From positions 23,010 through 87,009 of the forward strand of contig JACRML010000059.1 of assembly GCA_016214995.1 (NCBI GenBank): DNA of 64,000 nt, in the 5' to 3' direction. Both the position numbers and the translations under genes were made by a program. Below the pieces are notes generated by a model that saw nothing but the letters and a program-made list of their open reading frames with translations, searched no databases and was not told where the DNA came from. This DNA is from Deltaproteobacteria bacterium. Its GTDB lineage: Bacteria > Desulfobacterota > GWC2-55-46 > UBA9637. Positions 1 to 64,000 of the stretch are shown here, one piece after another. Every line of letters starts with the position of its first letter. Positions within the stretch are counted from its first letter, which is position 1.

Positions 1-206
1 ATCGCATTGCCATGTCGCTTATTGCAGGCGGCGCTGTTGGAAATCTGATAGACAGGATTCAGTTTGGAGAGGTAATAGATTTTTTGGATGTTTATATAGG
101 CCGATACCACTGGCCGGCTTTCAATGTTGCTGACTCTGCCATTACAACAGGCGTTTTTATTGCGGTCTTCTCTTTATATGGAAGTAAAAATGGTTTATTT
201 TCTTAA
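1..206 (+). CDS. lspA: Lipoprotein signal peptidase (signal peptidase II), C-terminal fragment; the 5' end lies outside the window
   Basis: The frame is open from the window edge. [23 protein letters not shown]...[14 protein letters not shown] matches conserved C-terminal LspA motifs. Confidence 0.8.
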
Positions 207-378
207 CCCGGAAAATGAATTTGAAATCTATTACGACTTGAAATCAGCCCACATGCGGCGTTGTCGGCAGAATTTTGACATTGAAATATTCCAATATTCC
301 TGCTGCCAAGATTCTGCCTCCGCCTTGCCTGTAAGGCTTCTTCTGCGTCTCATGACAATTCCAACTGCATTTTCTGGG

Positions 379-1125
379 TTAATCATTTCCTAACCCCATT
401 TTTTTAAGCTCAGCCCGTACAAACTCCAGTATACTCTTTTGGTCTTCCGGTGCAGGACGAACAAACTGAACTCCAACTCCGCCGAAAAGGCTCTTTTCAC
501 CACCCATCTGTGTGCACCATTTGACGAGTCCTTTGATGTTTAAAATCTTTTTAGAACCGGGGAGTACAAATCTCATATACAGATTTGTTCCGGGGAAAAG
601 CGTTTTTTTAGTATGCAGGAAAAGACCTGTTTCGCTTATATTCAGCAGATAACCAGTGGCTGATATTTCACCGATATTAAAATCTACAGGGAGGGATAGT
701 GGAATCCTTGGGTCGCCGCGCTGTGCAGCTCCTTTAAGAGGAAAAAGTATTTTATTAACCCTGAATATAATTTCTTCCGGGGTGTATGCCTTTGTCATAA
801 GGCCTTCCACACCATGTTTTTTTAACCTATCTATGATCTGGGCAGTCTCATAAACGCCTGATATAGCCAGAATGTGAAATTTACCTTTGAGGCCATTATT
901 GTTTATCCATTCCAACGCCCCAAAACCGTCTATATTGGGCATCTGGAGGTCAAGGAGTATCATGTCTATACCATTTGGGTTTATCTGTATCTCTTTTATA
1001 AGCTCTGCCCCATCTTTAACAATCCTGACCCGATGACCCGCCTCTGTCAGGACATCGCTTAACTTTACCCTGAAGAATGCACTATCATCTGCCACAATTA
1101 TAGTCTTTGAATCCTTTGTAATCAT
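379..1125 (-). CDS. Response regulator with an N-terminal receiver domain and a C-terminal PilZ (c-di-GMP binding) domain
   Basis: Receiver motifs are present (IIVADDS..., DMILLDLQMPNIDG). The C-terminal RGDPRIPLSLPV...GYLLNISETGLFL matches the PilZ RxxxR / D.S.GG pattern. The start is moved to the ATG at 1125 (MITKDSK); the ORF track begins at 1161. Confidence 0.8.
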   Translation of the reverse strand: MITKDSKTIIVADDSAFFRVKLSDVLTEAGHRVRIVKDGAELIKEIQINPNGIDMILLDLQMPNIDGFGALEWINNNGLKGKFHILAISGVYETAQIIDRLKKHGVEGLMTKAYTPEEIIFRVNKILFPLKGAAQRGDPRIPLSLPVDFNIGEISATGYLLNISETGLFLHTKKTLFPGTNLYMRFVLPGSKKILNIKGLVKWCTQMGGEKSLFGGVGVQFVRPAPEDQKSILEFVRAELKKMGLGND

Positions 1126-1208
1126 AGCTGTATATATAGCTAAAAATAAGGAAAAGGTCAACTACAAGAATATCTTAACCACTAAGCGCCTCTTACTTAT
1201 GATGAGTG

Positions 1209-1979
1209 CTATATCATCCCCTTTATCCTGCAGATAAAATCAAATGCCTTTTTTACAGCATGGTCTTTTCCTTCCAATATCAATACAACCGCCCCTTCTG
1301 AACCGGCAACGCCGCCAGATGCCACATGAGTTGCTTTGACACCAGATGCTCCAAAAAGAATATCTATAGCCTGTAATTCTGTCATCACCTTGGCATTTAC
1401 AAGCGGCATCATGCCAACTTTATCGCATGTAGCATACTTAATCCTCCCCTGACCGCATTTTTTTGCTGCCTCAATAACAGAAGGAACAAATTTTTCAAGG
1501 CCAACAGGGACAATCAAATGGCTTCCCCGTGCATTCAGTATTCCCATTGCGGCACCGATTGTCCCGCCCTTGTCATTGGACATAAGAATGCCTGCATAGC
1601 CGTTTGCGTCCACTGCATTTGCACCTTTTATATACACATCATCTGCTGTAAATTCCTGAAGCATGTCCTTGGGAGATGTCTCAACAACCCTGCCGTTTTT
1701 CAGCAGAAACGGGTTTATTCTCTTATCTGCCTCATTCGCCCCAAGCTTGCCATTTGTAACCCTTCCTGCTGCAAACCAGAATTTATCCACCTTTTTTCCT
1801 GTTATCTCCTCTGCCACATAGGCATTGGTTGTGCCGCCAATGATTATTATCCTTCCCTTTTTAAGCGCCCTCTTTACATCAGGCATCTCTTTGACAGCCT
1901 TTGCAATAAGCCTTTTGGATTCAGCCGGAGTGAGGACAACCACTCCCCTTATTTCTTCATTAGAATTTTTATAAAACAT
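1209..1979 (-). CDS. Conserved hypothetical protein (about 256 aa), family not recognised
   Basis: Long ORF with coding-like composition. ATG at 1979 is preceded by GGAGGG. The 66 upstream codons in the ORF track are a translation of a repeat element. Confidence 0.6.
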   Translation of the reverse strand: MFYKNSNEEIRGVVVLTPAESKRLIAKAVKEMPDVKRALKKGRIIIIGGTTNAYVAEEITGKKVDKFWFAAGRVTNGKLGANEADKRINPFLLKNGRVVETSPKDMLQEFTADDVYIKGANAVDANGYAGILMSNDKGGTIGAAMGILNARGSHLIVPVGLEKFVPSVIEAAKKCGQGRIKYATCDKVGMMPLVNAKVMTELQAIDILFGASGVKATHVASGGVAGSEGAVVLILEGKDHAVKKAFDFICRIKGMI

Positions 1980-2002
1980 ATTCCCTCCGTTATTATAAAT
2001 CT

Positions 2003-2097
2003 CCCAAAAATAGACATTGATTTTTGGGTAAACTGGTAAGTTGGCTGACAGACAACACACCCCTTTAGTCCCCTCTCGAGAGGGGACTAAAGGGGTG
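2003..2097 (-). repeat. Mosaic multi-hairpin element, copy A (truncated): terminal CCAAAAA/TTTTTGG hairpin, linker and part of the ACACACCCC hairpin
   Basis: Long near-identical blocks are shared with copies at 32331, 53065 and 61116. The strand symbol gives orientation relative to copy D. Confidence 0.8.
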
Positions 2098-2108
2098 CAG
2101 CAGGCGTT

Positions 2109-2750
2109 ATGGTTTTGGTCTCTTTTGTAGAGCTTCTCCAGCAGGGGATAAAGAGTATTGGATTCACTTACGGACATTTGGCGTTTTTTGCAGGCATGGG
2201 CTTAATGTATGCGATAGATGTTCTTATTCCGCATAATTATATACTGGAAGAGCATGACCATTCAGAAGAACATAAACATTCAGAGGTTTCGATAAAAAAC
2301 AAGCTGCAAAAGGCATCTCTATTTGTCGCTGTTGGTATCGGCATACACAACTTTCCCGAAGGCATGGCGACATTTGCCGGCACACTCAAAAATATAGATG
2401 TGGGCATTGCAATTGCCATTGCAATTGCCATACACAATATACCGGAAGGTATTGCTGTATCTGTGCCAGTCTATTCAGCAACAGGCAGCGCCCGCAAGGC
2501 GTTTTTCTGGTCTTTTCTATCAGGAATCAGTGAACCATTAGGGGCGTTGGTCGCAGGCCTCATATTGCTGCCGTTTTTAAACGACACCGTGCTGGGATGG
2601 ATGTTAAGCGGTGTAGGCGGCCTGATGGTATTTATTGCCTTCGATGAACTCCTGCCAATATCCCATTCCTACGGCAGGGAACATCTCTCCATTATTGGCG
2701 TAATAACAGGGATGATAGTGATGGCAGTGAGCCTTGCGATGCTGAATTAA
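2109..2750 (+). CDS. zupT: ZIP-family zinc transporter ZupT, apparently missing about 40 N-terminal residues
   Basis: Paired HNFPEG and HNIPEG motifs and a His-rich loop (EEHDHSEEHKHSE) are present. The frame is closed by TAA at 2088-2090 and the first ATG is at 2109. The alignment to E. coli ZupT, from memory, starts near residue 44. Confidence 0.7.
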   Translation: MVLVSFVELLQQGIKSIGFTYGHLAFFAGMGLMYAIDVLIPHNYILEEHDHSEEHKHSEVSIKNKLQKASLFVAVGIGIHNFPEGMATFAGTLKNIDVGIAIAIAIAIHNIPEGIAVSVPVYSATGSARKAFFWSFLSGISEPLGALVAGLILLPFLNDTVLGWMLSGVGGLMVFIAFDELLPISHSYGREHLSIIGVITGMIVMAVSLAMLN

Positions 2751-2789
2751 TTAGTTCACGCTGAGAAACGCCCATCGTTCGGCTGATGG

Positions 2790-2830
2790 TTCGACAGGCT
2801 CACCATGACTGTCACCCTGAGCCTGTCGAA
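2790..2830. repeat. Palindromic repeat TTCGACAGGCTCA ... TGAGCCTGTCGAA
   Basis: Perfect 13-nt inverted arms. It lies inside the spurious ORF 2751..2990. Confidence 0.6.
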
Positions 2831-3174
2831 GGGTCACGACGAAGCCTGCTGCGTTGTCTTCGTTGCTGCGCTGCACGTATCTGTAGCTTGCCCATTTATG
2901 GGCGTCTTTAAAAGCGCCGATGAATCGGCAAACTACAGCGCCTTGCATCTGGGCAATTTTTGAGCATGAACTATAAAAGACGTTTTTCAATATCGCCTCA
3001 TTACGAATGCAATATAATATGCAGCTAAAAATTATTCTCCTTACTTTTTGAGGAGTTAAGAATATAATTAGGCAAATGTTTCTTGACTCTAATCATACGT
3101 TGACCTAAAATTCGCTAAAAGATGCATGTAGACTAAAAAAGAATGTTAGATTTTTAACAGACCACCATAACATC

Positions 3175-3816
3175 ATGAACATATTATATTTAATCCTTGG
3201 TTGGTTATTAGGTTTATTAAGCCCACAAATTGTAGATAAAATAAAACAATATTACACTAAGCAAGAATTATTTAATGGTATCAAGACTGAAATTAAAGAA
3301 ACGCAATACAGGCTTATTTGCACAGCACATATATTGGGAATGCGTGCAGGAAAATGTGACAGGGAATATTTGGAATGGTGTCTACCATATTTTGAAAATT
3401 ATGAAGGAAATCAGCCTACAGAAAACATAAAAAAAGCCATTAAAGACCTACTAAATAAAAAAAATGAAGATATAGACCAAGCTGTTTTAATATTAAGAAA
3501 AAAAGATGAAGGCATAGGCTTAAGCCTTAAAGAACATCATTTACCGTTTTTAGAATCAAAATTTAGTAATATATCTATGTTCAATATTGAACTTCAGAAT
3601 ATTCTACATGAAATAAATACAAGGATTAGACTCCTTAATGAAGAAACAGAAAAAGCAATAAAATATTTTTTCATGACATTCGATACAAATCAATCAGAAG
3701 AAAACCATAAATTAATAAAAAACAATATTTATGACGCTTACAAAAATTTACAAATAATGGCCATAAGTATAATTAAAGAAATGGATAAAATAATTAATTA
3801 CAATAAAAAAATCTAA
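3175..3816 (+). CDS. Hypothetical protein with one N-terminal transmembrane helix; no recognisable family
   Basis: 213-aa ORF with hydrophobic N-terminus MNILYLILGWLLGLL, followed by a Lys/Glu/Asn-rich, probably helical region. The DNA is visibly far more A+T-rich than the neighbouring genes. Confidence 0.5.
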   Translation: MNILYLILGWLLGLLSPQIVDKIKQYYTKQELFNGIKTEIKETQYRLICTAHILGMRAGKCDREYLEWCLPYFENYEGNQPTENIKKAIKDLLNKKNEDIDQAVLILRKKDEGIGLSLKEHHLPFLESKFSNISMFNIELQNILHEINTRIRLLNEETEKAIKYFFMTFDTNQSEENHKLIKNNIYDAYKNLQIMAISIIKEMDKIINYNKKI

Positions 3817-3894
3817 CAATGAATTAGGGGCAGGGGGAAATTAGGGATAGATACCATTAAAAGGTCCCATCAGGGCAAGTGGGTCAGGTCTATG

Positions 3895-4035
3895 CAGGCT
3901 GTTGAAAAAGACACCAACAGCCTTGATTACACCGATTAGAAAAAACGATTACACAGATATTTCAAGGAGTTTTAATCTGTGTAATCTGATTCTTTATCTG
4001 TGTAATCAGAGATTGTTGAGTTTTTCAACAAGCTC
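3895..4035 (+). mobile_element. MITE-like element with four GATTACACAGAT boxes and TTGAAAAA-containing terminal inverted repeats, copy 1
   Basis: Ends are CAGGCTGTTGAAAAAG ... GAGTTTTTCAACAAGCTC. Internally there are two direct and two inverted copies of GATTACAC(A/C)GAT. It has no coding capacity. Confidence 0.8.
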
Positions 4036-4301
4036 TATTTTCTTGACATCGTCTCAGTATATATAAGCAGACCGAGTCTTGAAAAGATATTCAGCAAGAA
4101 CATCTATGGGGACGATAAGAGAAACAAGATGATAAGAAGAAAAAAAGGTATCAGATTTGTTTTCCAGATATTTTTGAATGGTATTCAAAATCTGTTGAAA
4201 TCTGTGTGTTGAGCGGTGTCCAAATACTTTTTCCAGAAAAAAGACCTTGCTACTTACTACTGTTAGTGCTACCATTAAAACTATCATAGGAGGTATCACT
4301 A

Positions 4302-4583
4302 ATGGTTAAAATTCCGAATATCGTACCAATCACCGATCTTCGCCAAGATGCAACAGCCATTGTAAAGCGTGTGGCCAAGCTGCGGGAACCGCTTATTATC
4401 ACACAAAGGGGGCGCGCTGCCGCTGTGATGGTCAGCATAGAGGAGTATGAACATTCCCAGCATGAACTCGAACTTTTGAGGCTTCTTGCTCAAGGGGAAA
4501 AAGAAATAGAAGCAGGCAAGGGCTACGACCTTGACGTAGTTCTCTCGGAAGCCGATAAGTTGTTAAGAGATCTGCAAAGGTGA
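4302..4583 (+). CDS. Type II antitoxin, Phd/YefM family
   Basis: VPITDLRQDATAIVKRV...EPLIITQRGRAAAVMVSIEEYE is typical of Phd/YefM. GGAGG lies upstream. There is a 4-nt GTGA overlap with the downstream toxin ORF. Confidence 0.85.
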   Translation: MVKIPNIVPITDLRQDATAIVKRVAKLREPLIITQRGRAAAVMVSIEEYEHSQHELELLRLLAQGEKEIEAGKGYDLDVVLSEADKLLRDLQR

Positions 4584-4882
4584 AAATCCGTTTTACTCCT
4601 TCAGCTCGCACTCAGTTTCTTGCCGCACTCGCATACATTTATCGCGAGAACCCAACGGCAGCCGCGGCCTTTCGGCACAAGTCAGAAAAATCATTGTCGA
4701 GACTCCAAAAATTCTCACAATCCGGCAGGACGTTGCCGGAATTTCCTGCTCTTCCATTTCGAGAAGTTATAGTTGCTTCATATCGTTTTTTCTACCACGT
4801 AAAAGGGAAAATCGTTTGGATTGTGGCTGTATGGCATGGCGCTCAACTCTCGGAAGAGCCAACTGAAACCGAAAGCACCTAA
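4580..4882 (+). CDS. Type II toxin, RelE/ParE family
   Basis: 100-aa ORF translationally coupled to the antitoxin. The C-terminal YRFFYHVKGKIVWIVAVWHGAQ resembles the ParE/RelE fold signature. Confidence 0.8.
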   Translation: MKIRFTPSARTQFLAALAYIYRENPTAAAAFRHKSEKSLSRLQKFSQSGRTLPEFPALPFREVIVASYRFFYHVKGKIVWIVAVWHGAQLSEEPTETEST

Positions 4883-4921
4883 AAACACACTCCAGCGGGA
4901 GGCTAAGAACCGCTGCTGATC

Positions 4922-5461
4922 TCACCGCCTCAAAAACATCACTTCATCCAGAGCCTTCCTCTTACCCTTTCCTCCCTTTTCTGCCGGGTGGCCGAGGGCA
5001 ACAACAGCCATGAGTTCAAGATTAGAAGGGGCATTTAATCCCGATGATTCGGGATTTAATAATTCTGCCACTTTCTCCTTATTTCTCAATATCTCTCCCA
5101 GCCATACAGCGCCCAGACCCATATCATGGATGACCAGAAGCATATTCTGAATACATGCGCCTATTGCCTGACAGTCCTTTGTCCTGTCGTAGGAAAGATT
5201 GTGGTCTAAAAAAACAGCTATACAGCATGGTGCATTTTCAATTATCTTGGTATAGTGGGTGAGTCCTGCAAGTAGTTTGCGCAGCGCTTCAGACTTTATG
5301 ACAGCAAACTTCCACGGCTGATTATTTTTGCCGGACGGCGCCCAGATGCCGGCGGTAAGTATCTGGTCAATCATTGCATCATCAATTGGTTCACTGGTGA
5401 ATTTTCTTATACTTCGGCGGGATTTGATAAGTTCTGATATCGGAAGATATTCGCTGGCCAT
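4922..5461 (-). CDS. Nitroreductase-family protein
   Basis: RRSIRKFTSEPI...APSGKNNQPWKF is the classic nitroreductase N-terminal motif. The start is set at the ATG at 5461. Confidence 0.85.
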   Translation of the reverse strand: MASEYLPISELIKSRRSIRKFTSEPIDDAMIDQILTAGIWAPSGKNNQPWKFAVIKSEALRKLLAGLTHYTKIIENAPCCIAVFLDHNLSYDRTKDCQAIGACIQNMLLVIHDMGLGAVWLGEILRNKEKVAELLNPESSGLNAPSNLELMAVVALGHPAEKGGKGKRKALDEVMFLRR

Positions 5462-5480
5462 ATAACCCAAAAAATCAAAA

Positions 5481-6331
5481 CTACACCTTTCCTTTTGCAA
5501 AAAAAATCCTGTTTTTGCCCTGATCCTTAGCCTTATACATGGCCTTATCTGCCTGGCTTATAATAGCGGTTCCCATTTTTGTTATCTTTTTGTTTGGCCT
5601 TACATTTTCTTTTAAAGAGGCAACGCCTGCACTGCATGTTATAACCCCTTTTATATTTAATGCCTTTTCTTTTGGGCCGACTGCATCTTTTACAAATATA
5701 TTATTTCCTATCTTTTTTCTAATTATTTCAGCATACTCCCCTGTATTTCTTATATCTGCACCGGGCAGAATAATAACAAATTCGTCGCCTCCATATCTTG
5801 CAAGAACTTGCTTATCTCATTTTCCAAAGATTCAAAAAAGAACCTGTCGTTATAAAGGCCTGTTAGATTATCAAGCCGTGAAAGCCTCTCAAACACCTTG
5901 GCATCCAAGGTATTCTGTATAAGGGTTGAGGTATAACCTGCAAATATCTTTAACAGCGCAAGGTCCTTGGGCTCATAATTTATCTTCTCCTTCCTGTTGA
6001 TAAGCTCAATTACACCTATCTTTGTTCCATCTATTTCTATTGGAACGCATATTATTGACCTGCTTGTAAATTTAGTCTTTCTGTCTATGCCTGAGTAAAA
6101 ATGGCTGTCAGTTTTTACATCCTTGCTTATATACGGCTTCCCTGAAGTGTAAACATTGCCAACGATGCCTACACTGCTTGGCATAGAGTTTCCTACAATA
6201 GCCGAAGAACCTCTTCCAAAGCAGGCGATAAAATAGAGCCTGCCTTTGCCCTGATTCTCAAATTTTAAAGCAGGGTCATCCAGAAATATGGAGCCAGACT
6301 CTGAGGGAACAAATTCATTTGCCCTATGCAA
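5481..6331 (-). pseudogene. GAF-GGDEF diguanylate cyclase remnant with an internal deletion and a frameshift
   Basis: The GAF-like ORF 5750..6331 ends ...LTGLYNDRFFFESLENEISK and then terminates. The C-terminal half of a GGDEF domain (VLARYGGDEFVIILPGAD...ADKAMYKAKDQGKNRIFF) continues in another frame from about 5816 to a TAG at 5481-5483. About 45 residues between the two pieces are missing. No ATG or GTG precedes the GAF domain. Confidence 0.7.
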
Positions 6332-6538
6332 TATGGCCTTTAATAAATCGCCAATATCTATCTCTCCGCCTTCCCACTTGTTTTTTTTCTTTCTGTGGAG
6401 GATTTTGTCCAGAAGGGCTTTTTTAGCAATGTTTATAATGATAGGAGTTCACCCCCTTTTGTAAAAGGCTATAGCTTAGGCCAATGTTGGAGTTTTTGCG
6501 GTTCTTAGTCTCGACCTTAGCCTTAACCTCAACCTTAG

Positions 6539-6919
6539 CTACTTAACAACATCACCCTTCCACTTATTCATACCACCCTTAAGGTTATATACTTCTTTAT
6601 AATTGTTCTTTACAAGGATAGCGCTGAGTTCATCACCCATAGGCCCTCCGTGGCATACAAATACAATGCGGTTATCCAGGGAAAGTTCCTTAAGTATTCT
6701 GGGCTTGGCAGCGCCATAAGGGATATTTATAGCACCTTTTATATGCCCTGCTGCAAATTCATAAGGCTCTCTGACATCCACAATTACCATAGGTTTACCG
6801 TCAGACATCATGACCTCCATCTCTTTACCATCAATCAGCTTGTAGTCTGATGCAAAAGATATAGAAACAGCAACTGCCGTCCATATAAAAAGTAATCCTA
6901 AAAATAAAATCTTCTTCAT
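6539..6919 (-). CDS. Secreted rhodanese-domain sulfurtransferase
   Basis: Signal peptide MKKILFLGLLFIWTAVAVSISFA. Rhodanese motifs IVDVREPYEFAAGHIKGAINIP and the active-site loop CHGGPMG are present. GGGAGG precedes the ATG at 6919. Confidence 0.85.
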   Translation of the reverse strand: MKKILFLGLLFIWTAVAVSISFASDYKLIDGKEMEVMMSDGKPMVIVDVREPYEFAAGHIKGAINIPYGAAKPRILKELSLDNRIVFVCHGGPMGDELSAILVKNNYKEVYNLKGGMNKWKGDVVK

Positions 6920-7112
6920 GGAAAACACCTCCCATTTTGGTTTTGCCCCAAGTCTATCATATATTTTTGATAAAAAAAAGTTTTGAAGGGTATTTTATAA
7001 GTTGCAAGGTCAAAAAGATCTATAAGATTACAAATACCATCTCCTAATTTTTTGTATATGGAAAAGAGACGGAGGTTAATATGGCAAGGCAAAGCAGAAA
7101 CTATTTTATTGT

Positions 7113-8417
7113 TCACTGCATTCTGCATATCGTCTCAAAGCGTTTTCTCCTCAAGAAGCGGCCAAGGTTTAATATAAGCGACTGCACCGGCCTTTTATGG
7201 CCTGCCCGCAGCATCCTTTTTGATATGGAAGGGATGGAGTAAAAATATTTATAGGCAAATATCAGACCGCTCAGAAGCTCCTCAGAAGTCAGTTTCGGAT
7301 GTTTAAACACTACATGATTGGCATCGTATTTATCCCACTCGGTATGCAGGAGTCTGCCCTCATCCTTCATCTCCTGAAATAGTTTTGTGCCAGGCAAGGG
7401 CGTAAGTATATAAAAATTCGCCGCATCCAGCTTTGCGTCAATTGCAAAATCCACAGTCTCCTTAAATACATTTTTATCATCCTCGTCAAGGCCAAAAATA
7501 AACGACCCGAATATGTTAATGCCTGCATCATGTATCTTTTTGAAAGATTCCTTATACTGCTTGACCTTGTTAAACGATTTTCTCATCTTTGCAAGGTTTT
7601 TTTCGGAAATAGATTCTATTCCTATAAATATCCACTGGCACCCGCTTTCAGCAGCAAGATTTAAGAGTTCCTTATCGTTTGCAATAAGGGAGTCTCCCTG
7701 GCATGACCACTTTTTTTTAAGCGGAACCATCTCCCTGAATAATTTTTTTGCGTATACCTTGTTGCCATACAGATTGTCATCAGCAAAAAAGACCATCCTG
7801 CCCTTAAGCGACTTTAATTCTTCTATGACCTCCGGTATCGGCCTGTATCTGAAACCTTTGCCCCAGAATGTTGTTACAGAACAGTAGTGGCAGTCATGCG
7901 GGCATCCGCGCGAAGCCATAAGCAGACTGCTTGAGAAATATCTATCCCGTTTTAACAAGTCCAGCCGTGGTCTCGGCAGATTTACCAACGTATGCTGGCC
8001 TGTACCTTTATATATCTTTTTCAGCCTGCTGTGTATAAAATCTTCCAACACAACCGGCCATACATCTTCCGCCTCGCCCAAAACAATAGAGTCTGCATAA
8101 TTTGCCGCCTCTTCAGGCAGCATTGAAACATGGATGCCGCCAAGGATTACAGGAACGCCCCTTTTCCTGAACTCCTGAGCTATCTCATAGGCGCGGGGGG
8201 CAAGCGCCGTCATGGTGGTTATTCCTACCAGGTCTGGCTTGGCGTCAAAATTAATATCCTCTATATTATCATCTACAATGGTGATTTCAAAACGGTTGTC
8301 AGTCAGGCCAGCAATGCTGGGAAGGCTTAATTGCGGAATAGGATATCTCCCCTTCTTTCTGTTGTCTCCGAGATTTTTTTTGTGTGCAGGATATATTAAT
8401 GTAAGTCTGTATTTCAA
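7113..8417 (-). CDS. B12-binding-domain radical SAM protein
   Basis: The N-terminal region resembles a cobalamin-binding Rossmann fold (DLVGITTMT...GVPVILGGIHVS), followed by the CPHDCHYC (CxxxCxxC) radical-SAM cluster motif. Confidence 0.85.
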   Translation of the reverse strand: MKYRLTLIYPAHKKNLGDNRKKGRYPIPQLSLPSIAGLTDNRFEITIVDDNIEDINFDAKPDLVGITTMTALAPRAYEIAQEFRKRGVPVILGGIHVSMLPEEAANYADSIVLGEAEDVWPVVLEDFIHSRLKKIYKGTGQHTLVNLPRPRLDLLKRDRYFSSSLLMASRGCPHDCHYCSVTTFWGKGFRYRPIPEVIEELKSLKGRMVFFADDNLYGNKVYAKKLFREMVPLKKKWSCQGDSLIANDKELLNLAAESGCQWIFIGIESISEKNLAKMRKSFNKVKQYKESFKKIHDAGINIFGSFIFGLDEDDKNVFKETVDFAIDAKLDAANFYILTPLPGTKLFQEMKDEGRLLHTEWDKYDANHVVFKHPKLTSEELLSGLIFAYKYFYSIPSISKRMLRAGHKRPVQSLILNLGRFLRRKRFETICRMQ

Positions 8418-8445
8418 GGTAATATTTTATAAAGTCATTAATATC

Positions 8446-8488
8446 TTAACCCGAAAAATACATTTGGTTTTTATTTTTCGGGGGTTAA
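8446..8488. repeat. TTAAC-ended hairpin module, solo copy (between the HNH and radical-SAM genes)
   Basis: TTAACCCGAAAAATA-loop-TATTTTTCGGGGGTTAA. It is related to the modules at 31218, 31375 and 41757, and to the terminal hairpin of the mosaic element. Confidence 0.7.
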
Positions 8489-8490
8489 AA

Positions 8491-8787
8491 CTATTCTAAT
8501 GACTTCATATACTCCTGCCATTCCATGGGAAGCAGATATTTCTTCCTGTTGTTACAATCCTTGCAGGCGGGAACAATATTGCCTTTCGCACTTTTGCCTC
8601 CACGAATTATAGGCACAATGTGGTCCATTGTAATCTCGGCAGGATAGACCTTCTTGCCACAATAATAACATACACCAGCACTTCGTTTCTTATACCACCA
8701 CTGGCTACCTCTTAATTCTCTGGCCCTTGTCTTCTCCCTCTTTATATCTTCTTCAGTTACCCATGGTATATAATATTTTTCTACCAT
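8491..8787 (-). CDS. Small HNH endonuclease
   Basis: CYYCGKKV...MDHIVPIIRGG...NIVPACKDCNNRK is an HNH zinc-finger nuclease motif. Confidence 0.85.
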   Translation of the reverse strand: MVEKYYIPWVTEEDIKREKTRARELRGSQWWYKKRSAGVCYYCGKKVYPAEITMDHIVPIIRGGKSAKGNIVPACKDCNNRKKYLLPMEWQEYMKSLE

Positions 8788-8869
8788 ATTCAGGTTATGC
8801 TATTAACACAAATCCCCTAAAATGTGAAGCAGAAATATATTTCCCAAAATACCCGTTGCTTTATATTGG

Positions 8870-9391
8870 CTACCCTACTTCCAGCGATGTCTCCAGTTTA
8901 ATCGGATTAGTAAGACAATACACAGCAGGGCATCTCTTCTTTGCCAGTTCTTCTAATTCCATCAGCTTGTTTTTAGGCGCATCACTCTCCACTTGGAGTA
9001 TAAACTTTACCTTTTCTGCTATGGGATTATCTGAAAGCCCAAACACCTTTGAGAAGTCAATATAGCTTTCGGCCGTTACCTTAATCTTTTTCAGGGCTAT
9101 CCCCTCCATTGCCGCAAGGGTCGCAAATGTTGCAGCATAACAAGATACAGAACCATAAAGACAGTATATCATCGGCCCTGGCTGCTGGCCACCGCCGCCA
9201 AGAAAAGTCGGCTGATCTGCCATGAGCTTAATCTTTCCGTTCTCAAATTCTATTGTGGCGCTGAACTGCGGCCCGTCTCCCACATTCCACTCCCCCTCTA
9301 TCCTGTTTGTCTTTTTTGCCTTTGAAATATCTTTTTTAAAGGCCTCTACTGTTCCCTTGAGCTTTGATACATCAATGTTATTGATTTTCAT
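8870..9391 (-). CDS. OsmC/Ohr-family (peroxiredoxin-like) protein
   Basis: Two conserved Cys regions (CLYGSVSCYA and KRCPAV) at OsmC-like spacing. GGAGG precedes the ATG at 9391. Confidence 0.75.
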   Translation of the reverse strand: MKINNIDVSKLKGTVEAFKKDISKAKKTNRIEGEWNVGDGPQFSATIEFENGKIKLMADQPTFLGGGGQQPGPMIYCLYGSVSCYAATFATLAAMEGIALKKIKVTAESYIDFSKVFGLSDNPIAEKVKFILQVESDAPKNKLMELEELAKKRCPAVYCLTNPIKLETSLEVG

Positions 9392-9544
9392 AAAACCTCC
9401 TCGTGTATTTTTGTATTCTAAGAATAACTGAAAAACAAACCAAGTCAATAAAAAAAGATAAGCCGCTGTAGTTGTTGACAATTCTTGTTTTAGGGTATAT
9501 TATTCTGCCTGATTAGTTTACACTGGAAAATGCTGGTTCACTAA

Positions 9545-9748
9545 GAGATTGTTGAAAAAATCAATAATCTCTGATTACACAGATAAAGAATTAGATTACA
9601 CAGATGACAGCGTTGCTGTCATTCTGAGGGTGAAGCCCGAAGAACCTCAAAGAACGAGATTCCTCGCTTCGCTCGGAATGACATTTCTGTGTAATCGTTT
9701 TTCCTAATCTGTGTAATTAAGGCTGTTGGTGGCTTTTTCAACAGCCTG
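9545..9748 (-). mobile_element. GATTACACAGAT MITE, copy 2, carrying a nested palindromic insert
   Basis: Collinear with copy 3 except for about 79 extra nt between the second and third boxes. Confidence 0.8.
9606..9684. repeat. Nested palindromic element (GTCATTCTGAG ... CTCGGAATGAC ends)
   Basis: It interrupts MITE copy 2 and has inverted termini. Related, more degenerate sequences lie at about 17082-17160, and a different palindrome of the same style lies at 2790-2830. Confidence 0.65.
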
Positions 9749-9817
9749 CTAAAATTACCTTGCCGTTGCCGTAAGAAGGATTATATAGGCAGAAATTATA
9801 AACGGAGGTTTAAATTT

Positions 9818-10660
9818 GTGATAATAAGATGCTGGGGGGCAAGAGGGTCTATCCCTGTTTCAGGTAAAGAGTATATAAAATACGGCGGCGATACTACTTG
9901 TATGGAAATCAGGACAAAAGACAATAACATTATTATAATAGACGCAGGCTCCGGTATAAGGAGACTTGGAAACAGCCTTGTAAGGGAAGGTAAGCAAGAC
10001 TTAAATATAATCTTTACCCACGCACATTGGGACCATATACTTGGGTTTCCGTTTTTTAAGCCATTATATATGAAAGGCACACAGATAAACATGTTGGGTT
10101 CTCCGCTGGCCCAGGAATCTATAAAACAAATTATTTCAAAAACCATGCAGGCGCCAAACTTTCCAGTGAAATTTGAGGACATGAAGGCGGAAATATCATA
10201 TATAGGCGCATGTCCGGACTGGTTCAGGATAAAAGGGCTTTCTATAACCCCCATTCATACAAGCCATCCCAACCATGGAATGGGCTACAAATTCTCTGAA
10301 GATAGTAAAACTTTTATATTCCTCACTGACAATGAGCTTACCTACACGCATCCAGGCGGGCTTCAATATGCGGATTATCTTGAATTCTGCAGAGGGGCAG
10401 ACTTATTGATTCACGATTCAGAATATACTCCTGAGGAATATAACAAACATACAAAGACATGGGGACACTCAGTTTATCTGGACAGCTTAAAACTTGCGAT
10501 TGAGGCCGGTGTCAAAAGGTTTGGACTATTTCACCATAATCAGGACAGAACAGATGAGCAGATAGACAAAATGGTGGAAAATTGTAAAAAGATTATCAAA
10601 AAACAAGGTGTAAAAATGAAATGCTTTGCAGTTGCAAAAGATATGGAACTTGAGGTGTGA
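9818..10660 (+). CDS. MBL-fold metallo-hydrolase
   Basis: THAHWDH metal-binding motif with downstream His/Asp residues. GTG start is preceded by GGAGG. Confidence 0.8.
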   Translation: MIIRCWGARGSIPVSGKEYIKYGGDTTCMEIRTKDNNIIIIDAGSGIRRLGNSLVREGKQDLNIIFTHAHWDHILGFPFFKPLYMKGTQINMLGSPLAQESIKQIISKTMQAPNFPVKFEDMKAEISYIGACPDWFRIKGLSITPIHTSHPNHGMGYKFSEDSKTFIFLTDNELTYTHPGGLQYADYLEFCRGADLLIHDSEYTPEEYNKHTKTWGHSVYLDSLKLAIEAGVKRFGLFHHNQDRTDEQIDKMVENCKKIIKKQGVKMKCFAVAKDMELEV

Positions 10661-10726
10661 AAAAGAAGAAACCGAGTCAAGGAATCACCGCATTTACTCT
10701 GATATTCTGGCACTTCTACACTTCAC

Positions 10727-11245
10727 ATGGAACCTCCACTAAAGCAACTATTTCAACCTGAAGAAATCCATCTTGCGGTAACAAGGCTTGCAAACGATAT
10801 AAGAAAGGATTATGCAGGCAAGTCACCTCTCCTTATCGGCATATTGAAAGGCTCTTTTATCTTTCTGGCGGATATTGTCAGATCTTTAAAAATACCTGTT
10901 GAAATAGATTTTATAAGAGCTGCAAGCTATGGAAGCGGAGACACGAGTTCGGGCAATGTGCAAATTATCAAGGATATAGACGCCGACATTGAAAACAGAG
11001 ATGTAATAGTTATAGAAGATGTAGTGGACACAGGCCTTACGTTGAATGTTGTTCTTAAACATCTGAAAGCTAAAAACCCAGCCTCTTTAAGACTCTGTGC
11101 ACTTGTTGACAAACCTGACCGCAGGCAGGTACCTATTAAGATAGATTATCTTGGCTTTCATGCCAAAGAAGGCTTCCTTGTAGGATACGGTCTTGATTAT
11201 AATGAAAAATATCGTTATCTGCAAGGATTGTATGTAATGGGATAA
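10727..11245 (+). CDS. hpt: Hypoxanthine phosphoribosyltransferase
   Basis: PRPP-binding loop VIVIEDVVDTGLTL, plus length and overall pattern of Hpt. Confidence 0.9.
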   Translation: MEPPLKQLFQPEEIHLAVTRLANDIRKDYAGKSPLLIGILKGSFIFLADIVRSLKIPVEIDFIRAASYGSGDTSSGNVQIIKDIDADIENRDVIVIEDVVDTGLTLNVVLKHLKAKNPASLRLCALVDKPDRRQVPIKIDYLGFHAKEGFLVGYGLDYNEKYRYLQGLYVMG

Positions 11246-11315
11246 AGTTCAGAATGATAGGTTGTAGTAAACCGCCCACCAAACTAATTCCCAAATCTAA
11301 ACAAGGAGGTTACTA

Positions 11316-12893
11316 GTGGCTCTCCCTCCTCTTATACAAACCTTATTAAAACCATCAGCCTATCCAGACCTTCCTGAAGCAATTGAATTCAAACAGACCC
11401 ATATATCATATCTGTTTTTTACGCCAGCACACGTTTATAAAATTAAAAAACCGGTAAATTTTGGTTTTTTGGACTTTACAACCCTTGAAAAAAGAAGATT
11501 TTTCTGTCATCAAGAAATCACACTAAATAAAAGGCTTTCACCAGGCATCTATATCGACGTGGTAGAGGTAAATAAGAAAAACAGTAAGTTTGTGTTTGAA
11601 GGCAAAGGAGAAACGGTTGAATATGCGGTAAAAATGAAAAGGCTTCCGTCGGATAAAATGATGGATAACCTTCTCAAAAAAGACAATGTAACTGATTCTA
11701 TGATTAAACGTATAGCAAATGTTATAGCAGGTTTTCATAAGAGGACTGCGACTAATCTTTATACATCCAAATTCGGGCACCCATCTGTTATAGAAAAAAA
11801 TATAGAGGAAAATTTCGCTCAAACTAAAAACTTTGCAGGAAGGACAATTACAAAGATGCAGTTTGATGCAATAAAAACTTATGTGCAAAACTTTCTAAAG
11901 GCAAAACATGGGCTGTTCACAAAAAGAATGGAGCAGGGGTTTATAAAAGACTGCCATGGGGATATACATTCAGAGCATATCTGTATAACAAACGGTATCT
12001 ATATTTTTGATTGCATAGAGTTTAATGAAATGTTCAGATATTCAGATACAGTCGCTGATATTGCCTTTCTTGCAATGGACCTTGACTTTTACAATCACAA
12101 CGACCTCTCTGAGACTTTCTGCGAGGAATATATAAAAGCATCCAAAGACACAGCTGTTTATGAGCTGCTTGATTTTTATAAATGTTATAGAGCATATGTG
12201 AGGGGCAAGGTTGAGAGTTTTAAAATAGACCAAAACGAAATACCTAAAAAAGAAAAGGATGCCTCGGAGTTAAGGGCAAAGAAATATTTTCACCTTGCTA
12301 AGCTTTACGCAACAGGAGGATTCAAACCAGCCTTGATACTGCTATGTGGGTTTACAGGCACTGGTAAGACTACGGTTGCCAATAGCATAGCTGAAGAGGT
12401 AGGCACAAAAATTATATCGTCTGATATTGTAAGAAAGGAGCTTGCAAATATCAAAACAACAGAACATAGATTTGAGAAATTTGGAAAAGGGATATACACA
12501 GATGCGTTTACAGAGAAGACTTATGAAGAAATTATTAAGAGGGCAGAATCGTTTTTGAAGAATGGCTGCTCCGTGATTTTGGATGCCACATTTCAAAAAC
12601 CAAAATACAGGCAATCGGCAGCGGAGTTGGCAAAAAGACTCGGCGCTGAATTCCACATCATAGAATGCACTACTGCTGAGGATGTCATAAAACAACGGTT
12701 AGATAGGCGAGCAAATGAAGAAGGGGTTGCTTCAGACGGCAGATGGGAGATATACATAAGACAAAAAAAACAATATGAAGCCTTTAGCCGGATAAAGAGG
12801 TCTTACGACCAGCCTTCAGCCTTTTCTGTAGATACATCTCTAGATATTGATAAGACAAAAAACATAGTGCTTGAGAAAATATTCGGTAGCTAG
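11316..12893 (+). CDS. Bifunctional protein: aminoglycoside-phosphotransferase-like kinase domain plus a C-terminal P-loop (AAA/adenylate-kinase-like) domain
   Basis: The N-terminal half has the kinase catalytic pattern (CHGDIHSEHI...FDCIEFN). The C-terminal half has Walker A GFTGTGKTT. Confidence 0.7.
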   Translation: MALPPLIQTLLKPSAYPDLPEAIEFKQTHISYLFFTPAHVYKIKKPVNFGFLDFTTLEKRRFFCHQEITLNKRLSPGIYIDVVEVNKKNSKFVFEGKGETVEYAVKMKRLPSDKMMDNLLKKDNVTDSMIKRIANVIAGFHKRTATNLYTSKFGHPSVIEKNIEENFAQTKNFAGRTITKMQFDAIKTYVQNFLKAKHGLFTKRMEQGFIKDCHGDIHSEHICITNGIYIFDCIEFNEMFRYSDTVADIAFLAMDLDFYNHNDLSETFCEEYIKASKDTAVYELLDFYKCYRAYVRGKVESFKIDQNEIPKKEKDASELRAKKYFHLAKLYATGGFKPALILLCGFTGTGKTTVANSIAEEVGTKIISSDIVRKELANIKTTEHRFEKFGKGIYTDAFTEKTYEEIIKRAESFLKNGCSVILDATFQKPKYRQSAAELAKRLGAEFHIIECTTAEDVIKQRLDRRANEEGVASDGRWEIYIRQKKQYEAFSRIKRSYDQPSAFSVDTSLDIDKTKNIVLEKIFGS

Positions 12894-12965
12894 ACATAGT
12901 AAAGGCGGCCTACAAGTAAAAACTTTTTCTTGTCGGCTAATGACTTGTAGGCTTGTAGGTTGTTT

Positions 12966-13355
12966 TTACCCCATTTCTCTTTCAATGTCTTTGATGGCCT
13001 TCTTTGATTCAAAGAAGACTCTGCCTAAAGGTTCGGCTTTCTCCAAGGTAACTACAAGATAGTAGCCTTCCTTAATAGTGGAAATGGCTATGGTGGCGAG
13101 TTCTGTGGATATACCTATTGTCTTGACACTATCCCCGATAAAAGTATTCGGAGACACGTTTTCTCCTTTTAAACGAGTCATAGCATCACGCGTAAGGTTC
13201 AGGATAATGCCTTTGTGGGCACCTATGGCAGGCAAGTCAATATCTGGAAACACTGGAAAATCTGCCACAGTCTCGCCTTCCCAGTCTAGGAGAATAGCAC
13301 CTGTGGCACCTGGCGTTTTTTCAACAAGTTTTTTTAATATGGCTTTGAAAGGCAT
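12966..13355 (-). CDS. Roadblock/LC7 (MglB-like) domain protein, orphan copy
   Basis: 129 aa; the pattern PGATGAILLDWEGETV...YYLVVTL is typical of the Roadblock/LC7 fold. Confidence 0.6.
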   Translation of the reverse strand: MPFKAILKKLVEKTPGATGAILLDWEGETVADFPVFPDIDLPAIGAHKGIILNLTRDAMTRLKGENVSPNTFIGDSVKTIGISTELATIAISTIKEGYYLVVTLEKAEPLGRVFFESKKAIKDIEREMG

Positions 13356-13459
13356 AAAAAGCAGGCTATGGGCAAGAGGCTATAGGCTATAAGTTAAAAA
13401 CATATTTGCTTTATCTGTTTTTCTTATTGCCCCGCGCCTATCGCCTATAGCCTTTTTAG

Positions 13460-16400
13460 TTAATTCAACTGCACCGAGACAGTCTTGGATATGCCTGGCT
13501 CCTCCATGGTAATACCAAATAGTGTATCTGCAATCTCCATTGTCCTTTTGTTATGAGTAATAAGGATAAACTGGGACTTCCTGGACATCTCTTTCAAAAA
13601 ACCATTAAATCTATCTATATTAGCATCATCAAGAGGTGCATCAACTTCATCTAAAAGGCAAAACGGGCTTGGCTTAATCAAAAATATGGAAAATATCAGA
13701 GATGTGGCTGTAAGGGCCTTTTCACCGCCTGAAAGAAGGCTTATGCTCTGCAGCCTTTTCCCAGGCGGCTGGGCAACAATCTCTATGCCTGATTCAAGCA
13801 AATCACCTTCATCAACAAGCCTGAGCTCTGCCTTGCCTCCCTGGAAAAACTTTGGAAAGACCTCCTGAAATTTAAGATTTATTGCATCAAACGTATCACG
13901 GAAGAGCTGCCTTGTTGTCCTGTTTACTCTGTTGATTACCTTATGCAGACTATCTACAGAATTGTTAAGGTCTGTCTGCTGATCCAGAAGAAACTGATGC
14001 CTTGTCTCAAGCTCTTTATATTCCTCGATTGCGCCAAGGCTGACAGCGCCAAGTTCAGTTATCTGCGTCTTCAGTTCGTTAATCTTTGACACTATTATCT
14101 CCTGGCCAATTGCCGCAATCTTATCAGGCGGAACATATCTGTTAATCTCAACACTATATTTCTCAGTCATTTTCTCGGCAAGATGGCCGAGATTCAGTTC
14201 AATTTCACGCAAACCAAGATTTATAGAATTGGCTTCATCATGAAGCTGCGCCATATGCCTTTTAATGCTGTTTAAAGACTCTTCAAACTGATTTGCCTCC
14301 GTCACAGTCTGGTTAAGCAACTCTTCCTGCCTGATTTCCTCTTTGCGGATGTCATCCTTGCTCCTCAATGCCTCTTCCACAGCCTTCTTTATCATTACAA
14401 TATTGTTTTCTTGCTCTCCTATCTCTCCCCTTCCATTTTCTATACCAGCCTCTTTTTCTTTTGCCTTATTTTCCGTATCTGTCAGAAACATCTTCTTGCC
14501 CTCAATCTGCGCTTTAATGCTTTCAAGTCTTTCTTTTGAAGAGGCAAGATTAACCTTGATGCCGGTAACACATTCAGAGAATTCATCCTTTTTCTTATAC
14601 AGGTTTGAGACCTCATCGGTAATTGTCTGCATAGCGGCCTCGGTTTCCTTTAGCTCTGCCTCAACCGATTCCCTCTCATCCGAAAACTGAGCCTTTTTTA
14701 CTGATATTGCATCCTGCTCCTTTTTCAAAGTGCTGATTTCTATGTCCAGGGCGACAAGCCTCTGCCTTATACGGCTGTTCTCAGCCTCTTCCCTTTTTAA
14801 CTCACCTTCAATATTTATAAGCTCTATCTCTTTTGAATGCCCTTCTCTCTTTAATCCATCAAGATTCTTCCTGCCTGCCTCGATCTCGTGTCTCAATTTC
14901 TTTGCTTCTTCTTCTGTTTCTGCAATCCGCTTTTCCAAGTCAGAGGCACTGATAGAAAGGTCTTTTATCTCTCTGCGTTTTTGAAGTATACCTGCGTTAT
15001 TTCCATTTGAATAGCCTCCTGTTATAACCCCCTGAGGGTCAATCATCTCACCTTCAAGAGTAACAAAAGTCTTATCAAAACCGTTATACTTCCAGTGTTC
15101 AACAGCATCTTTTAAATTATTCACCAAAAGGACATCGCCTAAAAGGTATTTGGCAATTGGATAATAGCCATCCTTTATCCTGACATGATTCACAAGTTCC
15201 TCAGTATTCGGATAGGAATTGGGTTCTTCTGTTCTCTGTTCCCTGGCCTTTGTGTCTTTGAGCGGTACAAAACTGCCACGGCCCGATGCGTGCACCTTCA
15301 GATATTCAACAGCCTCAATCCCTTGCTCATGGCTTTCCACAATAACATACTGCAACCTTTCGCCCAATACAGCCTCAACCGCCTTTTCATACTGCACTGA
15401 TGTTTCAATAACATCCGCCACAAGGCCGTGGATGTGCCTGTATTCAGTACTGTCTTCCTTTCTGTTAAGCATGATTGTCCTTACACCATCTTTAAAACCT
15501 TCAAAATTCTTTTCCAACTCTTTCAATGTATGCAGCCTGGAAGATGTATGGCTGAGACCTTCCCTGATGTTGTCCAGTTCATTATCCTTTTGCACAAGCC
15601 TGTTTTCCAGTTCTGCAAGCTGTTCAGAGGTAAACTCCTGTGTTCTCTCAATATCTTTTCTATTATTGTCTATCTCCTGCCTTCTCAGCACATAATCTGC
15701 AATCCGCAATTTGCAGTCTGCGATTATCTTTTCCAACTCTTCTTTTTCACGCAAAGATTTGCCCTGCTTTAAGGTAAAACCATCCTCATCCTTCATATAC
15801 CCCGCAATAGTATTCTTTATATGTGCTGTCCTGTTCACAAGCTCTATCAGTCCTGTCTTTTTTATTTTAAGGTATTCATCTTTTTGCGCCAGGGCATCTG
15901 CAATATCTTTTAAAGCCTTTTCCTCAGATAAAAGACGAGCTTCTTCTTTTGCCACAGATGTGCTTATATCTTCTAAAACCCTGGCAAGGCCGTCAATTTC
16001 CACAGCGACAGTCTTTTGCTGAATTCTGAACTCCTCTATTTCTTTTAAAAGCCTTTCTTCGTTTCTTTTCAGCTCCCCTATCCTCATTTCCGAAATCTGG
16101 AACTCTCTCTCTTTTTCCTGAAGCTGGCTGCTTATCTCAAATACCTTTTGCCGCACAGCCTTTAAAACATTCTCCTCCTTCAAATACCTTGCCCTCACCT
16201 CTTCCAGACTGCTCTCTTTCTGTGATATGGCAGTAGAAAGCTCAATCTCTTTTGCCTTAAGCATCTCTAATTTTTTTTCTTCTTCAGCCTTCTTTTCCCT
16301 GAGGCTATTATATTCTTCAGATGCCAAAAGCAATTCAAACCCTTTCAACTCTTCTATCATTGCCTTATATCGTTCAGCCTTCTTCGCCTGTCGGTTCAAA

Positions 16401-17020
16401 GAATTCATCTGCCTCTTTACTTCGCCTATAATATCATTCACCCTTGTGAGATTTTGCTTTGTTGCCTCAAGCTTTCTCATAGCCGCATCCTTACGATGTT
16501 TGTACTTATTTATGCCGGCAGCCTCTTCAAAAAGCATTCGCCTTTCTTCAGGTTTTGCATTCACCAGCCAGCCAACCTGTCCCTGCTCAATGATTGAGTA
16601 TGCCCTTGTTCCGATGCCTGTATCCGTAAAAAGGTCAACAATATCCTTGAGCCTGCACTGAACCTTGTTTATGTAATATTCGCTTTCACCGGAGCGGTAG
16701 AGCCTTCTTGCTATTTCTATCTCAGTAAAATTCACATACTCTGCCGGCGCAATCCTCTCTTCATTGGAAAGCGTCAGAACCACCTCAGCCATGCCTATGG
16801 GCTTTCTTGATTCACTGCCATTGAATATTATATCTTCCATCAGCTTTCCGCGCAGATGCCTTGCATTCTGCTCTCCAAGCACCCATCTTATTGCATCAAC
16901 AATATTACTCTTGCCGCAACCGTTTGGCCCAACAATGGAAGTAACACCTTTTGGAAAGGCAAGGGCGGTCTTGTCTACAAAAGATTTGAAGCCATGGATG
17001 TCAATTTTCTTAATTTTCAC
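13460..17020 (-). CDS. smc: Chromosome segregation protein SMC
   Basis: N-terminal Walker A GPNGCGKSN, long coiled coils, a hinge, a C-terminal LSGGEKALTA signature and Walker B LLDEVDAPLD. Confidence 0.95.
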   Translation of the reverse strand: MKIKKIDIHGFKSFVDKTALAFPKGVTSIVGPNGCGKSNIVDAIRWVLGEQNARHLRGKLMEDIIFNGSESRKPIGMAEVVLTLSNEERIAPAEYVNFTEIEIARRLYRSGESEYYINKVQCRLKDIVDLFTDTGIGTRAYSIIEQGQVGWLVNAKPEERRMLFEEAAGINKYKHRKDAAMRKLEATKQNLTRVNDIIGEVKRQMNSLNRQAKKAERYKAMIEELKGFELLLASEEYNSLREKKAEEEKKLEMLKAKEIELSTAISQKESSLEEVRARYLKEENVLKAVRQKVFEISSQLQEKEREFQISEMRIGELKRNEERLLKEIEEFRIQQKTVAVEIDGLARVLEDISTSVAKEEARLLSEEKALKDIADALAQKDEYLKIKKTGLIELVNRTAHIKNTIAGYMKDEDGFTLKQGKSLREKEELEKIIADCKLRIADYVLRRQEIDNNRKDIERTQEFTSEQLAELENRLVQKDNELDNIREGLSHTSSRLHTLKELEKNFEGFKDGVRTIMLNRKEDSTEYRHIHGLVADVIETSVQYEKAVEAVLGERLQYVIVESHEQGIEAVEYLKVHASGRGSFVPLKDTKAREQRTEEPNSYPNTEELVNHVRIKDGYYPIAKYLLGDVLLVNNLKDAVEHWKYNGFDKTFVTLEGEMIDPQGVITGGYSNGNNAGILQKRREIKDLSISASDLEKRIAETEEEAKKLRHEIEAGRKNLDGLKREGHSKEIELINIEGELKREEAENSRIRQRLVALDIEISTLKKEQDAISVKKAQFSDERESVEAELKETEAAMQTITDEVSNLYKKKDEFSECVTGIKVNLASSKERLESIKAQIEGKKMFLTDTENKAKEKEAGIENGRGEIGEQENNIVMIKKAVEEALRSKDDIRKEEIRQEELLNQTVTEANQFEESLNSIKRHMAQLHDEANSINLGLREIELNLGHLAEKMTEKYSVEINRYVPPDKIAAIGQEIIVSKINELKTQITELGAVSLGAIEEYKELETRHQFLLDQQTDLNNSVDSLHKVINRVNRTTRQLFRDTFDAINLKFQEVFPKFFQGGKAELRLVDEGDLLESGIEIVAQPPGKRLQSISLLSGGEKALTATSLIFSIFLIKPSPFCLLDEVDAPLDDANIDRFNGFLKEMSRKSQFILITHNKRTMEIADTLFGITMEEPGISKTVSVQLN

Positions 17021-17081
17021 CTATGAATACTCCTCGCCTGTCAGCCTTAATTCGTTTGCCCGTCGTTGATAATCCTCGTTC

Positions 17082-17160
17082 GTCGTTCTGAGCAAAGCGA
17101 AGAATCTCGTGTTTGAGATTGAGTTGTAGTCCACCTCAGGTGAACTCCGCATAATGACAG
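17082..17160. repeat. Degenerate relative of the nested palindromic element
   Basis: GTCGTTCTGAGCAAAGCGAAGAATCTC ... ATAATGACAG resembles GTCATTCTGAGGGTGAAGCCCGAAGAACCTC ... GGAATGAC at 9606-9684. Confidence 0.45.
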
Positions 17161-17288
17161 GCTAAACTATTTTTGGAAGAAATCCTAGCAGACTTTTAAA
17201 ATCTTGTAAAGTAAAAAATACAATAAGATGGGTGGGTTGATTTTAAATACCACTATATGTAGTAGAAGACACCGTGAGATGGGCATTT

Positions 17289-20000
17289 TCAACGTGAACT
17301 CTTAAGCACCGCATGCGCCGCAGCCAGCCGTGCTATCGGCACTCTGAAAGGGGAGCAGGATACATAGTTAAATCCGTTTCTGTGGCAGAACTCAACGGTG
17401 GCGGGGTCTCCACCGTGTTCGCCGCAGATACCTATTTTTAAATCTTTTCTTGTTTTTCTGCCTTTTTCGATAGCAATCTTTATGAGCATTCCCACTCCGT
17501 CCTGGTCAAGGGATTGGAACGGGTCGCTTTTCAAAATACCTGTCTTTTTTTCATCCACATAATCCGGCAAAAACCTTCCTGCGTCGTCCCTAGACATACC
17601 GAGAGTCATCTGGGTAAGGTCGTTTGTGCCGAATGAAAAGAATTCTGCAACATCTGCAATCTTATCTGCAAGGAGCGCTGCCCTCGGCACCTCAATCATT
17701 GTGCCGACAAGATATTTTAGTTTTACACCTTGCTCCTTTATAACCTTTTCAGCAATCTCACAGGTTTTTATCTCCAGTATTTTAAGTTCTTTGCCATCTA
17801 TGATAAGTGGATGCATTATTTCAGGATGCACCTTAACGCCTTCTTTTACGCATTCGCACGCAGCCTCAATAATTGCCCTTACCTGCATTTCAAGAATTTC
17901 CGGGTATGTAATGCAGAGACGGCAACCCCTGTGCCCAAGCATTGGATTTGCCTCTTTAAGCCTCTCAACACGTCGCCTTACCTGCTCATACGGAACGGCT
18001 ATCTTTTCAGCCAGATGTCTCTGCTCTCCCTCTGTATGAGGCACAAATTCATGCAATGGCGGGTCTATAAGCCGTATGGTGACTGGCTTGCCATTCATGG
18101 CCTTGAATATGCCTTTAAAATCCTCTCTCTGGAATGGGAGGAGTTTTGCAAGCGCGGTCTTTCTTGTTTCAAGGTCGTCCGCAACTATCATCTCCTGTAT
18201 AGCAAGACGACGCTCGTCGGTATCAAAAAACATATGCTCTGTCCTGCAAAGGCCTATGCCTTCAGCACCAAGCCTTATGGCATTTTCAGCATCATAAGGC
18301 GTGTCTACATTTGTTCTGACATTTAGTTTTCTTACTTCATCAGCCCACCTCATGAGTGTATAATATGCATCAGGCAGTTCCGGTTTTATAAGATTCATAC
18401 TGCCTTGAAACACCTCGCCTGCGGAACCGTTAATGGTTATCTCACTGCCCTCTCTCAGAACCTTGTTTCCTACAACAACAGTTTTATGGATGTAATCTAT
18501 AACAAGCTCTTCGCATCCTACAATGCAGCACTTGCCCCACCCCCTTGCAACAACCGCTGCATGCGATGTCTTTCCGCCTGTTGCTGTCAATATTCCCTGT
18601 GCAGCATGCATCCCGCCCACATCCTCAGGACTTGTCTCTTTTCTTACAAGAATTACCTTTTCACCTCTGCCTGCCCACTCCTCTGCATCCTTTGCATTAA
18701 ATACAACCTTGCCGCATGCAGCGCCGGGCACAGCGGCTATGCCTGCTGCAAAATGGTGCTTATTCAATTCATCTCTTGTTATTTTGGGGTCAATCACAGG
18801 ATAAAAAAGTCCTTCAATCTCTTTATCGGTAATCCTTAAGAGCGCCTCTTTCTTTGTTATGAGTTTTTCCTTTACCATGTCAACCGCCATACAAAACGCT
18901 GCGGTTGGAGAACGTTTGCCGGAACGGCATTGAAGGATGTAAAGCTTGCCTTCTTCAACAGTAAATTCTATATCCTGCATGTCTCTGTAATGTTTTTCAA
19001 GTTTTTTTCTTACATCACAAAGCTGCTTATATATATTTGGCATCATCCTGTTTAAATCACTCAGATGAATCGGGGTTCGAATGCCTGCAACAACATCCTC
19101 TCCCTGTGCATTCATGAGAAGGTCGCCGTAAAAAATATTCTCACCTGTATTAGGGTCCCTTGTAAAACAGACGCCTGTGCCGGATGTCTCGCCCCTGTTG
19201 CCAAATACCATCTGAACTATGTTCACTGCTGTACCGAGAAGCCCTGAAATCTTTTCCACACGGCGGTAGGTAACGGCCTTTTCAGCCATCCATGAGCCAA
19301 ACACAGCATTGATGGCGCCCCAAAGCTGCTCTGTCGGATCTTGCGGAAAATCTTTTTTGGTATGTTTTTTATAAACTGCCTTTAACAAAGGGATAAGCTC
19401 TTCCAGTTCCTGTTCATTTACATCTGTGTCAAGAACCTTTCCCCGATTACTGCCTTCGGGGACAAGATTTGTTATATTGAGTCTTTGCCTTGTCCTCATA
19501 TTTTTAATCCCTTCAAATTCATGTTCAAATTCATCACGATGAATACCCATTGCAATCGCGCCATACATCACAATAAACCTGCGGTAGGCATCCAGAGCAA
19601 ACCTGCGGTTATTTGTCTTTCTGGCAAGCCCTTCAACAGATTTATCATTAAGCCCTAAATTCAGAATGGTTTCCATCATGCCGGGCATTGATCTTGCCGC
19701 TCCTGAACGGACAGAGATAAGGAGAGGATCGTTATAATCTCCAAGTTTTTTGCCAACCAGTTTTTCAAGCCTTGCAAGGTTTTTGGCAACCTCTTTATCA
19801 AGCCCTGAGGGAAATTTGTTATTGTTCTTATAATAGAGGGCACAGACCTCTGTTGTTATGGTAAATCCTGCCGGTACAGGCAGACCTATGTTGGTCATCT
19901 CAGCTAAACCCGCGCCCTTGCCGCCAAGAAGCTCCTTCATGCCTCCTTTGCCCTCGGCCTTTCCCCCGCCAAAGAAATAAACAAATTTTTTAGATGCCAT
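17289..20000 (-). CDS. ppdK: Pyruvate, phosphate dikinase
   Basis: 903 aa with the phosphohistidine region GGKTSHAAVVARG and the PEP-utilising C-terminal domain (GICGEHGGDP). Confidence 0.95.
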   Translation of the reverse strand: MASKKFVYFFGGGKAEGKGGMKELLGGKGAGLAEMTNIGLPVPAGFTITTEVCALYYKNNNKFPSGLDKEVAKNLARLEKLVGKKLGDYNDPLLISVRSGAARSMPGMMETILNLGLNDKSVEGLARKTNNRRFALDAYRRFIVMYGAIAMGIHRDEFEHEFEGIKNMRTRQRLNITNLVPEGSNRGKVLDTDVNEQELEELIPLLKAVYKKHTKKDFPQDPTEQLWGAINAVFGSWMAEKAVTYRRVEKISGLLGTAVNIVQMVFGNRGETSGTGVCFTRDPNTGENIFYGDLLMNAQGEDVVAGIRTPIHLSDLNRMMPNIYKQLCDVRKKLEKHYRDMQDIEFTVEEGKLYILQCRSGKRSPTAAFCMAVDMVKEKLITKKEALLRITDKEIEGLFYPVIDPKITRDELNKHHFAAGIAAVPGAACGKVVFNAKDAEEWAGRGEKVILVRKETSPEDVGGMHAAQGILTATGGKTSHAAVVARGWGKCCIVGCEELVIDYIHKTVVVGNKVLREGSEITINGSAGEVFQGSMNLIKPELPDAYYTLMRWADEVRKLNVRTNVDTPYDAENAIRLGAEGIGLCRTEHMFFDTDERRLAIQEMIVADDLETRKTALAKLLPFQREDFKGIFKAMNGKPVTIRLIDPPLHEFVPHTEGEQRHLAEKIAVPYEQVRRRVERLKEANPMLGHRGCRLCITYPEILEMQVRAIIEAACECVKEGVKVHPEIMHPLIIDGKELKILEIKTCEIAEKVIKEQGVKLKYLVGTMIEVPRAALLADKIADVAEFFSFGTNDLTQMTLGMSRDDAGRFLPDYVDEKKTGILKSDPFQSLDQDGVGMLIKIAIEKGRKTRKDLKIGICGEHGGDPATVEFCHRNGFNYVSCSPFRVPIARLAAAHAVLKSSR

Positions 20001-20131
20001 AAATAAACTCCTTAATAAAAAATCCGAATGACAAAGCTCAAAGTTCGAATGAATGTCAAATGACTAAAAATTTTTCCTTTGTCATTTGGGCTTTGAATTT
20101 TATTTGACATTTGGATTTTGATATTTGGGTT

Positions 20132-21094
20132 CTATTTCCTGCTGAACCTTCTGAAACCGGATGTGGTAATAACTTCCACATTATCAAGTATGCTGTCCAA
20201 AAGCAGGTTCATACCAAGATTATCGCTGCTAATATGGCCTGCAATGACTACATTGATGTGATGCTTTTCCGCCTCTTTCCTGTGGTCTTCACCTATATGC
20301 ATGCCTACAATGGTGCCAACACCGGCAACAGACAGTTTTTCAAAAATATTCTTGCTCCCGCCTGTACCGCCTGTCATATCAACAAAGACCTTGCCTGCCC
20401 TTCTCTTCTCTGAATTTACAAACACCTTTGGTCCCGCCTTTTCATTCAAGGCATCTTTGTATTCAGGTATATCTCTCAATATATCTATAATATCAGAAAC
20501 TCTGCCGGGTTTTTTATCGTCAAAAATCTTTTGCAGGTAATCGGTGACTGCATTATCGGAAGGGGTGTGGATGCACATAAAGGGAATATCCAAAAGCCTT
20601 GCAGCGTCTATTGCCCTTGTGTGATTGGCTGGAGAGATTCTTCTTTCAACCTCGCTTATCCTTTCTGCCATAAGGTCTTCGGCCACATTGATGGGAACGC
20701 CGTATTTGAGCAGGATGCCTGACTGCATATCCATGACTTCATAAAGTGCAGCCATGGCCCTGCCTTCGGGATGATGGGAAATTATAAGGTCAACCGGTTT
20801 GCCGCTGTTCCTCAGCCTGTCGGCAAGGAGAACCTCGCCAACCTCCATGTCAATGCCAACCAAAACGGCTTTTATATCCCTGTCAGGCTCGCCGTATAAT
20901 ATACGGGTATCGGCATAGGGATTTGTCAAGCTCTCTTTATCAAAAACTTTTTTATCCGCATCCTTGATCTCTTCAAAATCCTTTTTAGCCCTTCTCAACT
21001 CGGCCTCAACCTCAGCCTTGCCTCTGGGGTCAAGCTCAATGCCGCGCTGCACAGCCTTATTATAAATATCTTTTATCTTCACTTTACCTCTCAA
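20132..21094 (-). CDS. NIF3-family (GTP cyclohydrolase 1 type 2 homologue) dinuclear-metal protein
   Basis: DLIISHHP, CIHTPSDN and AGHISSD motifs at NIF3/YbgI-like spacing. Confidence 0.7.
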   Translation of the reverse strand: MRGKVKIKDIYNKAVQRGIELDPRGKAEVEAELRRAKKDFEEIKDADKKVFDKESLTNPYADTRILYGEPDRDIKAVLVGIDMEVGEVLLADRLRNSGKPVDLIISHHPEGRAMAALYEVMDMQSGILLKYGVPINVAEDLMAERISEVERRISPANHTRAIDAARLLDIPFMCIHTPSDNAVTDYLQKIFDDKKPGRVSDIIDILRDIPEYKDALNEKAGPKVFVNSEKRRAGKVFVDMTGGTGGSKNIFEKLSVAGVGTIVGMHIGEDHRKEAEKHHINVVIAGHISSDNLGMNLLLDSILDNVEVITTSGFRRFSRK

Positions 21095-21188
21095 ACAATA
21101 AGGCTGAAGGCTGATGGCTGAAGAAAGATAAAAAAGGTGCTTCTATCTCTCTTCTTCAGCCTTACGCCTTCAGCCCATCTTTACAACC

Positions 21189-21644
21189 TTAACCGCCTAA
21201 AACCTCTTTCACCACTTCATTTACCAGCTTGCCATCTGCCTTTCCAGCAACCTTCGGCATAACATCCTTCATAACCCTGCCAATATCCTTGGGTCCTGAG
21301 ATCTGAAGATTTTTTACAATATCACTAACAATACCCTTTATTTCATCTCTGGAAAGCTGAGGAGGAAGAAAGGATTGTAGGATTTTTAGTTCAGCCTCTT
21401 CTTTATCCACCAAATCCTGCCTGCCGCCCTTCTTAAACTGATATATAGACTCAAGGCTTTGCTTTAGCATGGTCTTAATAACAGCAACAACTTCTTCATC
21501 GCTTAAACCTTCTGCCCGCTTGATGAGTGCTATCTCCTTGTTTTTCACTTGAGCCAGAATATTGCGAAGCGCCCCAAGCCTCGTTTTATCCTGAGCCTTG
21601 GCCGCTTCATTCATATGCTTAACCAGATTTTCTCGTAGAGACAT
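21189..21644 (-). CDS. GatB/YqeY-domain protein
   Basis: LRENLVKHMNEAAKAQDKTRLGALRNILAQVKNKEI... is a typical YqeY N-terminus. The gene is adjacent to rpsU, as in many bacteria. Confidence 0.85.
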   Translation of the reverse strand: MSLRENLVKHMNEAAKAQDKTRLGALRNILAQVKNKEIALIKRAEGLSDEEVVAVIKTMLKQSLESIYQFKKGGRQDLVDKEEAELKILQSFLPPQLSRDEIKGIVSDIVKNLQISGPKDIGRVMKDVMPKVAGKADGKLVNEVVKEVLGG

Positions 21645-21652
21645 AGTAACTC

Positions 21653-21742
21653 CGTAGGCGGTAAGCAGTAGGCAGTAAGGAGTAAGTAGTAAAACCTTCC
21701 TTTCTTTTTTCTGTATACTGCATTCTGCTTACTCCTTACTGT
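21653..21742. repeat. Heptamer-periodic inverted array (intercistronic hairpin) between the yqeY-like gene and rpsU
   Basis: The left arm is TAGGCGG TAAGCAG TAGGCAG TAAGGAG TAAGTAG. The right arm contains the complement CTTACTCCTTACTG and TACTGCATTCTGCTTAC. Confidence 0.75.
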
Positions 21743-21745
21743 ATT

Positions 21746-21943
21746 TTAATACTCTCTCTTTCTTGTTCTTTTAAGCGCTCTTTTCCTTGCTGCAATGGCC
21801 TTTTTTTTCTTCTTCACACTCGGCTTATCATAATGCTCGCGTTTCCTTATCTCGCTTAGTATTCCAGCTTTTTCACACTGCTTCTTGAATCTTTTCATGG
21901 CACTCTCAAAGGATTCGCCTTCTTTTATCCTTACACCAGGCAT
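21746..21943 (-). CDS. rpsU: 30S ribosomal protein S21
   Basis: [38 protein letters not shown] matches S21. The start is set at the ATG at 21943, which follows a GAGGGGG site. The upstream ORF extension is a translation of a heptamer array. Confidence 0.9.
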
Positions 21944-22045
21944 TAGTTTTTCACCCCCTCCTCTTTCCGATTTTAGATTTACAATTTTGGATTTACGATT
22001 TGGGGTTTTAATTCGTAAATCGTAATTCGTAAATCGCAATTTGTT

Positions 22046-22633
22046 TTATGTTCCTTTCTTCAACTCGATAAGCACAAGTTTTACTATAGCCTTTAATGTT
22101 TCGAAAACTCCAACACCCGTAGCAGCAACAGCTTCAAAATCAGGGGCGCCATTAACATTTAAGACTTTTTTAAATTCTGCCAAAGGCACCACATTTGCAA
22201 GGTCTCTTTTATTATACTGAATCACATACGGTATGTTGGAAATATCATATCCCTGTTCCTTCAAATTTGCCTTCATATTCTCAAAGCTCTCTATATTTGC
22301 GTCCATCCTCTCTATCTGAGAATCTGCAACAAAAACAATACCGTCCACACCCTTTAAAATAAGCTTTCTTGACGCATCATAGAATATCTGACCAGGAACA
22401 GTATAAAGGTGAAACCTCGTTTTGAAGCCTTTTATATCTCCAAGAGAAAGCGGGAGAAAATCAAAGAAGAGCGTCCTCTCAGTCTCAGTTGCGAGAGATA
22501 TCATTTTCCCTCTATGTTCCGGGTTGGTTTTTTTGAAAATAAACGACAGGTTTGTAGTTTTGCCGCAAAGACCGGGACCGTAATACACGATCTTGCAGTT
22601 TATCTCACGGGAAGAATAGTTTATGAAAGACAT
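22046..22633 (-). CDS. mglA: Ras-like small GTPase MglA
   Basis: [16 protein letters not shown]-loop, LYTVPGQ in place of the Ras DxxGQ motif (an MglA hallmark) and NKRD. Confidence 0.9.
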
Positions 22634-22728
22634 TTTTTTAAAAACCCCTTTTAAAATAGAGAATTGGCGAATTAGTGAATTGGTGAATCAGTTCTAATTC
22701 TCTAATCTCTAATTCTCTAATCAACCAA

Positions 22729-23214
22729 CTAGTGGAACAATTTATCTATATCAGTATCTGTAATCTCCGCAAGAAGATTTTCCTGAACTGATGGCTTTTT
22801 CTCCACCCGTCGCAGAAGTTTTTGCAATATTGCATTAAGCTCATCATTTGCCTTCTTCACTCTGAGTCTTACAAGCCCAAGAGATGACCTCTGGTCAAAT
22901 ATAACAACCACTATCACTCTCTGTCCAACAATAGATATGTGCAGATTATCCTTCTCTCCTTCATGGAAAAGTATGGAAAATTCCTTTTCGCCTATAAGTT
23001 TTGCCAGCCCTCCGGTAGCAGCTATATTGCCTGCTGTCAAAGACGCAAGAGAGGTTGTATCCATATCCCCTGTTTCGCCGCTTGCAGCAATCAACTGCCC
23101 GTCTTTATCTACCAGGAATACAACCTTTGCATTGGCCTCCTTAAGCAGTCTGTCAATAACAGCGGTAATCTGCTTAAATTCTTCCTCAAACATTACCAGT
23201 GAGCTAGTCGGCAT
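22729..23214 (-). CDS. mglB: Roadblock/LC7 protein MglB (GAP of MglA)
   Basis: Roadblock-like sequence (VVFLVDKDGQLIA...) located immediately upstream of mglA in the same operon. Confidence 0.75.
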   Translation of the reverse strand: MPTSSLVMFEEEFKQITAVIDRLLKEANAKVVFLVDKDGQLIAASGETGDMDTTSLASLTAGNIAATGGLAKLIGEKEFSILFHEGEKDNLHISIVGQRVIVVVIFDQRSSLGLVRLRVKKANDELNAILQKLLRRVEKKPSVQENLLAEITDTDIDKLFH

Positions 23215-23296
23215 AGTTAAATAGAGTCAAGATGCAAGATAGTAAGATGCAAGATTTTTTCTTGCTTCTTGCTTCTGTTTTACCCCTTCTACCTCC

Positions 23297-24229
23297 TTAT
23301 ACAAATTTCCCATCAAGACCCAAAAGTCTTTCCCACTCCGCATCTATAGACTTTTGCAGTTTATCCAACGACTCTTTATTTTCCGGCTTTAGAAGATGTT
23401 TGAATCTGGCCTGCATCTTAAGCCACTCCGATATAGGCTTTTTTTCTTTTGGTTTATAATTAATCTTTAAAACTCCGCTCTCCACTTCGTAAAGTACCCA
23501 ATAGCATGTATCAACCGCTACTTTTGCAGCCTCTATTGATTCTTCAGGTTTGGAATACCAGCCCAGCGGGCACGGTGATATTACATTTAAAAAGCTGGGG
23601 CCGTCTGCCTGAAGCGCCTTCTCAGCTTTTTTTGAAAGGTCTGCCCAATTATGAGGCGATGCCTGGGCAACATAAGAAATATTATGCGCAACAACTATCC
23701 TGGTAAGGTCTTTTCTCGTTTCCCGCTTTCCCGGAATAATATCACCTGCCGGCGAGGTTGTTGTGGCAGCGCCAAAAGGAGTAGCACCGGAGCGCTGTAT
23801 ACCTGTATTCATATATGCACCATTGTCATAACATAAATATAAAAAATTATGTCCCCTCTCGAGAGCACCTGATAGCGCCTGCAGACCAATATCATATGTC
23901 CCACCATCGCCGCCAAAGGCAATAAACTTTATTTTTTTATCCTGCGGAATCTTACCTCGCTTTTTAAACGCCCTATAAGCCGTCTCTATTCCACTAATGG
24001 TGGCAGCAGCATTTTCAAACGCCGAGTGTATCCACGGTATTCTCCATGCTGTATATGGATATATTGTAGTGCCAACCTCAAGACATCCCGTTGCCGTAGT
24101 AGCAACTACAGGACCGTTAGCTGCCCTTAATACCAATCTGACTATTGGCGGTATACCGCACCCTGAACAAAGCCTGTGACCGCCCGAGAAAAGTTCATCT
24201 CTTTTTGAAAGTTCTTTAAGTGTGGCCAT
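23297..24229 (-). CDS. porB: Pyruvate (2-oxoacid):ferredoxin oxidoreductase, beta (TPP-binding) subunit
   Basis: The CSGCG N-terminal motif and the GDGGTYDIG TPP-binding motif are present. Confidence 0.9.
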   Translation of the reverse strand: MATLKELSKRDELFSGGHRLCSGCGIPPIVRLVLRAANGPVVATTATGCLEVGTTIYPYTAWRIPWIHSAFENAAATISGIETAYRAFKKRGKIPQDKKIKFIAFGGDGGTYDIGLQALSGALERGHNFLYLCYDNGAYMNTGIQRSGATPFGAATTTSPAGDIIPGKRETRKDLTRIVVAHNISYVAQASPHNWADLSKKAEKALQADGPSFLNVISPCPLGWYSKPEESIEAAKVAVDTCYWVLYEVESGVLKINYKPKEKKPISEWLKMQARFKHLLKPENKESLDKLQKSIDAEWERLLGLDGKFV

Positions 24230-24247
24230 TGTATTTTCCCCTTAATT

Positions 24248-24360
24248 CAAATCTCAAATATCAAAACGCAAAACTATAAATTCAAAAAACAAAACTATAG
24301 AAGATTTTAGTTTTGCAGTTTTAAATTTAAGTTTTGAGCTTTGCGTTTTGAGTTTTGCAT
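24248..24360. repeat. Heptamer-periodic inverted array between porA and porB
   Basis: CAAATCT CAAATAT CAAAACG CAAAACT ATAAATT CAAAAAA CAAAACT, followed by ATTTTAG TTTTGCA GTTTTAA ATTTAAG TTTTGAG CTTTGCG TTTTGAG TTTTGCA. Confidence 0.8.
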
Positions 24361-24362
24361 TA

Positions 24363-25553
24363 TTATAAAGTGATATACTTCATCAATGTTTCAATCTTGC
24401 CTGTCTTGAAAATTCCCAAAAGCTCATCAAAAACCTGGACAGCATCTTTTACCATATAATCTCTTCCGCCAAGACCGAATATTCTGCTTACAACCTTTGG
24501 TCGTTTTTCCAATTCATACAGCGCGGAACGAATCTCGTTAAAAAGAGGGCCTCCGAAACCGCTCATAGAATCAGCCCTGTCAAGCACAGCCACAGCCTTC
24601 ACATTTTTAAGCGCACCGGCTATCTCTTCAAAAGGGAAAGGCCTGAAAAGCCTTGGCCTTAAGATGCCAACCTTCTTGCCTGCCTTTCTTAATTCATCCA
24701 CCGCAACCTTGGTAGTACCGGCGGCAGAACTAAGTATTACAATGGCTGCCTCTGCATCGTCCAGTTTATATTTCTCCATAAGACCATACTCTCTGCCGAA
24801 TCTATTTCCAAATTCTTTTCCAATTTCAGAAACCACATCTTTTGCACGGGCAATTGCCTCTGACTGCTGCCGCTTAAATTCAATGTATGTATCAGGCAAA
24901 GTCATTGCCCCGTAAGTAACCGGATGATCCGTATCAAGAAGGGGGTGCTGCGCCTTATACTCTCCTATAAACTGCTTTATATCATCATCAACAATAAGCG
25001 AGATATTTTCAATTGCATGGCTTGTTATAAAACCGTCAAGGCAAACCATAACAGGCAGCAGAACCTTTTCATTTTCAGCTATCCTTACCGCCTGAAAGAG
25101 GTTATCATAGGCCTCCTGCACCGTCTCAGAATAAATCTGTATCCAGCCTGAGTCTCTTGCACCCATTGAATCCGAGTGGTCGCAGTGGATATTTATAGGA
25201 GCTGAAAGCGCCCTGTTTACATCCGTAAGCACTATGGGAAGCCTCATGCCCGAAGCAATATAAAGCATTTCCCACATAAGCGCCAATCCCTGCGATGATG
25301 TTGCAGTCATAACCCTTGCGCCTGCAGCGGATGCACCAATACATGCACTCATGGCCGAATGCTCACTCTCAACCGTTATAAACTCTGTATCAACTTTGCC
25401 GTCAGCAACATAACTTGAAAATTCTTCCACTACCTGAGTAGATGGAGTTATGGGATAAGCCGCACATACATCCGGGTTTATCTGTTTCATGGCATAGGCA
25501 ATTGCAGAATTTCCTGTAAGCCCTACCTGTCCTTTTATCATTGTAATCGCCAT
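24363..25553 (-). CDS. porA: Pyruvate:ferredoxin oxidoreductase, alpha subunit
   Basis: 396 aa with the YPITPST motif, in operon position between the delta and beta subunits. Confidence 0.9.
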   Translation of the reverse strand: MAITMIKGQVGLTGNSAIAYAMKQINPDVCAAYPITPSTQVVEEFSSYVADGKVDTEFITVESEHSAMSACIGASAAGARVMTATSSQGLALMWEMLYIASGMRLPIVLTDVNRALSAPINIHCDHSDSMGARDSGWIQIYSETVQEAYDNLFQAVRIAENEKVLLPVMVCLDGFITSHAIENISLIVDDDIKQFIGEYKAQHPLLDTDHPVTYGAMTLPDTYIEFKRQQSEAIARAKDVVSEIGKEFGNRFGREYGLMEKYKLDDAEAAIVILSSAAGTTKVAVDELRKAGKKVGILRPRLFRPFPFEEIAGALKNVKAVAVLDRADSMSGFGGPLFNEIRSALYELEKRPKVVSRIFGLGGRDYMVKDAVQVFDELLGIFKTGKIETLMKYITL

Positions 25554-25834
25554 CAGCCAGCCTCCTCTTCCATCTTTATAGCCTTGACCTTGTCAGGGCA
25601 TTCTTCCGCGCATATACCACAGCCCTTGCAGTGTTCCATATCAAACCCGATCATCTTGCCGTCTTGCACGACAATGGCAGAATCCGGGCACATAACCCAG
25701 CATATGAGGCAATTGGTGCATTTCCCTTTATCAAGGAGCGGCTTTAACTTCCTCCAGCCGCCTGTTACATATTCATGGGCTGTTCCAGCCTCTGTAATAA
25801 CCCCACCGATGGGAAGATTCTTTTTCTCTGCCAT
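25553..25834 (-). CDS. porD: Pyruvate:ferredoxin oxidoreductase, delta (2x[4Fe-4S] ferredoxin) subunit
   Basis: CTNCLICWVMCP and CKGCGICAEECP cluster motifs. There is a 1-nt overlap with porA. Confidence 0.9.
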   Translation of the reverse strand: MAEKKNLPIGGVITEAGTAHEYVTGGWRKLKPLLDKGKCTNCLICWVMCPDSAIVVQDGKMIGFDMEHCKGCGICAEECPDKVKAIKMEEEAG

Positions 25835-25923
25835 ATTTAATTTACCCCGTTAGAAATTTATATTTCGAAGCCAGCTACTCTGTTGTTCTTTATCACCTTC
25901 GTGAAAGGAATTTCTAATGGGGT

Positions 25924-26529
25924 TTATTCCCCTTTAGCCTCGTTAAATCCTCTCGTCATCGCATTAATATTCCCTTCTATAATCTTGCTATTGAATTTCT
26001 TGGAGTAGTTCTCCTTGAAGTTATCTATCAGTATATCTAAGGTAATAACATTTGCCACCTTTGCCAGCGCCCCAAGCATTGGTGTGTTGGGCATATTTCT
26101 GCCAATAGCTTCAAGAGATATCTTTGAAGCATCCAGTGTATATACCCTTGTACCCTTACTTTTCAGACCAAGTTCTTTATACATCTCCTGAGGAGATTTT
26201 GAGGTATTTACTATGAATACTGCATTATCAGGAACGCCGGCTGTAACACCACCTGAAGACTCCATGCCTCCTGAGAGAGACATGCCTATCAATGTCGGGT
26301 CAGCTATAAGCACATATTTTGGCTCCGTTACGCGGCAGTGCAACCTTATCGGCTCATCCGAAACCCTGTTGTATGCCGCTACAGGCGCTCCCATTCTTTC
26401 AGGGCCAAATTCAGGAAAGGCCTGAACATATTTGCCCGACCTTAAACAAGATTCCCCAAGCATTTTTGCAGCGGTCACAATACCCTGCTGCGCCCTTCCA
26501 TGCCATCGTATTTCAATGTAATCAGCCAT
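25924..26529 (-). CDS. porG: Pyruvate:ferredoxin oxidoreductase, gamma subunit
   Basis: IRWHGRAQQGIVTAAKML... matches the gamma-subunit N-terminus. The start is set at the ATG at 26529. Confidence 0.9.
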   Translation of the reverse strand: MADYIEIRWHGRAQQGIVTAAKMLGESCLRSGKYVQAFPEFGPERMGAPVAAYNRVSDEPIRLHCRVTEPKYVLIADPTLIGMSLSGGMESSGGVTAGVPDNAVFIVNTSKSPQEMYKELGLKSKGTRVYTLDASKISLEAIGRNMPNTPMLGALAKVANVITLDILIDNFKENYSKKFNSKIIEGNINAMTRGFNEAKGE

Positions 26530-26545
26530 AAGTCGCTCCGCTCCA

Positions 26546-26628
26546 TTGCAAAATGCAAAGTGCAAATTTTAAATCGCAAAGTAAAAGGTATACTGCTCAC
26601 TTTTCATTTTGCAATTTGCACTTTGCAA
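26546..26628. repeat. Heptamer-periodic inverted array between recR and porG
   Basis: AAAATGC AAAGTGC AAATTTT AAATCGC AAAGTAA ... ACTTTTC ATTTTGC AATTTGC ACTTTGC. Confidence 0.8.
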
Positions 26629-26634
26629 TATTAT

Positions 26635-27234
26635 TTACAGCTCTCTTCTTCCCTCAATTGCCCTTACAAGCGTTGCACCATCTATATATTCAAGATCACT
26701 TCCAACAGGAACGCCTGTTGCAATCCTGGTAATTCTTATTCCCGTCGGTTTCAACAATCTGGTTATATAAAGAACTGTTGCTTCCCCATCTATATCCGAA
26801 TTGGTCGCCAAAATTATTTCTTTTATCACACCTTGCCTTACCCTGTCCAGCAGTCCATTTACCTTTATATCATCCGGCCCTATACCCTTAAGCGGAGAAA
26901 GAGCACCGTGCAGTATATGATATTTGCCTTTAAACCCCCCCATCTTCTCAATAGCTGCCATATCCTTTACATCTTCTACCACGCAGATTACATCGTCTTT
27001 CCTGTAATTGTCGCTGCATATTGCACATGGGTTTTTATCAGAGAGACTGTGGCAACTTGAACACAGTATTATCTTTTCTTTTACATCAATAAGGCTTTTT
27101 GCAAGGTTTTCAGCATACTCCTTATCGGCATTAAGCACATAAAAGGCAAAACGGGAAGCGGTCTTTTCTCCAACACCCGGCAGTCTGGAAAATTCCTTAA
27201 TCAACCTTGTTATCGGCTCTGCATAATAGGTCAT
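26635..27234 (-). CDS. recR: Recombination protein RecR
   Basis: LPGVGEKTA helix-hairpin-helix, a C4 zinc finger (CSSC...CAIC) and a Toprim region. Confidence 0.95.
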   Translation of the reverse strand: MTYYAEPITRLIKEFSRLPGVGEKTASRFAFYVLNADKEYAENLAKSLIDVKEKIILCSSCHSLSDKNPCAICSDNYRKDDVICVVEDVKDMAAIEKMGGFKGKYHILHGALSPLKGIGPDDIKVNGLLDRVRQGVIKEIILATNSDIDGEATVLYITRLLKPTGIRITRIATGVPVGSDLEYIDGATLVRAIEGRREL

Positions 27235-27239
27235 AATGA

Positions 27240-27336
27240 AGAAAACTCAAATATCAAAACTCAAATATCAAAATTAAGGAATGTTACTTTTAAATTTTAA
27301 TTTGTTATTTTGATTTTTGACTTTTTATTTTTGATT
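27240..27336. repeat. Heptamer-periodic inverted array between ybaB and recR
   Basis: CTCAAAT ATCAAAA CTCAAAT ATCAAAA ... GTTATTT TGATTTT TGACTTT TTATTTT TGATTTT. Confidence 0.8.
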
Positions 27337-27651
27337 TTAAAACAGTCCTGGAATATTCAAACCTGATGTAACCTTCCCCATCTCTTCTGTCATCATTTCC
27401 TGAGATCTTTTAATTGCACCGTTTACTGCTGCAGTAATCAAATCCTGCAGCATTTCCACATCATTTGGATTTACCACAGACTGATCAATTTTGAGAGATA
27501 ACAATTCTTGTCTTCCATTTATTGTGACCGTAACTATGCCGCCGCCTGACGAAAACTCCACGGTTTTATTTGCAAGCCCCTTTTGAACCTCCGCCATCTT
27601 CTCTTGCATCGCCTTGGCCTGTTTCAGGATATTTCCCATGCCTTTATGCAT
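27337..27651 (-). CDS. ybaB: Nucleoid-associated protein YbaB/EbfC
   Basis: GNILKQAKAMQEKMAEVQKGL... sits between dnaX and recR, which is the classic synteny. Confidence 0.9.
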   Translation of the reverse strand: MHKGMGNILKQAKAMQEKMAEVQKGLANKTVEFSSGGGIVTVTINGRQELLSLKIDQSVVNPNDVEMLQDLITAAVNGAIKRSQEMMTEEMGKVTSGLNIPGLF

Positions 27652-29317
27652 TTGCCCTCCTACGGTCTTCTATTATCCTTCCCCCAAATGTCTTAACAGC
27701 CTCTTTTATAATTTTATCATCTTCTCTCGGCTTTGAAGAAATGACCGCACTATCATCTCCCTTTATACTGACCACTACTTCTTTACCAAAAAATTCGTTG
27801 CAGAGCTGTTCAAGAACTTTCTTGTTTTCTGAAAGATAGGTAAAATACGGTCCGGCCTTTACACTCATAGAAATAGCGCCGCTATCCATGGAGATAATAT
27901 TTACAACCTCCAGATGTGAAGCCAAAGGAGGTCTTTTCTTCCTTACAAAATCCAGAAAATCTGACCATTGCCTGTCGCAGCCATCAGACACAAATTGCAC
28001 AGTATTAGCCGGGAGCACCTTTTCACCTGCCACTTTTGGCCTTTGGCCCAGATTGTCTGAAATAAACCCATTCCCATAAAGACCTTCATTTTGTGGTATC
28101 CCAATCGCATCCGCCTTCAGTAGGCGCTCAGCAGATGGACGTACTACTGATTTCTGAGAGCTGATTTTTGCCACCGTATCTGATTTAAGCTCCTCCAACC
28201 TGTCAAGCACAGTATTTATTGATTGAAGATTTTCAAGATGAGCCATCTTAAGGAGGGTCATCTCCAATGTGTATCTTGGAGATGGGGCCCTGGATATATC
28301 TTCATAACCCTTGCTCAAAAGCGTAAATAACACTTGGATATCCAAAAAACTGACTTTGTTAGCCAGCCCTTTTAAATCCTCTATCTCGCTGTCAGGCAGA
28401 TCTAAAATACCCCTTGGTTCATCCACCGTTTTTACAACAACCATATCCCTTATATGCTCTAAAAAATCTTGACAGAATTTTTTTAAATCATAACCAAAAT
28501 TATATACCTTTTCAATAAGTTTCAAACACTCTTTGCCATTTTTATCAATTGCAGCCTCACTGAGCTTAAAAAGAAGAGCTCTGTCCATTAGTCCGAGGGC
28601 GTCTGTAATATCGGTCTCTTTTATCTCAGTACCTGCAAACGCTATTACCTGATCCAACAGACTGTGTGCATCCCTAAGACTGCCATCCACCTCTCTTGCT
28701 ATGAGGTATATACCTTTCTCCGTAATCTTTATACCTTCTGCCTCAGCAACAAATTTAATATGATTCTGAATCTCCTTCAAAGATATCCGTTTAAAATCAA
28801 ACCTCTGGCATCGTGAAAGAATTGTGGCCGGTATCTTATGAGATTCTGTTGTTGCAAAGATAAAGATGGCGTGAGCAGGAGGCTCCTCCAGTGTTTTTAA
28901 CAAGGCATTAAATGCCTGATTAGAGAGCATGTGAACTTCATCTATTATATAAACCCTGTATCTGCCGTGCGATGGAAGATACTTGATGTTTTCTCTAATC
29001 TCTCTCACATTATCAACGCTGGTATTGGACGCTCCATCTATTTCTATAACGTCTACTGAAATATTGCCGGTTATCTCTTTGCAAGATTGACACTCATTGC
29101 AAGGTGAAGGAGCAGGACCTTTTGCACAGTTCAGGGCCTTTGCCAAAATCCTGGCTATAGTTGTCTTACCCACACCTCTCGGGCCAGAAAAAAGATAGGC
29201 ATGAGCAATCCTTTTGCTGGCAATGGCATTCTTAAGCGTTGTTGTAACATGCCCCTGGCCTATAACATTTTCAAAAACCGTTGGCCGCCATTTTCTTGCT
29301 AAGACTAGATATGACAT
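27644..29317 (-). CDS. dnaX: DNA polymerase III subunit gamma/tau
   Basis: KWRPTVFENVIGQ, Walker A GPRGVGKTT, a zinc module (CNECQSC) and the SRC motif. Confidence 0.95.
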   Translation of the reverse strand: MSYLVLARKWRPTVFENVIGQGHVTTTLKNAIASKRIAHAYLFSGPRGVGKTTIARILAKALNCAKGPAPSPCNECQSCKEITGNISVDVIEIDGASNTSVDNVREIRENIKYLPSHGRYRVYIIDEVHMLSNQAFNALLKTLEEPPAHAIFIFATTESHKIPATILSRCQRFDFKRISLKEIQNHIKFVAEAEGIKITEKGIYLIAREVDGSLRDAHSLLDQVIAFAGTEIKETDITDALGLMDRALLFKLSEAAIDKNGKECLKLIEKVYNFGYDLKKFCQDFLEHIRDMVVVKTVDEPRGILDLPDSEIEDLKGLANKVSFLDIQVLFTLLSKGYEDISRAPSPRYTLEMTLLKMAHLENLQSINTVLDRLEELKSDTVAKISSQKSVVRPSAERLLKADAIGIPQNEGLYGNGFISDNLGQRPKVAGEKVLPANTVQFVSDGCDRQWSDFLDFVRKKRPPLASHLEVVNIISMDSGAISMSVKAGPYFTYLSENKKVLEQLCNEFFGKEVVVSIKGDDSAVISSKPREDDKIIKEAVKTFGGRIIEDRRRANA

Positions 29318-29400
29318 AATTTAAAAAGGATGAGGATGAGGTTAAGGCTGAGGAAATCTTCTCCTTAACCTTGACCTCAACCTTAATCTTATTTCTTAAT

Positions 29401-29523
29401 GGTTACTATTGATAGCTAGGTATCCTTGCGGCACATAGAAGATGTTGCTACCGTTGCTTCCTTCCGGACCTGGCGGGGTTTGCAAACTTTCTATTGCGCA
29501 AGACCCAGCTATCAATACTAACC
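29401..29523 (-). ncRNA. ffs: Signal recognition particle RNA (small, 4.5S-type)
   Basis: On the minus strand a long helix closed by GGTTAGTATTGATAGCTGGG / CCTAGCTATCAATAGTAACC encloses the universal domain IV sequence CCAGGTCCGGAAGGAAGCAACGGTAG. It lies just upstream of dnaX, as in many bacteria. Confidence 0.85.
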
Positions 29524-29627
29524 ACAAGATTACAGTGAACAGTGAATAGTTGTCAGTCGTCAGTATTAGATATATCTTTTCGTTTTTTACTATTCACCAA
29601 TCACTGTTCACCATTCACTGCCTTTAA
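29524..29627. repeat. Heptamer-periodic inverted array between tRNA-Ser(GGA) and ffs
   Basis: ACAGTGA ACAGTGA ATAGTTG TCAGTCG TCAGTAT ... TTACTAT TCACCAA TCACTGT TCACCAT TCACTGC. Confidence 0.8.
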
Positions 29628-29720
29628 TGGCGGAGAGAGAGGGATTTGAACCCTCGGTACACCTTTTGGATGCACACACGATTTCCAGTCGTGCTCCTTC
29701 AACCGCTCGGACATCTCTCC
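29628..29720 (-). tRNA. tRNA-Ser (anticodon GGA)
   Basis: 93-nt cloverleaf folded by hand: acceptor GGAGAGA/TCTCTCC, anticodon stem CACGA/TCGTG with loop CTGGAAA, a long variable arm, T-loop GTTCAAATC, and an encoded CCA. Confidence 0.9.
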
Positions 29721-29797
29721 ATTAACTGCAGTGGTCAGTGAACAGTGTTCGGTTACCTGCTGACCACTCACCACTACCCACTGGTCACTGCCTTTAA

Positions 29798-29887
29798 TGG
29801 CGGAGAGAGAGGGATTTGAACCCCCGGTAGGGTTGCCCCTACAGTTGATTTCGAGTCAACCGCCTTCAGCCTCTCGGCCATCTCTCC
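29798..29887 (-). tRNA. tRNA-Ser (anticodon CGA)
   Basis: 90-nt cloverleaf: same acceptor and T arm as the neighbouring tRNA, anticodon stem GTTGA/TCAAC with loop CTCGAAA, variable-arm hairpin GTAGGG/CCCTAC, and an encoded CCA. Confidence 0.9.
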
Positions 29888-29968
29888 ATTAACTGCAGGG
29901 GTTAGTGATTTAGTAAAAATTAACCCTAATCACTACAACTAACCCCTGCCTTGCTAGCCAATTTGTAG

Positions 29969-29997
29969 TTTCTACCATGTTTACGTTTTAAAGTCAA
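29969..29997 (-). promoter_or_regulatory. Candidate sigma-70-type promoter for the tRNA-Ser/ffs/dnaX transcription unit
   Basis: The minus strand reads TTGACT, a 17-nt spacer, then TAGAAA, about 80 nt upstream of the first tRNA. This is a sequence match only. Confidence 0.3.
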
Positions 29998-30115
29998 AAC
30001 TTTTGATTGGAAAAGGGTGGCTCATTTAGAAAGACAAATACAATTGCAGTTGTAGGATTATGAAGCATTAAACTTTTAAATAGAAGCTTCCACGTGGGTT
30101 AAAGAAAAGAATTAA

Positions 30116-31132
30116 TTAGGATGGCCTCCGAGTTTCTCGTTTCAATGTTTCTCCAAATGACATTAATATCTCTCGATCCCAATATCCTTTTCCTGCCTCT
30201 ATATTCATAACTTCTAATGCTATATCCTGCGGCATTCCTCGTCTGTAGGGACGGGCAGATGTCAAAGCGTCATAGGAATCTACAATTCCTATTATCCTTG
30301 CCCCCATCGGTATACGGTCTCCAACAAGGCCGTCTGGATAACCTGCCCCGTTAAATCTTTCATGGTGGCTGCGAATGACAGGAAGTAAAGGCTGGACAAA
30401 TTTCAAAGGACTGCATATCTTTTCCCCAACCACAGGGTGCTGCTTTACATGTTCGTATTCCGTGCCGTTTAATGCGCCTGGCTTATGGAGAACAGCCTTG
30501 TCAGTCGCTATCTTTCCGATATCATGCAAAAGCCCTGCGTCTCTTATGCTGTTTTGCTCATGGTGTGAAAGGCCGAGAAAATTTGCCAGTTTGCCTGCCA
30601 TGTCAGAAACCCGATGAGAATGACCATGCGTATATGGATCATTAAAATCCAGAGCTATAGCAAGGCTGAATATTACATTCCTTGCATCTTCCAGCTCTTC
30701 CAAAAGACTCTTAACCCTTATAAGGGACTTAACCCTGGCCAATAGCTCTGGTTTCTGAAACGGTTTAGAAATAAAATCATCAGCCCCTGCCTCTATCCCC
30801 TTTATTTTATCATCTGTGTCAGAAAGTGCAGTAAGCATTATCACAGGAACAAATCGGGTTGTATCCTTTGCTTTTAACTTCCTGCATACTTCATAACCAT
30901 CCATCCGCGGCATCATTACATCCAAAAGGATTACGTGGGGATTCACATCTTCCACCATATTCAAGGCATCTTCACCATTGTATGCCTTGAATATATTGTA
31001 CCCCCTGGATGACAAAAGGGCATCCAGAAGATCAATATTCCCGTGGTTGTCATCTACCACCAAAATATTAACTTGGACTTCTTCCATTTTCTCTCTGGTC
31101 TGCGTTGTATTATTTGCAGTTGCAGCCGTCAT
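30116..31132 (-). CDS. Response regulator with receiver domain and HD-GYP c-di-GMP phosphodiesterase domain (RpfG-like)
   Basis: The receiver domain (ILVVDDN..., VILLDVMMPRMDG) is followed by HDIGK and HHERFNGAGYPDGL (HD-GYP). An alternative start lies at MEEVQ (31087). Confidence 0.85.
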   Translation of the reverse strand: MTAATANNTTQTREKMEEVQVNILVVDDNHGNIDLLDALLSSRGYNIFKAYNGEDALNMVEDVNPHVILLDVMMPRMDGYEVCRKLKAKDTTRFVPVIMLTALSDTDDKIKGIEAGADDFISKPFQKPELLARVKSLIRVKSLLEELEDARNVIFSLAIALDFNDPYTHGHSHRVSDMAGKLANFLGLSHHEQNSIRDAGLLHDIGKIATDKAVLHKPGALNGTEYEHVKQHPVVGEKICSPLKFVQPLLPVIRSHHERFNGAGYPDGLVGDRIPMGARIIGIVDSYDALTSARPYRRGMPQDIALEVMNIEAGKGYWDREILMSFGETLKRETRRPS

Positions 31133-31217
31133 TTATCTTTTTCATCTCCTGAACCCCTGTGAGAAATTTCAGATGGGGTTTTTATTGAGCACTATCTGCT
31201 GATTATCTTCATTCCGC

Positions 31218-31410
31218 TTAACCAGAAAAATGCATTTGGTTTTTATTCTTCGGGTCAAATGCAAGATTTGAGCCAAAGACAAGGAAAAGATGGCTGGACA
31301 AACGGAGCATACTGTTTTAAGTATGTGAGTATTTGGACAGCCATATTTAACGCCGTATTTGGCCAAAGGTTGTGTTTGACCAAAAAATGCAACTGTATTT
31401 TTTGGGTTAA
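31218..31410. mobile_element. Composite MITE-like element bounded by two inverted TTAAC hairpin modules
   Basis: The left end is TTAACCAGAAAAATGCATTTGGTTTTTATTCTTCGGGTCAAA. The right end is TTTGACCAAAAAATGCAACTGTATTTTTTGGGTTAA. The two ends are inverted relative to each other, and about 115 nt with an internal hairpin lies between them. Confidence 0.6.
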
Positions 31411-31427
31411 AGCTCATTCATTTCTTC

Positions 31428-32060
31428 CTAACGTGGTGAAGATATTGCAGGAAGCACTATTTCGTATCTTGCATGTTTATAAGAATTGAACGTAGTAAAA
31501 TTAGCAAAAACCCACCCCTTTGCCACACCCTTACCCCTCTCTAGAAGCTCCACAAGCACTGCAGGGTTCAGCGGTTCGTTTGACTTGGAACTTATATAAG
31601 TGTCATACATTGTATAATGCGGCAGAAATGCCACAACTTTGATAGCAAGCTTTGTTCCCTTAATAGGTGTTTCTTTGCCCACAGCCGCAATAATCTGACT
31701 CTCTGTCTTTTTCTCTTTATCAAGCAGCTTCAAACTAATAGTTTTCCACTTTGATTTAACTTCATCAGGCACCCTAACATCCCTTTTCACGTCACCGCCC
31801 GATGGATGACCTACTGCCAACTCATCTATATTTTCACTCCCCTTTTTAGCACCATCAGCCGTCTCTCTACCAGTCACCATTGAGTGCTCTGCCGTACCAC
31901 TTACTGGCGGATGACCTGCAGGAACCGCAACCTCTTCTGCTGTTTTAGCCTCTTTCTTTTCCTCAACCCTGCCTGTTTCTTTTTTTTCCTCTTGTTTGTT
32001 GCAGGAAATAAATCCACCTAACACAACCAATATTACTATCATAACAGCATATATCTTCAT
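31428..32060 (-). CDS. Putative lipoprotein, function unknown
   Basis: MKIYAVMIVILVVLGGFISC is a signal peptide with a lipobox Cys, followed by a Glu/Lys-rich linker. GGAGG precedes the ATG at 32060. Confidence 0.55.
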   Translation of the reverse strand: MKIYAVMIVILVVLGGFISCNKQEEKKETGRVEEKKEAKTAEEVAVPAGHPPVSGTAEHSMVTGRETADGAKKGSENIDELAVGHPSGGDVKRDVRVPDEVKSKWKTISLKLLDKEKKTESQIIAAVGKETPIKGTKLAIKVVAFLPHYTMYDTYISSKSNEPLNPAVLVELLERGKGVAKGWVFANFTTFNSYKHARYEIVLPAISSPR

Positions 32061-32190
32061 TTTAAATAAACCTCCGTATTTATCTGAACCAAATTTTCGG
32101 TTATGATTACCATACTTTAAGAAATGTTTCAATAATAATTACTCCATCCATAATTATCAATTATTTTATTTCCATGGTGTTCCTTCTCGC

Positions 32191-32331
32191 GAGCTTGTTG
32201 AAAAACTCAACAATCTCTGATTACACAGATAAAAAATATAGATTACACAGATTTAAACTATTGAATTATCTGTGTAATCGTTTTTATAAATCTGTGTAAT
32301 CAGGGCTGCTGGGGTCTTTTTCAACAGCCTG
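32191..32331 (-). mobile_element. GATTACACAGAT MITE, copy 3, inserted in the terminal hairpin of mosaic copy B
   Basis: It is the reverse complement of copy 1 over its whole length. It abuts GATTTTTGGGGAAACC, which is the right half of the mosaic terminal hairpin. Confidence 0.8.
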
Positions 32332-32563
32332 ATTTTTGGGGAAACCTGCAAGTTGGCTGCCAGACAACACACCCCTAAATACCCTCTCGAGAGGGGACTA
32401 AAGGGGTGTGTTATTTGCTACGAGCCGTATATCACCAATACGGTGAGAAGAAAAAATGTGCCGATAACGAAGTATGGCAGGCAAATCGGCTGGCTACACT
32501 TGCTGTGAAGCAATTGCAAGTGGAAGATGTAAAATAGCGAGGTTTTTAATCGCTATTTTACGG
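32331..32563 (-). repeat. Mosaic multi-hairpin element, copy B (nearly complete; terminal hairpin interrupted by a MITE)
   Basis: Collinear with copy D except for small indels. Its end CCGTAA provides the last codon and the stop codon of the PPIase gene. Confidence 0.85.
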
Positions 32564-34066
32564 TCTACCCTGAATCCTGCCAAGTTCTTTCTGGTTTATA
32601 TCTATTGGCACTGTTTCTCTTAGCCGTTTTATATATCCACTTAATGCAGCATTAAATTTCTCCGTGCCTATTATTCTATTTATATCGCTTTTCACCCTTT
32701 CTAAAGATATATAAGCACCTTTTTCAATATCACGAACCTCCAAAACTATATAACCCATCTCTATAGGAAATGGCCCCAGAATACTTCCTTCCTTTGCCTC
32801 CATCACAGCCTTTTGAATATCGCCTGAGAGTTGATTTATCTGTACCCATCCGATATCGCCGTTCTTTTCCTTGTAAGGATCTGTAGATTTGTCTCTTGTC
32901 GGATAAGAAAAATCAGCCTCCTTTTTAAGGTCATCATATAAGGCCTTGGCCTCTTCTTTATCTATAACATTTATCATCCTTAAAGACACCTTGTCAGATT
33001 CCCGGTATTTTTCCTTGTTTGCATCATAATATTTAAGAATATCTTTTTCATCAACCTTTACCTCAGGGAAAATCATCTTTCTCTTAAATTGTTCTATAAG
33101 CTGCATCTCTCTGTACTTCTTTATCTTTGCCTTAATCTTGTCATCATTCCAATACTTCCTGCCCATTGCCTCATTGTCAAGAATTTTATGAAGGATAAGT
33201 CTATCCAAGACCCCGCTCATTGCCCCCTCATCCTGCGCCTTTGAAACATTCAAATTACTTAATACCTCTCTACCGAATATTGATTCACCATTCACCTCTG
33301 CGATAGGCTTATCAAAAAGCTCAGCCTTGTCGCGAGGCAATGCGTTTAACAACTCATCATAGATTTTCACTTTTGCCTTTTGCCGAATCTCTGCAAAATA
33401 CTCCCTTTCCCTTGCCTTTGACTTTTCATTAAAAAGCCATTTCCTTATTTCCTCTTTATCCATAGCTGACACATTTCTTGGCTCTTTCTTTTTGTCAGAA
33501 ATATCCGTCCCTTTATTAGCCCCTTCCTTAACAGCATCCGTTTTCTGTTTATCATCCTTTTCTTTATCGGCTTTTTCTTGTACCATCTTCTTCAATTGTT
33601 TCTGATAATAGTCTTCTACCTCTTCATCCGCTACCGTAGTCTTATTTAATATCTCATCCCGACGAAGCCTCTCAAGAAACAGATTCAGGGCATAAGTATC
33701 CATGCTTATTATAAAATCTGTTTCTTTATCAAGCCCAATGTTCTTAGCCTCTATTGACATAAGCTTATTATCTATAAGCTCATTCAGAAGTTTGCCAATA
33801 TCCTGTATCGCAAAGGAACTTTGTTCAGAAAGTGTCTTGCCTGCCCATTTGATCCTATTCAGCTTGCTCATCTCATCCAAAAATTCATCTTTTGTAATTA
33901 CCTCATTTCCAATTTTGGCAATATATATATCTTTTTTCTTAGAGGTAAACGGCCAGAACCCTGATGAATCGGCAGGATTGAGTATAACTGCTAAAATCAT
34001 TAATACTATAACTATAGAAACGGCATCCCTCAATCTCAAGTTTGAGTTTGATATACTTATCATCAT
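32558..34066 (-). CDS. Peptidyl-prolyl cis-trans isomerase, SurA/PpiD-like with a parvulin (PpiC) domain
   Basis: An N-terminal membrane anchor and a SurA-N-like chaperone region are followed by a C-terminal rotamase-like region (...SLRMINV...GDIGWV...GPFPIEMGYIVLEV). Confidence 0.75.
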   Translation of the reverse strand: MMISISNSNLRLRDAVSIVIVLMILAVILNPADSSGFWPFTSKKKDIYIAKIGNEVITKDEFLDEMSKLNRIKWAGKTLSEQSSFAIQDIGKLLNELIDNKLMSIEAKNIGLDKETDFIISMDTYALNLFLERLRRDEILNKTTVADEEVEDYYQKQLKKMVQEKADKEKDDKQKTDAVKEGANKGTDISDKKKEPRNVSAMDKEEIRKWLFNEKSKAREREYFAEIRQKAKVKIYDELLNALPRDKAELFDKPIAEVNGESIFGREVLSNLNVSKAQDEGAMSGVLDRLILHKILDNEAMGRKYWNDDKIKAKIKKYREMQLIEQFKRKMIFPEVKVDEKDILKYYDANKEKYRESDKVSLRMINVIDKEEAKALYDDLKKEADFSYPTRDKSTDPYKEKNGDIGWVQINQLSGDIQKAVMEAKEGSILGPFPIEMGYIVLEVRDIEKGAYISLERVKSDINRIIGTEKFNAALSGYIKRLRETVPIDINQKELGRIQGRP

Positions 34067-34545
34067 CTCCTCATCTTCTTATTCTGGCCAGACCAGATAA
34101 GCTGGCCGCTGTTTTAATCAACGGTTCTGACTGTCTCACCTATGGATATGTTCTTTTCTGTATCATAAACTGTGCTATATTACCAGCTTCCCTGTATCCT
34201 CTGATATTATAAACCACCACACCTTTAAAGGTGTGGCTTCCTCTTATACTCTCTTTGCAAAAAATTCCAACCATTCATCCCCATCTTTACAGACAGGGCT
34301 TTCTGGTGTGGTGGTAAAATCCACATGGCCTTGATATTGCGTTTTCTTAACAATCTGCAGATTGCCTCTTATTTATTAAAGCATAGGCATGCACTACCCT
34401 AAAAACAGGAAGTGGTAAGATTTCTTTAATGACTTTTTTTTTTTTCTTTGATAAATTTTCCGCACTGATACAACTGTGAACTGTGTGACAGTTAAAAACA
34501 ATTTGCAGTTTACGACTCTACTGATAACTATCAGAGGTTCTCTTA

Positions 34546-34737
34546 ATGGGCTATTTTCTAAGCGTATTGGGTTTAGTGTTGGTCATAGAAGGTTTGCCAT
34601 ATTTTGCATTTCCAGTAAAGATAAAGAAGTGGGCGCTTTCTCTGCAGGAGATGCCGGAGAGAACGCTTCGCATCCTGGGATTTGTTTCCATAATAACAGG
34701 TCTGCTCCTGGTTTATCTCGGAAGGAAGGTATTTTGA
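34546..34737 (+). CDS. DUF2065-family small membrane protein
   Basis: 63 aa with two hydrophobic helices. The LVLVIEGLPYFAFP...LRILGFVSIITGLLLVY pattern is characteristic of DUF2065. It is hidden inside a longer spurious ORF. Confidence 0.65.
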   Translation: MGYFLSVLGLVLVIEGLPYFAFPVKIKKWALSLQEMPERTLRILGFVSIITGLLLVYLGRKVF

Positions 34738-35957
34738 AAAGATTCGGGAGTCAGAAATCAAAAGTCAAAAATCAGAAGGTTTTTATTCCATTCTATCTTA
34801 TCTGTCTCCTTCTTTCTCTACCTGCCTGCGTTAAAGATATTTCTTCTTCCTTTTCTAACAACGGAGAAAAGATAAAGGTTGCGGTATTAAAAAATGTGCA
34901 GGATTTAAAAATAGAAGGGGCTGCCGCGGTAGAGGCAGACGGCCGCCCATTATTCCTTCAGTCTGATAAACATGTACCCGAAGGCTTTAATAGGGGAGGT
35001 GTCTCACGACCTACCTTCAACCCAATCACGATTGCATTGGAAGAATCAAATACCTTAACAGCAAATAACAGCAAGATAGATGGTTCAAAAGTGGTATTTT
35101 TCTCAGACAATGGCATACTCTATTTAAACGGCCGCAAATACAGAGGCAAGATGGAAGTTATAAAAGAACAGAAAGGACTGCTGGTTGTAAATGAGCTGCC
35201 ATTAGAGTTTTATGTGGCCGGCCTCATCAACCACGAGATATCATCAAAATGGCCTATGGAGGTTGTAAAAACGCAGGCTGTTATAGCAAGGACATACGCC
35301 GTTTATCAAAAGAAAAAAAGAAACGGCTGGACATATCACATTGAATCAACTGTTGCAGATCAGGTTTACGCAGGTAGCACTGCCGAGGATGACCGCTCTT
35401 TTTATGCAGTTAAGGAGACTGTCGGCGAGGTATTGACCTATAACGGAGAATTTGCCCTGACCGTATATCATTCAAATGGCGGCGGCATGACAGAGGACTC
35501 TAAAAATGTCTGGGGTGGGGATTATCCGTATCTGGGGCAGGTAAAGAGCCCGTTTGACAAAGACTCTCTGAATTTTTCATGGACTCTCAATATAACCCCG
35601 CAAAACATTGAATCGGCATTGAAAGACGCAAGCTATTCCATAACAGATATAAAAGATATAACACCTTTACATAAGACAAATAGCGGCAGGGTAACAAAGT
35701 TAATAATATATCACAGCAATGGTATTACAGATATAACAGGCGAGGATTTAAGAAAGGCTATCGGCTATGACAAACTTAAGAGCACTATGTTTACTGTTGA
35801 AGCAATAAACGGCTCATTTGTTTTTAAGGGAAAAGGCTTTGGCCACGGTGTTGGGCTGTCTCAGTGGGGCGCTAAAGGCATGGCAGAAAAAGGCTACGGT
35901 TATAGAGATATATTGGAGCATTTCTATCCAGGCACAAGGATAGAACGAATATACTAA
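34734..35957 (+). CDS. SpoIID/LytB-domain protein (lytic transglycosylase-like), lipoprotein
   Basis: An in-frame TTG at 34734 gives MKRFGSQ...FYLICLLLSLPAC (lipobox). SpoIID motifs follow (NELPLEFYVAGLINHE, YHSNGGG, GFGHGVGLSQWGA). There is a 4-nt overlap with the DUF2065 stop. Confidence 0.8.
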   Translation: MKRFGSQKSKVKNQKVFIPFYLICLLLSLPACVKDISSSFSNNGEKIKVAVLKNVQDLKIEGAAAVEADGRPLFLQSDKHVPEGFNRGGVSRPTFNPITIALEESNTLTANNSKIDGSKVVFFSDNGILYLNGRKYRGKMEVIKEQKGLLVVNELPLEFYVAGLINHEISSKWPMEVVKTQAVIARTYAVYQKKKRNGWTYHIESTVADQVYAGSTAEDDRSFYAVKETVGEVLTYNGEFALTVYHSNGGGMTEDSKNVWGGDYPYLGQVKSPFDKDSLNFSWTLNITPQNIESALKDASYSITDIKDITPLHKTNSGRVTKLIIYHSNGITDITGEDLRKAIGYDKLKSTMFTVEAINGSFVFKGKGFGHGVGLSQWGAKGMAEKGYGYRDILEHFYPGTRIERIY

Positions 35958-37069
35958 TGCGGCTTGAGGATTTTAACTATCATCTACCAAAAGAACTTAT
36001 TGCCCAGCTTCCCTGTGAGAGACGAGATAAATCAAAATTGATGATACTCCACAAGAAAGACGGGACAGTTGAACATAGAATTTTTTTTGAATTGACAGAC
36101 TATCTTAAACCGGGAGATGTTCTTGTATTAAACAATACAAAGGTTATCCCTGCAAGGCTCTTTGGAAATAAAATAACAGGCGGAGCAATAGAGGTCCTCT
36201 TAATACAAAAATTAGAAATAAGAAATCAGGAATCAGAAATTTCACACCCTGCTTACCACATCCCACATCCCACATCCCAAACATGGCGTTGTTTGATAAA
36301 CTCATCAAAGGGTCTAAAACAAGGCTCTGATGTTTTTTTTGAATCGGGGCTAAATGGCAGGATTATAGAAAAAGCGAATGATGGCAGTTGGATTATTGAG
36401 CTTTACGCTGCTGTTGAAATTGATAAGGCAATAGAGCAGATTGGAAGAATGCCTCTGCCTCGTTATATTAAAAGGAGGCAGATGGCAGTGGGCAGTGGGC
36501 AAGATAGAATCTCTGAACTTGACAGAGAAAGATATCAAACAGTCTTTGCAAAAGAGAAAGGAGCAATTGCAGCCCCAACCGCAGGATTGCATTTTACCGA
36601 TGAGCTTTTAAAAAAAACTCAGGAACTTGGGGTGCAGATTTTTTACATAACCCTGCATACTGGTTTGGGCACATTTAAACCAGTAAAAACAGAGGATATA
36701 ACAAAGCATAAGATAGAGTCAGAATATTACAAGGTTGCTGCTGCTACATTTGAAACTATTAAAAAGGCAAAACATGAAAACAGGAGAATTATTGCTGTCG
36801 GCTCAACAGTTGCAAAAACATTGGAGACAATTGTAAGGCGTAGCTGGGAGGAACCAAACTTGAGCGGCTATACAGACCTGTTTATCTATCCTGGATACAA
36901 ATTTAATGCAGCAGATGCGCTGATAACAAATTTTCATCTCCCTAAATCAACCTTGTTTATGCTTGTATCAGCATTTGCAGGAAAAGACTTGGTAAGGAAA
37001 GCCTACCAGGAGGCCATAAAGCAAGGCTATAGGTTTTTCAGCTATGGCGATGCAATGATGATAATATGA
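35957..37069 (+). CDS. queA: S-adenosylmethionine:tRNA ribosyltransferase-isomerase
   Basis: MRLEDFNYHLPKELIAQ, PTAGLHFT and FFSYGDAMMI are present, with end-to-end QueA similarity apart from the low-complexity inserts. Confidence 0.95.
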   Translation: MRLEDFNYHLPKELIAQLPCERRDKSKLMILHKKDGTVEHRIFFELTDYLKPGDVLVLNNTKVIPARLFGNKITGGAIEVLLIQKLEIRNQESEISHPAYHIPHPTSQTWRCLINSSKGLKQGSDVFFESGLNGRIIEKANDGSWIIELYAAVEIDKAIEQIGRMPLPRYIKRRQMAVGSGQDRISELDRERYQTVFAKEKGAIAAPTAGLHFTDELLKKTQELGVQIFYITLHTGLGTFKPVKTEDITKHKIESEYYKVAAATFETIKKAKHENRRIIAVGSTVAKTLETIVRRSWEEPNLSGYTDLFIYPGYKFNAADALITNFHLPKSTLFMLVSAFAGKDLVRKAYQEAIKQGYRFFSYGDAMMII

Positions 37070-37399
37070 ATCCTTACATATGTTCGAAATCATATGGCAA
37101 GCCGAAATAGCAATAATCGGTAGCATTGTCAAGAGGAGACCTATAGTCAATGACATAAATAAGCAGATAGCTTTTTTAAATAAATTTCTAATTTCCAAAT
37201 CCTAATTTCTAATAAAAAGTCAAATATCAAATAAAAATCAACACATTGAAATTTTAGTCATTGAACATTTTATTGAAAATTAGGCATTAGGATTTAGAAA
37301 TTGTAGTTAGACATTATCCATGTCTCCAATATTCTACGCTACCAAATATTTAACCCTTTATTTTTATTTCGCTATAAGATATTATTCTGCGGATAATAA

Positions 37400-38539
<1,140 letters not shown>

Positions 38540-38593
38540 ACAGGAAACAAAATCTTTCCCCGCTTACTGTATGCTGTCTACTGACTACTAAAA

Positions 38594-38929
38594 ATGGGAG
38601 GTATCACCGTGGTAAACTTTTTTACAGCAGTTGCATTTGCAGCAGATGAAGCACCAGCACCAGGGGGGATTGGACAATTTATGAGCTTTGCCCCATTGGT
38701 TATACTATTTGTAATCTTTTATTTTCTCCTCATAAGGCCGCAACAGAAAAAGGCAAAGGAGCACAAAAATATGATTTCCAAACTGGAAAAAGGTGATGTT
38801 ATTGTTACCTCAGGCGGCATACACGGAACCATTACCGGCGTAGCAGAGGATGCTGCCACAGTGGAGATTGCGGAGAATGTCCGGGTCAAAGTAGCTAAAG
38901 AACATATAATTGCAAAGAAAAAGAAATAA
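38594..38929 (+). CDS. yajC: Preprotein translocase subunit YajC
   Basis: LVILFVIFYFLLIRPQQKKAKEHKNM...GDVIVTSGGIHG is typical YajC, and the gene lies upstream of secDF. Confidence 0.9.
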   Translation: MGGITVVNFFTAVAFAADEAPAPGGIGQFMSFAPLVILFVIFYFLLIRPQQKKAKEHKNMISKLEKGDVIVTSGGIHGTITGVAEDAATVEIAENVRVKVAKEHIIAKKKK

Positions 38930-39021
38930 AATATAGACTATGGGCAATGGGCGAGAGGCAATGGGGAAAACCTATAGCCCATAGCCTATAACCTCTTGCC
39001 TGTATTATTGGAGGTTTTTAA

Positions 39022-40614
39022 ATGTCAAAAAGCATATTGTGGCGGTTTATTGTAATCGGCTTTTTTTCCTTGCTTGCAGTTGTTCTTTTCCTGCCTTCAA
39101 CACCTATATCCAAATCACTTCCTTCATGGTGGAAAGATAAGTTTCCAAAAATAGCCCTTGGACTTGATCTTCAGGGCGGTATGCATCTTGTTCTTCAGGT
39201 TGATTCTGAAAAAGCTGTTGAGAACCATATCCAGAGGCTGATAAAGGGCCTGGAGGTATTACTCAAGGAAAAGAAAATTGTATTCTCGGAGATAAAGACA
39301 CAAGGCTTTGAGGTTTTAATCTCATATCAAGGTGCAGATGTAAAAATGTCATTGGAAAAAGCTGTCGGCGACAATTATCCAATCTTTAAGAAAACATCTG
39401 AAAAGGAAAATAGCATTGCGTATGCGCTCACAGACAGCGAAACAAAGAGGATAAAAGAATGGAGCACTTCGCAGGCCATTGAAACCATCAGGAATAGGAT
39501 TGATAAATTTGGCGTTACAGAACCGCTTATCCATGCACAGGGGAAAAACGAGATAGTAGTCCAGCTTCCGGGATTAAAAGACCCTGAAAGAGCCATAGCC
39601 CTGATAGGAAAGACTGCTGTACTGGAGTTTAAGATGGTGGATGAGGCAGGAGATTTAAAAAAGGCCATAGATGGCACCGGTCAAATTCCTGAAGGGGATG
39701 AACTTCTCTACGAAAAAAGAGTGGATAAAGAGACAGGCACTGTCCGGCAAACCCCGTATCTTATAAAGAAAGAGGCCGTTCTTACCGGCGATCTTTTGAC
39801 AGACGCAAGGGTTGCAATAGATTCTCAGTTTAACGAGCCGTATGTGTCCATAACATTTGACAGCGAGGGTTCAAGAATATTTGCTGATGTTACAGCGCAG
39901 AATGTAAATAAGCGGATGGCGATAATCCTTGACGGAAATGTCTATTCAGCACCTGTGATAAGGGAAAAGATAGGCGGCGGCAGGGCCCAGATTTCAGGCA
40001 GTTTTACGCATGAGACAGCAACTGACCTAGCAATAGTGCTCAGGGCAGGGGCATTGCCTGCACCTGTTAATATTATACAGAATGTTACTGTAGGACCTTC
40101 CCTTGGCGAAGACTCTATCATGGCAGGAGTTAAAGCAGCCATAATAGGAGGATTGCTTGTTCTCGGCTTTATGCTCTTTTATTATAAACTTTCGGGCCTT
40201 ATCTCTGATTTTGCGATGATATTAAATATTATTATGCTGCTCGGCGCTATGGCGTGGTTCAATGCAACGCTTACACTACCCGGTATTGCTGGCATTATAT
40301 TGACAATTGGCATGGGTGTTGACTCAAACGTTTTGATATTTGAAAGGATAAAGGAAGAACTCAAAACAGGCAGGACAGTAAGGTCCGCCATTGATGCAGG
40401 CTATGACAGGGCATGGTGGACTATTATAGACTCCCATGTAACAACGTTAATTACTGCGGCTGTATTGTTCCAGTTTGGCAGCGGCCCAATCAAGGGCTTT
40501 GCAGTATCATTAAGCATCGGCATACTGATAAATCTATTTACAGCCCTCATAGGCACAAAGGTGGTTTTTGACCTTATAACCAAGATGAGAAGGCTGGAAA
40601 GGTTAAGTATATAA
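39022..40614 (+). CDS. secD: Protein translocase subunit SecD
   Basis: 530 aa with LGLDLQGG, a periplasmic domain, and six C-terminal TM helices containing GMGVDSNVLIFERIKEE. Confidence 0.95.
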   Translation: MSKSILWRFIVIGFFSLLAVVLFLPSTPISKSLPSWWKDKFPKIALGLDLQGGMHLVLQVDSEKAVENHIQRLIKGLEVLLKEKKIVFSEIKTQGFEVLISYQGADVKMSLEKAVGDNYPIFKKTSEKENSIAYALTDSETKRIKEWSTSQAIETIRNRIDKFGVTEPLIHAQGKNEIVVQLPGLKDPERAIALIGKTAVLEFKMVDEAGDLKKAIDGTGQIPEGDELLYEKRVDKETGTVRQTPYLIKKEAVLTGDLLTDARVAIDSQFNEPYVSITFDSEGSRIFADVTAQNVNKRMAIILDGNVYSAPVIREKIGGGRAQISGSFTHETATDLAIVLRAGALPAPVNIIQNVTVGPSLGEDSIMAGVKAAIIGGLLVLGFMLFYYKLSGLISDFAMILNIIMLLGAMAWFNATLTLPGIAGIILTIGMGVDSNVLIFERIKEELKTGRTVRSAIDAGYDRAWWTIIDSHVTTLITAAVLFQFGSGPIKGFAVSLSIGILINLFTALIGTKVVFDLITKMRRLERLSI

Positions 40615-40711
40615 AAACAGAGGCTGGGGACTTGAGACTGGGGGCTGGTAAAAAATAATCCCGAGTCCCTAGCCCCCAGCTCCATACCCCTAACTTCAAG
40701 GAGGATGTAAC

Positions 40712-41620
40712 TTGGAACTTATTAAAAACACGAAAATAGATTTCATCGGCAAAAGGTATTATGCCTTTGTATTTTCAGCAATATTGGCCTTAGTGGGAAT
40801 AGTTGCAGTAGTGCTTATTCCAATGGGCAAGGCCAACCTCGGCATTGATTTTACAGGCGGAGTAGCGATACAGCTCAAGTTTGAAAAACCGTTTGTGCTT
40901 GAGAATGCAAGAACGATATTAGATAAAGACGGTTTTAAGGATACCGAACTTCAGCAGTTTGCAGGAAACAACAGGTTGCTGATAAGACTTAAAAAGACAG
41001 AGGGCGAGTTAAAAATAACTTCCGATAAGATAACGGAGGTTTTTATAAAGGAGTTTGCTGATAATAAGTTTATTATAGAGTCAACCACAGCTGTTGGGCC
41101 GACCGTTGGTCAAAAACTCCAGAAAGATGCACTGTGGGCAGTCGGCATATCTCTTTTGGGAATCCTCATATATGTAGCATGGAGATTTGAACTCATATTC
41201 GGTATTGCAGCAGTAATTGCAACCTTCCATGATGTCCTTGCAGTACTAGGTGTGTTTTACGTGTTAAATAAGGAGATAAACCTTTTGATAATTACCGCTC
41301 TTTTGACACTTGCAGGATATTCTCTGACTGATACAGTTGTTGTTTTTGACAGAATAAGAGAAAACTTAAGAAAAAGAGGTAAAGAGGTTATTGAAGACAT
41401 AATCAACAGGAGTATCAATGAGGTTTTGAGTAGAACAGTTGTTACATCCGGCACGACACTCCTTGTATTAATCGCACTTCTTATAGCAGGCGGCGAGGTA
41501 ATTCACGACTTTTCCCTTGCCCTCTTCCTCGGCGTATTGGTTGGGACATACTCATCAATCTTTGTAGCAAGCCCGCTGTTGCTTCTATGGAAGGGTAAAA
41601 GGGGCAGGTTGATAAGGTAG
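40712..41620 (+). CDS. secF: Protein translocase subunit SecF
   Basis: The TTG start follows AAGGAGG. GIDFTGG and YSLTDTVVVFDRIREN motifs are present. Confidence 0.95.
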   Translation: MELIKNTKIDFIGKRYYAFVFSAILALVGIVAVVLIPMGKANLGIDFTGGVAIQLKFEKPFVLENARTILDKDGFKDTELQQFAGNNRLLIRLKKTEGELKITSDKITEVFIKEFADNKFIIESTTAVGPTVGQKLQKDALWAVGISLLGILIYVAWRFELIFGIAAVIATFHDVLAVLGVFYVLNKEINLLIITALLTLAGYSLTDTVVVFDRIRENLRKRGKEVIEDIINRSINEVLSRTVVTSGTTLLVLIALLIAGGEVIHDFSLALFLGVLVGTYSSIFVASPLLLLWKGKRGRLIR

Positions 41621-41756
41621 ACTGTTGACTCTGCAGCAAGTCGCGGGGTTTTTCAAAGACGAACTTTCACTATTTATTTTAACTAACTATATGTTGTAAA
41701 TATTCCGGGGAAAAGAGAGTTTTCAAATACTTTCCATGTTAATGTTGGATGCATTA

Positions 41757-41788
41757 GCCCAAAAAATGCAACTGTATTTTTGGGTTAA
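41757..41788. repeat. TTAAC-ended hairpin module, solo copy overlapping the leuB stop codon
   Basis: CCCAAAAAATGCAACTGTATTTTTGGGTTAA. The leuB TAA stop (41785-41787) lies inside the GGGTTAA end. Confidence 0.7.
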
Positions 41789-42861
41789 CCTAATTCGTTA
41801 ACGACAACTTCGCCCATCTCTTTACATCCAGTCAATTTCTTGCCTGGTTGATGTATATCTGCAGTACGATAGCCCTTATTTAATACACCTTCAACAGCCA
41901 TTTCAATATCATCGGCCTCTTTCGTCAGATTAAATGAAAATCTTAACATCATTGCAACAGACAAGACCGTTGCAATTGGATTTGCCTTGCCCTGTCCTGC
42001 TATATCAGGAGCACTGCCGTGTATAGGCTCATACATGCCAACCTTTCCGCCGAGACTTGCGGAAGGGAGCATACCAATAGAACCTGTGAGCATTGCTGCC
42101 TCATCCGAAAGAATATCTCCAAATGTATTTTCTGTTACTATAATATCAAACTGTTTTGGGTTTCTCACAAGCTGCATGGCACAGTTGTCTACATACATGT
42201 GGTTTAGTTCAACATCCTGGTAATCTTTATGCACTTTTGTAACAACCCTCCTCCACAGTTCTGTGGTTTCAAGCACATTGGCCTTATCAACTGATGTAAC
42301 CTTTTTTCTTCTCTTGCGCGCCACATCAAAGGCGACCTTTGCTATCCGCTCAATCTCCGGAGTTGTGTAAATCATGGTGTTCACTCCGCGCTCTGTGCCG
42401 TCCGGAAGTTTTTCAACACCTTTGGGCGTTCCGAAATAGAGGCCTCCGGTAAGCTCCCGAATCACCATGATATCCACGCCTTCAATAATTTCCTTTTTTA
42501 AGGTAGATGCATCAGCAAGAACAGGATAAATTTTTGCGGGCCTTAAATTTGCAAAAAGGCCGAGTTCTTTTCGGAGCGCAAGCAAAGCCCGTTCCGGCCT
42601 TATGGAATAATCAAGCCCCTCCCACTTTGGCCCGCCAACAGCACCTAAAAGTACGGCGTCACTTGAATTTGCAAGCTTTAAAGTCTCTTCTGTAAGTGGA
42701 ATGCCATATTTATCAATAGATGCGCCACCAACGAGAGCTTCTTTTGTTTCAAAGCATATTTTATGCTTCTTGCCGACTGCCATTAAAACTTTTACAGCCT
42801 CTCCGACTATTTCGGGCCCAATGCCGTCACCTGGCAAAACGGCGATTGTATATTTATTCAA
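41785..42861 (-). CDS. leuB: 3-isopropylmalate dehydrogenase
   Basis: [16 protein letters not shown] and the NLFGDILSD-like [24 protein letters not shown] are present. The start is placed at the TTG at 42861, 5 nt after GGGAGG; the ORF track begins 8 codons earlier. Confidence 0.9.
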
Positions 42862-42877
42862 TGACGCCTCCCTTTTT

Positions 42878-43080
42878 ATAGTCAACGATAAAAATAAGTA
42901 GATGCTACAATAAAATTCCTAATTTCTAAATCCTAATTTCTAATAACAAATGAAACTTCAAGGCTTGATTTTTTAATTTTATTAGAAATTAGAAATTAGA
43001 ACTTAGGAATTCTTCTAATGTTTCATTAGAAACATGTCCCCGAAGGCCTTCATCGGGGATTAGACATTAGGATTTAGGAT
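42878..43080 (+). repeat. Conserved 37-nt box (ATAGTCAACGATAAAAATAAGTAGATGCTACAATAAA) plus long CTAATTTCTAA-type heptamer hairpin, copy 1
   Basis: The box recurs, reverse-complemented on the plus strand, at 59757-59793 and 62055-62091, each time next to the same kind of hairpin. Confidence 0.75.
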
Positions 43081-43083
43081 TTC

Positions 43084-43290
43084 TTATTCTGCTATTTTCC
43101 GTATAGCCTCAACAAACTGAGGCAACCCACTATGAGGTATTACTACCGTGCTTCTCCTGTCATTGGAAAGCTCCGCAATTTGCAGGAACTTACCTCCCTC
43201 GTTTTCTTTTAGGTCTACAAAAATAGTCTTGTTTTCTATATGGAGCTTTTCGCTGGAAATTACCTTGCTCCTTGTTCCTTCCTTTTTCAT
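43084..43290 (-). CDS. Small PUR-alpha-like (DUF3276-type) nucleic-acid-binding protein, tentative
   Basis: 68 aa. KTIFVDLKENEGGKFLQIAE...VVIPHSGLPQFVEAI resembles the bacterial PUR-repeat pattern, recalled from memory. Confidence 0.5.
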   Translation of the reverse strand: MKKEGTRSKVISSEKLHIENKTIFVDLKENEGGKFLQIAELSNDRRSTVVIPHSGLPQFVEAIRKIAE

Positions 43291-43373
43291 TCAACTCCCC
43301 CTTTTTCAAAAATACAAGGTTGAGGTTAAGGTCAAAGATAAGAAAACCCTTCACCCCAATCTCAGCCTCAACT

Positions 43374-43895
43374 TTAACCTGTTTTCACTTTCTTTTTCAC
43401 CCATTTCATCAACCCGCCTGTATTTATAAGCTCTTGCATAAACGGAGGGATTGCCTGAGCCTTAAAGATTTGCGATTTACGATTTTCGATTTGCGATTGC
43501 ATAATGGCAATCTCGCCACTGTTTAAATCTATTTCTACTTCATCACCTTCTTTTATGGCGTCCACTGCCTCAGGGCATTCCAATATCGGCAAACCCATGT
43601 TGAATGAATTGCGGTAAAATATTCTGGCAAAGCTCTTTGCGATGACGCATGAAACCCCCACTGCTTTTATGGCAATGGGCGCATGTTCCCTTGATGAACC
43701 GCAGCCAAAATTTTTATCAGCAACAATGATATCTCCGGGCTTCATCTTATTTACAAATTGCTGGTCTGCATCCTCCATACAGTGTCTTGCAAGCTCTTTC
43801 GGATCAGATGTATTTAAATATCTTGCCGGTATAATCTGGTCGGTATCAATATCTGCACTAAACTTCCACGCCTTACCTTTGAATTTCATACCCAC
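43374..43895 (-). CDS. leuD: 3-isopropylmalate dehydratase small subunit
   Basis: [25 protein letters not shown] and the C-terminal GGL..W pattern of short-type LeuD. Confidence 0.9.
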
Positions 43896-43979
43896 TTCCT
43901 CTCTCTGTCGTATTCTAAAAAGTAGGGGAGGGGCTTGTCCCCTCCTTTTTCAGGAGACCACAAGGGTCGCCACTACATT

Positions 43980-44198
43980 TTATTGCGTCACCACCTCATT
44001 CAACTCTTTCAACAGTTTTTCCAAATCTATGAAATGCAGTTTGCATGCCTGGCCGATAGTAACAAACCTTGCCAGAGACTTTCTTGCCACAGGGTTTGCC
44101 AGAAGCCCGAAACAGTGACCCTGTTTTACAAATACATCCAGAGTTTCCGGATATTGAGTAAGCACATCCTCAACTATCATATTTTTCGTTATACTCAT
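43980..44198 (-). CDS. DUF1858-domain protein (hybrid-cluster-protein-associated redox disulfide-like), tentative
   Basis: 72 aa. ITKNMIVEDVLTQYPETLDVFVKQG...TIGQACKLHFIDLEKLLKELN follows the DUF1858 pattern. Confidence 0.55.
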   Translation of the reverse strand: MSITKNMIVEDVLTQYPETLDVFVKQGHCFGLLANPVARKSLARFVTIGQACKLHFIDLEKLLKELNEVVTQ

Positions 44199-44214
44199 AC
44201 CATCTCATTATTCT

Positions 44215-44853
44215 TCAGCTTGTTACAGATATAACCTGGAGTGTACCCCCAGCCAGCAACCTTCTACGAAATTCTTTAAAACCTGCCTCTCTTAATTCTT
44301 TTTGCAAATCAGCATTGATAAACTCCCTTGCTGGTTCATGTTCAGCAAATATAAAAAAAATTTTCTGAATAAATCCCGCAAAACCTTCCCCCTGATAATA
44401 ATCAAAGAGAACGAACCTTCCGTCGTCTTTTAAAACTCTTTTTACTTCCTTAAATATCAGTCTTACCGCATCAAAAGGTATTTCATGCAGCCCCATTGAA
44501 GCAATTACTCCATCAAAGGTTTTTTCTTTAAAAGGGATTGAAAGTACATCTGACCGAACTAATCTGAGTTCTGCTTTTTGCCTTTGTGCTTTTTCCCTCG
44601 CAACATTTAACATGCCGCGGCTTATATCAATGCTATATACCTCTGCACCTTTTTCTACTGCCATAAGAGAAAGGGTGGCAGTACCGCAGCAAGCCTCAAG
44701 AATCCTGCAACCCGCTACAGGATTGATTGCCTCTATCGCAGACCTTCTTAAATTCTTCTCACCACCAAACAGTAAACCTATAATGCATATTCCCAAATCA
44801 TACAAAGGAGCAAGAATATCAAAAGAGGGACGATAGTAAGAAGGCTTGGCCAT
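44215..44853 (-). CDS. Class I SAM-dependent methyltransferase
   Basis: Motif I ILEACCGTATLS and post-I/II motifs (VYSIDIS, FDGVIASMGLHE). Confidence 0.8.
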   Translation of the reverse strand: MAKPSYYRPSFDILAPLYDLGICIIGLLFGGEKNLRRSAIEAINPVAGCRILEACCGTATLSLMAVEKGAEVYSIDISRGMLNVAREKAQRQKAELRLVRSDVLSIPFKEKTFDGVIASMGLHEIPFDAVRLIFKEVKRVLKDDGRFVLFDYYQGEGFAGFIQKIFFIFAEHEPAREFINADLQKELREAGFKEFRRRLLAGGTLQVISVTS

Positions 44854-44924
44854 TGCAATTTACGATTTACGATTTACGAATTGCGATTTGCGAATTAAAA
44901 AAATCGAAAATCGACAATCGAAAA
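44854..44924. repeat. Heptamer-periodic inverted array between leuC and the methyltransferase gene
   Basis: ATTTACG ATTTACG ATTTACG AATTGCG ATTTGCG ... AAAATCG AAAATCG ACAATCG AAAATCA. Confidence 0.8.
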
Positions 44925-46199
44925 TCAAAAATGTTTCTTAATCACTTCATCCGGATGCGCTATCCTGCCTTTGACTGCTGTTGCTGCGGCAACTGCCGGG
45001 TTTGCGAGATAGACCTCGCTCTTGGGGTGTCCCATCCTGCCCACGAAATTTCTGTTGGTGGTTGCCAAAGCCCGCTCGCCTTCCGCAAGAATTCCCATGT
45101 GTCCGCCGAGGCACGGGCCGCAGGTGGGAGGGCTGATGATCGCGCCTGCCTTGAGATAAATATCAAACAACCCTTCATCCATAGCTTGTTTGTAAATGAG
45201 CGGCGTTGCCGGAATGATAATCATCCGTGTGGAGGATGCGATCTTTTTGCCCTTCATTATCTTTGCGGCAACTCTTAAATCCTCCATCCTGCCGTTGGTG
45301 CATGAGCCTACGACCACCTGATCAATCGGCACATTCCCCACATCGGAGATATTTTTTGTGTTCTCCGGCAGATGGGGGAAGGCAACCTGCGGCTCAATGT
45401 CGGCACAGTCGTATTCCCGCACATCGCAGTAAATTGCGTTCTCATCGCTTGAGTAAAATTTATACGGCCTCTCAGCCCTTTTATCCACATATGTCTTGGT
45501 GGTTTTATCCGGGGCAATGATGCCGTTTTTTGCGCCTGCCTCAATTGCCATATTGCACATGGAAAGGCGGCTGTCCATGGAGAGCCGTTCAATCGCAGAG
45601 CCGCAGAACTCCATCGCCCGGTAGAGCGCGCCGTCAACGCCGATCTCGCCGATTAGATAAAGTATCAGGTCTTTCCCTTCAACCCATTTGTTGAACTTGC
45701 CTTTGAAGATGAATTTCATGGATTCGGGAACCTTGAACCATGCCTCGCCCGTAACCATAGCTGCGGCCAAATCCGTTGATCCCACGCCCGTTGCGAATGC
45801 GCCCAGCGCGCCGTAGGTGCAGGTGTGGCTGTCCGCGCCGATAACCAGATCGCCCGGCACAACGATCCCTTTCTCAGGAAGGAGCGCATGTTCCACGCCC
45901 ACATCGCCGCCGTCGAAGTAGTGCTTGAGTTTCTGTTCATGCGCAAAATTCCGAAGCACTTTACACTGCTCAGCGGATTTTATATCCTTGTTCGGCGTAA
46001 AGTGGTCAGGCACCAGCACGACCTTGTTTTTATTGAACACCTTTTTTGCGCCGCTGGCCTTGAACTCCTTGATGGCAATGGGCGCGGTGATATCGTTGCC
46101 CAGCGCAATATCCACCTTTGCATTGATAAGCTGCCCGGGCTTCACCTCTTTCAGCCCGGCGTGTTTTGCAAGTATTTTTTCGGTAATGGTCATCGGCAT
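44925..46199 (-). CDS. leuC: 3-isopropylmalate dehydratase large subunit
   Basis: [15 protein letters not shown] and Fe-S ligand regions ([21 protein letters not shown]). ATG at 46199 follows GGGAGG. Confidence 0.95.
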
Positions 46200-46243
46200 A
46201 TAAATTCTTTTCCTCCCAACCTCAAACCTATAATTTGTATTTA

Positions 46244-47782
46244 TCACACCAACATCTCCTTTTTCTCTCTTTTCCTATATTCCAATTTATTCAATGCATT
46301 TATATATGCTTTGGCGCTGGCAACTATAATGTCAGTATGCGCACCCTGACCCAAGACGATGTGGTCGTCCTCCTGCAATCTGACAGTTACCTCACCCTGT
46401 GCATCTGTCCCTCCGGTTATTGCATTAACAGAATAGCGCAGCAGTTTACTTTTTGTTTTTGTCATCTTCGCAATAGTTTTATAGGCTGCATCCACAGGTC
46501 CGTCGCCAACCCCTTTCTCTTTTACATGCTTGCCGTCTATATACATTTCTACTGCTGCGGTGGGGGTCGACTCTGTACCGCTCGCCACATTTAATTTGTC
46601 CAGTTTAAACCTATCTGGTATTTCTATCCTCAAGATCTCATCAGCCACAATGGCCTCTATATCCTCGTCAAAGACTTCTTTTTTCCGGTCTGCAAGAATT
46701 TTAAACCTCTCGAAGGCCTTATTCAGATTCTCTTCAGACAATTCATAACCTAACTCCTTGAGCCTTGTCTTGAATGCATGTCTCCCTGAATGTTTGCCCA
46801 TAACAAGTGTTGACTGAGCAATGCCTATGGATTCAGGCCTCATTATTTCGTAGGTAGTCTTTTCCTTTAACAAACCGTCCTGATGAATACCTGACTCATG
46901 GGCAAAGGCATTATCACCGACAATCGCCTTGTTCGGCTGAACCATTATGCCGGTAATACTGCTTATGAGTCTGCTCGTAGGATGTATATGCTCGGTGTTT
47001 ATCCTTGTATCAATATGCAGAATATCCTTCCGCGTCCTCAGTATCATCACTATCTCTTCCATAGAGGCATTGCCTGCCCTCTCGCCGATGCCGTTTATAG
47101 TACATTCTACCTGTCTTGCTCCGTTAATTACAGCGGCCAGGGAATTTGCCACAGCAAGGCCGAGGTCATTATGGCAATGTACAGATATTACGGCCTTGTC
47201 TATATTTTTAACATTACTCTTAATAGCCTTTATCAATGCCCCGAATTCAGACGGGATTGCATAGCCCACGGTATCAGGTATATTAACCGTTATGGCACCT
47301 GCATCTATAACAGCTTCAAGAACTTCATAGAGATATTCTCTCTCGGAACGGCTGGCATCCATAGGAGAAAACTCCACATCATGCACATAACCCTTTGTGC
47401 GCCTCACCATTTCCACCGCACGCTTTTTTGCCTCTTCCCTTGTCATCCTGAACTGGTGTTTCAGATGAATATCGGATGTAGAAATAAATGTGTGTATACG
47501 CGGTTTGGGCGCACCCTTTAACGCCTCCCATGCCCTGTCAATGTCTTCCGGTTTTGCCCGTGCAAGGCTGCACACCACAGGGCCTTCCACCTCATGGCTA
47601 ATCCTTCTCACGGCCTCAAAATCTCCGGGTGAGCTTATGGCAAAACCTGCCTCAATTATATCAACACCAAGCCTTGCAAGCTGACGCGCAATCATTACCT
47701 TTTCTTCTACATTCATGGAGGCGCCGGGAGATTGCTCGCCATCCCTTAAGGTAGTATCAAATATTTTTACATAGTCAGTCAT
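46244..47782 (-). CDS. leuA: 2-isopropylmalate synthase
   Basis: [30 protein letters not shown] and a C-terminal LeuA dimerisation/regulatory domain. Confidence 0.95.
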
Positions 47783-47890
47783 AATAAATAAGTGTCGGAG
47801 TGTCAAAGAGTCAGAGAGTCAGAGTTAAAAAACCAATAACGTTAAAGGTATTTTTGCTATGACTCTTTGAATCTCTGACTCTTCTTTATC

Positions 47891-48785
47891 TCACCTTTCC
47901 TTATGATGCAACTCCTGTTGTGCTACTGCTTTCTTTGCCCTTCTATCCAACAGGGTAGTTATTGGTCCTGATACTGCATAACCCAGTGTCAGCACAAAAA
48001 ACATCACCTGTGGTTCTGCGGCTATAACAATAAGCAAAAATATCAATCCTACCAACAGCCTGAATGGCATACGCTGTGCAGGATTTAATTCCTTGAAGCT
48101 GTAATATTTGACATTGCTCACCATGAGGAATGCAAGGGCATAAACCATAATCAATATGGTTATATGTTTGGTGATATCCTCATAGCCGAAATGATAAAAT
48201 ATCAACACGGTTGCGGCTACAAGAGAAGCAGCAGCAGGAATCGGCAGGCCGTTGAACCTTTTGCTCTCAATGGTATTTATCTGTATATTGAACCTGGCAA
48301 GTCTTAATGCCCCGCACACCACATACAAAAATGCAGCCAGCCAGCCATACCGGTCAAAAGGCCGCAGCGCCCATGTAAATATTAATATGCCAGGTGCAAG
48401 TCCAAATGCTATCAGATCTGACAACGAATCATACTCAATACCAAACTTGCTTGTTGACTTTGTAAGTCTCGCAATTCTCCCGTCTAACCCATCCAATACA
48501 GCAGATATAAGTATAGCAATAGCTGCCTTGTCAAATTCCCAACGAATCATACTCAACGCCAAACTTGCTTGTTGACTTTGTAAGTCTCGCAATTCTTCCG
48601 TCTAACCCATCCAATACAGCAGATATAAGTATAGCAATAGCTGCCTTGTCAAATTCCCCATCCAGAGATGCGATGATGGAATAAAACCCTCCGAAAAGAC
48701 TAGCTGATGTAATGAGGTTAGGAAGAAGGTATATCCCTCTTTTTATGCCGCCTTTTTGCCTTGTCTTTAAATTTTCATCTATCAT
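47891..48785 (-). pseudogene. pssA: CDP-diacylglycerol--serine O-phosphatidyltransferase, reading frame split by a 118-bp tandem duplication
   Basis: ORFs 48531..48785 and 47891..48592 both encode EFDKAAIAILISAVLDGLDGRIARLTKSTSKFG(V/I)EYDSL. The first ORF stops 2 codons after the duplication junction. The CDP-alcohol phosphatidyltransferase motif DG..R...G...D...D is complete only in the second ORF. Confidence 0.75.
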
Positions 48786-48861
48786 ATTTCGCCTCCTACA
48801 AAGGATTTACGATTTTAGATTTGAACTTGTAATTCGTAAATCGTAAATTTATTTCATCATT

Positions 48862-49503
48862 CTACCAATACGCTAATATTGTGCTGCCAGCCTTTACCGT
48901 ATCGCCAAGACTCACATCTGTTCTGCAGTCAGCCGGCAGGTATACATCCAGCCTTGAGCCAAATCTTATCATACCGAACCGCTTGCCTTTTTCCAGCATG
49001 TCTCCTTTTTTTGCATAGCAAACTATCCTTCTGGCAATAAGCCCTGCAATCTGATTTACAACAAATCTCTTTCCATTGCCCGCCTCTATAAGCACGGCAT
49101 TCTGTTCATTTTCAAGAGATGCCTTGTCTTTGTCCGCAGAAAAAAACTTTCCTGGGTTATAAAAAATATCCAACACCTTTCCTGACACCGGAACTCTGTT
49201 GACATGAACATTAAATACATTCATAAATATGCTGATTTTTACCGCATCCTTCTTAAGAAAGCGGTCTTCAAATATTCTATCAATAATTATTATCTTGCCG
49301 TCAGCAGGGGATACAATGGAATCCTCTTCTGAAGGTGTATCTCTTTCCGGATCGCGAAAAAAAGAAATAATGAAAATAGTCACTCCAGAAAAAACATAAC
49401 TTAGGCCTCTCAGGCCAACCATCCAGCATATTATTATAGCAAAAATAGAGGCCAGGATAAAGGGATAACCCTCCCTGGCCAATGGAATCCTCCCCAAATA
49501 CAC
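48862..49503 (-). CDS. psd: Phosphatidylserine decarboxylase (short form)
   Basis: 213 aa with an N-terminal membrane segment, a FNVHVNR motif and the MIRFGSRLDV Gly-Ser pyruvoyl-processing region. Confidence 0.85.
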   Translation of the reverse strand: MYLGRIPLAREGYPFILASIFAIIICWMVGLRGLSYVFSGVTIFIISFFRDPERDTPSEEDSIVSPADGKIIIIDRIFEDRFLKKDAVKISIFMNVFNVHVNRVPVSGKVLDIFYNPGKFFSADKDKASLENEQNAVLIEAGNGKRFVVNQIAGLIARRIVCYAKKGDMLEKGKRFGMIRFGSRLDVYLPADCRTDVSLGDTVKAGSTILAYW

Positions 49504-49576
49504 CCCCTATTTAGGAGATAGGCGGTGGGAAGTAGGAAGTGGGCAAAACAAAATCCCACATCCCACATCCCACATC

Positions 49577-50734
<1,158 letters not shown>

Positions 50735-51223
50735 TTACTTCCCACTCTTCGGGCTTCTTGCCATTGCAATCTTACCTGTTCTTACTATCTCTTTAATACC
50801 GAATGGCCTTAAAAGCTCTGTAATAGCGCCCACCTTTTCTGCATCGCCTGTCATCTCAATAGTATATGTTGTTGGGCTTACATCAACAACCTTGCCTCTG
50901 AAGATATCTATAACGCTCAGTATCTCAGCTCTGTCATCTGCATTTGCATTGACCTTTATCAGGGCTAATTCCCTTTCAATGTGCTCTTCGGCTGTCAGAT
51001 CGCTTACCTTGATAACATTGATAAGCTTATTCAGCTGCTTTGTAATCTGCTCTACAATCTGGTCATCTCCTGTAGTAACAATCGTCATCCTTGAAACCTT
51101 CGGGTCAAGGGTCTCCGCAACACACAGGCTTTCAATATTGAAGCCCCTGCCAGAGAAAAGGCTGGAGACCTTGCTCAAGACGCCAAACTCATTGTCTACA
51201 AGAATTGATATGGTGTGACGCAT
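50735..51223 (-). CDS. ilvN: Acetolactate synthase small (regulatory) subunit
   Basis: MRHTISILVDNEFGVLSKVSSLFSGRGFNIESL is an ACT-domain N-terminus typical of IlvN/IlvH. Confidence 0.9.
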   Translation of the reverse strand: MRHTISILVDNEFGVLSKVSSLFSGRGFNIESLCVAETLDPKVSRMTIVTTGDDQIVEQITKQLNKLINVIKVSDLTAEEHIERELALIKVNANADDRAEILSVIDIFRGKVVDVSPTTYTIEMTGDAEKVGAITELLRPFGIKEIVRTGKIAMARSPKSGK

Positions 51224-51322
51224 CCTTCCACCCAACCACAGGAATCAGGAAATAGGAATTAAAAATTAGAAAAACTCTTTTCTATTTCCTCTTTTCTCTT
51301 TCCTTCCACCTTTCATCTGTCT

Positions 51323-53044
51323 TCATACCAGCAGCATCTTATTCAACGGCTGGCCTGCAGGAACCATTGGATAGACATCCTCTTCCCTGTCAATATTAAA
51401 ATCCATAAATACAGGTTTGTTCTTGACAGCCAGGGCCTCTTTTATAACACCGTCTACATCTTCTGGCTTTGTTGCCCTTAACCCAACCGCACCATATGCC
51501 TCTGCTACCTTTACAAAATCAGGGGCAACATCCATGCATGTATATGAGTATCTCTTTTCATAGAAAAACTCCTGCCATTGTCTGACCATACCGAGGAATT
51601 TATTATTAAGTATTGCAATCTTTACAGGCAGTTTATACTGAACTGCAGTTGCCAACTCCTGTATATTCATCTGAATACTGCCATCACCTGCAATATCAAT
51701 GACTATTTTGTCAGGAAATGCAAACTGCGCTCCAATGGCGGCAGGAAAACCAAAACCCATAGTTCCAAGGCCGCCTGATGTCAAAAATGTCCTTGGTTTA
51801 TCAAATTTATAAAACTGCGCTGCCCACATCTGGTTCTGGCCGACTTCAGTGGTGATAATGGCCTTGCCTTTTGTCAGATCATAAATCCTTTCTATGACAT
51901 ATTGCGGTTTTATTTTTTTCTCGTCCAACTTGTAAGAAAGTTTATGCGTCTCTCCCCACTGTTTAATCTGTTCGTGCCATTCGGCAAGAGCATCCTTCTG
52001 CGCCTTCTCGTTCCCACGCTCTGCGTGGGAACGACCCTTTATCTCATCTAGTGCCTTGAGCATGTCTTTGAGAACTGATTTCACATCTCCGACGATTGGC
52101 ACATCAACCCTGACGTTTTTGCTGATAGATGTGGGGTCAATGTCAACATGGATTACCTTTGCATAAGGCGCAAACTCATCTATTTTACCCGTAACTCTGT
52201 CATCAAATCTGGCGCCGATTGCTATGAGGCAGTCTGTGTTTGTTACGGCCATATTGGCGCAGTATGTGCCGTGCATGCCGAGCATTCCGAGAAAAAGCGG
52301 ATGCGTGCCGGGGAAACCGCCGAGTCCCATGAGCGTGTTTGTAACAGGGATATTCAACTTTTCTGCAAATACCCTAAGTTCATCAGATGCATCTGATAAA
52401 ACAACTCCGCCGCCTGTATATAACACAGGTCTTTTTGCTTTGATGATTAATTCAACTGCTTTTTTTATCTGGCCAATATGTCCCTTATATGTTGGCTGAT
52501 AACTTTTCAACTCAACCTTTTCAGGATACTTAAACTCAGCAGATGCGCTTAAAACATCCTTTGGAATATCCACCAGCACAGGGCCAGGCCTTCCTGTTGT
52601 AGCTATGTAAAATGCCTCTTTTATAATCCTGGTTAAATCTTTTATGTCCTTGACCAGATAATTATGTTTAGTACACGGCCTTGTAATGCCGACAATATCT
52701 GCCTCCTGAAAGGCATCATTGCCAATAAGGGCAGTTGGCACCTGGCCTGTAAAAACAACAATGGGAATAGAATCCATATACGCTGTCGCAATCCCTGTAA
52801 CAGTGTTTGTTGCACCGGGACCGGAGGTAACCAGAACAACGCCTGGCTTTCCGCTTGCCCTTGCATAGCCATCTGCCATATGCACAGCACCCTGTTCATG
52901 CCGCACCAGAATATGTTTTAAGGCAGTTACGCCATAAAGCGCATCATATATAGGTAAAACAGCGCCGCCAGGAAAACCGAATATGGTATCCACGCCTTCC
53001 TTTAATAAGCTTTCAAGAAATATCTGTGCACCGTTCTTTTTCAT
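51323..53044 (-). CDS. ilvB: Acetolactate synthase large subunit
   Basis: [28 protein letters not shown] and the TPP motif [14 protein letters not shown]. The 110 upstream codons in the ORF track translate a repeat element. Confidence 0.95.
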
Positions 53045-54795
53045 ATAAATTTTACCTGAGGGTACCCAAAAATAGACTTTGATTTTTGGGGAAACCTGCA
53101 AGTTGCCTGCCAGACGAGGCAGCGGACAATTTTTACGACGAGCCGTATGTTCACCGATACGGTGAGGAGTAAAAATTGTCCGATAACGAAGTATGGCAGG
53201 CAAATCGCAGGTTTGTAAAATAGCGTCCAGTTTGACTTTCTTTTTTCTAACTCTTTGCCCTCTACCTTCAACTCTATCTTTCTGTTCGGAATATCTATCT
53301 CTATCCCATCTCCATCCTGAACAAATGCTATTGGCCCGCCCTCCATTGCCTCGGGCGAGATATGACCTATGCACGGTCCCCGTGTGCCGCCGGAGAATCT
53401 TCCATCCGTAATAAGCGCAACCTTATCTGCCATGCCCATGCCGGTGATAGTCGCTGTGGGCGCAAGCATCTCCCTCATGCCGGGTCCTCCTTTAGGCCCT
53501 TCATATCTTACAACAATAACATCACCGTCTTTTATCTTTCCATTGAGTATTGCCTGCATTGCAGCCTCTTCTGAATCAAAACACCTTGCCTTACCTATAA
53601 AATATTTCGCCTTTTCATTCACAGCAGTCTGCTTTACAACACAGCCGTTAGGAGCGAGATTTCCCTTTAAAACCGCAATGCCCCCCTCTTTATAATATGC
53701 ATTTTCTATTGTCCTTACTACATCACTATCATTAACCTTGGCCTGTTCAGCAATCTCTTTTATATTTTTTTTTGAGACCGTGATATTGTCTTTTAAAAGA
53801 CTTTTCAATCTGTTCATAACAGCAGGAATCCCACCGGCATATTCCAAGTCTTCCATGAAATGATCGCCTGCAGGTTCTAATTTGACAATATTCGGAGTTT
53901 CCCTGCTTATCGTGTCAAATATTTCAAGGGGTAGTTTAATGCCTACCTCATGCGCAATCGCTGGTATATGGAGTGCTGTATTTGTTGAGCCGCCAAGCGC
54001 CATGTCAATCCTTATTGCGTTTTCAAACGCACCCCTTATCATAACCTTTCCGGGTGTTAAATCCTCTTTGACCATCTCAACTATGCGCACACCTGAATCA
54101 AATGCAATTCTCCTCTTGTCGGCAGAGCCTTCAAGACCGGTTGCGCAGCCGACGAGAGACATGCCAAGCGCTTCAGTAACACACGCCATAGTATTTGCAG
54201 TATACATTCCCTGACACGAACCGCCGCCGGGGCATGCACAGAATTCCAGGTCTGAAAGCTCCTGCTCGGTTATCTCCTTATTCTTGAACCTGCCAATTGC
54301 CTCGTATGTATCGCGGACAAACGAGCGGCGCTTCATCTTATACATGCCTGTATGCATTGGCCCTGCTGTAACAACAATTGAAGGCACATCAAGTCTTGCA
54401 GCAGCCATGAGCATTCCCGGCGTTATCTTATCGCAGTTTGTAAGAAGCACCAACCCATCCAAAGCATGAGCTGCTGCCACAGACTCAATCATGTCAGCAA
54501 TGAGCTCTCTGCTCGGCAGAGAGTAATGCATGCCTGTATGCCCCATGGCAATGCCATCGCATATGGCAGGCACGCCGAAAAGGAATGAATGACCGCCGCC
54601 TGTATGCACGCCCTTCTCAATAAATCTCTCAAGAGTCCTCATGCCGATATGCCCGGGCACAAGGTCATTGAAGGATGTGGCAACGCCTATAAACGGCCTG
54701 TCCATCTCCTCTTTTGTCAGACCCGTTGCATAGAGCAGCGCCCTGTGTGGAACCCTTTCAAGTCCTTTTTTTACCCTGTCGCTACGCATAGTCAC
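53041..54795 (-). CDS. ilvD: Dihydroxy-acid dehydratase with a non-native C-terminal tail encoded by a repeat element
   Basis: IlvD motifs run throughout ([36 protein letters not shown]). After residue W523 the 61-codon tail [16 protein letters not shown]... is a translation of mosaic-element copy C. The conserved IlvD C-terminus is absent. Confidence 0.85.
53065..53225 (-). repeat. Mosaic multi-hairpin element, copy C (internal module replaced, distal modules deleted)
   Basis: Shares the terminal hairpin, the linker, the CCGTAT/ATACGG hairpin and the GTTATCGG region with B and D. It also has nested perfect stems TTGCCTGCCA/TGGCAGGCAA and CGGACAATTTTTAC/GTAAAAATTGTCCG. Confidence 0.85.
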
Positions 54796-54796
54796 T

Positions 54797-54895
54797 GAAG
54801 AAACAAGAGGTCAGAAGTAAGAAACAAGAAAATCTTGTATCTTACCTCACGCTTCTTATATCTGACCTCTTGCTTCTTGCGTCTTGCTTCTTGAA
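54797..54895. repeat. Heptamer-periodic inverted array between the DUF465 gene and ilvD (right arm is coding)
   Basis: AGAAACA AGAGGTC AGAAGTA AGAAACA AGAAAAT ... CTGACCT CTTGCTT CTTGCGT CTTGCTT CTTG. Confidence 0.8.
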
Positions 54896-55098
54896 ATCAT
54901 CTCCTCCAGTTTATCTTTTTGTTCTAACTTCATCTTCTTGAGTTTCTTTTCTATAATCTCTTCTTCTCTTGTCACATAAATCTTTTTGCCAAGTTTTGCA
55001 GCTCTTTTTTCACAATCCATGTGAACCTCATAAATCCTTCTGAATTCAGCATCCCTTTCCAGTAACCTCCTTAAAAAGCCCCCATCTAATGCTTTCAT
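54856..55098 (-). CDS. DUF465 (YdcH-like) small coiled-coil protein, tentative
   Basis: 80 aa with a ...DAEFRRIYEVHMDCEKR...KLKKMKLEQKDKLEEMI pattern. The last 12 codons lie in a heptamer hairpin arm. Confidence 0.5.
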   Translation of the reverse strand: MKALDGGFLRRLLERDAEFRRIYEVHMDCEKRAAKLGKKIYVTREEEIIEKKLKKMKLEQKDKLEEMISRSKTQEARGQI

Positions 55099-55120
55099 AG
55101 AATGGCCTCCTCTTTAAATT

Positions 55121-55204
55121 GATTGCACAGATTTTATACGACGATTAGACAGATTTAAAAAATATTCTTTCTCTGTGTAATCTGCCTTTGTAATCTGTGT
55201 AATC
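55121..55204. repeat. Degenerate fragment of the GATTACACAGAT MITE (boxes only, no terminal repeats)
   Basis: GATTGCACAGAT, GATTAGACAGAT, then CTCTGTGTAATC and ATCTGTGTAATC, in the same 2+2 arrangement. Confidence 0.6.
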
Positions 55205-55339
55205 ATATTACTAGTTTAACAGATATTAGTATAACATCTTTTGCTTGTCAACCCGAGAAAATACAGGTTAAGATTGAGGTAAAGGTTTAGAATTTCCTCA
55301 ACCTTAACCTCAACCTTAACCTTGACCTTAACCTTGACC

Positions 55340-56074
55340 TTAGCCTTTCCTCATCTTAAGTTCTGCCTCTGAGGGTCTCAGATATTTAAGCTCAACAGTT
55401 TGAGGGCTGTCACTATCCCCATTTTTAAATCTCTTCCATGCCAGCAAGCCGATGTTTGATGCCTTTATTGTCCACAGATACTCGGGGGCAATAATAGCCT
55501 TATCCTTTAGCATAGCTTTAATAGGATTTCCATATACCTTTAGACCATCACCAAGAAATATTGTCGACTTTGTTATTCTCTCAATAAGTGCTTCAGGGCT
55601 TAAGGCAGCATCGGGCATAAGACAAGTTGCAAGCTGCAGGCCGCAGGTTTCAAGTCTATCATTATCTTGCATCTTGAAACTTGCATCTTGAAACTTGTAG
55701 ATACCCGCATAAACCTCTTTTTTCCGCGCATCCAACAAAGGGCATATCTGTTTGTCAGAATAAGGCAGATTCATTGCCAGCGCCTCTAAAGTTGAGACGC
55801 AAACCACCTTCTTGTTTAAACTCCATGCAAGCCCCTTGATAGTTGAAAGTCCAATCCGCAGCCCTGTAAAAGAACCCGGTCCTGCAGCTAGTGCAAAACC
55901 ATCAACATCTTCTATGCTTGCACCAATACCATGCAGAAGGGTTTTTATTGAAGGCAGCAGTCTCTCTGCATGGGTTTCTTGAATACAGGTTGTTAATTCA
56001 GCAATGAGCCGGCCATCTTCAAGCAGTGCAATGCTCCCTGACGCAGTGGCAGTATCTATAGCAAGTATTTTCAT
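55340..56074 (-). CDS. tsaB: tRNA threonylcarbamoyladenosine biosynthesis protein TsaB
   Basis: MKILAIDTATASGSIALLEDG and GPGSFTGLRIG are present. Confidence 0.9.
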   Translation of the reverse strand: MKILAIDTATASGSIALLEDGRLIAELTTCIQETHAERLLPSIKTLLHGIGASIEDVDGFALAAGPGSFTGLRIGLSTIKGLAWSLNKKVVCVSTLEALAMNLPYSDKQICPLLDARKKEVYAGIYKFQDASFKMQDNDRLETCGLQLATCLMPDAALSPEALIERITKSTIFLGDGLKVYGNPIKAMLKDKAIIAPEYLWTIKASNIGLLAWKRFKNGDSDSPQTVELKYLRPSEAELKMRKG

Positions 56075-56161
56075 AGCCCTCAGCTTTAAGCTATCAGCAG
56101 TCAGCTATTAGCTATCCGTAAAATTATTTAAGCTGGTTGCTGATCGCTGATAGCCGAAATT

Positions 56162-57559
56162 TTAATTTATCAATCTACGTAAAAACCCAATTATATCTAG
56201 CCGCATCACATCGTTGTATGTCACAAATAGCATCAATAAAACCAGAAGACCAATTCCTATATTCTGGGTCATGGTCATAATCCTCTCGCTCAATGGCTTG
56301 CCCCGGAGCGCCTCTATGCCAAAGAATATAAGAAAACCACCATCCAGAACAGGGATTGGTAATAGGTTCAATATGCCCAACTGCAGGCTTAAGAATGCCA
56401 TGAGAGAAAGAAGCGCTGTCAGGCCTGACTCAGCAGCCTGTCCTGCCACCTGAGCAATCATTAAAGGGCCGCCAAGTGTTTTAATGGATATCTCTCCGAC
56501 AAAAAGCTTTTTTATAATTACAAATGTCATTATGGTTAATTCGCCCATCTTTTTTACCCCCTCAACAACTGCTCCAGCAGGGCCATAACGTCTTGTAACC
56601 GTATCCTGAAAAGGTGATACACCTATTGCATATCCCTTTATGTTTTCATTCCACTGCGACTTAATGCGGAGTTCAAATATCTCATTCCCTCTTTTTACCT
56701 GAAAAAGTCTTTCCTCTGCTGCTTCTTTCTTTTCAGTTTCTGGTTTCTGGCCTCTTGCTTCTTGTTTCTGACTTCCTGCTTCTTGCTTCTGACTCTGGAT
56801 TGCCTGTTGGAGTTCTATCCAGTGGTCTATCTTAACCCCGTCAACAGAAAGGATTGTATCGCCAATCTTTAGCCCGGCTTTTTCAGCAGGCAATCCTTGA
56901 ATAAGCCCGCCCACAGTAGGACTCATGGGAGGGAAAAATCCGCTAACCCCTCCACCGGTTTGAGAAGAGGCTTCGGGGGTAAATGTAATATCTTGAACCC
57001 TACCATTATTTTTAACTATGAGTTTGAGCGCTTTATTCGGGTTGGAGATAATAGCGGTATTAAGCTCCTCCCAGTTTTTAATATACGTGCCGTCTATTGA
57101 TTCTATTACATCTCCCTTTTTTAAACCTGCCTTATCGGCATTTTCACCCATCACAACATAGCCGACTATAGGCTCTTTATCCAAATATGCAGGAACTTGG
57201 ATTCCTATGAGGTATATAAGCGGCAGAAGCGAAAATGCCAGAGTAAGGTTCATTATCGGCCCTGCTGCAACTATTGCCGCCTTTTTTGAAAGAGGTTTCT
57301 TGGCAAATGATCTTTCATTGTCAGTTGGGCTTACCTCTTCACCGGTTGATTCACCAACCATCTTCACATAGCCACCGAGCGGCAGAAGGGATATTAGATA
57401 TTCTGTTTCACCCCTTTTTACGCCGATTATCTTAGGCCCGAAACCGAGGGAAAATTTTAACACTCCGACCCCTGAAAGCTTTGCAATAATAAAGTGGCCA
57501 AGTTCATGTATAAAAACTAAAATACCGAGAACTACTAAAAATGATATAACCGTTGTCAT
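56162..57559 (-). CDS. rseP: RIP (site-2) zinc metalloprotease RseP
   Basis: HELGHF, two PDZ-like regions (GLKKGDVI, GLKIGDTI) and the C-terminal NLLPIPVLDGG motif. Confidence 0.9.
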   Translation of the reverse strand: MTTVISFLVVLGILVFIHELGHFIIAKLSGVGVLKFSLGFGPKIIGVKRGETEYLISLLPLGGYVKMVGESTGEEVSPTDNERSFAKKPLSKKAAIVAAGPIMNLTLAFSLLPLIYLIGIQVPAYLDKEPIVGYVVMGENADKAGLKKGDVIESIDGTYIKNWEELNTAIISNPNKALKLIVKNNGRVQDITFTPEASSQTGGGVSGFFPPMSPTVGGLIQGLPAEKAGLKIGDTILSVDGVKIDHWIELQQAIQSQKQEAGSQKQEARGQKPETEKKEAAEERLFQVKRGNEIFELRIKSQWNENIKGYAIGVSPFQDTVTRRYGPAGAVVEGVKKMGELTIMTFVIIKKLFVGEISIKTLGGPLMIAQVAGQAAESGLTALLSLMAFLSLQLGILNLLPIPVLDGGFLIFFGIEALRGKPLSERIMTMTQNIGIGLLVLLMLFVTYNDVMRLDIIGFLRRLIN

Positions 57560-57606
57560 TGTATCCCCTTTTTATTAGATTGATGGTGGGCACAGCCCAC
57601 CCTACA

Positions 57607-58827
57607 TTACTGCCTATTACTTATTTTTTTTACTATCTCCTTTGCCAATTCTCTGGCACATTTATCAGCTTCCAATATTTCTTCCAATTGTGATGTGCTG
57701 GGCGCTGAGCGCTGAATTTTAGATTTTTTATTCTGGCTTCTGGCTTCCGGCTTCTGGCTTCTGTATTTTTCCATCGTGTCTTCTACAATCTCCGTTATAT
57801 CTGTAAATTTAATTTTCTTCTCTAAAAACGCCTCCACTGCAACTTCGTCAGCGGCATTCAGCACTGCCGGCATAACACCGCCTGTCTTTATTGCCTCATA
57901 TGCAAGCCTAAGCGCCGGGAATCTGTCTTTGTCAGGCTCCATAAATGTAAGTTTATCCATTTTACAAAGGTCAAGCGAACCAATACCGCAGTCAATTCTC
58001 TCATCAGGATAGGTAAGGGCGTAAGATATAGGCCCTTTCATATCCGTTGGCCCAAGTTGGGCCACAATAGAACCGTCAATATATTCAACCATAGAATGAA
58101 CAACGCTCTGAGGATGGATGTGGACGCCTATCTTTTCAGGCAGCATATCAAAAAGCCACATAGCCTCAATTACCTCCAAACCTTTATTCATAAGCGTTGC
58201 TGAATCTATGGTAACCTTTTTACCCATCTTCCACTTTGGATGATTCAATGCCTGTTCATGGGTGATGTCTGACAACTTTTCAATAGGCAGGTTTAAAAAA
58301 GGGCCGCCGGATGCAGTTAGTATCAGTCTTTTTATGTCTCCCTTTTTATGACCCACAAGAGACTGAAATATGGCGCTGTGTTCGCTGTCAATGGGAAGAA
58401 GGTTAATCTTATTTTTTTTGACCTCCTTCATCACTAATCCACCTGCCATAACAAGAACCTCTTTATTAGCAAGGGCAATATCTTTTTTTGCTTTTATAGC
58501 AGCCAGGGTCGGTGCAAGGCCACTTGCCCCAACCAGTGCAGAGACCACCAAATCCACACCGCAGGTAGCTGTTTCGAGCAAACCATCGTCTCCATAATAA
58601 GATTTAGGTTTATATGATAAATCTAGTTTTAATTCATTGATGTCTTTTGCATCTGTAAGCGATATAACCTTTGGCTTGAATTCCTTTATCTGCCTTTTGA
58701 ACAGGTCTTTATTCCTACCTGCTGCAAGGGCTATTATCTTAAATCTGTCTGGATGCCTTCTGACAATCTCAAGGGTGCTCTGGCCTATAGAACCTGTAGA
58801 GCCAAGAATTGCAAGTTTTTTTGCCAT
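57607..58827 (-). CDS. dxr: 1-deoxy-D-xylulose 5-phosphate reductoisomerase
   Basis: LAILGSTGSIGQSTL, LANKE, PIDSEHSAIFQ and NKGLEVIEA motifs. Confidence 0.95.
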   Translation of the reverse strand: MAKKLAILGSTGSIGQSTLEIVRRHPDRFKIIALAAGRNKDLFKRQIKEFKPKVISLTDAKDINELKLDLSYKPKSYYGDDGLLETATCGVDLVVSALVGASGLAPTLAAIKAKKDIALANKEVLVMAGGLVMKEVKKNKINLLPIDSEHSAIFQSLVGHKKGDIKRLILTASGGPFLNLPIEKLSDITHEQALNHPKWKMGKKVTIDSATLMNKGLEVIEAMWLFDMLPEKIGVHIHPQSVVHSMVEYIDGSIVAQLGPTDMKGPISYALTYPDERIDCGIGSLDLCKMDKLTFMEPDKDRFPALRLAYEAIKTGGVMPAVLNAADEVAVEAFLEKKIKFTDITEIVEDTMEKYRSQKPEARSQNKKSKIQRSAPSTSQLEEILEADKCARELAKEIVKKISNRQ

Positions 58828-58829
58828 TT

Positions 58830-59618
58830 TTATACCCGAAAAATAATAAGATAATAATATAGGAATGGGATTGGGAAGATGAGACTGTCTACCCTGTCTA
58901 GTACGCCGCCATGACCGGGAAGGATGTGTCCTGAATCCTTCACGCCGGCACTTCTTTTGATAAGGGATTCAAAGAGGTCGCTCGTTTGGCCCAATATACC
59001 TATAAATATTGCAAGCAGCGCCTCATTCAATGCAATGTGCGCCAAGAAAAAACGCTGAAATACTATTGCAACTACGACTCCGCCTATAAGTCCGCCTAAT
59101 GCACCCTCCATGGTCTTGTTAGGGCTCACTACCGGAGAAAGTTTATGCCTTCCGATACCTCTGCCTATATAATATGCAAATATGTCGTTTGCGGATACAA
59201 TCAAAATTAGAAATAAAACCCACAAACTGCCGTGTTCCAATTTCCTGAGCGCTATAATATGAGAAAGGGGAAATGCTATATAAGTAACCCCAAGAATTCC
59301 TATGCCTATGCGGCTGGCAGCAGAAACAAGCTGCTTATGGATAAAAAGGCAGTATGTGAATATAAAGAAAACTGCAATTATTAGATAGCCGGCAATCCCT
59401 CGAAGGCCAATGAAATAAATTATAACAGGAACTATCGCCCCAAGCAAAGTTCCGATAAACAGCAAGCCCTTTTCCTGGCCGACTGTTATTTTATAGTATT
59501 CAAGCAGGGCAAGACTGATTATTAAAGTAACTAAGGCAAAAAACAAAAAAGCAGTTGCGTAGAGAACCAAAAGAATAAATAAAGAACCAAGTAAAAAACC
59601 AGTTATTACCCTTTTCAA
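58830..59618 (-). CDS. cdsA: Phosphatidate cytidylyltransferase
   Basis: Polytopic membrane protein with the C-terminal signature SLIKRSAGVKDSGHILPGHGGVLDRVDS. Confidence 0.9.
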   Translation of the reverse strand: MKRVITGFLLGSLFILLVLYATAFLFFALVTLIISLALLEYYKITVGQEKGLLFIGTLLGAIVPVIIYFIGLRGIAGYLIIAVFFIFTYCLFIHKQLVSAASRIGIGILGVTYIAFPLSHIIALRKLEHGSLWVLFLILIVSANDIFAYYIGRGIGRHKLSPVVSPNKTMEGALGGLIGGVVVAIVFQRFFLAHIALNEALLAIFIGILGQTSDLFESLIKRSAGVKDSGHILPGHGGVLDRVDSLIFPIPFLYYYLIIFRV

Positions 59619-59640
59619 ATATTTACCTCCATTTTCAATG

Positions 59641-59793
59641 AAGTAATTTCTAATGAAATGTCCAATGACTAAATTTCCAACCTGCCTGTGCTATGGCAGA
59701 CAGGTGTTTTTTGATATTTAACATTTTATTGGAAATTAGGATTTAGAAATTAGAAATTTATTCTAGTATCTACTTATATTTGTCATTGACTAT
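59641..59793 (-). repeat. 37-nt box plus heptamer hairpin, copy 2 (between uppS and cdsA)
   Basis: Near-identical to copy 3 over most of its length. The uppS TAG stop lies inside the box. Confidence 0.8.
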
Positions 59794-60539
59794 ATCTTTA
59801 CCTGCTCTCCAACCAGGCCAAATCTTCTTTCCCTATTTTGAAAATCAATGAGCGCTTCAATGAGATGCTGCCTGCTAAAGTCAGGCCATAAGACATCCGT
59901 AACATATATTTCTGTGTATGCCATTTGCCATAAAAGAAAATTACTTATCCTAAATTCACCGCTTGTCCTTATAAGGAGGTCGGGATCAGGATCGCCGGCA
60001 GTATAAAGATATTTCGCAAAAACCTCTTCTGTAATGTCAGCAACACCAATCTTATCTTGCCTTACTTCCATGACAATCCTCTTTACGGCCTCTACAATCT
60101 CAGCCCTTCCTCCATAGCTCAAAGCAAGATTAAGAATCATTCCTGTATTATTCATAGTCTTATCCTCAACTTCTTTTATAATCTTCTGCACCTTGGCCGG
60201 AAGTTCCCCTATGTTGCCGATTGCCCTGAATCGTATATCGTTTCTTACCAATTTTATAAGTTCGCTCCTTAAATGCTGCTCCAGTAATTCCATCAGGGCG
60301 CCAACCTCTGTTTGAGGCCTATTCCAGTTTTCTTTAGAAAACGTATAGAGAGTAAGATAACCAATACCAATCTCTCGACAGAATTCCACTGTATCCTTGA
60401 CAACCTCAATTCCTTTTCTGTGGCCGTTTATCCTGCCAAGAAATCTCTTGTTTGCCCAACGACCATTACCATCCATAATAATGGCAATGTGCTGAGGAAG
60501 CTTTTCTTTTATAAGTCCGTCCATGTCGCTTTGCTCCAT
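59790..60539 (-). CDS. uppS: Undecaprenyl-diphosphate synthase (cis-isoprenyl transferase)
   Basis: HIAIIMDGNGRWA, FSKENWNRP and RTSGEFRISNFLLWQ motifs. Confidence 0.95.
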   Translation of the reverse strand: MEQSDMDGLIKEKLPQHIAIIMDGNGRWANKRFLGRINGHRKGIEVVKDTVEFCREIGIGYLTLYTFSKENWNRPQTEVGALMELLEQHLRSELIKLVRNDIRFRAIGNIGELPAKVQKIIKEVEDKTMNNTGMILNLALSYGGRAEIVEAVKRIVMEVRQDKIGVADITEEVFAKYLYTAGDPDPDLLIRTSGEFRISNFLLWQMAYTEIYVTDVLWPDFSRQHLIEALIDFQNRERRFGLVGEQVKI

Positions 60540-60616
60540 TAGTAAAAATCAGAAATTAGAAAAGAGAAATTAGAAGAGAGAAAAACTCTTTCCTGTTTCC
60601 TAATTCCTCTTTTCTG

Positions 60617-61054
60617 TCATTTTTCAATTTCCTCCGTTCTTAAAGCAATCCCTCTGGCCATCTTATCCAACATACCATTTATAAACGCCGGGGAATCCTC
60701 TGTCCCGTATATCTTTCCAAGTTCTATCGCTTCATCAATAACGACCTTAAAAGGAATATCATTGCAATAAAGCAGTTCAAAAGATGCAAGCCTTAAAATA
60801 CTCTTGTCTATAACAGTGATTCTATCTATAGCCCAGTTGTCTGCATTTGCCTCTATCAACCTGTCTATTTCATCCCTGTGTTTCCAAACTCCGTTCACCA
60901 ATTTTAAAATAAAATCTTTTGCATCTTCTTTAAGTTTTCTTGTTTCTGCCTGTGCGGTTATAATGTCATCTATATCCCCCTCAGCGATATCTAACTGATA
61001 AAGGGTTTCTAATGCAATCATCCTTGTCTTTCGCCTGCTCAACCCCATTGTCAC
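60617..61054 (-). CDS. nusB: Transcription antitermination factor NusB
   Basis: RRKTRMIALETLYQ... and NGMLDK-type motifs, located downstream of ribH as in many bacteria. Confidence 0.9.
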   Translation of the reverse strand: MTMGLSRRKTRMIALETLYQLDIAEGDIDDIITAQAETRKLKEDAKDFILKLVNGVWKHRDEIDRLIEANADNWAIDRITVIDKSILRLASFELLYCNDIPFKVVIDEAIELGKIYGTEDSPAFINGMLDKMARGIALRTEEIEK

Positions 61055-61115
61055 ATCGCTCCGTTGTAAAATGCAAGTTGCAGATTGTAAATTTTAAAAT
61101 TTTGCATTTTACAAT

Positions 61116-61385
61116 CCAAAAACAGGCATTGATTTTTGGGGAAACCTGCAAGTTGGCCGCCAGACAACACACCCCTAAATCCCCTCTCTAGAGGGGACTA
61201 AAGGGGTGTGTTGTTTGCGACGAGCCGTATGTTCACCGATACGGTGAGGAACAAAAATTGGCCGATAACGAAGTCGGGGCACCCAAGCAAAGCTTGGGTC
61301 GGGCAAATCGGCTGGCTCCACTTGCTGCGAAGCAATTGCAAGTGGAAGATGTAAAATAGCGAGGTTTTTAATCGCTATTTTACGG
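61116..61385 (-). repeat. Mosaic multi-hairpin element, copy D (longest, about 270 nt), between ribH and nusB
   Basis: Seven hairpin or linker modules were read directly from the sequence; see the finding for this copy. Confidence 0.85.
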
Positions 61386-61417
61386 TTACAATCTTCATGT
61401 TGCAATTGACGGAAAAC

Positions 61418-61894
61418 TTACTTCCTCTTTCCCAGTTCCTTAAACAGGTTTGCCATTTCTATTGCATTCAAAGCGGCATCCCTGCCTTTATTCCCTGATT
61501 TTGTGCCCGCCCTTTCTATCGCCTGCTCAAGGTTATCAGAGGTTATGATGCCAAATGCTATTGGAAGACCCTCATCCATGGACAATCTTGCAACACCCTT
61601 TGCCACTTCAGATGCAATATAGTCAAAGTGCGGTGTTGAACCCCGGATTATTGCCCCAAGGCATATAACTGCATCGTACTTCCCGTTCTTTATCATGGCC
61701 TGTGCCGCAACAGGCAATTCAAAAGAACCAGGCGCTTTTACCACATCTATATCAGACTCAGATGCACCACTTCGCAAGAGTGTATCAACTGCACCTTCTA
61801 AAAGTCTGTTGCCTATGAAGTCGTTAAACCTGCTTACCACCACTCCAAACTTGAGCCCTTTTGCCGACAAACCACCTTCAATTATTTTTGGCAT
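61418..61894 (-). CDS. ribH: 6,7-dimethyl-8-ribityllumazine synthase
   Basis: [34 protein letters not shown] and FGIIT motifs. Confidence 0.95.
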
Positions 61895-61944
61895 AAAACC
61901 TCCGTGTTTATAGTGAACGACTTAAATAAGTTGACATGGTATTA

Positions 61945-62092
61945 AGAAATCCTAAATCCTAATGTCTAATTTCTAATGAATGTCCAATGACTAAATTTCC
62001 AATGTTTTTTGACATTTGACATTTTATTAGAAATTAGGATTTAGAAATTAGAAATTTATTGTAGTATCTACTTATTTTTGTCGTTGACTATA
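61945..62092 (-). repeat. 37-nt box plus heptamer hairpin, copy 3 (between ribBA and ribH)
   Basis: Near-identical to copy 2. The box starts 3 nt after the ribBA stop. Confidence 0.8.
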
Positions 62093-62094
62093 AT

Positions 62095-63321
62095 TCATAT
62101 TTTTCTATCAACCGTTTCAAGATTGCCTATCATATGCCCCATCTTTTCTTTTTTAATCCTCAAATATTCTACATTGCGCTTATGAGGAATAATCTCTATG
62201 GGCACCCTCTCAACAACCTCAAGCCCATAACCTTCCAACCCTACTATCTTTTTGGGGTTATTAGTCATAAGACGCATCTTTCTTACACCAATATCAAGAA
62301 GTATCTGCGCCCCTATGCCGTAGTCTCGAAGGTCTGCCTTAAAACCTAGTTTTTCATTAGCCTCTACAGTATCCATGCCTTTGTCCTGCAATGCATATGC
62401 TCTGAGTTTATTTGCGAGACCTATGCCTCTGCCTTCCTGATGCATATACAGGACAACTCCTTTACCTTGCTTTTCAATGAGCCTCATGGCGCATTTAAGC
62501 TGATCTCCGCAGTCGCACCTTTCTGAGCCAAATACATCCCCTGTAAGACATTCTGAATGAACCCTGACCAGTACAGGCTCATCAGGATTTATCTCACCCT
62601 TAACAATGGCCATGTGTTCATGAAAGTCAACATCATTTTCATATACTATTGCCTTAAATTCTCCACCGTAGCGGGTAGGAAGCATTGCCTCGGCAACTCT
62701 TCTAACGAGTTTATCCTTTTTTATTCTGTATTCAATAATATCAGCAATGCTAACTATTCTGAGATTATGCTCTTTGGCAAATTTTTCCAAATCAGGCATC
62801 CTCGCCATAGAGCCGTCATCCTTCATAATCTCGCAGATAATGCCGTAGGATTTTAACCCGGCAAGCCTGGCTAAATCAACCGAACCCTCTGTCTGCCCCG
62901 TCCTTACCAAAACCCCGCCTTTTTTTGCGCGCAATGGAAAGATATGGCCAGGCCTTACCAACTCACCAGGCATTGCCCCATCTTTAATGGCTGTCAAAAT
63001 TGTATGCGCCCTGTCATGGGCGGAGACCCCGGTGGTTATTCCTATTTTAGCATCTATAGATACCGTAAAGGCTGTTTTTAATGCAGAGGTGTTATCTGCC
63101 ACCATCGGTTTCAGATCCAGCTCGTCCGCTTTCTCTTCCGTCATGGTAAGGCAGATGATCCCCCTCCCGAACTTAGTCATAAAGTTTATGGCCTCAGGCG
63201 TAACCTTTTCTGCAGACATGGTTAAATCACCTTCATTTTCCCTGTCCTCATCGTCAACAAGTATGACCATCTTGCCTTCTTTTATATCTTTGATTGCTGC
63301 TTCAACTCTTTTTGTTGCCAT
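62095..63321 (-). CDS. ribBA: Bifunctional 3,4-dihydroxy-2-butanone-4-phosphate synthase / GTP cyclohydrolase II
   Basis: VDDEDRENEGDL and HIFPL (RibB half), then CLTGDVFGSERCDCG and QEGRGIGL (RibA half). The start is set at the ATG at 63321. Confidence 0.95.
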   Translation of the reverse strand: MATKRVEAAIKDIKEGKMVILVDDEDRENEGDLTMSAEKVTPEAINFMTKFGRGIICLTMTEEKADELDLKPMVADNTSALKTAFTVSIDAKIGITTGVSAHDRAHTILTAIKDGAMPGELVRPGHIFPLRAKKGGVLVRTGQTEGSVDLARLAGLKSYGIICEIMKDDGSMARMPDLEKFAKEHNLRIVSIADIIEYRIKKDKLVRRVAEAMLPTRYGGEFKAIVYENDVDFHEHMAIVKGEINPDEPVLVRVHSECLTGDVFGSERCDCGDQLKCAMRLIEKQGKGVVLYMHQEGRGIGLANKLRAYALQDKGMDTVEANEKLGFKADLRDYGIGAQILLDIGVRKMRLMTNNPKKIVGLEGYGLEVVERVPIEIIPHKRNVEYLRIKKEKMGHMIGNLETVDRKI

Positions 63322-63435
63322 CTCTATATCCCCTATATGGTCAAAACCGCATCTCCCCAAATCTATTACTATTAAACTTATGAAACTTTAGTATAGTAGC
63401 ATACAAATTGGTTAAACTCAAATAAAGCAGGGCTT

Positions 63436-63549
63436 CCGTAAAATAGCGATTAAAAACCTCGCTATTTTACATCTTCCACTTGCAATTGCTTAGCAGCAAG
63501 TGGAGCCAGCCGATTTGCCCGCCCCGACTTTGCTATCGGCCAATTTTTG
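63436..63549 (+). repeat. Mosaic multi-hairpin element, copy E (first three modules only, inverted relative to the others)
   Basis: The plus strand here matches the minus strand of copies B and D: CCGTAAAATAGCGATTAAAAACCTCGCTATTTTACATCTTCCACTTGCAATTGCTT.GCAGCAAGTGGAGCCAGCCGATTTGCC... Confidence 0.85.
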
Positions 63550-63607
63550 AGTGGTTTTAGCGCTGGTTATTTTAGATTTTAATTCTTTTATCTCAATTCG
63601 ATATTTC

Positions 63608-64000
63608 TTAAATCCTCAAACTCCCAACCATCTCTTTCACATTTTTAATTTTATTCTTCTTGAAGTAGTCTTCAATCCCATCAACTATCTTTATGCTGGC
63701 TTGCGGGTCAATAAAATTCACGGTTCCAACCTGAACTACTGATGCACCGACAAGCATAAATTCTATAGCATCCTCTGCTGTCATAATACCGCCTATGCCA
63801 ATTAAAGGCAGTTTCACGGTCTTAAATACCTGCCAGACCATCTTCAGCGCAACAGGTTTGATAGCAGGGCCGGAGAGACCGCCAATGATATTACCCAATT
63901 TAGGTCTTTGCGTATTTACATCCACAGCCATGCCTGAAAGTGTGTTTATCAGCGAAAGGACATCTGCCCCTGCATCTTGCGCTGCCTTTGCAAGAACTGT
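63608..64000 (-). CDS. pyrD: Dihydroorotate dehydrogenase, C-terminal part (5' end outside the window)
   Basis: GGLSGPAIKPVALKMV and IGIGGIMTAEDAIEFMLVGASVVQVGT are present. The frame is open to the window edge. Confidence 0.85.
   Translation of the reverse strand, partial: TVLAKAAQDAGADVLSLINTLSGMAVDVNTQRPKLGNIIGGLSGPAIKPVALKMVWQVFKTVKLPLIGIGGIMTAEDAIEFMLVGASVVQVGTVNFIDPQASIKIVDGIEDYFKKNKIKNVKEMVGSLRI

What the first reader, a model, noticed from the sequence alone, without database searches (positions are those of the whole stretch)
24248..24360. Nearly every intergenic gap carries an inverted pair of degenerate heptamer arrays (STRR-like words folded into long hairpins)
This locus is representative. 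One arm is a tandem run of 7-nt words (CAAATCT CAAATAT CAAAACG CAAAACT ...). After a short A/T-rich loop there is an arm of roughly complementary words (TTTTGAG CTTTGCG TTTTGAG TTTTGCA). I see the same design, with different word families, at more than 25 places:
- 13365-13455
- 20025-20130
- 21100-21185
- 21653-21742
- 21960-22045
- 22655-22725 (7/8-nt period)
- 23222-23290
- 26546-26628
- 27240-27336
- 29325-29395
- 29524-29627
- 29721-29797
- 37190-37320
- 38935-39000
- 40620-40690
- 43300-43380
- 44854-44924
- 47810-47890 (8-nt period)
- 48795-48860
- 49510-49576
- 50594-50734
- 51240-51322
- 54797-54895
- 55255-55340
- 56075-56160
- 60541-60616
Word families recur at distant loci: GTCAAAT at 20025 and 50594, AACCTTA at 29325, 43300 and 55255, and CGATTTA at 21960, 44854 and 48795. 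Because of the periodicity each hairpin can pair in several registers. Tandem heptamers (STRR repeats) are known from heterocystous cyanobacteria. An inverted-array version saturating operon spacers in a non-cyanobacterial gene context is something I have not seen described.
Basis: partly seen in the sequence, partly recalled or inferred. Interest (0 to 1): 0.7.

Follow-up and report, generated by a model that had tools for sequence, protein, structure and literature searches.

The report
Periodic hairpin repeats filling operon spacers
In this uncultured groundwater bacterium about three quarters of the gaps between genes of housekeeping operons hold a short palindromic repeat element built from two inverted runs of 6-8-base (mostly 7-base) words; it is a real, lineage-specific, extreme variant of the heptamer-repeat and REP/MITE-like elements known from cyanobacteria, Xanthomonas and Geobacter, and it is not an ordinary terminator.

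Summary
Pooled intergenic DNA has a strong 7-nt period (lag 7 z=+11.8; coding DNA shows none). The flagged locus is a 120-nt imperfect hairpin (RNA MFE -38.6 kcal/mol, z=-7.3) that runs from the porA stop codon to the porB Shine-Dalgarno (SD) site.

I delimited 31 such hairpins. Of 59 arms, 49 have period 7, 5 period 6 and 4 period 8. The arms also pair when shifted by whole periods.

"Nearly every gap" is overstated:
- 29 of 39 co-directional spacers in 13.3-62.1 kb are periodic.
- 1 of 10 in the first 13 kb is periodic.
- None of 4 divergent or convergent gaps is periodic.

They are not terminators. They have no U-tract and lie between subunit genes and between tRNA and SRP RNA genes.

Relatives show presence/absence and different word families at the same spacer. 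The same family turns up at unrelated loci with sharp ends. High-GC relatives have none. The same words also occur as in-frame insertions inside genes.

New here: the 5' arm is purine-rich in 23 of 24 clear cases.

Best reading: these are selfish, slippage-prone REP/MITE-like palindromes tolerated between stop codon and ribosome-binding site (RBS), with likely side effects on mRNA. Inverted heptamer arrays outside cyanobacteria are already published, so this is a new variant of a known kind.

The parts
24243..24362 (-). Flagged element: periodic (7-nt) hairpin filling the porA->porB spacer. It starts 0 nt after the porA stop (24363-24365) and ends 13 nt before the porB ATG (24229). The SD site AAGGGGA lies just 3' of the stem.
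13359..13457 (-). 7-nt periodic hairpin, smc->hyp129 spacer (AGGCTAT family)
20010..20129 (-). 7-nt periodic hairpin, hyp320->ppdK spacer (GTCAAAT family)
21102..21175 (-). 7-nt periodic hairpin, yqeY->hyp320 spacer (GGCTGAA family)
21654..21739 (-). 7-nt periodic hairpin, rpsU->yqeY spacer (GTAAGCA family)
21976..22035 (-). 7-nt periodic hairpin, mglA->rpsU spacer (CGATTTA family). The orthologous spacer of L003 has the same loop but a different unit number and order.
22657..22719 (-). 8-nt periodic hairpin, mglB->mglA spacer (GAATTAGA family)
23216..23283 (-). 7-nt periodic hairpin, porB->mglB spacer (GCAAGAA family). It is inserted between the ancestral SD site (AGGGG) and the ATG.
26554..26627 (-). 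7-nt periodic hairpin, recR->porG spacer (TGCAAAA family). The same family sits at the orthologous site of L001.
27247..27334 (-). 7-nt periodic hairpin, ybaB->recR spacer (CAAAAAT family). The orthologous spacer is 10-20 nt in L001 and L003.
29323..29393 (-). 6-nt periodic hairpin between SRP RNA (29411-29510) and dnaX
29533..29620 (-). 7-nt periodic hairpin between tRNA-Ser(gga) (29628-29720) and SRP RNA
29722..29797 (-). 7-nt periodic hairpin filling the whole spacer between the two tRNA-Ser genes
37144..37311 (+). Family-A element (AATTTCT/ATTAGAA heptamers) with the 26-nt end motif TAGTCAATGACA..., queA->tgt spacer
38524..38589 (+). 7-nt periodic hairpin (AGACAGT) at the tgt stop / tgt->yajC spacer
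38930..39006 (+). 7-nt periodic hairpin, yajC->secD spacer
40620..40683 (+). 7-nt periodic hairpin, secD->secF spacer
42879..43013 (-). Family-A element with end motif, just upstream of the leuB SD site
43316..43375 (-). 6-nt periodic hairpin (CCTTAA family) directly after the leuD stop
44856..44913 (-). 7-nt periodic hairpin, leuC->methyltransferase spacer (CGATTTA family)
47797..47884 (-). 8-nt periodic hairpin, pssA->leuA spacer. It belongs to the GAGTCANA family, also found in L001, L002 and 16 metagenome contigs.
48804..48842 (-). Short 7-nt periodic hairpin (CGATTTA family), psd->pssA spacer
49525..49573 (-). 7-nt periodic hairpin (ATCCCAC), ilvC->psd spacer
50609..50737 (-). 7-nt periodic hairpin (GTCAAAT family), ilvN->ilvC spacer
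51247..51304 (-). 7-nt periodic hairpin (weak fold), ilvB->ilvN spacer
54798..54878 (-). 7-nt periodic hairpin (GCAAGAA family) upstream of ilvD
55265..55322 (-). 6-nt periodic hairpin (CCTTAA family) after the tsaB stop
56085..56159 (-). 7-nt periodic hairpin, rseP->tsaB spacer
59644..59792 (-). Family-A element (one end motif; the uppS stop codon TAG is part of the motif), uppS->cdsA spacer
60558..60615 (-). 7-nt periodic hairpin, nusB->uppS spacer
61908..62093 (-). Complete family-A element with the end motif at both ends in inverted orientation. It fills ribBA stop -> ribH SD.
36209..36279 (+). Heptamer arrays in frame inside queA (codons 85-108). The insertion is absent from T. maritima QueA and variable among relatives.
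36484..36501 (+). Second in-frame heptamer array inside queA (codons 176-182), at a second insertion hot spot
37931..37964 (+). In-frame GTTCACA x4.9 array inside tgt ([12 protein letters not shown])
43467..43498 (-). In-frame CGATTTA-family array inside leuD ([11 protein letters not shown])
55630..55697 (-). Inverted heptamer pair in frame inside tsaB
56736..56806 (-). In-frame GCAAGAA-family array inside rseP (SQKQEAG SQKQEAR GQKPETE)
57697..57763 (-). In-frame heptamer arrays inside dxr (YRSQKPEARSQ...)

Best explanation
The hairpins are copies of lineage-specific, non-coding palindromic repeat elements. They work like REP/BIME or MITE elements, but each arm is a degenerate tandem array of 6-8-nt (mostly 7-nt) words.

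Origin and spread (inferred from comparative data). This clade has a general DNA-level tendency to expand heptamer words, most simply by replication slippage. That tendency acts both between and inside genes. Inverted copies arise and are partly kept in step by template switching within the palindrome. Whole elements are copied into new sites by transposition or recombination; the enzyme is unknown.

Why they sit where they do (inferred). They survive in transcribed spacers between co-directional genes, exactly between the stop codon (or RNA gene end) and the next ribosome-binding site (RBS). There the folded RNA hairpin loops out and leaves the stop / Shine-Dalgarno (SD) / start geometry usable.

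Effect (inferred, not shown). They are not terminators. As long intercistronic stem-loops they probably act as barriers to 3' exonucleases or as processing sites. They probably also modulate access to the downstream RBS. Any regulatory value is secondary to selfish or neutral persistence.

Polarity. The shared purine-rich 5' arm and pyrimidine-rich 3' arm looks like a filter on which palindromes are tolerated next to an RBS or by Rho.
For: Anatomy.
- Stems begin 0-13 nt after the stop codon or tRNA end and stop 1-28 nt before the start codon, with the SD site outside the stem.
- Hairpins fill the tRNA-tRNA-SRP RNA-dnaX spacers.
- Pairing also works in registers shifted by whole periods: complementarity is 0.65-0.8 in the best register, 0.5-0.65 shifted, and about 0.28 otherwise.

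Not terminators.
- The scan found 9 canonical terminator-like sites against 17.2 expected, and none at the hairpins on the sense strand.
- Elements lie between subunit genes of one enzyme, porA and porB.

Insertion-like behaviour.
- The porG->porD spacer is 1-2 nt in L001, L003, L029 and L005, but 84-89 nt in the window and L035, and 205 nt in L002.
- The ybaB->recR spacer is 10-20 nt in L001 and L003, but about 100 nt with three different word families in the window, L002 and L035.
- The porA->porB spacer carries a different element in each low-GC genome and is 12-16 nt in distant relatives.
- In porB->mglB the insertion lies after the SD site in the window but before it in L003 and L035.

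Families and dispersal.
- The 26-nt end motif of family A occurs at 4 sites (0 expected), and at 61908-62093 it sits at both ends in inverted orientation.
- The GAGTCANA family is present in the window, L001, L002 and 16 metagenome contigs.
- Four copies of that family align from AGTGTCAAAGAGTCA to TGACACT with unrelated flanks, and three of them share a 60-nt loop.

Lineage specificity.
- An automated scan found 24 periodic hairpins in 64 kb of the window, 22 in 88 kb of close relatives, and 0 in 145 kb of high-GC relatives.

DNA-level process.
- In-frame heptamer arrays lie inside queA, tgt, tsaB, rseP, dxr, leuD and spoIID. The queA insertions are absent from T. maritima QueA and vary among relatives.
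- There is no sense-strand excess of G:U over A:C mismatches (77 vs 96, p=0.17).
- Unit number and order differ between orthologous hairpins that share the same loop (window vs L003).

Polarity.
- The purine-rich arm comes first in 23 of 24 clear cases, and in 18:1, 19:1 and 9:1 in independent sets. Non-periodic hairpins are balanced.

Precedents.
- Intergenic stem-loops set transcript ratios in operons (PMC4423207).
- REPs are thought to be selfish, RNA-active palindromes (PMC3733652).
- Heptamer slippage has been linked to the DNA polymerase footprint (Mrazek 2007, as cited in PMC4692102).
Against: - No transposase, RAYT or other mobilising enzyme is encoded in the window.
- No target-site duplication was seen.
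- Most window hairpins share only words with other loci, without clear ends, so for them in-situ growth cannot be separated from old insertions.
- Two assemblies that are 99.9% identical (L085 and L001) show no change in three hairpins, so there is no direct sign of hypermutability.
- The restriction to operon-internal spacers, the near absence from the first 13 kb and the strict purine-first polarity are not predicted by pure neutrality and could mean function.
- No expression or RNA-end data exist for this organism, so every statement about RNA effects is inference.
Confidence: 0.55

Rival explanations
1. Selected post-transcriptional punctuation. The hairpins are maintained because they set the relative stability, processing or translation of neighbouring cistrons. 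This could work as selective RNA processing and stabilisation, as RNase III sites, or as RBS gating opened by the terminating ribosome or by single-strand binding proteins. The 7-nt unit would reflect a protein that reads heptamers, such as cold-shock or S1-type OB folds.
For: - Exact stop-to-SD placement.
- Confinement to co-directional operon spacers of housekeeping genes: 29/39 against 1/10 in the accessory first 13 kb, and 0/4 in divergent or convergent gaps.
- Purine-first polarity specific to periodic hairpins, with SD-like tetramers 30 vs 6 and a C-poor first arm.
- In porB->mglB, folding would restore SD-AUG spacing.
- The porA->porB spacer is occupied in all low-GC relatives, by different elements.
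- Stem-loops tune operon stoichiometry in Clostridium (PMC4423207).
- CspB binds one protein per heptamer (as cited in PMC4679880).
Against: - Presence/absence differs between close relatives, and unrelated words occupy the same spacer.
- There is no G:U over A:C bias on the sense strand.
- The same arrays occur inside ORFs.
- Periods of 6 and 8 also occur.
- High-GC relatives with the same operons manage with 12-16-nt spacers.
Confidence: 0.2
2. Pure in-situ microsatellite growth. Each spacer grew its own arrays by slippage and local inverted duplication. No element moves between sites, and shared words reflect convergent mutational preference.
For: - In-ORF arrays.
- Unit number and order changes at orthologous hairpins.
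- Pairing in several registers.
- No transposase and no target-site duplication.
- Heptamer SSR excess is known in many bacteria (PMC4692102).
Against: - Near-identical 130-nt elements, including a non-repetitive 60-nt loop, sit in unrelated flanks with sharp ends.
- The 26-nt non-periodic end motif of family A occurs at 4 loci where 0 are expected.
- Spacers of 1-2 nt are unlikely seeds for 84-205-nt palindromes.
Confidence: 0.12
3. DNA-level sites. The arrays would be binding arrays for a nucleoid or global regulatory protein, or cruciform-forming sequences acting on supercoiling or replication, as was proposed for the paired heptanucleotide sites of Geobacter metallireducens.
For: - Symmetry with respect to strand: no sense bias, and the polarity is strand-invariant.
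- Geobacter precedent (PMC2700814).
- A PUR-family single-strand binding protein is encoded in the window.
Against: - More than ten unrelated word families and three unit lengths argue against one sequence-specific protein.
- They are absent from promoter-containing divergent gaps.
- The PUR protein is also present in high-GC relatives that lack the hairpins.
Confidence: 0.08
4. Intrinsic terminators or attenuators of an unusual, U-tract-less type.
For: - Stable hairpins sit just after stop codons.
- Canonical terminators are scarce in the region.
- Some 3' arms are U-rich.
Against: - They lie inside conserved operons, between subunits of one enzyme, and between tRNA and SRP RNA genes that must be co-transcribed.
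- There is no U-tract.
- The 2 convergent gaps of at least 40 nt show no significant periodicity, although TRF does list a weak 8-mer (2.6 copies) at 12944-12963 in one of them.
Confidence: 0.05

Closest known systems
Inverted GGGAATC heptamer arrays of Xanthomonas (Rehm et al. 2015, PMC4692102)
   Same: - Tandem heptamers in intergenic DNA.
- Often two arrays in convergent orientation that can form a stem-loop.
[quoted passage not shown]
- Transcribed.
   Different: - Xanthomonas has one G-rich, G-quadruplex-forming word.
- Here there are more than ten unrelated, mostly A/T-rich word families and three unit lengths.
- Here most operon spacers are occupied.
- Here the arrays are placed from stop to SD.
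- Here the purine-first polarity applies.
STRR (short tandemly repeated repetitive) heptamers of heterocystous cyanobacteria
   Same: - Tandem 7-nt units in non-coding DNA.
- Many word types.
- Also found within genes.
- Function unknown.
   Different: - The host is different.
- None of the STRR consensus words occurs in tandem.
- Here the inverted pairing of two arrays into one hairpin is the rule.
- Whether cyanobacterial STRRs are commonly paired is a recollection of mine and was not tested.
REP/BIME elements and RAYT-mobilised palindromes (PMC3733652)
   Same: - Short imperfect palindromes.
- Many copies in transcribed extragenic DNA, especially in operons.
- Species-specific families.
- Occasional in-gene copies.
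- Presumed selfish origin with effects on mRNA stability.
   Different: - REPs are 20-40 bp, non-periodic and carry a GTAG or CGTC tag.
- These elements have a median length of 75 nt (39-186), are internally periodic and lack the tag (5/31 against 5.8 expected).
- No RAYT was seen.
MITEs such as Correia/NEMIS, ERIC, RUP, and the P. gingivalis MITE with an internal minisatellite (PMC4596501, abstract only)
   Same: - Non-autonomous elements with inverted ends.
- Dispersed at unrelated sites.
- Co-transcribed with neighbouring genes.
- Family A and the GAGTCANA family have defined ends.
   Different: - No target-site duplication was found.
- No cognate transposase was found.
- Most copies consist of nothing but the periodic arms.
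Paired tandem heptanucleotide 'global regulator sites' of Geobacter metallireducens (PMC2700814)
   Same: - Multicopy intergenic sites made of about five tandem heptanucleotides.
- Mostly found in pairs on opposite strands.
- The host is a 'deltaproteobacterium'.
   Different: - Geobacter has a few fixed consensus words, interpreted as protein-binding sites.
- It has no report of spacer saturation or of many families.
TAACTGA direct repeats of Beggiatoaceae (PMC4679880)
   Same: - Heptamer arrays immediately upstream of start codons.
- Also inside ORFs.
- Suggested post-transcriptional role, with possible CSP or S1 binding.
   Different: - Beggiatoaceae have a single word.
- The repeats are direct, with only one inverted case in 170 sets.

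Membership tests
STRR (cyanobacterial short tandemly repeated repetitive sequences) | Tandemly amplified heptanucleotide units in non-coding DNA | tested here: met
   Period 7 in 49 of 59 arms. Intergenic lag-7 z=+11.8.
STRR (cyanobacterial short tandemly repeated repetitive sequences) | STRR consensus words (CCCCAGT, TTGGTCA, CAACAGT; words recalled from Mazel et al. 1990, not checked in a paper here) | tested here: not met
   No trimer of any of these words with up to 2 mismatches on either strand.
STRR (cyanobacterial short tandemly repeated repetitive sequences) | Host is a (heterocystous) cyanobacterium | tested here: not met
   The closest loci are groundwater 'Deltaproteobacteria/Thermodesulfobacteriota' MAGs, with PorA 86-91% identical.
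REP/BIME | 20-40 bp imperfect palindrome in many extragenic copies | tested here: inconclusive
   The elements are palindromic, extragenic and multicopy, but 39-186 nt long (median 75) and internally periodic.
REP/BIME | Unpaired GTAG or CGTC tag at one end (PMC3733652) | tested here: not met
   5 of 31 hairpins have such a tetramer within 8 nt of a stem end. Shuffled flanks give 5.8 +/- 2.0.
REP/BIME | Association with a RAYT (IS200/IS605-type tyrosine transposase) gene | not testable with these tools
   None of the roughly 60 ORFs in the window has a transposase domain. The rest of the genome is not available.
MITE | Terminal inverted repeats and defined ends | tested here: met
   Met for two families only. 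Family A has a 26-nt end motif at 4 loci and at both ends of 61908-62093. The GAGTCANA family has homology that stops sharply at AGTGTCA...TGACACT in 4 contexts.
MITE | Target-site duplication | tested here: not met
   No direct repeat flanks filled sites when compared with empty sites, or the four aligned copies.
MITE | Copies at unrelated genomic sites; presence/absence between relatives | tested here: met
Intrinsic (Rho-independent) terminator | G+C-rich stem with a short loop, followed by a U-tract, at the end of a transcription unit | tested here: not met
   The scan found 9 sites against 17.2 expected, none at the hairpins on the sense strand. The elements lie inside operons and between tRNA and SRP RNA genes.
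Heptameric SSR inverted pairs (Xanthomonas type, PMC4692102) | Two heptamer arrays in convergent orientation close together in intergenic DNA, variable between related species | tested here: met
Heptameric SSR inverted pairs (Xanthomonas type, PMC4692102) | G-rich GGGNATC unit able to form G-quadruplexes | tested here: not met
   No GGGAATC trimer. The words are diverse and mostly A/T-rich.
Rickettsia-type palindromic elements inserted in frame in genes (RPE) | Repeat element inserted in frame within protein-coding genes, tolerated in surface loops | tested here: inconclusive
   In-frame heptamer arrays lie in 7 genes. The queA insertions are absent from the T. maritima structure sequence and variable in relatives. 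Most are single arrays and not whole palindromes, and no CGTC tag is present.
Known RNA families (Rfam 15) | Match at gathering threshold | tested here: not met
   Only SRP RNA and two tRNAs match in the window. There is no match at any hairpin.

The most novel reading that the evidence does not exclude
The periodic palindromes form a clade-wide, evolvable intercistronic control layer. Each element gates the downstream RBS and the stability of the upstream cistron. The strand-invariant purine-first polarity exists because the first-transcribed arm must be C-poor and SD-like, and the second arm must be pyrimidine-rich. The 7-nt unit is read by OB-fold (cold-shock or S1) or PUR-type single-strand binding proteins, one protein per unit. 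Slippage in unit number then tunes expression ratios within operons.
Probability: 0.12. Interest if true: 0.8.

Novelty: new variant of a known kind. Interest (0 to 1): 0.5.

Why it matters
Heptamer repeats have been known since 1990 and are over-represented in many bacteria, but their origin and function are still open.

This clade offers an extreme natural case:
- many word families;
- three quarters of operon spacers occupied;
- filled and empty orthologous sites in close relatives;
- in-frame copies inside essential genes;
- a simple, previously unremarked rule, purine-rich arm first, that separates these elements from ordinary hairpins.

That combination makes several questions testable: how such repeats arise, why operon junctions tolerate them, and whether they tune expression.

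There is also a practical point. These elements distort gene calling, because ORF starts get extended into the arms. They also inflate protein length variation in MAGs.

Tried and rejected
- **Back-up stop codons in the 5' arm.** Rejected. The number of frames closed by a stop is no higher in 5' arms than in 3' arms.
- **Sense-strand RNA selection seen as G:U excess.** Not found (77 vs 96).
- **Loop orientation relative to transcription or to the + strand.** Only a weak, non-significant trend.
- **REP tags GTAG/CGTC.** At chance level.
- **Known heptamer words** (STRR1-3, TAACTGA, GGGAATC, TTTTGAA, Geobacter class 3). None occurs in tandem.
- **Terminator scan.** No enrichment.
- **Rfam.** No family matches at the hairpins.
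- **PUR-repeat protein as a specific partner.** Its homologues also occur in high-GC relatives without hairpins, so there is no correlation.
- **Hypermutability.** Two 99.9%-identical assemblies show no change in three hairpins.
- **Sliding-window MFE alone.** It did not separate the A/T-rich hairpins from coding background, so periodicity plus shuffles was used instead.
- **Mrazek et al. 2007.** The paper could not be read. It is cited only through PMC4692102.
Full report
**What the window is**

The 64-kb window (about 42% G+C) encodes housekeeping operons.
- On the minus strand:
  - smc, ppdK, yqeY, rpsU, mglA/mglB-like genes and porGDAB;
  - recR, ybaB and dnaX;
  - SRP RNA and two tRNA-Ser genes;
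  - ilvDBNC, psd, pssA and leuACDB;
  - tsaB, rseP, dxr, cdsA and uppS;
  - nusB, ribH and ribBA.
- On the plus strand: spoIID, queA, tgt, yajC and secDF.
- The first 13 kb hold accessory genes: a Phd/ParE toxin-antitoxin pair, an HNH endonuclease, a nitroreductase and others.

The closest public loci are groundwater MAGs labelled Deltaproteobacteria or Thermodesulfobacteriota, with PorA 86-91% identical. Gene order from dnaX to ppdK is conserved in them.

**Checking the observation**

At the flagged locus two 55-nt arms (24243-24297 and 24308-24362) are 75% complementary around a 10-nt loop. Eleven further inverted pairs were reported there; for the four I checked (I2-I5) the register is offset from the main pair by 7, 14 or 21 nt. 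The sense-strand RNA folds at -38.6 kcal/mol, against a shuffle mean of -17.4 (z=-7.3).

Across the window, TRF reports about 60 period-7 rows. Pooled intergenic autocorrelation exceeds dinucleotide shuffles at lag 7 (z=+11.8), lag 14 (+10.0) and lag 21 (+6.7). Coding DNA shows only the codon period.

All 27 listed loci contain an inverted pair, and most fold better than shuffles. I delimited 31 hairpins, median 75 nt and 2.5 kb in total.

The best period of the arms is 7 in 49 of 59, 6 in 5 and 8 in 4.

Complementarity is 0.65-0.8 in the best register, 0.5-0.65 when one arm is shifted by one or two periods, and about 0.28 at other shifts. The multi-register claim is therefore real. The best register still carries extra, mirrored information.

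**How widespread the hairpins are in the window**

'Nearly every gap' is too strong.

| Spacer class (at least 40 nt) | Periodic |
|---|---|
| Co-directional, 13.3-62.1 kb | 29 of 39 |
| Co-directional, first 13 kb | 1 of 10 |
| Divergent | 0 of 2 |
| Convergent | 0 of 2 |

Here 'periodic' means a 6-8-nt period with z of at least 3. Of the 30 periodic spacers in the window, 23 also have MFE z of -2 or lower.

**Anatomy**

Stems start 0-13 nt after the upstream stop codon and end 1-28 nt before the next start codon. The SD site lies just outside the 3' arm. For porA->porB the layout is stop, 120-nt hairpin, AAGGGGA, 6 nt, ATG.

Hairpins also fill the spacers in the string tRNA-Ser / hairpin / tRNA-Ser / hairpin / SRP RNA / hairpin / dnaX.

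In porB->mglB the element sits between the ancestral SD site and the ATG. L001 has GCAGGGGT|TTAACTatg, and the window has the same flanks with about 62 nt inserted. Looping out would restore an SD-AUG spacing of about 9 nt (the effect is inferred).

Some downstream genes (recR, mglB, ppdK) have no SD site after the hairpin.

**Not terminators**

The consensus scan of 13-32 kb finds fewer terminator-like sites than shuffles (9 vs 17.2), and none at the hairpins on the sense strand. The elements lie between subunit genes of one enzyme and between stable RNA genes. Rfam has no matching family.

**Comparative evidence**

The same spacers differ sharply between relatives.

| Spacer | No element | Element present |
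|---|---|---|
| porG->porD | 1-2 nt in L001, L003, L029, L005 | 84-89-nt hairpin in the window and L035; 205-nt nested 8-mer palindrome in L002 |
| ybaB->recR | 10-20 nt in L001, L003 | about 100 nt with three unrelated families: CAAAAAT (window), GAGTCAAA (L002), AATTAGG (L035) |
| porA->porB | 12-16 nt (SD only) in more distant relatives | a different element in each low-GC genome |

Within one genome a family occupies several spacers: GAGTCANA three times in L002, and TTCGGAG twice in L035. The same family also appears at non-orthologous spacers of different genomes.

Where an orthologous hairpin is retained (mglA->rpsU in the window vs L003), the loop is identical but the unit number and order differ.

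The lag-7 signal and periodic hairpins are confined to the ~42-43% G+C relatives. An automated scan finds 24 in the window, 22 in 88 kb of close relatives and 0 in 145 kb of high-GC relatives.

A Nitrospiria-labelled MAG contig (L044) also has inverted AACTTAT/TATAAGT arrays.

**Families with defined ends**

Family A (AATTTCT/ATTAGAA heptamers) carries a 26-nt non-periodic end motif at four loci, where 0 are expected. At 61908-62093 the motif is at both ends in inverted orientation, and the element runs exactly from the ribBA stop to the ribH SD site.

A metagenome scan with a 23-nt word of the GAGTCANA family returned 16 contigs (40-52% G+C), mostly as inverted pairs next to an SD site and start codon. 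Four copies align from AGTGTCAAAGAGTCA to TGACACT with unrelated flanks. Three of them share a non-repetitive 60-nt loop.

No target-site duplication was seen, and no transposase is encoded in the window.

**Arrays inside genes**

The same words occur in frame inside these genes:
- queA (two sites)
- tgt
- tsaB
- rseP (SQKQEAG SQKQEAR GQKPETE)
- dxr
- leuD
- spoIID

The two queA insertions are absent from T. maritima QueA. They coincide with hypervariable, low-complexity hot spots in clade relatives, whose lengths range from 346 to 424 aa; distant homologues lack them.

This points to a DNA-level expansion process that selection then filters.

Consistent with that, mismatches in the stems show no excess of G:U over A:C on the sense strand (77 vs 96, p=0.17).

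**A new regularity**

In 23 of 24 clear cases the 5' arm is purine-rich and the 3' arm pyrimidine-rich (p=3e-6).

A palindrome is its own reverse complement, so this is not a transcription-strand effect. Both strands read purine arm first.

An independent scan gives 18:1 in the window, 19:1 in close relatives and 9:1 in the metagenome contigs. Non-periodic hairpins are balanced: 8:5, 7:6, 3:4 and 11:12.

The 5' arms hold 30 SD-like tetramers against 6 in the 3' arms. Their C:G ratio is 137:237, against 234:141 in the 3' arms.

Two readings are plausible, and both are inference:
- SD-like words are kept away from the downstream RBS.
- The first-transcribed arm is a poor Rho loading site, and the C-rich arm pairs as soon as it is made.

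A 'back-up stop codon' reading was tested and rejected.

**Interpretation**

The best-supported view combines two processes.
- Heptamer-biased slippage acts throughout these genomes.
- Whole palindromes are dispersed into new sites.

The survivors are concentrated where a looped-out RNA hairpin does little harm, between a stop codon and the next RBS. The elements work like REP/BIME or MITE elements and like the intercistronic stem-loops of selective RNA processing and stabilisation (PMC3733652, PMC4423207). They fail REP membership (no GTAG/CGTC tag), STRR membership (host and words) and terminator membership.

A selected regulatory role cannot be excluded. It is favoured by the confinement to operon junctions and by the polarity rule. 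It is disfavoured by the turnover between close relatives.

**Relation to the literature**

- Heptamer SSR excess in bacteria, and the idea that it reflects the DNA polymerase footprint, go back to Mrazek et al. 2007, cited here through PMC4692102.
- Xanthomonas has 70-75 convergent GGGAATC pairs with stem-loop potential that vary between species (PMC4692102).
- Geobacter metallireducens has paired tandem heptanucleotide sites (PMC2700814).
- Beggiatoaceae have direct TAACTGA repeats before start codons and in ORFs (PMC4679880).
- Nostoc heptamers affect recF/recO expression (bioRxiv 10.1101/2022.06.06.494920).

The design is therefore not new in kind. What is new:
- the multiplicity of families;
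- the near-saturation of operon junctions;
- the filled and empty orthologous sites;
- the in-frame copies;
- the purine-first rule.

**Limits**

- Only 64 kb of this genome, 10-kb flanks in relatives and short metagenome contigs were available.
- There are no expression data.
- Gene starts were set by ORF logic and by alignment to relatives.
- The counts for divergent and convergent gaps are tiny.

Noticed in passing
window about 43092-43298 (- strand), between leuD and leuB: A 68-aa ORF matches Pfam PurA (PUR ssDNA/RNA-binding repeat; 38.2 bits, cutoff 25). It is flanked on both sides by periodic hairpins. Homologues at 72-93% identity are common in the wider MAG clade, including high-GC genomes without hairpins, so it does not correlate with the elements.
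   Followed up: partly
window 3860-4100, 9540-9780, 32190-32330, about 55090-55240: A dispersed ~140-nt repeat family. It is built around inverted GATTACACAGAT / ATCTGTGTAATC 12-mers inside an outer GTTGAAAAA...TTTTTCAACAGCC palindrome. It is not heptamer-periodic and could be an operator-like or MITE-like element.
   Followed up: partly
window 32320-32540, 61130-61400, 63400-63520: Another dispersed family, 86-145 nt at 91-99% identity. It includes a very stable hairpin (61151-61250, -57 kcal/mol) and a conserved tail GCCGATAACGAAGT...AATCGCTATTTTA. It lies in long spacers that lack periodic hairpins and has no Rfam match.
   Followed up: partly
window 48422-48658: A 118-nt tandem duplication (2.0 copies, 97% identical) spans the 5' end of the pssA-like gene and the DNA upstream of it. 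The unit is not a multiple of 3. It is either a real duplication or an assembly artefact.
   Followed up: no
window 1-13000: The accessory-gene segment (response regulator-PilZ, ZIP, Phd/ParE, nitroreductase, GAF, rhodanese, radical SAM, HNH, OsmC) has almost no periodic hairpins (1 of 10 spacers), although its G+C content is similar to the rest. It may be recently acquired, or made of monocistronic units.
   Followed up: partly
L044 45-75, 673-752, 1372-1569, 1676-1856: A Nitrospiria-labelled groundwater MAG contig (PorA 64% identical) carries many AACTTAT/TATAAGT heptamer arrays, some in inverted pairs. The design is therefore not limited to one lineage.
   Followed up: partly
L035, between yqeY and hyp320 (about 8170-11195): A 3-kb insertion is absent from the window and the other relatives. 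One of its ORFs has an RHS/YD-type C-terminal core (…YYDSKTGRFLSEDPIGFEGGDVNLYVYTKNNPINYTDPTGL…) followed by small cysteine-rich ORFs. This looks like a polymorphic-toxin cassette; it was judged by eye only.
   Followed up: no
L029 11195-11345 (porA->porB spacer): In GWC2_42_11 this spacer holds two copies of a ~45-nt non-periodic hairpin unit (AAATCGTAGGCACGGTTTCAACCGTGCTTTATTTGC). A different kind of repeat thus occupies the same junction.
   Followed up: no
window 25839-25928 (porG->porD spacer) and L035 3575-3660: A non-periodic 84-89-nt hairpin (ACCCCRTTAGAAATT...AATTTCTAACGGGGT) is shared by the window and L035. Four relatives have only 1-2 nt between the genes at this site. The upstream SD site lies inside the end of porG, so folding would keep it near the porD ATG.
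   Followed up: partly
window 54900-55140 (- strand): An 80-aa ORF with no Pfam match lies upstream of ilvD. Its last ~12 codons (SRSKTQEARGQI) are encoded by the 5' arm of the hairpin at 54798-54878. This shows how the elements extend or distort ORF calls; the porG and leuB starts were likewise over-extended into arms.
   Followed up: partly

Follow-up and report, generated by a model that had tools for sequence, protein, structure and literature searches.

In the window, by which we mean the whole 64-kb stretch of DNA analysed here, the gene queA occupies positions 35957-37069 of the plus strand as an intact open reading frame of 370 amino acids, and the gene order SpoIID-queA-tgt-yajC-secDF is the same as in L081, the closest relative. 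Assignment to QueA is based on a full-length PF02547 domain (Pfam Queuosine_synth), whose homologues align across 100% of the protein, on a match to the solved structure 1VKY with an E-value of 4e-103, on conserved motifs, with 57 of 57 columns that are invariant in a 37-sequence alignment retained, and on the queA-tgt neighbourhood. An exact-protein look-up found no record for the window QueA protein. Judged from these comparisons, queA is intact and presumably functional, and no indication was found of a pseudogene with an intact paralogue elsewhere, the situation that the first-pass annotation had named as evidence against its own proposal.

Three in-frame tandem arrays of 7-nt units lie within this gene, and both the sequence and the ORF translation confirm the positions and reading frame given to them in the first-pass annotation. 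Array 1 (36206-36241, plus strand), with the units CAAAAAT TAGAAAT AAGAAAT CAGGAAT CAGAAAT T, encodes residues about 84-95, QKLEIRNQESEI; it can also be written as AGAAATA AGAAATC AGGAATC AGAAATT at 36214-36241, the register CAGAAAT starting one unit earlier at 36206. A spacer of 14 nt (36242-36255, TCACACCCTGCTTA), which contains CCTGC, separates it from array 2 (36256-36283, plus strand), in which three copies of CCACATC are followed by CCAAACA and which encodes residues 100-109, YHIPHPTSQT. Array 3 (36477-36504, plus strand), with the units GGCAGAT GGCAGTG GGCAGTG GGCAAGA, encodes residues 174-183, RQMAVGSGQD. The array-encoded stretches are contained in the segments ...LEIRNQESEISHPAYHIPHPTSQTW... 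and ...RRQMAVGSGQDR... of the translation. Tandem Repeats Finder recovered all three with a period of 7, at 4.6 copies and 84% matches for array 1, 3.4 copies and 100% matches for array 2, and 2.6 copies and 100% matches for array 3.

The arrays are not made up of inserted sequence alone: units 1 and 2 of array 1 coincide with native Q-K-L-E codons, and the last unit of array 2 overlies S-Q-T codons that are conserved in the clade. A perfect (ATTAGAA)n in the frame of array 1 would contain the codons AAT TAG. In the window these are AAT CAG, so that the variant letter C avoids an in-frame TAG, and at this position L082 uses G (AAT GAG). Arrays 1 and 2 together have the layout of arm, spacer and arm without complementarity that had been described for them, and the stretch folds worse than its own shuffles (RNA fold z = +1.16).

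Arrays of this kind are abundant in the window. In a strict scan, 26 arrays with a period of 7 were identified, compared to 0-1 in shuffled sequences, and the other periods (3-13 and 15) gave 0-3 arrays each, with the exception of period 14 (twice 7), which gave 24. A looser scan yielded 49 period-7 arrays against 1-5 in shuffles. Three arrays within the 1.1 kb of queA compare with a chance expectation of about 0.03. Per 10 kb there are 4.1 arrays in the window; L081 has 7.1 and L082-L084 have 4.4-5.2, as compared to only 0.17 in 647 kb from 80 unrelated genomes, so that the lineage is 24-40 times denser than these control loci, which were QueA relatives at 44-50% identity among the matches listed. 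In the clade members L089 and L090, no arrays were found within 2.6 and 12.8 kb. In the queA arrays the units are arranged head to tail, about 3-5 per array, and at least 37 distinct canonical words occur in the 64 kb. According to the looser scan, 32 of the 49 arrays are intergenic or located at ORF edges, in about 10.5 kb or 16% of the DNA, and the remaining 17 lie inside ORFs (53 kb), which corresponds to an approximately ten-fold depletion within ORFs.

The intergenic arrays are mostly inverted pairs that fold as hairpins, whereas the arrays within genes are single. Intergenic elements had RNA fold z-scores of -7.7 and -4.4, and intragenic arrays were unstructured, with z-scores of +1.2, +2.0 and +1.4, the first two of which refer to queA arrays. 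The element with z = -4.4 is an inverted repeat between queA and tgt (37183-37302), with arms of (AATTTCT)n and (AGAAATT)n, and alignment places it in a dispersed family of roughly 120 nt with four copies in the window and three copies at 84-90% identity in the metagenome contig L128. Another intergenic hairpin is located at 51239-51301, with an arm at 51239-51272 (CAGGAATCAGGAAATAGGAAT...) that contains AGGAATC. Directly 3' of ilvC, an array of (ATCCCAC)x3.6 abuts the stop codon (49553-49577) and has the same word on the same strand as queA array 2, with which it has an identical stretch of 22 nt in common. The element at 21640-21745 has one word in common with an element between yajC and secD in L081, although not the whole element. 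None of the hairpin elements in the window matched an Rfam 15 family at the gathering score; the only Rfam matches in the window were an SRP RNA and two tRNA-Ser genes.

The first-pass annotation had emphasized that the queA arrays resemble the intergenic arms in style and partly in words, and this view held up. Both of the words that had been singled out were recovered from intergenic sequence, namely (CCACATC)n 3' of ilvC and AGGAATC in the arm at 51239-51272, and AGAAATT of array 1 is the arm word of the dispersed hairpin family. Overall, 14 pairs of window loci carry identical words, as compared to 1.6-2.2 expected for random 7-mers, and 13 of the 21 arrays in L081 have a word in common with the window, where 1.5 would be expected. 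The sharing of CCACATC was considered as proof of a common element, and this argument was weakened by a search in which exact (CCACATC)3 turned up in over 120 metagenome contigs, whose GC contents range from 35% to 70%; since the word is cosmopolitan, its presence at two loci is in itself weak evidence for a common origin.

Five further genes in the window carry in-frame arrays. In tgt, an array of (GTTCACA)x4.9 (37931-37964, plus strand), identified both by Tandem Repeats Finder and by the array scan, is the only hypervariable site in a protein that is otherwise 91% identical to its homolog in L081, and the encoded loop aligns to a loop that is three residues shorter in a solved Tgt structure. 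The remaining four genes have their arrays on the minus strand. The array scan identified a GATTTGC-like array in leuD (43467-43498), at the orthologous place of which L081 has (AGATTTG)x4, and two heptamer arrays in a gene of the TsaD family (Pfam PF00814; 55623-55697). Arrays of GTTTCTG and CTTCTTG are found in rseP, which codes for an M50 protease, after the second PDZ domain (56736-56790), and arrays of TTCTGGC (x4.7) and GCTGAGC in dxr, in the C-terminal domain (57697-57763). The Pfam DXPR_C match in the window Dxr covers 136 residues over 114 profile positions, and the PDB alignment stops at residue 362. In related contigs, arrays were also identified in CbiX-CbiC, an AddA-like helicase, ribonucleotide reductase and CobQ.

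We compared the window QueA to solved structures from Thermotoga (1VKY) and Bacillus (1YY3) and to an AlphaFold model. The array sites correspond to gaps of 19/18 and 13/11 residues in 1VKY/1YY3, and the outgroup homologues in the alignment have short loops at both positions, in agreement with the earlier proposal that QueA from other phyla lacks a counterpart to these stretches; homologous residues in orthologues from unrelated phyla were not found. In the model, arrays 1 and 2 (site 1) fall between strands 77-89 and 106-115, where they form the tip of a small-domain beta-hairpin, and array 3 (site 3) lies in the linker that precedes the D-x-E-R-Y-Q-T motif. Residues 91-103 and 175-178 have pLDDT values below 50, as anticipated for surface loops. 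The arrays thus occupy two structurally permissive places in QueA and are probably translated as floppy surface loops.

We also compared the same two sites in queA among the window and eight independently assembled relatives. Some alleles have no array, some have one or the other, some have both, and in some a REP-like hairpin of 27 nt interrupts the array, so that presence, absence and copy number of the heptamers vary among the relatives, as the first-pass annotation had suggested checking. At site 1, the allele without an array measures 36 nt, (CAGAAGT)5 accounts for an allele of 39 nt and (CCCCACA)5 for one of 45 nt; an AGAAAT-type array alone gives 60 nt, an array split by the 27-nt hairpin 66 nt, and both arrays together, as in the window and L082, 81 nt. 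The lengths at this site range from 36 to 105 nt and are all multiples of 3, and all nine of the sequenced queA alleles are in frame, so that the presence-absence polymorphism at these surface positions leaves the frame intact. Several of the steps measure 21 nt, or three units (81-60 and 60-39 at site 1, 66-45 at site 3), and others, of 9, 15 and 27 nt, are not multiples of 21. At site 3, (GGGGCAA)n or (GAGGCAA)n is found in L081, L086 and L082; the word has thus changed in a concerted way. A CCTGC core is common to the site 1 spacers or REP-like hairpins of L082, L087, L081 and L085. Taken together, the alignments indicate that the queA arrays are old and common to the relatives rather than private to this genome.

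It is very unlikely that the loops were selected for a new function of QueA, such as the binding of tRNA or of a partner. Three lineages have retained the peptide HIPHPTSQT, as would be expected for such an adaptation, but the conservation extends to synonymous positions and retains the 7-nt periodicity, other alleles of this site code for unrelated sequences (e.g., SEVRSQKSEV), the same words are found in non-coding DNA and in unrelated proteins, and the loops are modelled with low confidence.

The conservation at synonymous positions was quantified by comparing codons for identical residues. In the queA arrays, 13 of 15 such codons are the same as in L082 (P about 0.001), including 8 of 8 in array 2 alone, and 8 of 8 are the same as in L088 (P about 0.004), with 8 of 9 in the count for array 2 alone, as compared to 45-50% in the rest of queA for these two relatives. 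Arrays 1 and 2 are thus nearly identical to those of relatives in which synonymous sites are saturated, whereas the words at the array sites differ in L081, the closest relative, and the phylogeny of the arrays disagrees with that of the gene. This codon-level conservation is the one result that ordinary slippage fails to account for. Together with the restricted vocabulary, it suggests that the DNA or RNA sequence is constrained, or that it is repeatedly reset from dispersed copies with the same words.

A constraint of the former type would be expected if the words were functional cis-elements, recognized by a protein such as HU or IHF or by complementary RNA arms, with a role in regulation, mRNA fate or chromosome structure. 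The conservation of arrays 1 and 2 beyond the need of the protein and a vocabulary common to several genomes are consistent with this idea, as is, by analogy, the proposal that the paired tandem 7-9-mers of Geobacter metallireducens are binding sites for a global regulator. We nevertheless regard it as unlikely. At least 37 words in 64 kb are too many for a single sequence-specific binder, L081 has other words at the queA site, array 3 has drifted in a concerted way, and no Rfam family was matched. Long-range pairing between array 1 and the left arm of the hairpin 3' of queA was tried as a candidate and rejected, with a predicted energy of -16.7 kcal/mol, compared to -23.5 kcal/mol for the two arms of the hairpin itself, and with better partners elsewhere in the window. 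More speculatively, and with a still lower probability, the heptamer words may form a genome-wide code that is read in a sequence-specific manner, such that a lineage-specific system would write or maintain the words and the loops of housekeeping enzymes would be co-opted as its sites; such a system could be a word-templated activity that adds or corrects repeats, or a binder guided by nucleic acid for which the hairpin arms serve. If so, heptamer slippage in steps of 21 nt would be a natural generator of diversity in protein loops.

Resetting from dispersed copies leads to the possibility that the arrays are mobile cassettes, that is, ready-made pieces of small dispersed elements that were inserted in frame or spread by gene conversion, with no local growth by slippage. 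The pieces could be heptamer-armed hairpins, or composites of an array, a REP-like hairpin and an array, comparable to the palindromic elements of Rickettsia. Several observations favour such an origin. The 27-nt hairpin that splits the queA array in L081 and L085 (CNTG, 7-bp stem, 9-nt loop) shows compensatory changes in the stem, and a covariance model identified further copies within and between genes, including two copies flanked by CAGAAGT units in L081 (2602-2711); a search of the window for the L085 hairpin with up to three mismatches gave no match, whereas the covariance model does recover relatives. An entire hairpin element lies in frame within the tgt gene of L081 (z = -3.4). Apart from queA, the queA-type composite is known from one locus, the CbiX-CbiC linker of L119 and L143, where (CAGAAGT)5, 18 nt and (TCCCACA)5 mirror site 1. 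The presence of the composite (CAGAAGT)5 - spacer - (CCACATC)5 in an unrelated gene, along with the AGAAATT-armed hairpin family, argues for transfer of ready-made pieces over purely local growth, and the discordance between array and gene phylogenies points in the same direction. On the other hand, neither a transposase nor a target-site duplication nor conserved termini could be found for the queA arrays, native QKLE codons underlie the start of array 1 and clade-conserved SQT codons the end of array 2, and identity of the cosmopolitan word (CCACATC)n is a weak argument. Moreover, the window and L082 have colinear, equally long composites in which the spacer has diverged, and these thus seem to have been inherited vertically. 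We therefore consider mobile cassettes a possible but less than probable origin.

The exact window sequence was recovered from four independent groundwater metagenome runs. Identical contigs of 518-528 nt cover all three arrays in two of these runs, and shorter exact contigs were obtained from two more. Given these contigs and the homologous arrays in eight independently assembled relatives, an assembly or sequencing artefact can practically be dismissed. An organism similar to L081 co-occurs in these data, with site 1 shorter by 15 nt and site 3 by 12 nt, as in L081. Unit-number polymorphisms or indels in the population of the window were not seen in the contigs from the four runs, which is weak evidence because these are assembler contigs at a depth of 4-6. 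We also asked whether queA could be a contingency locus, in which the gain or loss of a single unit shifts the frame and causes phase variation. A unit length that is not a multiple of 3 and the perfect repeat in array 2 would allow for this, but the tracts are short and reach no more than 3.4 perfect units, those of arrays 1 and 3 are imperfect, and none of the nine alleles is out of frame. Similar arrays are present in the essential genes dxr and rseP, where on/off switching would be lethal. In combination with the lack of indel variants in the four runs, this makes a contingency locus highly improbable, even slightly more so than an adaptive protein loop, and the best reading is that the arrays are neither adaptive features of the protein nor a phase-variation switch.

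Heptamer repeats are known from several groups of bacteria, and the queA arrays are best read as a further case of these, along with the STRR of cyanobacteria and the intragenic four-heptamer elements of G. metallireducens. The STRR are reportedly short tandemly repeated repetitive heptamers in heterocystous cyanobacteria, and small dispersed repeats are said to nest within them. They resemble the arrays described here in the lineage-wide excess of heptameric tandem repeats, the use of several words and the mostly intergenic location, and they differ in phylum and in words. Hairpin-capable elements of 21-27 nt are reported to lie inside cyanobacterial heptamer arrays, much as the 27-nt hairpin does within the (CAGAAGT)n array of queA in L081 and L085, and at 43029-43064 in the window. 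Rickettsia palindromic elements are reportedly found in frame within protein genes. They are likewise selfish repeats in housekeeping genes, surface-exposed and translated with the function of the protein retained, but they are palindromes of 100-150 nt with a conserved consensus, whereas the queA arrays are non-palindromic tandem repeats of 28 nt. Such a hairpin is seen in the tgt insert of L081, which is the closer analogue, and in the 27-nt hairpin of L081 and L085, and a multi-copy consensus beyond the repeat word is found in the AGAAATT-armed and 27-nt hairpins.

In G. metallireducens, elements of four heptanucleotides (GGACCGG x4), with similar repeats inside genes, and paired inverted tandem 7-9-mers (e.g., MTYCTGA x5) have been described, for which regulatory RNA or binding sites for IHF/HU were proposed as functions (Aklujkar et al., 2009, PMC2700814). 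The organization of these repeats is similar, with arrays of about 4-5 heptamers in many copies and other classes arranged as opposite-strand pairs in intergenic regions, and the host of the window is also classified as a deltaproteobacterium. At the level of the published consensus, the class 3 word MTYCTGA includes CTTCTGA, the reverse complement of TCAGAAG at queA site 1 of L081, L085 and L086. Unlike the dozens of words found here, the Geobacter repeats fall into few families with one consensus word each, and their words are GC-rich, whereas the common words here are AT-rich; nor was an ortholog-by-ortholog comparison, structural mapping or codon-level analysis reported for them.

In Xanthomonas and Nostoc, G-rich heptamer repeats with the words GGGAATC / GGGGAYT have been reported (Rehm et al., 2015, PMC4692102), and heptanucleotides of Calothrix are cited in the same paper. 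The G-rich repeats share with the arrays studied here the heptamer unit, a preference for about four units, a mainly intergenic location, the occasional arrangement in inverted pairs, and differences in length and sequence among close species at positions that are themselves conserved; the complement of array 2, GGGATGT, may be compared to these words. A G-quadruplex was tried for arrays 2 and 3 and rejected, as the window has no canonical motif (four or more G3 tracts, 1-7 nt apart) on either strand, in contrast to the G-quadruplex repeats of Rehm et al. (2015). Only three queA alleles have such a motif, on the sense strand in L086 and on the antisense strand in L082 and L088. The TAACTGA direct repeats of marine Beggiatoaceae are also heptamers (MacGregor, 2015, PMC4679880). 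They occur in 2-6 copies, are mostly intergenic with a minority within ORFs at the protein periphery, and stop codons restrict the orientation that can code. In contrast to the many words and paired arms described here, they comprise only one word, which for the most part directly precedes start codons, and they do not pair as hairpins.

In our view, the queA arrays are probably intragenic members of a lineage-wide population of heptamer repeats that are made and maintained at the DNA level and not selected for the peptides they encode. The lineage, whose members carry the label "Deltaproteobacteria bacterium", is an uncultured groundwater clade, and its arrays typically have 4-5 units. The arrays would grow and shrink by the gain or loss of 7-nt units, presumably through slipped-strand mispairing, and growth may start from native codons or recruit them. 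In coding DNA, the changes that survive would be those that net a multiple of 3, typically three units, or 21 nt and seven residues, with only such letters retained as avoid stop codons, and the encoded peptides would be passenger loops that are tolerated in permissive places. The heptamers themselves may be produced by slippage, by small dispersed elements, or by both. Neutral slippage alone fails to explain the near-identity of arrays 1 and 2 among relatives while the words in L081 differ, and the length differences of 9, 15 and 27 nt also speak against the account in its simplest form.

If the DNA-level interpretation holds, queA provides a clean natural example of a repeat process that invades essential genes, and the arrays mark insertion-tolerant loops of QueA, Tgt, Dxr and RseP. 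For annotators, it means that odd low-complexity peptides in metagenome-assembled genomes of this clade are likely to be derived from repeats. The heptamer-repeat phenomenon of cyanobacteria, Beggiatoaceae, Xanthomonas and Geobacter is thereby extended to a lineage of uncultured groundwater bacteria whose orthologous loci can be compared.

The queA reading frame (35957-37069, plus strand) comprises 370 uninterrupted codons and holds all three heptamer arrays, whose sequences at 36214-36241 (array 1), 36256-36283 (array 2) and 36477-36504 (array 3) had been read correctly to the base in the first-pass annotation, and to each of which Tandem Repeats Finder assigned a period of 7. The encoded QueA is full-length: the alignment with PF02547 homologues covers 100% of it, all 57 columns that are invariant in an alignment of 37 sequences are kept, and the Thermotoga QueA (PDB 1VKY) is matched with E = 4e-103. 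The gene order SpoIID-queA-tgt-yajC-secD is common to the window and the closest relative, L081 (contig JACRNJ010000075 of GCA_016219285.1, a metagenome-assembled genome named 'Deltaproteobacteria bacterium'). A 97-aa GIY-YIG ORF is located between queA and tgt in L081 (9619-10047); it is absent from the window spacer (37070-37399), where the ORF comparison with L081 revealed only a heptamer-armed hairpin. At codons 169-171 (36461-36469), R replaces the P found in at least 90% of the 37 homologues (PLPRYI in the window QueA versus PLPPYI).

Four metagenome runs from a single groundwater study contain the window queA, and contigs of 518 and 528 nt from two runs are identical to the window and span all three arrays; the probability that the arrays are an artefact is negligible. 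No indel variants of the arrays were listed among the run contigs, for which the depth is just 4-6 and in which rare variants are dropped, and phase variation of this uninterrupted gene is extremely unlikely. An organism resembling L081 co-occurs in the same groundwater samples at two- to three-fold higher abundance (runs X1 and X3 over window 36050-36700). Most differences between its queA and that of the window fall at the two array sites, with 15 nt at site 1 (the place of arrays 1 and 2) and 12 nt at site 3 (the place of array 3), and the base changes match L081.

Compared to the solved QueA structures from Thermotoga (1VKY) and Bacillus (1YY3), the window QueA contains extra residues at exactly two places, 19 and 18 residues, respectively, around positions 89-107, and 13 and 11 residues around positions 174-186. 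In an AlphaFold2 model derived from the alignment of 37 sequences (mean pLDDT 73), strands 77-89 and 106-115 form a beta-hairpin with site 1 at its tip (pLDDT below 50 at 91-103), and site 3 is located in a coil (pLDDT below 50 at 175-178). The outgroup QueAs in the alignment have short loops at both sites. Adaptation of the QueA loops at the protein level would be another way to account for such extensions, and we regard it as highly unlikely. Some residues beneath the arrays are native to the protein: units 1 and 2 of array 1 lie on top of codons for Q-K-L-E (QKLE in the outgroup P0036, ERLE in 1VKY), and the last unit of array 2 lies on top of codons for S-Q-T, residues that clade members lacking array 2 also retain. 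A third-site insert (alignment columns 523-551), which the window lacks, is present in frame in six clade QueAs (P0021, P0022, P0027-P0030); it reads NPP(I/S)PP(L/F)..KGG.GGF after ...LETMV and looks like a further small palindromic repeat that is translated.

Arrays of this period are abundant in the window. A strict scan identified 26 arrays of period 7, as compared to 0-1 in shuffled sequences and 0-3 for each of the other periods except the double period of 14, and a looser scan identified 49, as compared to 1-5 in the shuffles. The excess is specific to the lineage: per 10 kb, the window contains 4.1 arrays, L081 contains 7.1 and L082-L084 (three contigs with 68%-identical QueA) contain 4.4-5.2, as compared to 0.17 for 80 unrelated genomes (647 kb), and no arrays were found in the clade members L089 and L090 (2.6 and 12.8 kb). 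Arrays are depleted from coding sequences, being about 10 times denser between than within the ORFs of the window, and nearly every intergenic spacer of the long minus-strand gene run contains a heptamer-array element with two inverted arms. These intergenic elements fold strongly (for example, z = -7.7 for 42910-43015 and z = -4.4 for the queA-tgt spacer). The intragenic arrays of queA and tgt fold worse than shuffles (z = +1.2, +2.0 and +1.4), which bears out the earlier remark on the lack of complementarity between the queA arms. Array words recur between loci more often than expected for random 7-mers, with 14 identical-word pairs in the window versus 1.6-2.2 expected (maximum 8), and 13 of the 21 arrays in L081 have a word that is also found in a window array versus an expectation of 1.5 (maximum 5), including a number of positional orthologues.

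We compared the queA DNA of eight relatives, cut between conserved anchors (...E[VI]LL and W.CL for site 1, PLPPYI and RYQT for site 3), and obtained an allelic series in which the frame is kept throughout. Site 1 spans 36 nt with no periodicity in L089, 39 nt in L086 (ATA(CAGAAGT)(CAGCAGT)(CAGAAGT)3A), 45 nt with (CCCCACA)2(TCCCACA)2... only in L088, 60 nt with an AGAAAT-type array only in L087, 66 nt with a CAGAAGT array split by 27 nt in L081 and L085, 81 nt with an AGAAAT-type array, a spacer and (CCACATC)3 in the window and L082, and 105 nt with two AGAAAT units and unrelated sequence in L090. Site 3 spans 42-66 nt and contains (GGGGCAA)n in L081 and L086, (GAGGCAA)n in L082 and (GGCAGTG)n in the window, with no array at this site in L085, L087, L089 and L090. 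The steps from 81 to 60 and from 60 to 39 nt at site 1, and from 66 to 45 nt at site 3, each equal 21 nt, or three units; other length differences in queA, of 9, 15 and 27 nt, are not divisible by 21. Read in the register CAGAAAT, array 1 is CAAAAAT TAGAAAT AAGAAAT CAGGAAT CAGAAAT from 36206, one unit earlier than the start in the first-pass annotation. A perfect (ATTAGAA)n in the queA frame would read AAA TTA GAA ATT AGA AAT TAG and end in a stop codon, where the window has AAT CAG and L082 has AAT GAG; the apparent imperfections of array 1 are thus the letters needed for stop avoidance.

In-frame heptamer arrays are also present in tgt (37931-37964, (GTTCACA)x4.9), leuD, a TsaD-family gene (PF00814), rseP and dxr in the window. 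The Tgt proteins of the window and L081 are 91% identical except at the (GTTCACA)n site, where L081 has an in-frame insert of 136 nt (10560-10700) that makes it 36 residues longer and corresponds to a hairpin element (z = -3.4); the loop at this site in a solved Tgt structure is just 3 residues shorter than in the window. In related metagenome contigs, (CCACATC)4-5 occurs in frame in genes for a CbiX-CbiC fusion, an AddA-like helicase, a ribonucleotide reductase and a CobQ-like protein.

Arrays 1 and 2 are conserved at the level of codons. Outside the arrays, queA of L082 is 69% identical to the window (47% at third positions), as compared to 83% and 93% in arrays 1 and 2, with 90% at third positions. 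L081 is 88% identical outside the arrays (79% at third positions) and 42-47% within arrays 1 and 2. Among codons with an identical residue, the same codon is used in the arrays at 13 of 15 positions in L082 (binomial P about 0.001) and 8 of 8 in L088 (P about 0.004), pairs that are not phylogenetically independent, versus 45-50% elsewhere in queA. The spacer between arrays 1 and 2 is just about 50% identical and the flanks diverge ordinarily, which makes a recent recombination tract unlikely. Simple slippage does not explain this conservation, and we infer that either a constraint on the DNA or RNA acts on the words, or they are reset from dispersed copies. That the arrays have a sequence-specific function in cis is improbable overall.

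Dispersed copies of two elements were identified. An AGAAATT-armed hairpin of about 120 nt is located at 37175-37310, 42905-43015 and 61940-62060, with a half copy at 59700-59770, and in three copies with 84-90% identity in the metagenome contig L128 (5480-5606, 6194-6320, 8071-8192). Its arms, (AATTTCT/AAATCCT)n ... (ATTAGAA/TTAGGAT)n, and outer flanks (..TTATTGTAG / CTACAATAA..) are conserved among the copies, which vary at their centres. In L081 and L085, the queA array is interrupted by 27 nt that form a REP-like hairpin, with CNTG, a 7-bp stem, a 9-nt loop near AGGCTTTAA and the complement of the stem; the stems differ compensatorily (CCCTCGA/TCGAGGG versus CCCCTGC/GCAGGGG). A covariance model, R1, built from five copies (scores 16-48 bits), places this hairpin at 19435-19470 (minus strand, 29 bits) and 13128-13162 (minus strand, 26 bits), and weakly, in frame, in SpoIID (34967-35002, 16 bits, peptide PEGFNRGG). 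Copies also occur at 43029-43064 in the window, at 8798-8833, 2602-2711, 7543-7578 and 15797-15832 in L081 and at 667-702 in L085, and the hits of the model include copies in L081, L086 and L090, among them two at 2602-2711 in L081 that are flanked by CAGAAGT units. The hairpin occupies positions between genes as well as in-frame positions within genes (queA of two relatives, SpoIID), often inside heptamer arrays. The CbiX-CbiC interdomain linker of the metagenome contig L119 (225-325; also in L143) contains (CAGAAGT)5, 18 nt and (TCCCACA)5, a composite as in queA site 1, and a second array, (CCACATC)4, lies within CbiC (683-711); both CCACATC arrays in this gene are followed by AGATTGCGG. Because of the dispersed hairpins and this composite, a mobile origin, in which ready-made cassettes were inserted or converted into queA, stays a serious rival, albeit one that we consider rather doubtful. 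More than 120 metagenome contigs, whose GC contents range from 35% to 70%, contain exact (CCACATC)3, which cautions against over-reading the sharing of this word.

Repeats also surround RNA genes in the window. The tRNA-Ser GGA gene (29628-29720, minus strand) is located in the loop of a hairpin (29589-29753) with heptamer arrays as arms (CACTGTT and ACAGTGA words), and the neighbouring SRP RNA (29411-29510) is flanked by the hexamer arrays AGGATG (29327-29354) and CCTTAA (29363-29391). Another hexamer array, CCTTAA x8.7 (55296-55347), pairs with units of the AGGTTAAG type at 55265-55290 and overlaps the 3' end of the TsaD-family gene (55340-56074, minus strand). At 48422-48658, a 118-nt unit is present twice in tandem with 97% identity, overlapping the 5' end of a minus-strand ORF (47891-48592) and its upstream DNA.

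We consider it fairly probable that the queA arrays are DNA-level heptamer repeats of a type that this lineage produces everywhere, and that they evolve as units are gained and lost. In coding DNA, such events would be tolerated only if the net change is a multiple of three, no stop codon arises and the structure is not harmed, so that within genes the arrays would survive solely in loops and linkers, with the encoded residues as passengers. Slippage may be the generator, and the arrays are presumably neutral for QueA activity.

The cyanobacterial STRR repeats, with small dispersed repeats nesting in them, provide a close parallel to the window arrays. Rickettsia palindromic elements are the classical example of in-frame repeat insertion, whereas the queA arrays are not palindromic. 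Heptameric repeats are reported to be over-represented among bacterial simple repeats, for which polymerase slippage has been proposed (summarised in PMC4692102). Geobacter metallireducens (PMC2700814) has intragenic elements of four heptanucleotides (GGACCGG x4) and paired intergenic tandem 7-9-mers on opposite strands, including five-unit MTYCTGA arrays; this last class includes CTTCTGA, and three relatives have its reverse complement, TCAGAAG, as a word at queA site 1. Other parallels are the TAACTGA repeats of Beggiatoaceae (PMC4679880) and the G-rich heptamers of Xanthomonas and Nostoc (PMC4692102), whose defining quadruplex motif was not found in the window. This kind of heptamer repeat is already known and is documented here in unusual detail at one locus, where the codon-level conservation of two arrays is the one feature for which simple slippage does not account.

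Follow-up and report, generated by a model that had tools for sequence, protein, structure and literature searches.

The ilvD gene studied here lies in an ilv-leu operon within a window of 64,000 nucleotides (the whole stretch of DNA that was analysed), and it raises the question of whether dihydroxy-acid dehydratase (DHAD) has exchanged its native C-terminus for a piece of a mobile repeat and, if so, whether the resulting enzyme still works. The open reading frame can be translated from a GTG, and the ATG at position 54789, which gives a product of 582 amino acids, is more likely the true start, since the orthologues all start with MRSDR (all coordinates in Table 1). In profile searches the product matched NCBIfam PRK00911 from 5 to 529 of 559 positions (747.9 bits, cut-off 644) and TIGR00110 from 1 to 514 of 543 (score 733 against 618). 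In Pfam, where the hits likewise lie above their cut-offs, the N-terminal domain PF00920 is complete (1-315 of 316) and PF24877 (ILV_EDD_C) is partial, covering 1-168 of 191 positions compared to 1-191 in the orthologue P0001. At the C-terminal side the profile matches thus end 23-30 positions early, and both Pfam and the comparison with homologues show that PF24877 has lost its terminal helix together with the S-A-x-x-G-A-V segment.

Judged from its sequence, the product keeps all catalytic and cluster-binding motifs. The CDG, NCDK, CPGxGSC and GRFSGGT motifs (cluster, Mg and catalytic) are present, and C77-D78-G79, C119-D120-K121, C186...C192 and S466 are located in invariant alignment columns; the roles of these motifs are as given in PMC5770437. 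The ilvD body is 87-92% identical to the orthologues in relatives (88-92% for the syntenic orthologues compared over the IlvD-homologous part), the closest genome match being 92%, and its dN/dS of 0.04-0.07 is the same as between intact orthologues. In columns that are at least 97% conserved we found only two deviations, both conservative (I-to-V). The lack of decay in the rest of the gene implies that the event was either recent or tolerated. As dS to the nearest relatives is about 0.9-1.0, a recent inactivation would be invisible in the dN/dS values.

In close relatives, the native tail after the conserved tryptophan comprises 29 residues. The sequence-only reading had stated that a tail of 30-40 residues after this tryptophan (W523 when counted from the GTG) is absent; the absence holds, while the length was overestimated. 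A near-identical 29-residue tail was found in all five of the closest loci (L001 and L004-L007; proteins of 545-550 amino acids), so that none of these relatives ends near W523, and all 120 nearest homologues have the tail as well. That the IlvD of this lineage has a naturally short or different end, with nothing lost, has practically no probability, since it is refuted by the tails of these homologues, including those of relatives at 87-92% identity. A search of all frames of the 64-kb window did not recover the coding sequence of the native tail, as the sequence-only reading had said for the vicinity of the gene, and no second ilvD gene is present in the window. Two of the relatives at 87-92% identity share the gene order. 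The ilvD-ilvB junction in L001 and L007 shows the ancestral layout, in which 30 or about 105 nt of spacer separate the ilvD stop codon from ilvB, and no MITE was found in the ilvD loci of relatives.

Downstream of the tryptophan codon the DNA belongs to a MITE, of which the copy at ilvD is called copy C. The ilvD sequence ends with base 53226, once the first base of codon 524, and base 53225 corresponds to MITE position 161, which is the boundary between arm and loop of the terminal hairpin. Copy C lacks the final 24 nt of the element (AGGTTTTTAATCGCTATTTTACGG), that is, the loop and the distal arm of the terminal hairpin. Its 5′ inverted repeat and hairpin are intact beside ilvB and the 3′ ones are half deleted. 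The earlier claim that copy C is cut exactly at the junction is therefore borne out by the alignment to the canonical element. No k-mer, microhomology or common stretch is shared between the two sides of the join. The 30-mer that spans the junction is absent from the metagenome collection, and an exact protein look-up of the IlvD fusion (584 and 582 amino acids) gave no match with the same junction. The GGGTA next to copy C is presumably the surviving copy of a 5-bp target-site duplication; we infer this from the pattern in the family, because the second copy would fall in the deleted stretch. The RNA of copy C is predicted to fold with -72 to -80 kcal/mol (z of -7.9 to -9.0), and no intrinsic terminator was found in it.

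Table 1. Coordinates of the features at the ilvD-ilvB locus and of the MITE copies in the window.
Feature	Position	Strand	Basis or comment
Fusion ORF	53041..54795	-	584 aa from GTG; TGA stop 53041-53043
IlvD-homologous part	53227..54789	-	521 codons, from ATG 54789 to W codon 53227-53229 (cca)
Non-IlvD tail	53044..53226	-	61 codons; MITE plus 21 nt of spacer
Deletion junction	53225..53226	.	Alignment to L001 and blastn to the canonical element; known from the assembled contig
MITE copy C, positions 1-161 of 185	53065..53225	+	161/161 nt identical to the canonical element (blastn)
GGGTA, surviving copy of presumed 5-bp target-site duplication	53060..53064	+	Family pattern
ATGA overlap	53041..53044	-	TGA 53041-53043 over ilvB ATG 53042-53044
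ilvB, acetolactate synthase large subunit	51323..53044	-	573 aa, intact; ORF table
MITE copy A	32330..32563	+	Intergenic; altered 5′ end
MITE copy B	61116..61385	+	Intergenic; nested hairpin insertions, complete 3′ end
Truncated MITE copy	63436..63548	-	3′ part only
Truncated MITE copy	2003..2100	+	5′ part and nested GGGG hairpin

The element itself is a genuine mobile MITE. Its canonical consensus form is 185 nt long, and its ends (CCCAAAAATAG...CTATTTTACGG) form an inverted repeat that matches at 9 of 11 positions in 37 aligned full-length copies. Of 45 distinct insertions, 30 have direct repeats of 5 bp immediately next to the element, whereas about 1.3 would be expected from shuffled flank pairs. 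Groundwater and aquifer metagenomes contain 92 stretches of the element with at least 88 full-length copies, and six copies or fragments are located in the window. The copies lie at unrelated sites and carry no transposase gene, their translated frames match tiny ORFs only, and their stems show compensatory changes. In the orientation found at ilvD, two of the three frames of the MITE are nearly free of stop codons. The 3′ inverted repeat of copy A provides the TAA stop (32558-32560) of an ORF on the reverse strand (32558..34066). From the two truncated copies at 2003-2100 and 63436-63548 it follows that deletions ending inside the element recur in this genome. Among 123 element intervals (88 of them full-length), no other 3′ fusion of a gene to the MITE was found for ORFs of at least 250 amino acids; where such ORFs overlap the MITE, they always do so at the ORF 5′ end, which is explained by an over-extended start codon. 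A core of GAGCCGTAT...ATACGG recalls domain V of group II introns. A known structured RNA had no Rfam support, with nothing at gathering score over the window and nothing at E≤1 on the canonical copy. A phage or plasmid origin was also dismissed, as blastn gave no match. The family is well defined and was matched here to no known family.

Reading through copy C adds 61 codons to IlvD after the tryptophan, as proposed earlier and with unchanged coordinates. The replacement tail is hydrophobic, with a mean Kyte-Doolittle value of 2.02 in a 19-residue window. Residues 524-582 were predicted with a pLDDT below 50 and hence have no confident structure; such a prediction is unable to judge stability or the dimer interface. 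Among 5.8e9 proteins the tail is shared by just four tiny ORFs, and no other real protein among those searched carries it. We also considered the tail as a remnant of the native one, since the BLASTP coverage of 95% comes from its ...S.N...VVK likeness to the native tail. This was rejected: the shuffle test gave p of about 0.09, and the likeness is a coincidence because the DNA is 100% canonical MITE.

At its end the fusion ORF runs directly into ilvB, and the overlap of its TGA with the ilvB ATG, pointed out in the sequence-only reading, is directly visible in the DNA. The ilvB gene starts 21 nt beyond copy C and its N-terminus aligns with that of the L001 ilvB. The latter likewise begins with ATGAAAAA, and the TGA therefore stems from the first two codons of ilvB itself. 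The ATGA at 53041-53044 has the stop/start overlap of a translationally coupled gene pair. Just past the -72 kcal/mol structure, a small predicted hairpin contains the Shine-Dalgarno-like AGG of ilvB, so that coupling would help.

The best account of this arrangement would involve two steps. The 185-nt MITE would have inserted between ilvD and ilvB, in the short spacer and about 20 nt before the ATG of ilvB, with its 5′ inverted repeat toward that gene. A subsequent deletion of about 120-135 nt, possibly stimulated by the hairpin, would then have run from the arm/loop boundary of the MITE hairpin to the first base of codon 524. It would have taken the 24 nt at the end of the MITE together with the second copy of the target duplication, the remaining spacer, the ilvD stop codon and the last 29 codons. 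The only stop in the MITE frame now used sits in the 24 nt that copy C lacks, and its loss lets translation continue for 61 codons up to the TGA formed by the ATG-AAA of ilvB. That a single deletion took away both the distal part of the element and the 3′ end of ilvD had been suggested earlier, and the canonical MITE and the layout in the relatives support it; the structural reading of a repeat-encoded C-terminus on IlvD survived all tests that we ran. We would put at about one in two the reading that this is a real, lineage-specific and recent two-step mutation which left an impaired or inactive allele, an incipient pseudogene and not a new design.

One doubt about the event itself concerns the assembly. 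The junction could be an artefact of assembly or amplification (such as a chimeric join, the merging of contigs in curation, or a minority variant in the population), in which case the real ilvD would be intact and followed by a complete MITE; the marker of the intact allele would be TGGAAGCCNCCNGAG followed by the full MITE. The repeat at the junction is multi-copy and has strong hairpins, a setting in which assemblies often break, and the junction occurs on no independent contig of the metagenome collection. In addition, a 118-bp tandem duplication 4.5 kb from the junction frameshifts and breaks pssA. Apart from two synonymous changes and one I/V substitution its two copies are identical, and its length of 118 bp is k-1 for k = 119. 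It resembles two alleles concatenated end to end, which lowers the trust in the local assembly. However, unique ilvD sequence is joined to the middle of the element without a shared k-mer or microhomology, so that a mis-join in the graph is not expected, and a contig running from ilvD into the MITE would include the unique 3′ end of that gene. The truncation of other copies in the window and the long intact ORFs elsewhere in it also speak against an artefact, which we consider rather unlikely. A further reading, to which we give a similarly small share, accepts the event but proposes that the fusion may still be an active DHAD, with the tail dispensable or substituted and the ATGA coupling ilvB. 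This would fit the low dN/dS with its two I-to-V deviations, the intactness of the remaining ilv-leu genes and the help that ilvB would gain from coupling behind a strong RNA structure. In branched-chain DHADs the extreme C-terminus is directed away from the active site and does not reach it (PMC9314677, PMC11316719), and in the monomer model the native tail is of modest confidence only (pLDDT 46-66).

Against an active fusion stands the conservation of the lost segment, which is found in every one of the 120 homologues and is included in the models that Pfam and NCBIfam use for the IlvD/Edd family as a whole. Moreover, the new tail is hydrophobic and lacks a confident structure, it resembles the native tail no more than expected by chance, and the dS values would hide a recent inactivation from dN/dS. 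A bolder version, which seems quite improbable to us, is a working neo-allele in which the MITE segment would replace the C-terminal helix or tether DHAD to the membrane or a partner, with the readthrough kept for ilvB; ribosomes would then have to unwind the -72 kcal/mol MITE RNA for ilvB to be translated. If this were true, a repeat-derived C-terminus would have been recruited into an essential Fe-S enzyme. The fusion is probably damaging to IlvD.

The REP/BIME repeats of enterobacteria are multi-copy, hairpin-rich, intergenic mosaics with nested insertions. The element in the window is likewise multi-copy, hairpin-rich, intergenic and a modular mosaic with nested insertions, but unlike REP/BIME it ends in inverted repeats and makes 5-bp target duplications, a signature of cut-or-copy transposition and not of the REP/RAYT type. 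Rickettsia palindromic elements (RPEs) insert in frame within protein-coding genes. They share with our case a palindromic mobile repeat whose open frames are translated within a host protein. Whereas RPEs are internal and the host protein continues, the IlvD sequence never resumes past the element in the window. PMC5896051 and PMC10969869 mention RPEs as a class. In Coxiella burnetii, QMITE1 and QMITE2 overlap the 3′ ends of functional genes, and in the enhC gene of strain Dugway an indel joins the gene to a QMITE2 copy that encodes the last 33 residues (PMC5896051). RNase III cleavage followed by non-stop decay is proposed there as a possible consequence. As in Coxiella, a MITE that forms a stable stem structure lies at the 3′ end of a gene, an indel sets the frame, the C-terminus is encoded by the element and the stop follows just past it. 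In contrast, the Coxiella proteins are little truncated or extended, whereas IlvD loses 29 strongly conserved residues from an enzyme domain and gains 61 unrelated ones. The element family is also unrelated in sequence, and at ilvD the element is cut by the same deletion. Compared to branched-chain DHADs of known structure (PDB 6OVT, 5ZE4, 6NTE), residues 1-521 are typical, with 43% identity to 6OVT, to which the model of the orthologue aligns with a TM-score of 0.90; unlike in these enzymes, the last 23 positions of the ILV_EDD_C profile are gone and a foreign tail is present. Mutations of this kind have been described before for bacterial MITEs; the fusion is one such event, specific to the lineage, with no new mechanism.

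If the junction is real, annotation pipelines would call a 582-residue "IlvD" that is probably defective or would discard the gene as a pseudogene, and metabolic reconstructions would mis-score the synthesis of valine, leucine and isoleucine in this uncultivated groundwater bacterium. It would also provide a clean and datable case in which a MITE and a hairpin-associated deletion rewrote the end of an essential enzyme.

The dihydroxy-acid dehydratase (DHAD) homology of the ilvD fusion ORF, whose ATG is the start used by all ilvD orthologues, ends at a tryptophan (W523, codon 53227-53229). It is followed by 61 further codons and a TGA (53041-53043) that overlaps the ilvB ATG (53042-53044). Family profiles confirm that IlvD is truncated: the fusion protein covers positions 5-529 of 559 in NCBIfam PRK00911, 1-514 of 543 in NCBIfam TIGR00110 and 1-168 of 191 in Pfam ILV_EDD_C, against 1-191 for the closest orthologue. 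Alignments to the solved DHADs 6NTE, 6OVT and 5ZE4 end at the same Trp. Neither a second ilvD nor, with all frames searched, a stray copy of the native IlvD tail was found in the window.

The nearest IlvD proteins are at most 88% identical and all have 549-584 aa, most of them 550-553. The C-terminal segment was present in 120 of 120 nearest homologues (S[AS]xxGA in 111, close variants in 9). In all five closest loci, which are groundwater "Deltaproteobacteria" MAGs or contigs, the W is followed by the native tail and then a stop (identity: L004 and L005, 92%; L006, 89%; L001, 88%; L007, 87%). Because these homologues and loci keep the tail, the possibility that orthologues naturally end near W523, allowed for in the sequence-only reading, falls away. 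Upstream, L001 has the same order as the window (RseP, TsaB, small ORF, ilvD), and ilvB lies directly 3′ of ilvD in L001 (spacer 30 nt) and L007 (about 105 nt). In the DNA alignment with L001, homology runs to AACTGGA and, after a gap without homology, resumes at the ilvB start. Other unrelated genes occupy the place of ilvB in L004-L006, and a PhdYeFM/PIN toxin-antitoxin pair lies just downstream of ilvD in L002 (5952-7100) and L003. Since the content just downstream of ilvD varies among L002-L006, this junction is a recurrent rearrangement site.

The new tail is encoded mostly by a repeat element. JGI metagenome contigs contain the 25-mer GATTTTTGGGGAAACCTGCAAGTTG in 92 stretches; the one region they share with the window is 77% identical, so none of them comes from the same organism. 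The element, 185 nt long as defined from metagenome copies, has imperfect terminal inverted repeats (CCCAAAAATAG ... CTATTTTACGG), each within a local hairpin, and a long, imperfectly palindromic core. Subfamilies show compensatory changes (e.g. GTTGCCTGCCA/TGGCAGGCAA vs GTTGGCTGCCA/TGGCAGCCAA), nested GC-rich hairpins vary (e.g. L097, L099, L100) and the core of one copy (L170) is inverted. Of 45 distinct insertions, 30 have a 5-bp direct repeat immediately at both ends (shuffled flank pairs give ~1.3), which marks the element as a MITE. Copies of the family are abundant in several aquifer bacteria (L084-L175, JGI metagenome contigs). It matched no Rfam family and nothing in phage and plasmid collections, and we could not match it to any known family.

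Coordinates of the features discussed (window positions unless a locus is named)
Feature	Position	Strand	Remarks
ilvD fusion ORF	53041..54795	minus	584 aa from GTG; 582 aa from ATG at 54789
MITE copy C	53065-53225		100% identical to canonical (185-nt consensus) positions 1-161; last 24 nt absent
Truncated MITE copies	2003-2100, 63436-63548
Canonical MITE copy	L093 7235-7419		JGI metagenome contig
Module CCCCTAAATCCCCTCTCTAGAGGGGACTAAAGGGGTG	2061-2097, 32372-32408, 61172-61208		nested in three MITE copies
118-bp direct tandem duplication	48422-48657		97% identical, 3 differences
pssA-like gene (CDP-alcohol phosphatidyltransferase)	about 47891-48785	minus	same operon as ilvD
Heptamer-periodic repeats (CTTGCTTCTTG...)	56724-56799, 54832-54893, 55657-55697, 57724-57764		intergenic and inside RseP
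AT-rich periodic repeats	20085-20139, 36209-36241, 37182-37338, 42913-43082, 50688-50742, 51239-51315, 59623-59794, 60546-60626, 61946-62092

Copy C, between ilvD and ilvB, is broken off in its terminal hairpin, where the first arm meets the loop. The 5′ inverted repeat, which lies 20 nt from the ilvB ATG, is complete; the GGGTA before it is presumably the surviving copy of the target duplication. Two other window copies are truncated too, and for this reason deletions ending inside the element recur in the window. In the three copies that contain it, a second small palindromic module (CCCCTAAATCCCCTCTCTAGAGGGGACTAAAGGGGTG) stands where copy C has its inner stem, hence the earlier description of the element as mosaic. 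In copy A, the 3′ inverted repeat (CCGTAAAATAG, minus strand; 32558-32563) forms the last sense codon and TAA of ORF 32558..34066(-), a minor counterpart of the overlap between gene and MITE at ilvD.

Plain insertion of the MITE into ilvD is ruled out because no ilvD sequence lies beyond the element. The simplest history has two steps: the MITE would have inserted into the ilvD-ilvB spacer, and a deletion of about 120-135 nt overall would then have taken out 89 nt of ilvD together with its stop codon, what was left of the spacer, the second copy of the duplication and 24 nt of the MITE. Hairpin-stimulated breakage may have caused it. The sequence-only reading had proposed that a deletion took the distal element and the ilvD 3′ end, leaving a repeat-encoded C-terminus; the observation itself was confirmed and this structural interpretation is supported. 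The long read-through is less surprising than it might seem: the only stop of the used frame in the canonical MITE lay within the deleted 24 nt. The terminal TGA arises within the ATG-AAA that opens ilvB, a start also present in L001. In the ilvD-ilvB orientation another canonical frame is entirely stop-free and in frame with ilvB; the resulting spurious 683-aa ORF (51323-53374, minus strand) starts inside ilvD, crosses the element and enters ilvB, and could trap gene callers.

That the junction was created by the assembler seems improbable to us, as the two sides have no sequence in common that would produce a graph mis-join, and the sequence on the ilvD side is unique. The idea keeps some weight because the junction found no independent support in the metagenome collection searched, and because the pssA-like gene 4.5 kb downstream is frameshifted by the 118-bp duplication. 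The upstream part of that gene ends ...KFGVEYDSLGI*, and the remainder restarts as ORF 47891..48592. The two 118-bp copies differ only by two synonymous and one I/V change and resemble two alleles end to end; the duplication is either real and recent or an assembler's concatenation of two alleles, and it bears on trust in the local assembly.

Other repeats also occur in this region. Within the RseP ORF (56162..57559, minus strand), the heptamer-periodic repeats at 56724-56799 are in frame and encode a 22-residue insert, SQKQEAGSQKQEARGQKPETEKKE, absent from L001; it lies in a linker of RseP that is variable in L004 and L005 too. Many AT-rich, ~7-nt-periodic intergenic families (ATTAGAAATTAGGATTTAGAAATT and relatives) lie at the boundaries of genes; ilvN has such repeats on both sides.

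Returning to the fusion gene, we saw no decay in residues 1-521. In an alignment of 121 sequences, columns with conservation of 97% or more showed only two differences, both conservative I-to-V. Pairwise dN/dS was 0.036-0.066 between the fusion ilvD and relatives, no different from the 0.029-0.068 among intact orthologues. With dS to relatives near 0.9-1.0, these values rule out an old pseudogene and are compatible with a recent one.

Mean Kyte-Doolittle hydropathy (19-residue window) was 2.02 for the new tail versus 0.56 for the native tail, and predicted pLDDT was below 50 throughout residues 524-582. The new tail resembles the native one slightly, no more than expected by chance. Among 5.8 billion protein clusters, the new tail was common only to four domainless ORFs of 78-102 aa, and none of the metagenome copies contained the 3′ end of a long ORF; on this basis the ilvD-MITE fusion is a one-off.

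That MITEs can overlap or provide the 3′ ends of genes is already documented; in Coxiella, an indel joins enhC to a QMITE2 copy encoding its last 33 residues (PMC5896051). The ilvD fusion is of the same kind but more drastic, as a conserved enzyme domain is hit, and we could match its MITE family to nothing known. Among the enzymes related to IlvD, sugar-acid dehydratases insert the C-terminus of one subunit into the active site of its partner, and lengthening it by even one residue abolishes activity (PMC5770437, PMC9314677, PMC11316719). Branched-chain DHADs have a shorter extreme C-terminus that is not directed towards the active site (PMC9314677, PMC11316719). The orthologue model, which superposes on 6OVT across essentially the whole chain, places a short helix (531-537) in the native tail with moderate confidence only. 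The universal conservation of the lost segment argues for its importance, and the functional consequences of the fusion are probably deleterious.

Follow-up and report, generated by a model that had tools for sequence, protein, structure and literature searches.

The window, by which we mean the whole 64-kb stretch of DNA that was analysed, contains five copies (A to E) of a hairpin-rich intergenic repeat. A preliminary description of this DNA had reported five copies, and all of them are recovered by a repeat search, by blastn with copy D and by an nhmmer profile, the start of copy B now being set at 32330. Every hairpin that had been listed for copy D is also seen when positions 60900–61600 are read on the minus strand.

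Copy D (61116–61385, minus strand) lies between ribH and nusB. It is a full-length MITE of 270 bp that matches positions 1–183 of the nhmmer profile (E = 1.5e-40). Its alignment to the consensus resolves it into a core of ~185 bp and three internal hairpin additions: module 2 (CCACTTGC/GCAAGTGG), inserted at core position 36, a 21-nt stretch (ACCCAAGCTTTGCTTGGGTGC), inserted at core position 53, and the ACAACACACCCC...GGGGTGTGTTGT module (module 5), which stands in place of core positions ~120–134. The element is bordered by the target-site duplication ATTGTAA, on the left at 61386–61392 of the minus strand (with the 6-bp core TTGTAA at 61386–61391, by direct reading) and on the right at 61109–61115 of the same strand (by direct reading and by comparison with the related locus L094). 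The palindromic hexamer TTGCAA, which matches TTGACA at 4/6 positions, is found at 61400–61405, exactly 8 bp from the 6-bp duplication. The predicted fold of copy D has a free energy of -119 kcal/mol versus -75 +/- 5.5 in dinucleotide shuffles (z = -8.1), and the opposite strand folds with equal stability (z = -8.2).

Copy B (32330–32563, minus; profile positions 1–170, E = 4.9e-41) follows a gene coding a SurA/PPIase-like protein. It belongs to the expanded subfamily of copy D, with module 2 and the module 5 hairpin and without the 21-nt insert. The last ~14 nt of its right tip are absent and a hairpin of another repeat family stands there. This second intergenic family consists of direct repeats of ATCTGTGTAATC beside a hairpin CAGGCTGTTGAAAAAG...CAGCCCTG and occurs at 3894–4036, 9544–9749, 32191–32331 and 55161–55205, one of these being the replacement of the copy B tip; a hairpin related to it follows pyrD in L094. 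Repeats of the second family also flank a ParE-family toxin gene (4580–4882) and the small upstream ORF (4302–4583) whose end it overlaps, a gene couple that is probably a type II toxin-antitoxin pair.

Copy C (53065–53225, minus) gives the best profile match in the window (positions 23–184, E = 3.1e-57). It occupies the 3' end of ilvD up to the start of ilvB and is a canonical core with no insertions, from which the first 22 nt (the left tip) are absent. It had been taken for a copy in which one module was swapped, but the nested 10-bp stems that had been ascribed to the swap are the normal inverted arms of the element. The ilvD frame reads straight through copy C (53041–53225) and ends in an ATGA overlap with the start of ilvB (53042–53044). 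Similarity to IlvD proteins stops at ...KRKSNW, and the last ~23 positions of the Pfam carboxyl-terminal domain (~30 residues in PDB 6nte) are replaced by ~60 residues encoded by the element. Either this is a real replacement, in which the left tip of the MITE and the end of the gene were deleted, or it is an assembly join at the repeat. The ilvD read-through is the sole ORF that crosses a copy, and no reading frame is conserved among copies.

The two remaining copies are fragments. Copy A (2003–2097, minus; E = 2.2e-12) is a right-hand fragment made of core positions 131–184 and the module 5 hairpin, and is found between divergent genes, a minus-strand ORF without Pfam match and a plus-strand ZIP transporter gene. 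Four copies had been described as lying in the same orientation inside operons; A to D are indeed all on the minus strand, but the surroundings of copy A are not those of an operon. Copy E (63436–63549, plus; E = 2.9e-13) is a left-hand fragment, core positions 1–80 with module 2, between a dihydroorotate dehydrogenase gene and ribBA. It is 98% identical to copy D over 90 nt and has the orientation opposite to that of the other four.

Pfam scans were run on 54 window ORFs; of the 56 non-overlapping ORFs with a length of 100 aa or more, 53 are among them. The annotated ORFs all correspond to ordinary cellular genes and five have no match; no transposase, TnpB/IscB, reverse transcriptase or Y1_Tnp was found among them, in agreement with the earlier statement that no associated protein gene is present in the window. 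The only matches at the Rfam gathering threshold in the window are an SRP RNA (29411–29510) and two tRNA genes (29631–29720 and 29801–29887), all on the minus strand.

Several other repeats are present. Tandem arrays with a 7-bp period (3–8 copies of units such as ATTTACG, ATTAGAA, TTCTTGC or TTTGAGT) fill a large share of the spacers, for instance at 24305–24357, 42981–43011, 44858–44932, 56745–56790, 57731–57763 and 62026–62056. They resemble the cyanobacterial heptamer repeats known as STRR. An array with a 6-bp unit (CCTTAA x 8.7) is present at 55296–55347. A 118-bp unit is found twice in tandem, with 97% identity, at 48422–48658, in the 5' end of the ORF for a CDP-alcohol phosphatidyltransferase (47891–48592); a recent duplication and an assembly artefact are the two possible origins.

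Architecture of the family and its mosaic variants

A scan of one genome per species with the exact 3' block CAACTTRCMRGTTTMCCCAAAAATCA yields at least 80 further loci. Those listed all come from ~10 groundwater metagenome-assembled genomes (MAGs) assigned to 'Deltaproteobacteria' or Thermodesulfobacteriota, and the genome of the window is not among these. Numerous sharp-ended copies, which the preliminary description had named as support, are thus present in related genomes. Note that the related sequences are all metagenome assemblies, in which repeats can cause misjoins.

Among the loci listed, 47 of the 72 copies with both ends recognisable are 183–185 bp long and have identical ends, the unit starting with CCGTAAAATAGCG and ending with CTATTTTTGGG; the tip motifs are CCGTAAAATAG on one side and CTATTTTTGGG on the other. 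Variants range from 95 to ~293 bp. The termini form imperfect inverted repeats (CCnnAAAATAG), with 9/13 ungapped matches between CCGTAAAATAGCG and the reverse complement of the right end, CCCAAAAATAGAC. Comparison of the consensus with its own reverse complement reveals symmetry over the whole length, the element being an imperfect palindrome with a hairpin at each tip. In the minimum-energy fold of the consensus the left tip hairpin pairs positions 3–14 with 24–35 and the right one 160–168 with 177–185. Between them a central imperfect stem joins 36–59 to 135–158 and 69–81 to 114–125 and has CCGTAT/ATACGG at its centre. Solo hairpins that resemble the tips were also detected. One like the right tip (CCCAAAAAATGCAACTGTATTTTTGGG) lies at 41758–41785 of the window, between the convergent genes secF and leuB, and another at 554–580 of L056; solo left-tip hairpins (H1) are found in L091, L093, L094 (8121–8157) and L022, with no clear duplications.

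Mean column identity is 94% among 39 distinct core copies. The identity of the core between species (~94%) is far above that of the host genes, which is 66–83% at the nucleotide level between the window genes and the syntenic stretches found. Insertion sites are rarely common to several genomes (70 of 73 are unique among the loci listed). High core identity together with unshared sites suggests recent independent activity, horizontal spread of a source element, or strong constraint on the copies that can transpose.

In the alignment of the 39 sequences 95.7% of cells pair. Five pairs vary on both sides (40–154, 41–153, 50–144, 80–115 and 81–114), all of them arm-to-arm, while the tip hairpins are invariant. 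The arms therefore co-evolve, as expected of inverted repeats that are both recognised by one transposase or that pair as single strands, and the covariation carries no specific evidence for an RNA. The compensatory changes previously put forward as support are thus real, but they are equally expected for the inverted repeats of a transposon.

Alignments bear out that each copy has a different subset of modules. The mosaic consists of small hairpins inserted into the core or replacing parts of it, as in copies D and B, and of truncations, as in copies A, C and E. When the longer copies are aligned to the core, the added hairpins are 12–45 nt long and occupy a few recurrent positions, mostly in hairpin loops. 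After position 35/36 the addition is module 2 or a 28-nt hairpin that has direct repeats of TTTAC on its two sides; at 44–47 it is a 15-nt hairpin; at 53/54 it is the 21-nt ACCCAAGC...GCTTGGGTGC or a TCCCCGA...TCGGGGA hairpin. Further on, a 34-nt piece flanked by GTCGGC is added at position 70, a G/C-rich two-tier hairpin at 94, and module 5 and others at 120–145. The copy of L014 has an inverted central segment, that of L052 is a 95-bp minimal form, and some copies have been invaded by other repeats.

The TCCCCGA...TCGGGGA hairpin, of ~25 nt and with the general form (G)TCCCCGA-N7-13-TCGGGGA(C), is REP-like. It was seen 20 times inside MITE copies, at three or more internal positions, and in loci L009, L012, L018, L021, L028, L040, L054, L062 and L080 among its sites; since it also occurs 14 times outside the MITE it is a separate family. 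Other nested hairpins have short direct repeats of their own, namely the 28-nt hairpin between two TTTAC (L081–L090 and L024) and the 34-nt one between two GTCGGC (L024/L014), and may likewise have been inserted by a staggered-cut mechanism.

Mobility and the search for a mover

Perfect flanking direct repeats of 5–7 bp, varied in sequence, border 50 of the 75 non-redundant full-length copies among the loci listed. In a control that combines the left flank of one copy with the right flank of another, such repeats appear at a rate of 0.36% (P about 1e-103). The duplicated target is usually 5–6 bp and occasionally 7 bp long.

A clean pair of filled and empty sites is available for one copy, copy D. 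An exact look-up of the NusB of the window gave no record, but four orthologous loci (L094–L097) were found through homologues of RibBA, the L094 protein being 96% identical. In L094 the orthologous ribH-nusB spacer has a single ATTGTAA (gaagATTGTAAaatg; in a longer reading, ...gaagATTGTAAaatgaaaaatttt...). The filled site of the window reads gaagATTGTAA-[270-bp element]-ATTGTAAaatg, with ATTGTAAaatgcaaaatttt on the right side. The spacer is missing altogether in two other relatives, whose ribH and nusB genes abut. A search with joined flanks detected no empty site among the first 80 loci. Two candidates were set aside: L011 as the empty site of copy D, whose uppS gene is preceded by tsf-pyrH-frr and not by ribH-nusB despite seeming synteny, and L094 as the exact empty site of copy E. 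At the latter, as at promoter-adjacent sites in general, divergence immediately ahead of the -35 box is too great for an exact empty site to be defined.

The flanks of the copies are AT-rich and intergenic (34% GC versus 42% overall). Across 66 copies with called neighbours the element is found between tandem genes in the sense (16) or antisense (27) orientation, between divergent genes (18) or between convergent genes (5). There is no orientation bias in this set, and the shared orientation of four window copies, to which a meaning had been attached, is a coincidence. The family is short (under 500 bp) and non-coding, and has terminal inverted repeats, target-site duplications and many dispersed copies in AT-rich intergenic DNA, which are the features that define MITEs in prokaryotes (reviewed in PMC10969869). 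Among the hypotheses raised for the repeat at the outset, that of a non-autonomous mobile element is borne out by its terminal inverted repeats and target-site duplications, by the empty site and by the sharp-ended copies of the relatives.

The mover would be a DDE-type transposase encoded elsewhere, its class being judged from the duplications alone. The CC ends and the 5–6-bp duplications led us to consider an IS1380-like or IS1634-like family, an assignment that is not claimed. Neither the 64-kb window nor ~660 kb of related loci yielded an autonomous element whose ends match. A search of the related loci for a master IS, as pairs of tips 0.7–3 kb apart with at most 2 mismatches per tip, gave none; candidate tip pairs in L023 and L071 enclose ordinary genes. 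A metagenome scan designed to detect the left hairpin where the bases after it are not those of the MITE revealed no transposase and gave only MITE variants (with the 28-nt hairpin after H1) and solo H1 hairpins, and two scans of viral contigs had no matches. The master copy beside a transposase, tnpB, iscB or reverse transcriptase gene that had been envisaged was accordingly seen neither in the window nor in the related loci or targeted scans.

Position relative to -35 boxes

For 73 copies among the loci listed, the 146 flanks were read with offsets counted away from the element. In 31 of them a hexamer that matches TTGACA at 5/6 positions or better begins at offset 14 or 15, over a background of ~1 per offset. 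The signal extends to whole promoter-like sites, defined by a -35 hexamer with at least 4/6 matches, a 16–18-bp spacer, a -10 hexamer with at least 3/6 matches and a sum of at least 8/12. Outward sites of this kind are found in 29 flanks at offset 14 and in 17 at offset 15, versus 2.0 per offset elsewhere (P = 2e-35). Promoters that read inward, used as the control, show no peak in the flanks. A promoter-like site is present on one side in 46 of 73 copies, which corresponds to 43–45 of 70 independent loci when flanks are clustered for shared ancestry. It is absent at offsets 13–15 in the other 27 copies, and about one third of copies have no recognisable hexamer at the expected place.

Flanks aligned on the hexamer display TTGACA, 17 bp and TAAnnT preceded by G, like an extended -10. 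An outward ORF starts within 250 nt in 77% of the promoter-type flanks versus 51% of the others. Copies with 5-bp duplications have the hexamer at offset 14, those with 6-bp ones at offset 15 (~31 of 35 informative cases fit). Since the offset tracks the length of the duplication, the gap between duplication and hexamer is a constant 8 bp. The hexamer is about as frequent next to copies with intact duplications (20/50) as next to those with decayed ones (11/25). A related hexamer is located 14 bp inward from each end of the element, as an invariant TTGATT on the right and as TT(A/G/T)AAA on the left, in an arrangement that mirrors that of the target. An inward promoter composed of the tip TAAAAT and the flanking -35 box was considered and discarded: the hexamers read outward and the inward control has no peak.

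Next to copy E in the window, a TTGAGT -35 hexamer (63416–63421) stands 14 bp downstream of the left tip (63436) and is separated by a 17-bp spacer from TACTAT (63393–63398). This promoter-like site (63393–63421, minus) reads toward ribBA and is kept in the four relatives (L094–L097), which have no element there. Similarly, the nrdR promoter has an element upstream in L097 and is present without it in L096. In these comparisons the ribBA and nrdR promoters pre-exist the insertion, which points to targeted insertion as the origin of the placement. Copy D also fits the spacing rule (TTGCAA, 8 bp, TTGTAA), although its ribH-nusB spacer belongs to an operon and shows no evident promoter.

Interpretation and comparison with known systems

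The five repeats are very probably copies of a promoter-seeking, non-coding MITE family; the element is not a new RNA. How it reaches its sites is a more delicate question, for which we lean toward a TTGACA hexamer that serves as a molecular ruler, for the transposase or for a docked host factor, and gives access to a 'safe haven' at about -50. The data show insertion by a staggered cut at [5–6-bp target]-N8-TTGACA. The hexamer points outward and is in most cases the -35 box of a complete, existing promoter. The transposase, or a host factor at the -35 box (sigma factor/RNA polymerase), would measure the cut site from the hexamer, one cut falling 8 bp upstream of it and the other 5–6 bp further on. 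A single DNA-binding domain might read both the element ends and the target, the hexamer acting as a pseudo-end; this possibility is drawn from the TTGA-type hexamer 14 bp inside both tips. The element would land at about -50 and leave promoter and gene intact. Sparing of both by insertion ~50 bp upstream of the start site would explain the high copy number in compact genomes.

The placement could alternatively be the work of selection, a reading that we consider rather unlikely. The MITE would insert nearly at random in AT-rich spacers, and the copies kept would be those whose A/T-rich tip is in phase with a -35 box, where they would be harmless or would behave as an UP-like or insulating element. 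In its favour, the tips have T5/A4 tracts whose position relative to the adjacent promoter would be about -52 to -56, and insertions at other places in short spacers would often do harm; the 27 copies without a promoter-like site at the expected offsets are also in keeping with this idea. Selection is, however, difficult to reconcile with a spike confined to two offsets, with no threshold or broad shoulder, which follows the duplication length base for base at a constant 8 bp. The equal hexamer frequency beside intact and decayed duplications speaks against it too, as does copy D, which keeps the spacing beside TTGCAA where no promoter is evident.

Two other explanations concern the nature of the element itself. 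A palindromic element of REP/REPIN type, built of inverted hairpin doublets and spread by a RAYT (an IS200/IS605-like tyrosine transposase), would account for the whole-length symmetry, the covarying arms, the terminal hairpin H1 found solo in L091, L093 and L094, and the dispersal of the separate TCCCCGA...TCGGGGA family in the same genomes. It is nevertheless highly improbable: RAYT/IS200-type insertion makes no target duplication, whereas duplications of varied sequence border two thirds of the copies and the empty site is clean; moreover the element has no GTAG-type 5' motif and the window ORFs include no Y1 transposase. We give slightly less credit still to a structured non-coding RNA, either a guide or scaffold RNA of a TnpB/IscB-type nuclease encoded elsewhere or an RNA stability/processing module, both of which the preliminary description had proposed. 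Very stable predicted folds, the five covarying pairs and the location of copies D and C in operons, where they would be transcribed, are compatible with it. So are the extra hairpins in the loops of the core, a placement that fits a structured RNA or a single-stranded DNA intermediate. Yet both strands fold equally well and orientation is unbiased, and most copies lie upstream of promoters and so would not be transcribed from them. In Rfam searches the element has no family match at the gathering threshold, and when the threshold was relaxed only miRNA-like hairpin noise, far below threshold, appeared for copy D and for one canonical copy; the window has no nuclease or reverse transcriptase gene. 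Guide RNAs of TnpB/IscB arise from IS200/IS605-type ends, with no target duplication and on one strand only, a pattern at odds with duplications as the rule and with unbiased orientation. A processing or stability module, which may exist as a side effect, is likewise made less likely by the lack of strand bias and by the location of the copies ahead of promoters, and the duplications and the empty site denote mobility at the DNA level.

The repeat family itself is ordinary and accounts for the hairpin-rich spacers of this genome. Annotators of these MAGs should not call such spacers RNAs and should distrust contig joins located in them. If the fixed distance to the -35 box holds true, it would be a form of target selection new to bacteria, and the element would become a ready promoter marker in uncultured genomes. 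It would also define a route by which mobile DNA reaches high copy number in compact genomes with genes unbroken. Were the enzyme found, it would offer a system in which to study distance measurement by a transposase relative to a 6-bp signal. To our knowledge, such ruler targeting is undescribed for bacterial transposons. A literature search found no description of ruler-like placement upstream of -35 boxes, and the review PMC10969869 reports a fixed insertion point relative to TTGACA for no prokaryotic MITE.

The closest parallels among known elements are the following. The MITE Chunjie of Geobacter uraniireducens and QMITE1/2 of Coxiella burnetii are non-coding elements of ~180–235 bp with terminal inverted repeats and direct repeats (PMC10969869). 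They have tens of copies, mostly intergenic and some operon-internal, with size variants and partial copies that lack ends, and very stable stem-loops are predicted for their transcripts (PMC10969869). In features, and not in any sequence relationship seen, the present family shares with them the length class, terminal repeats, intergenic and operon-internal copies and variants, and differs by its hairpin tips, whole-length symmetry, recurrent internal hairpins and TTGACA-fixed insertion point. Similarity extends to Correia elements of Neisseria, ERIC and the pneumococcal BOX, RUP and SPRITE, which are short intergenic repeats of palindromic or modular build and have inverted termini (in part after PMC10969869). 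Correia elements have internal deletion and insertion variants, BOX varies in its number of modules, and such repeats nest and can affect nearby promoters. Correia and RUP duplicate TA, in contrast to the 5–6 bp found here, and Correia brings promoter pieces along whereas this family settles at a fixed interval from a -35 box already present. BOX repeats its modules, while here different small hairpins join one core. REP/BIME mosaics and REPINs offer hairpin mosaics, inverted doublets, covarying arms and solo hairpins in intergenic DNA, but they depend on a Y1 (HUH) transposase and make no target duplication, unlike the duplications and the staggered-cut empty site observed here. In yeasts, Ty3 and Ty1 (at Pol III genes) and Tf1 (at Pol II promoters) insert at fixed places near start sites, sparing genes and reaching high copy number. 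The resemblance to them is one of behaviour only, a defined place upstream of a promoter: they are eukaryotic LTR retrotransposons led by contacts with transcription factors, whereas the family described here is the remnant of a bacterial DNA transposon.
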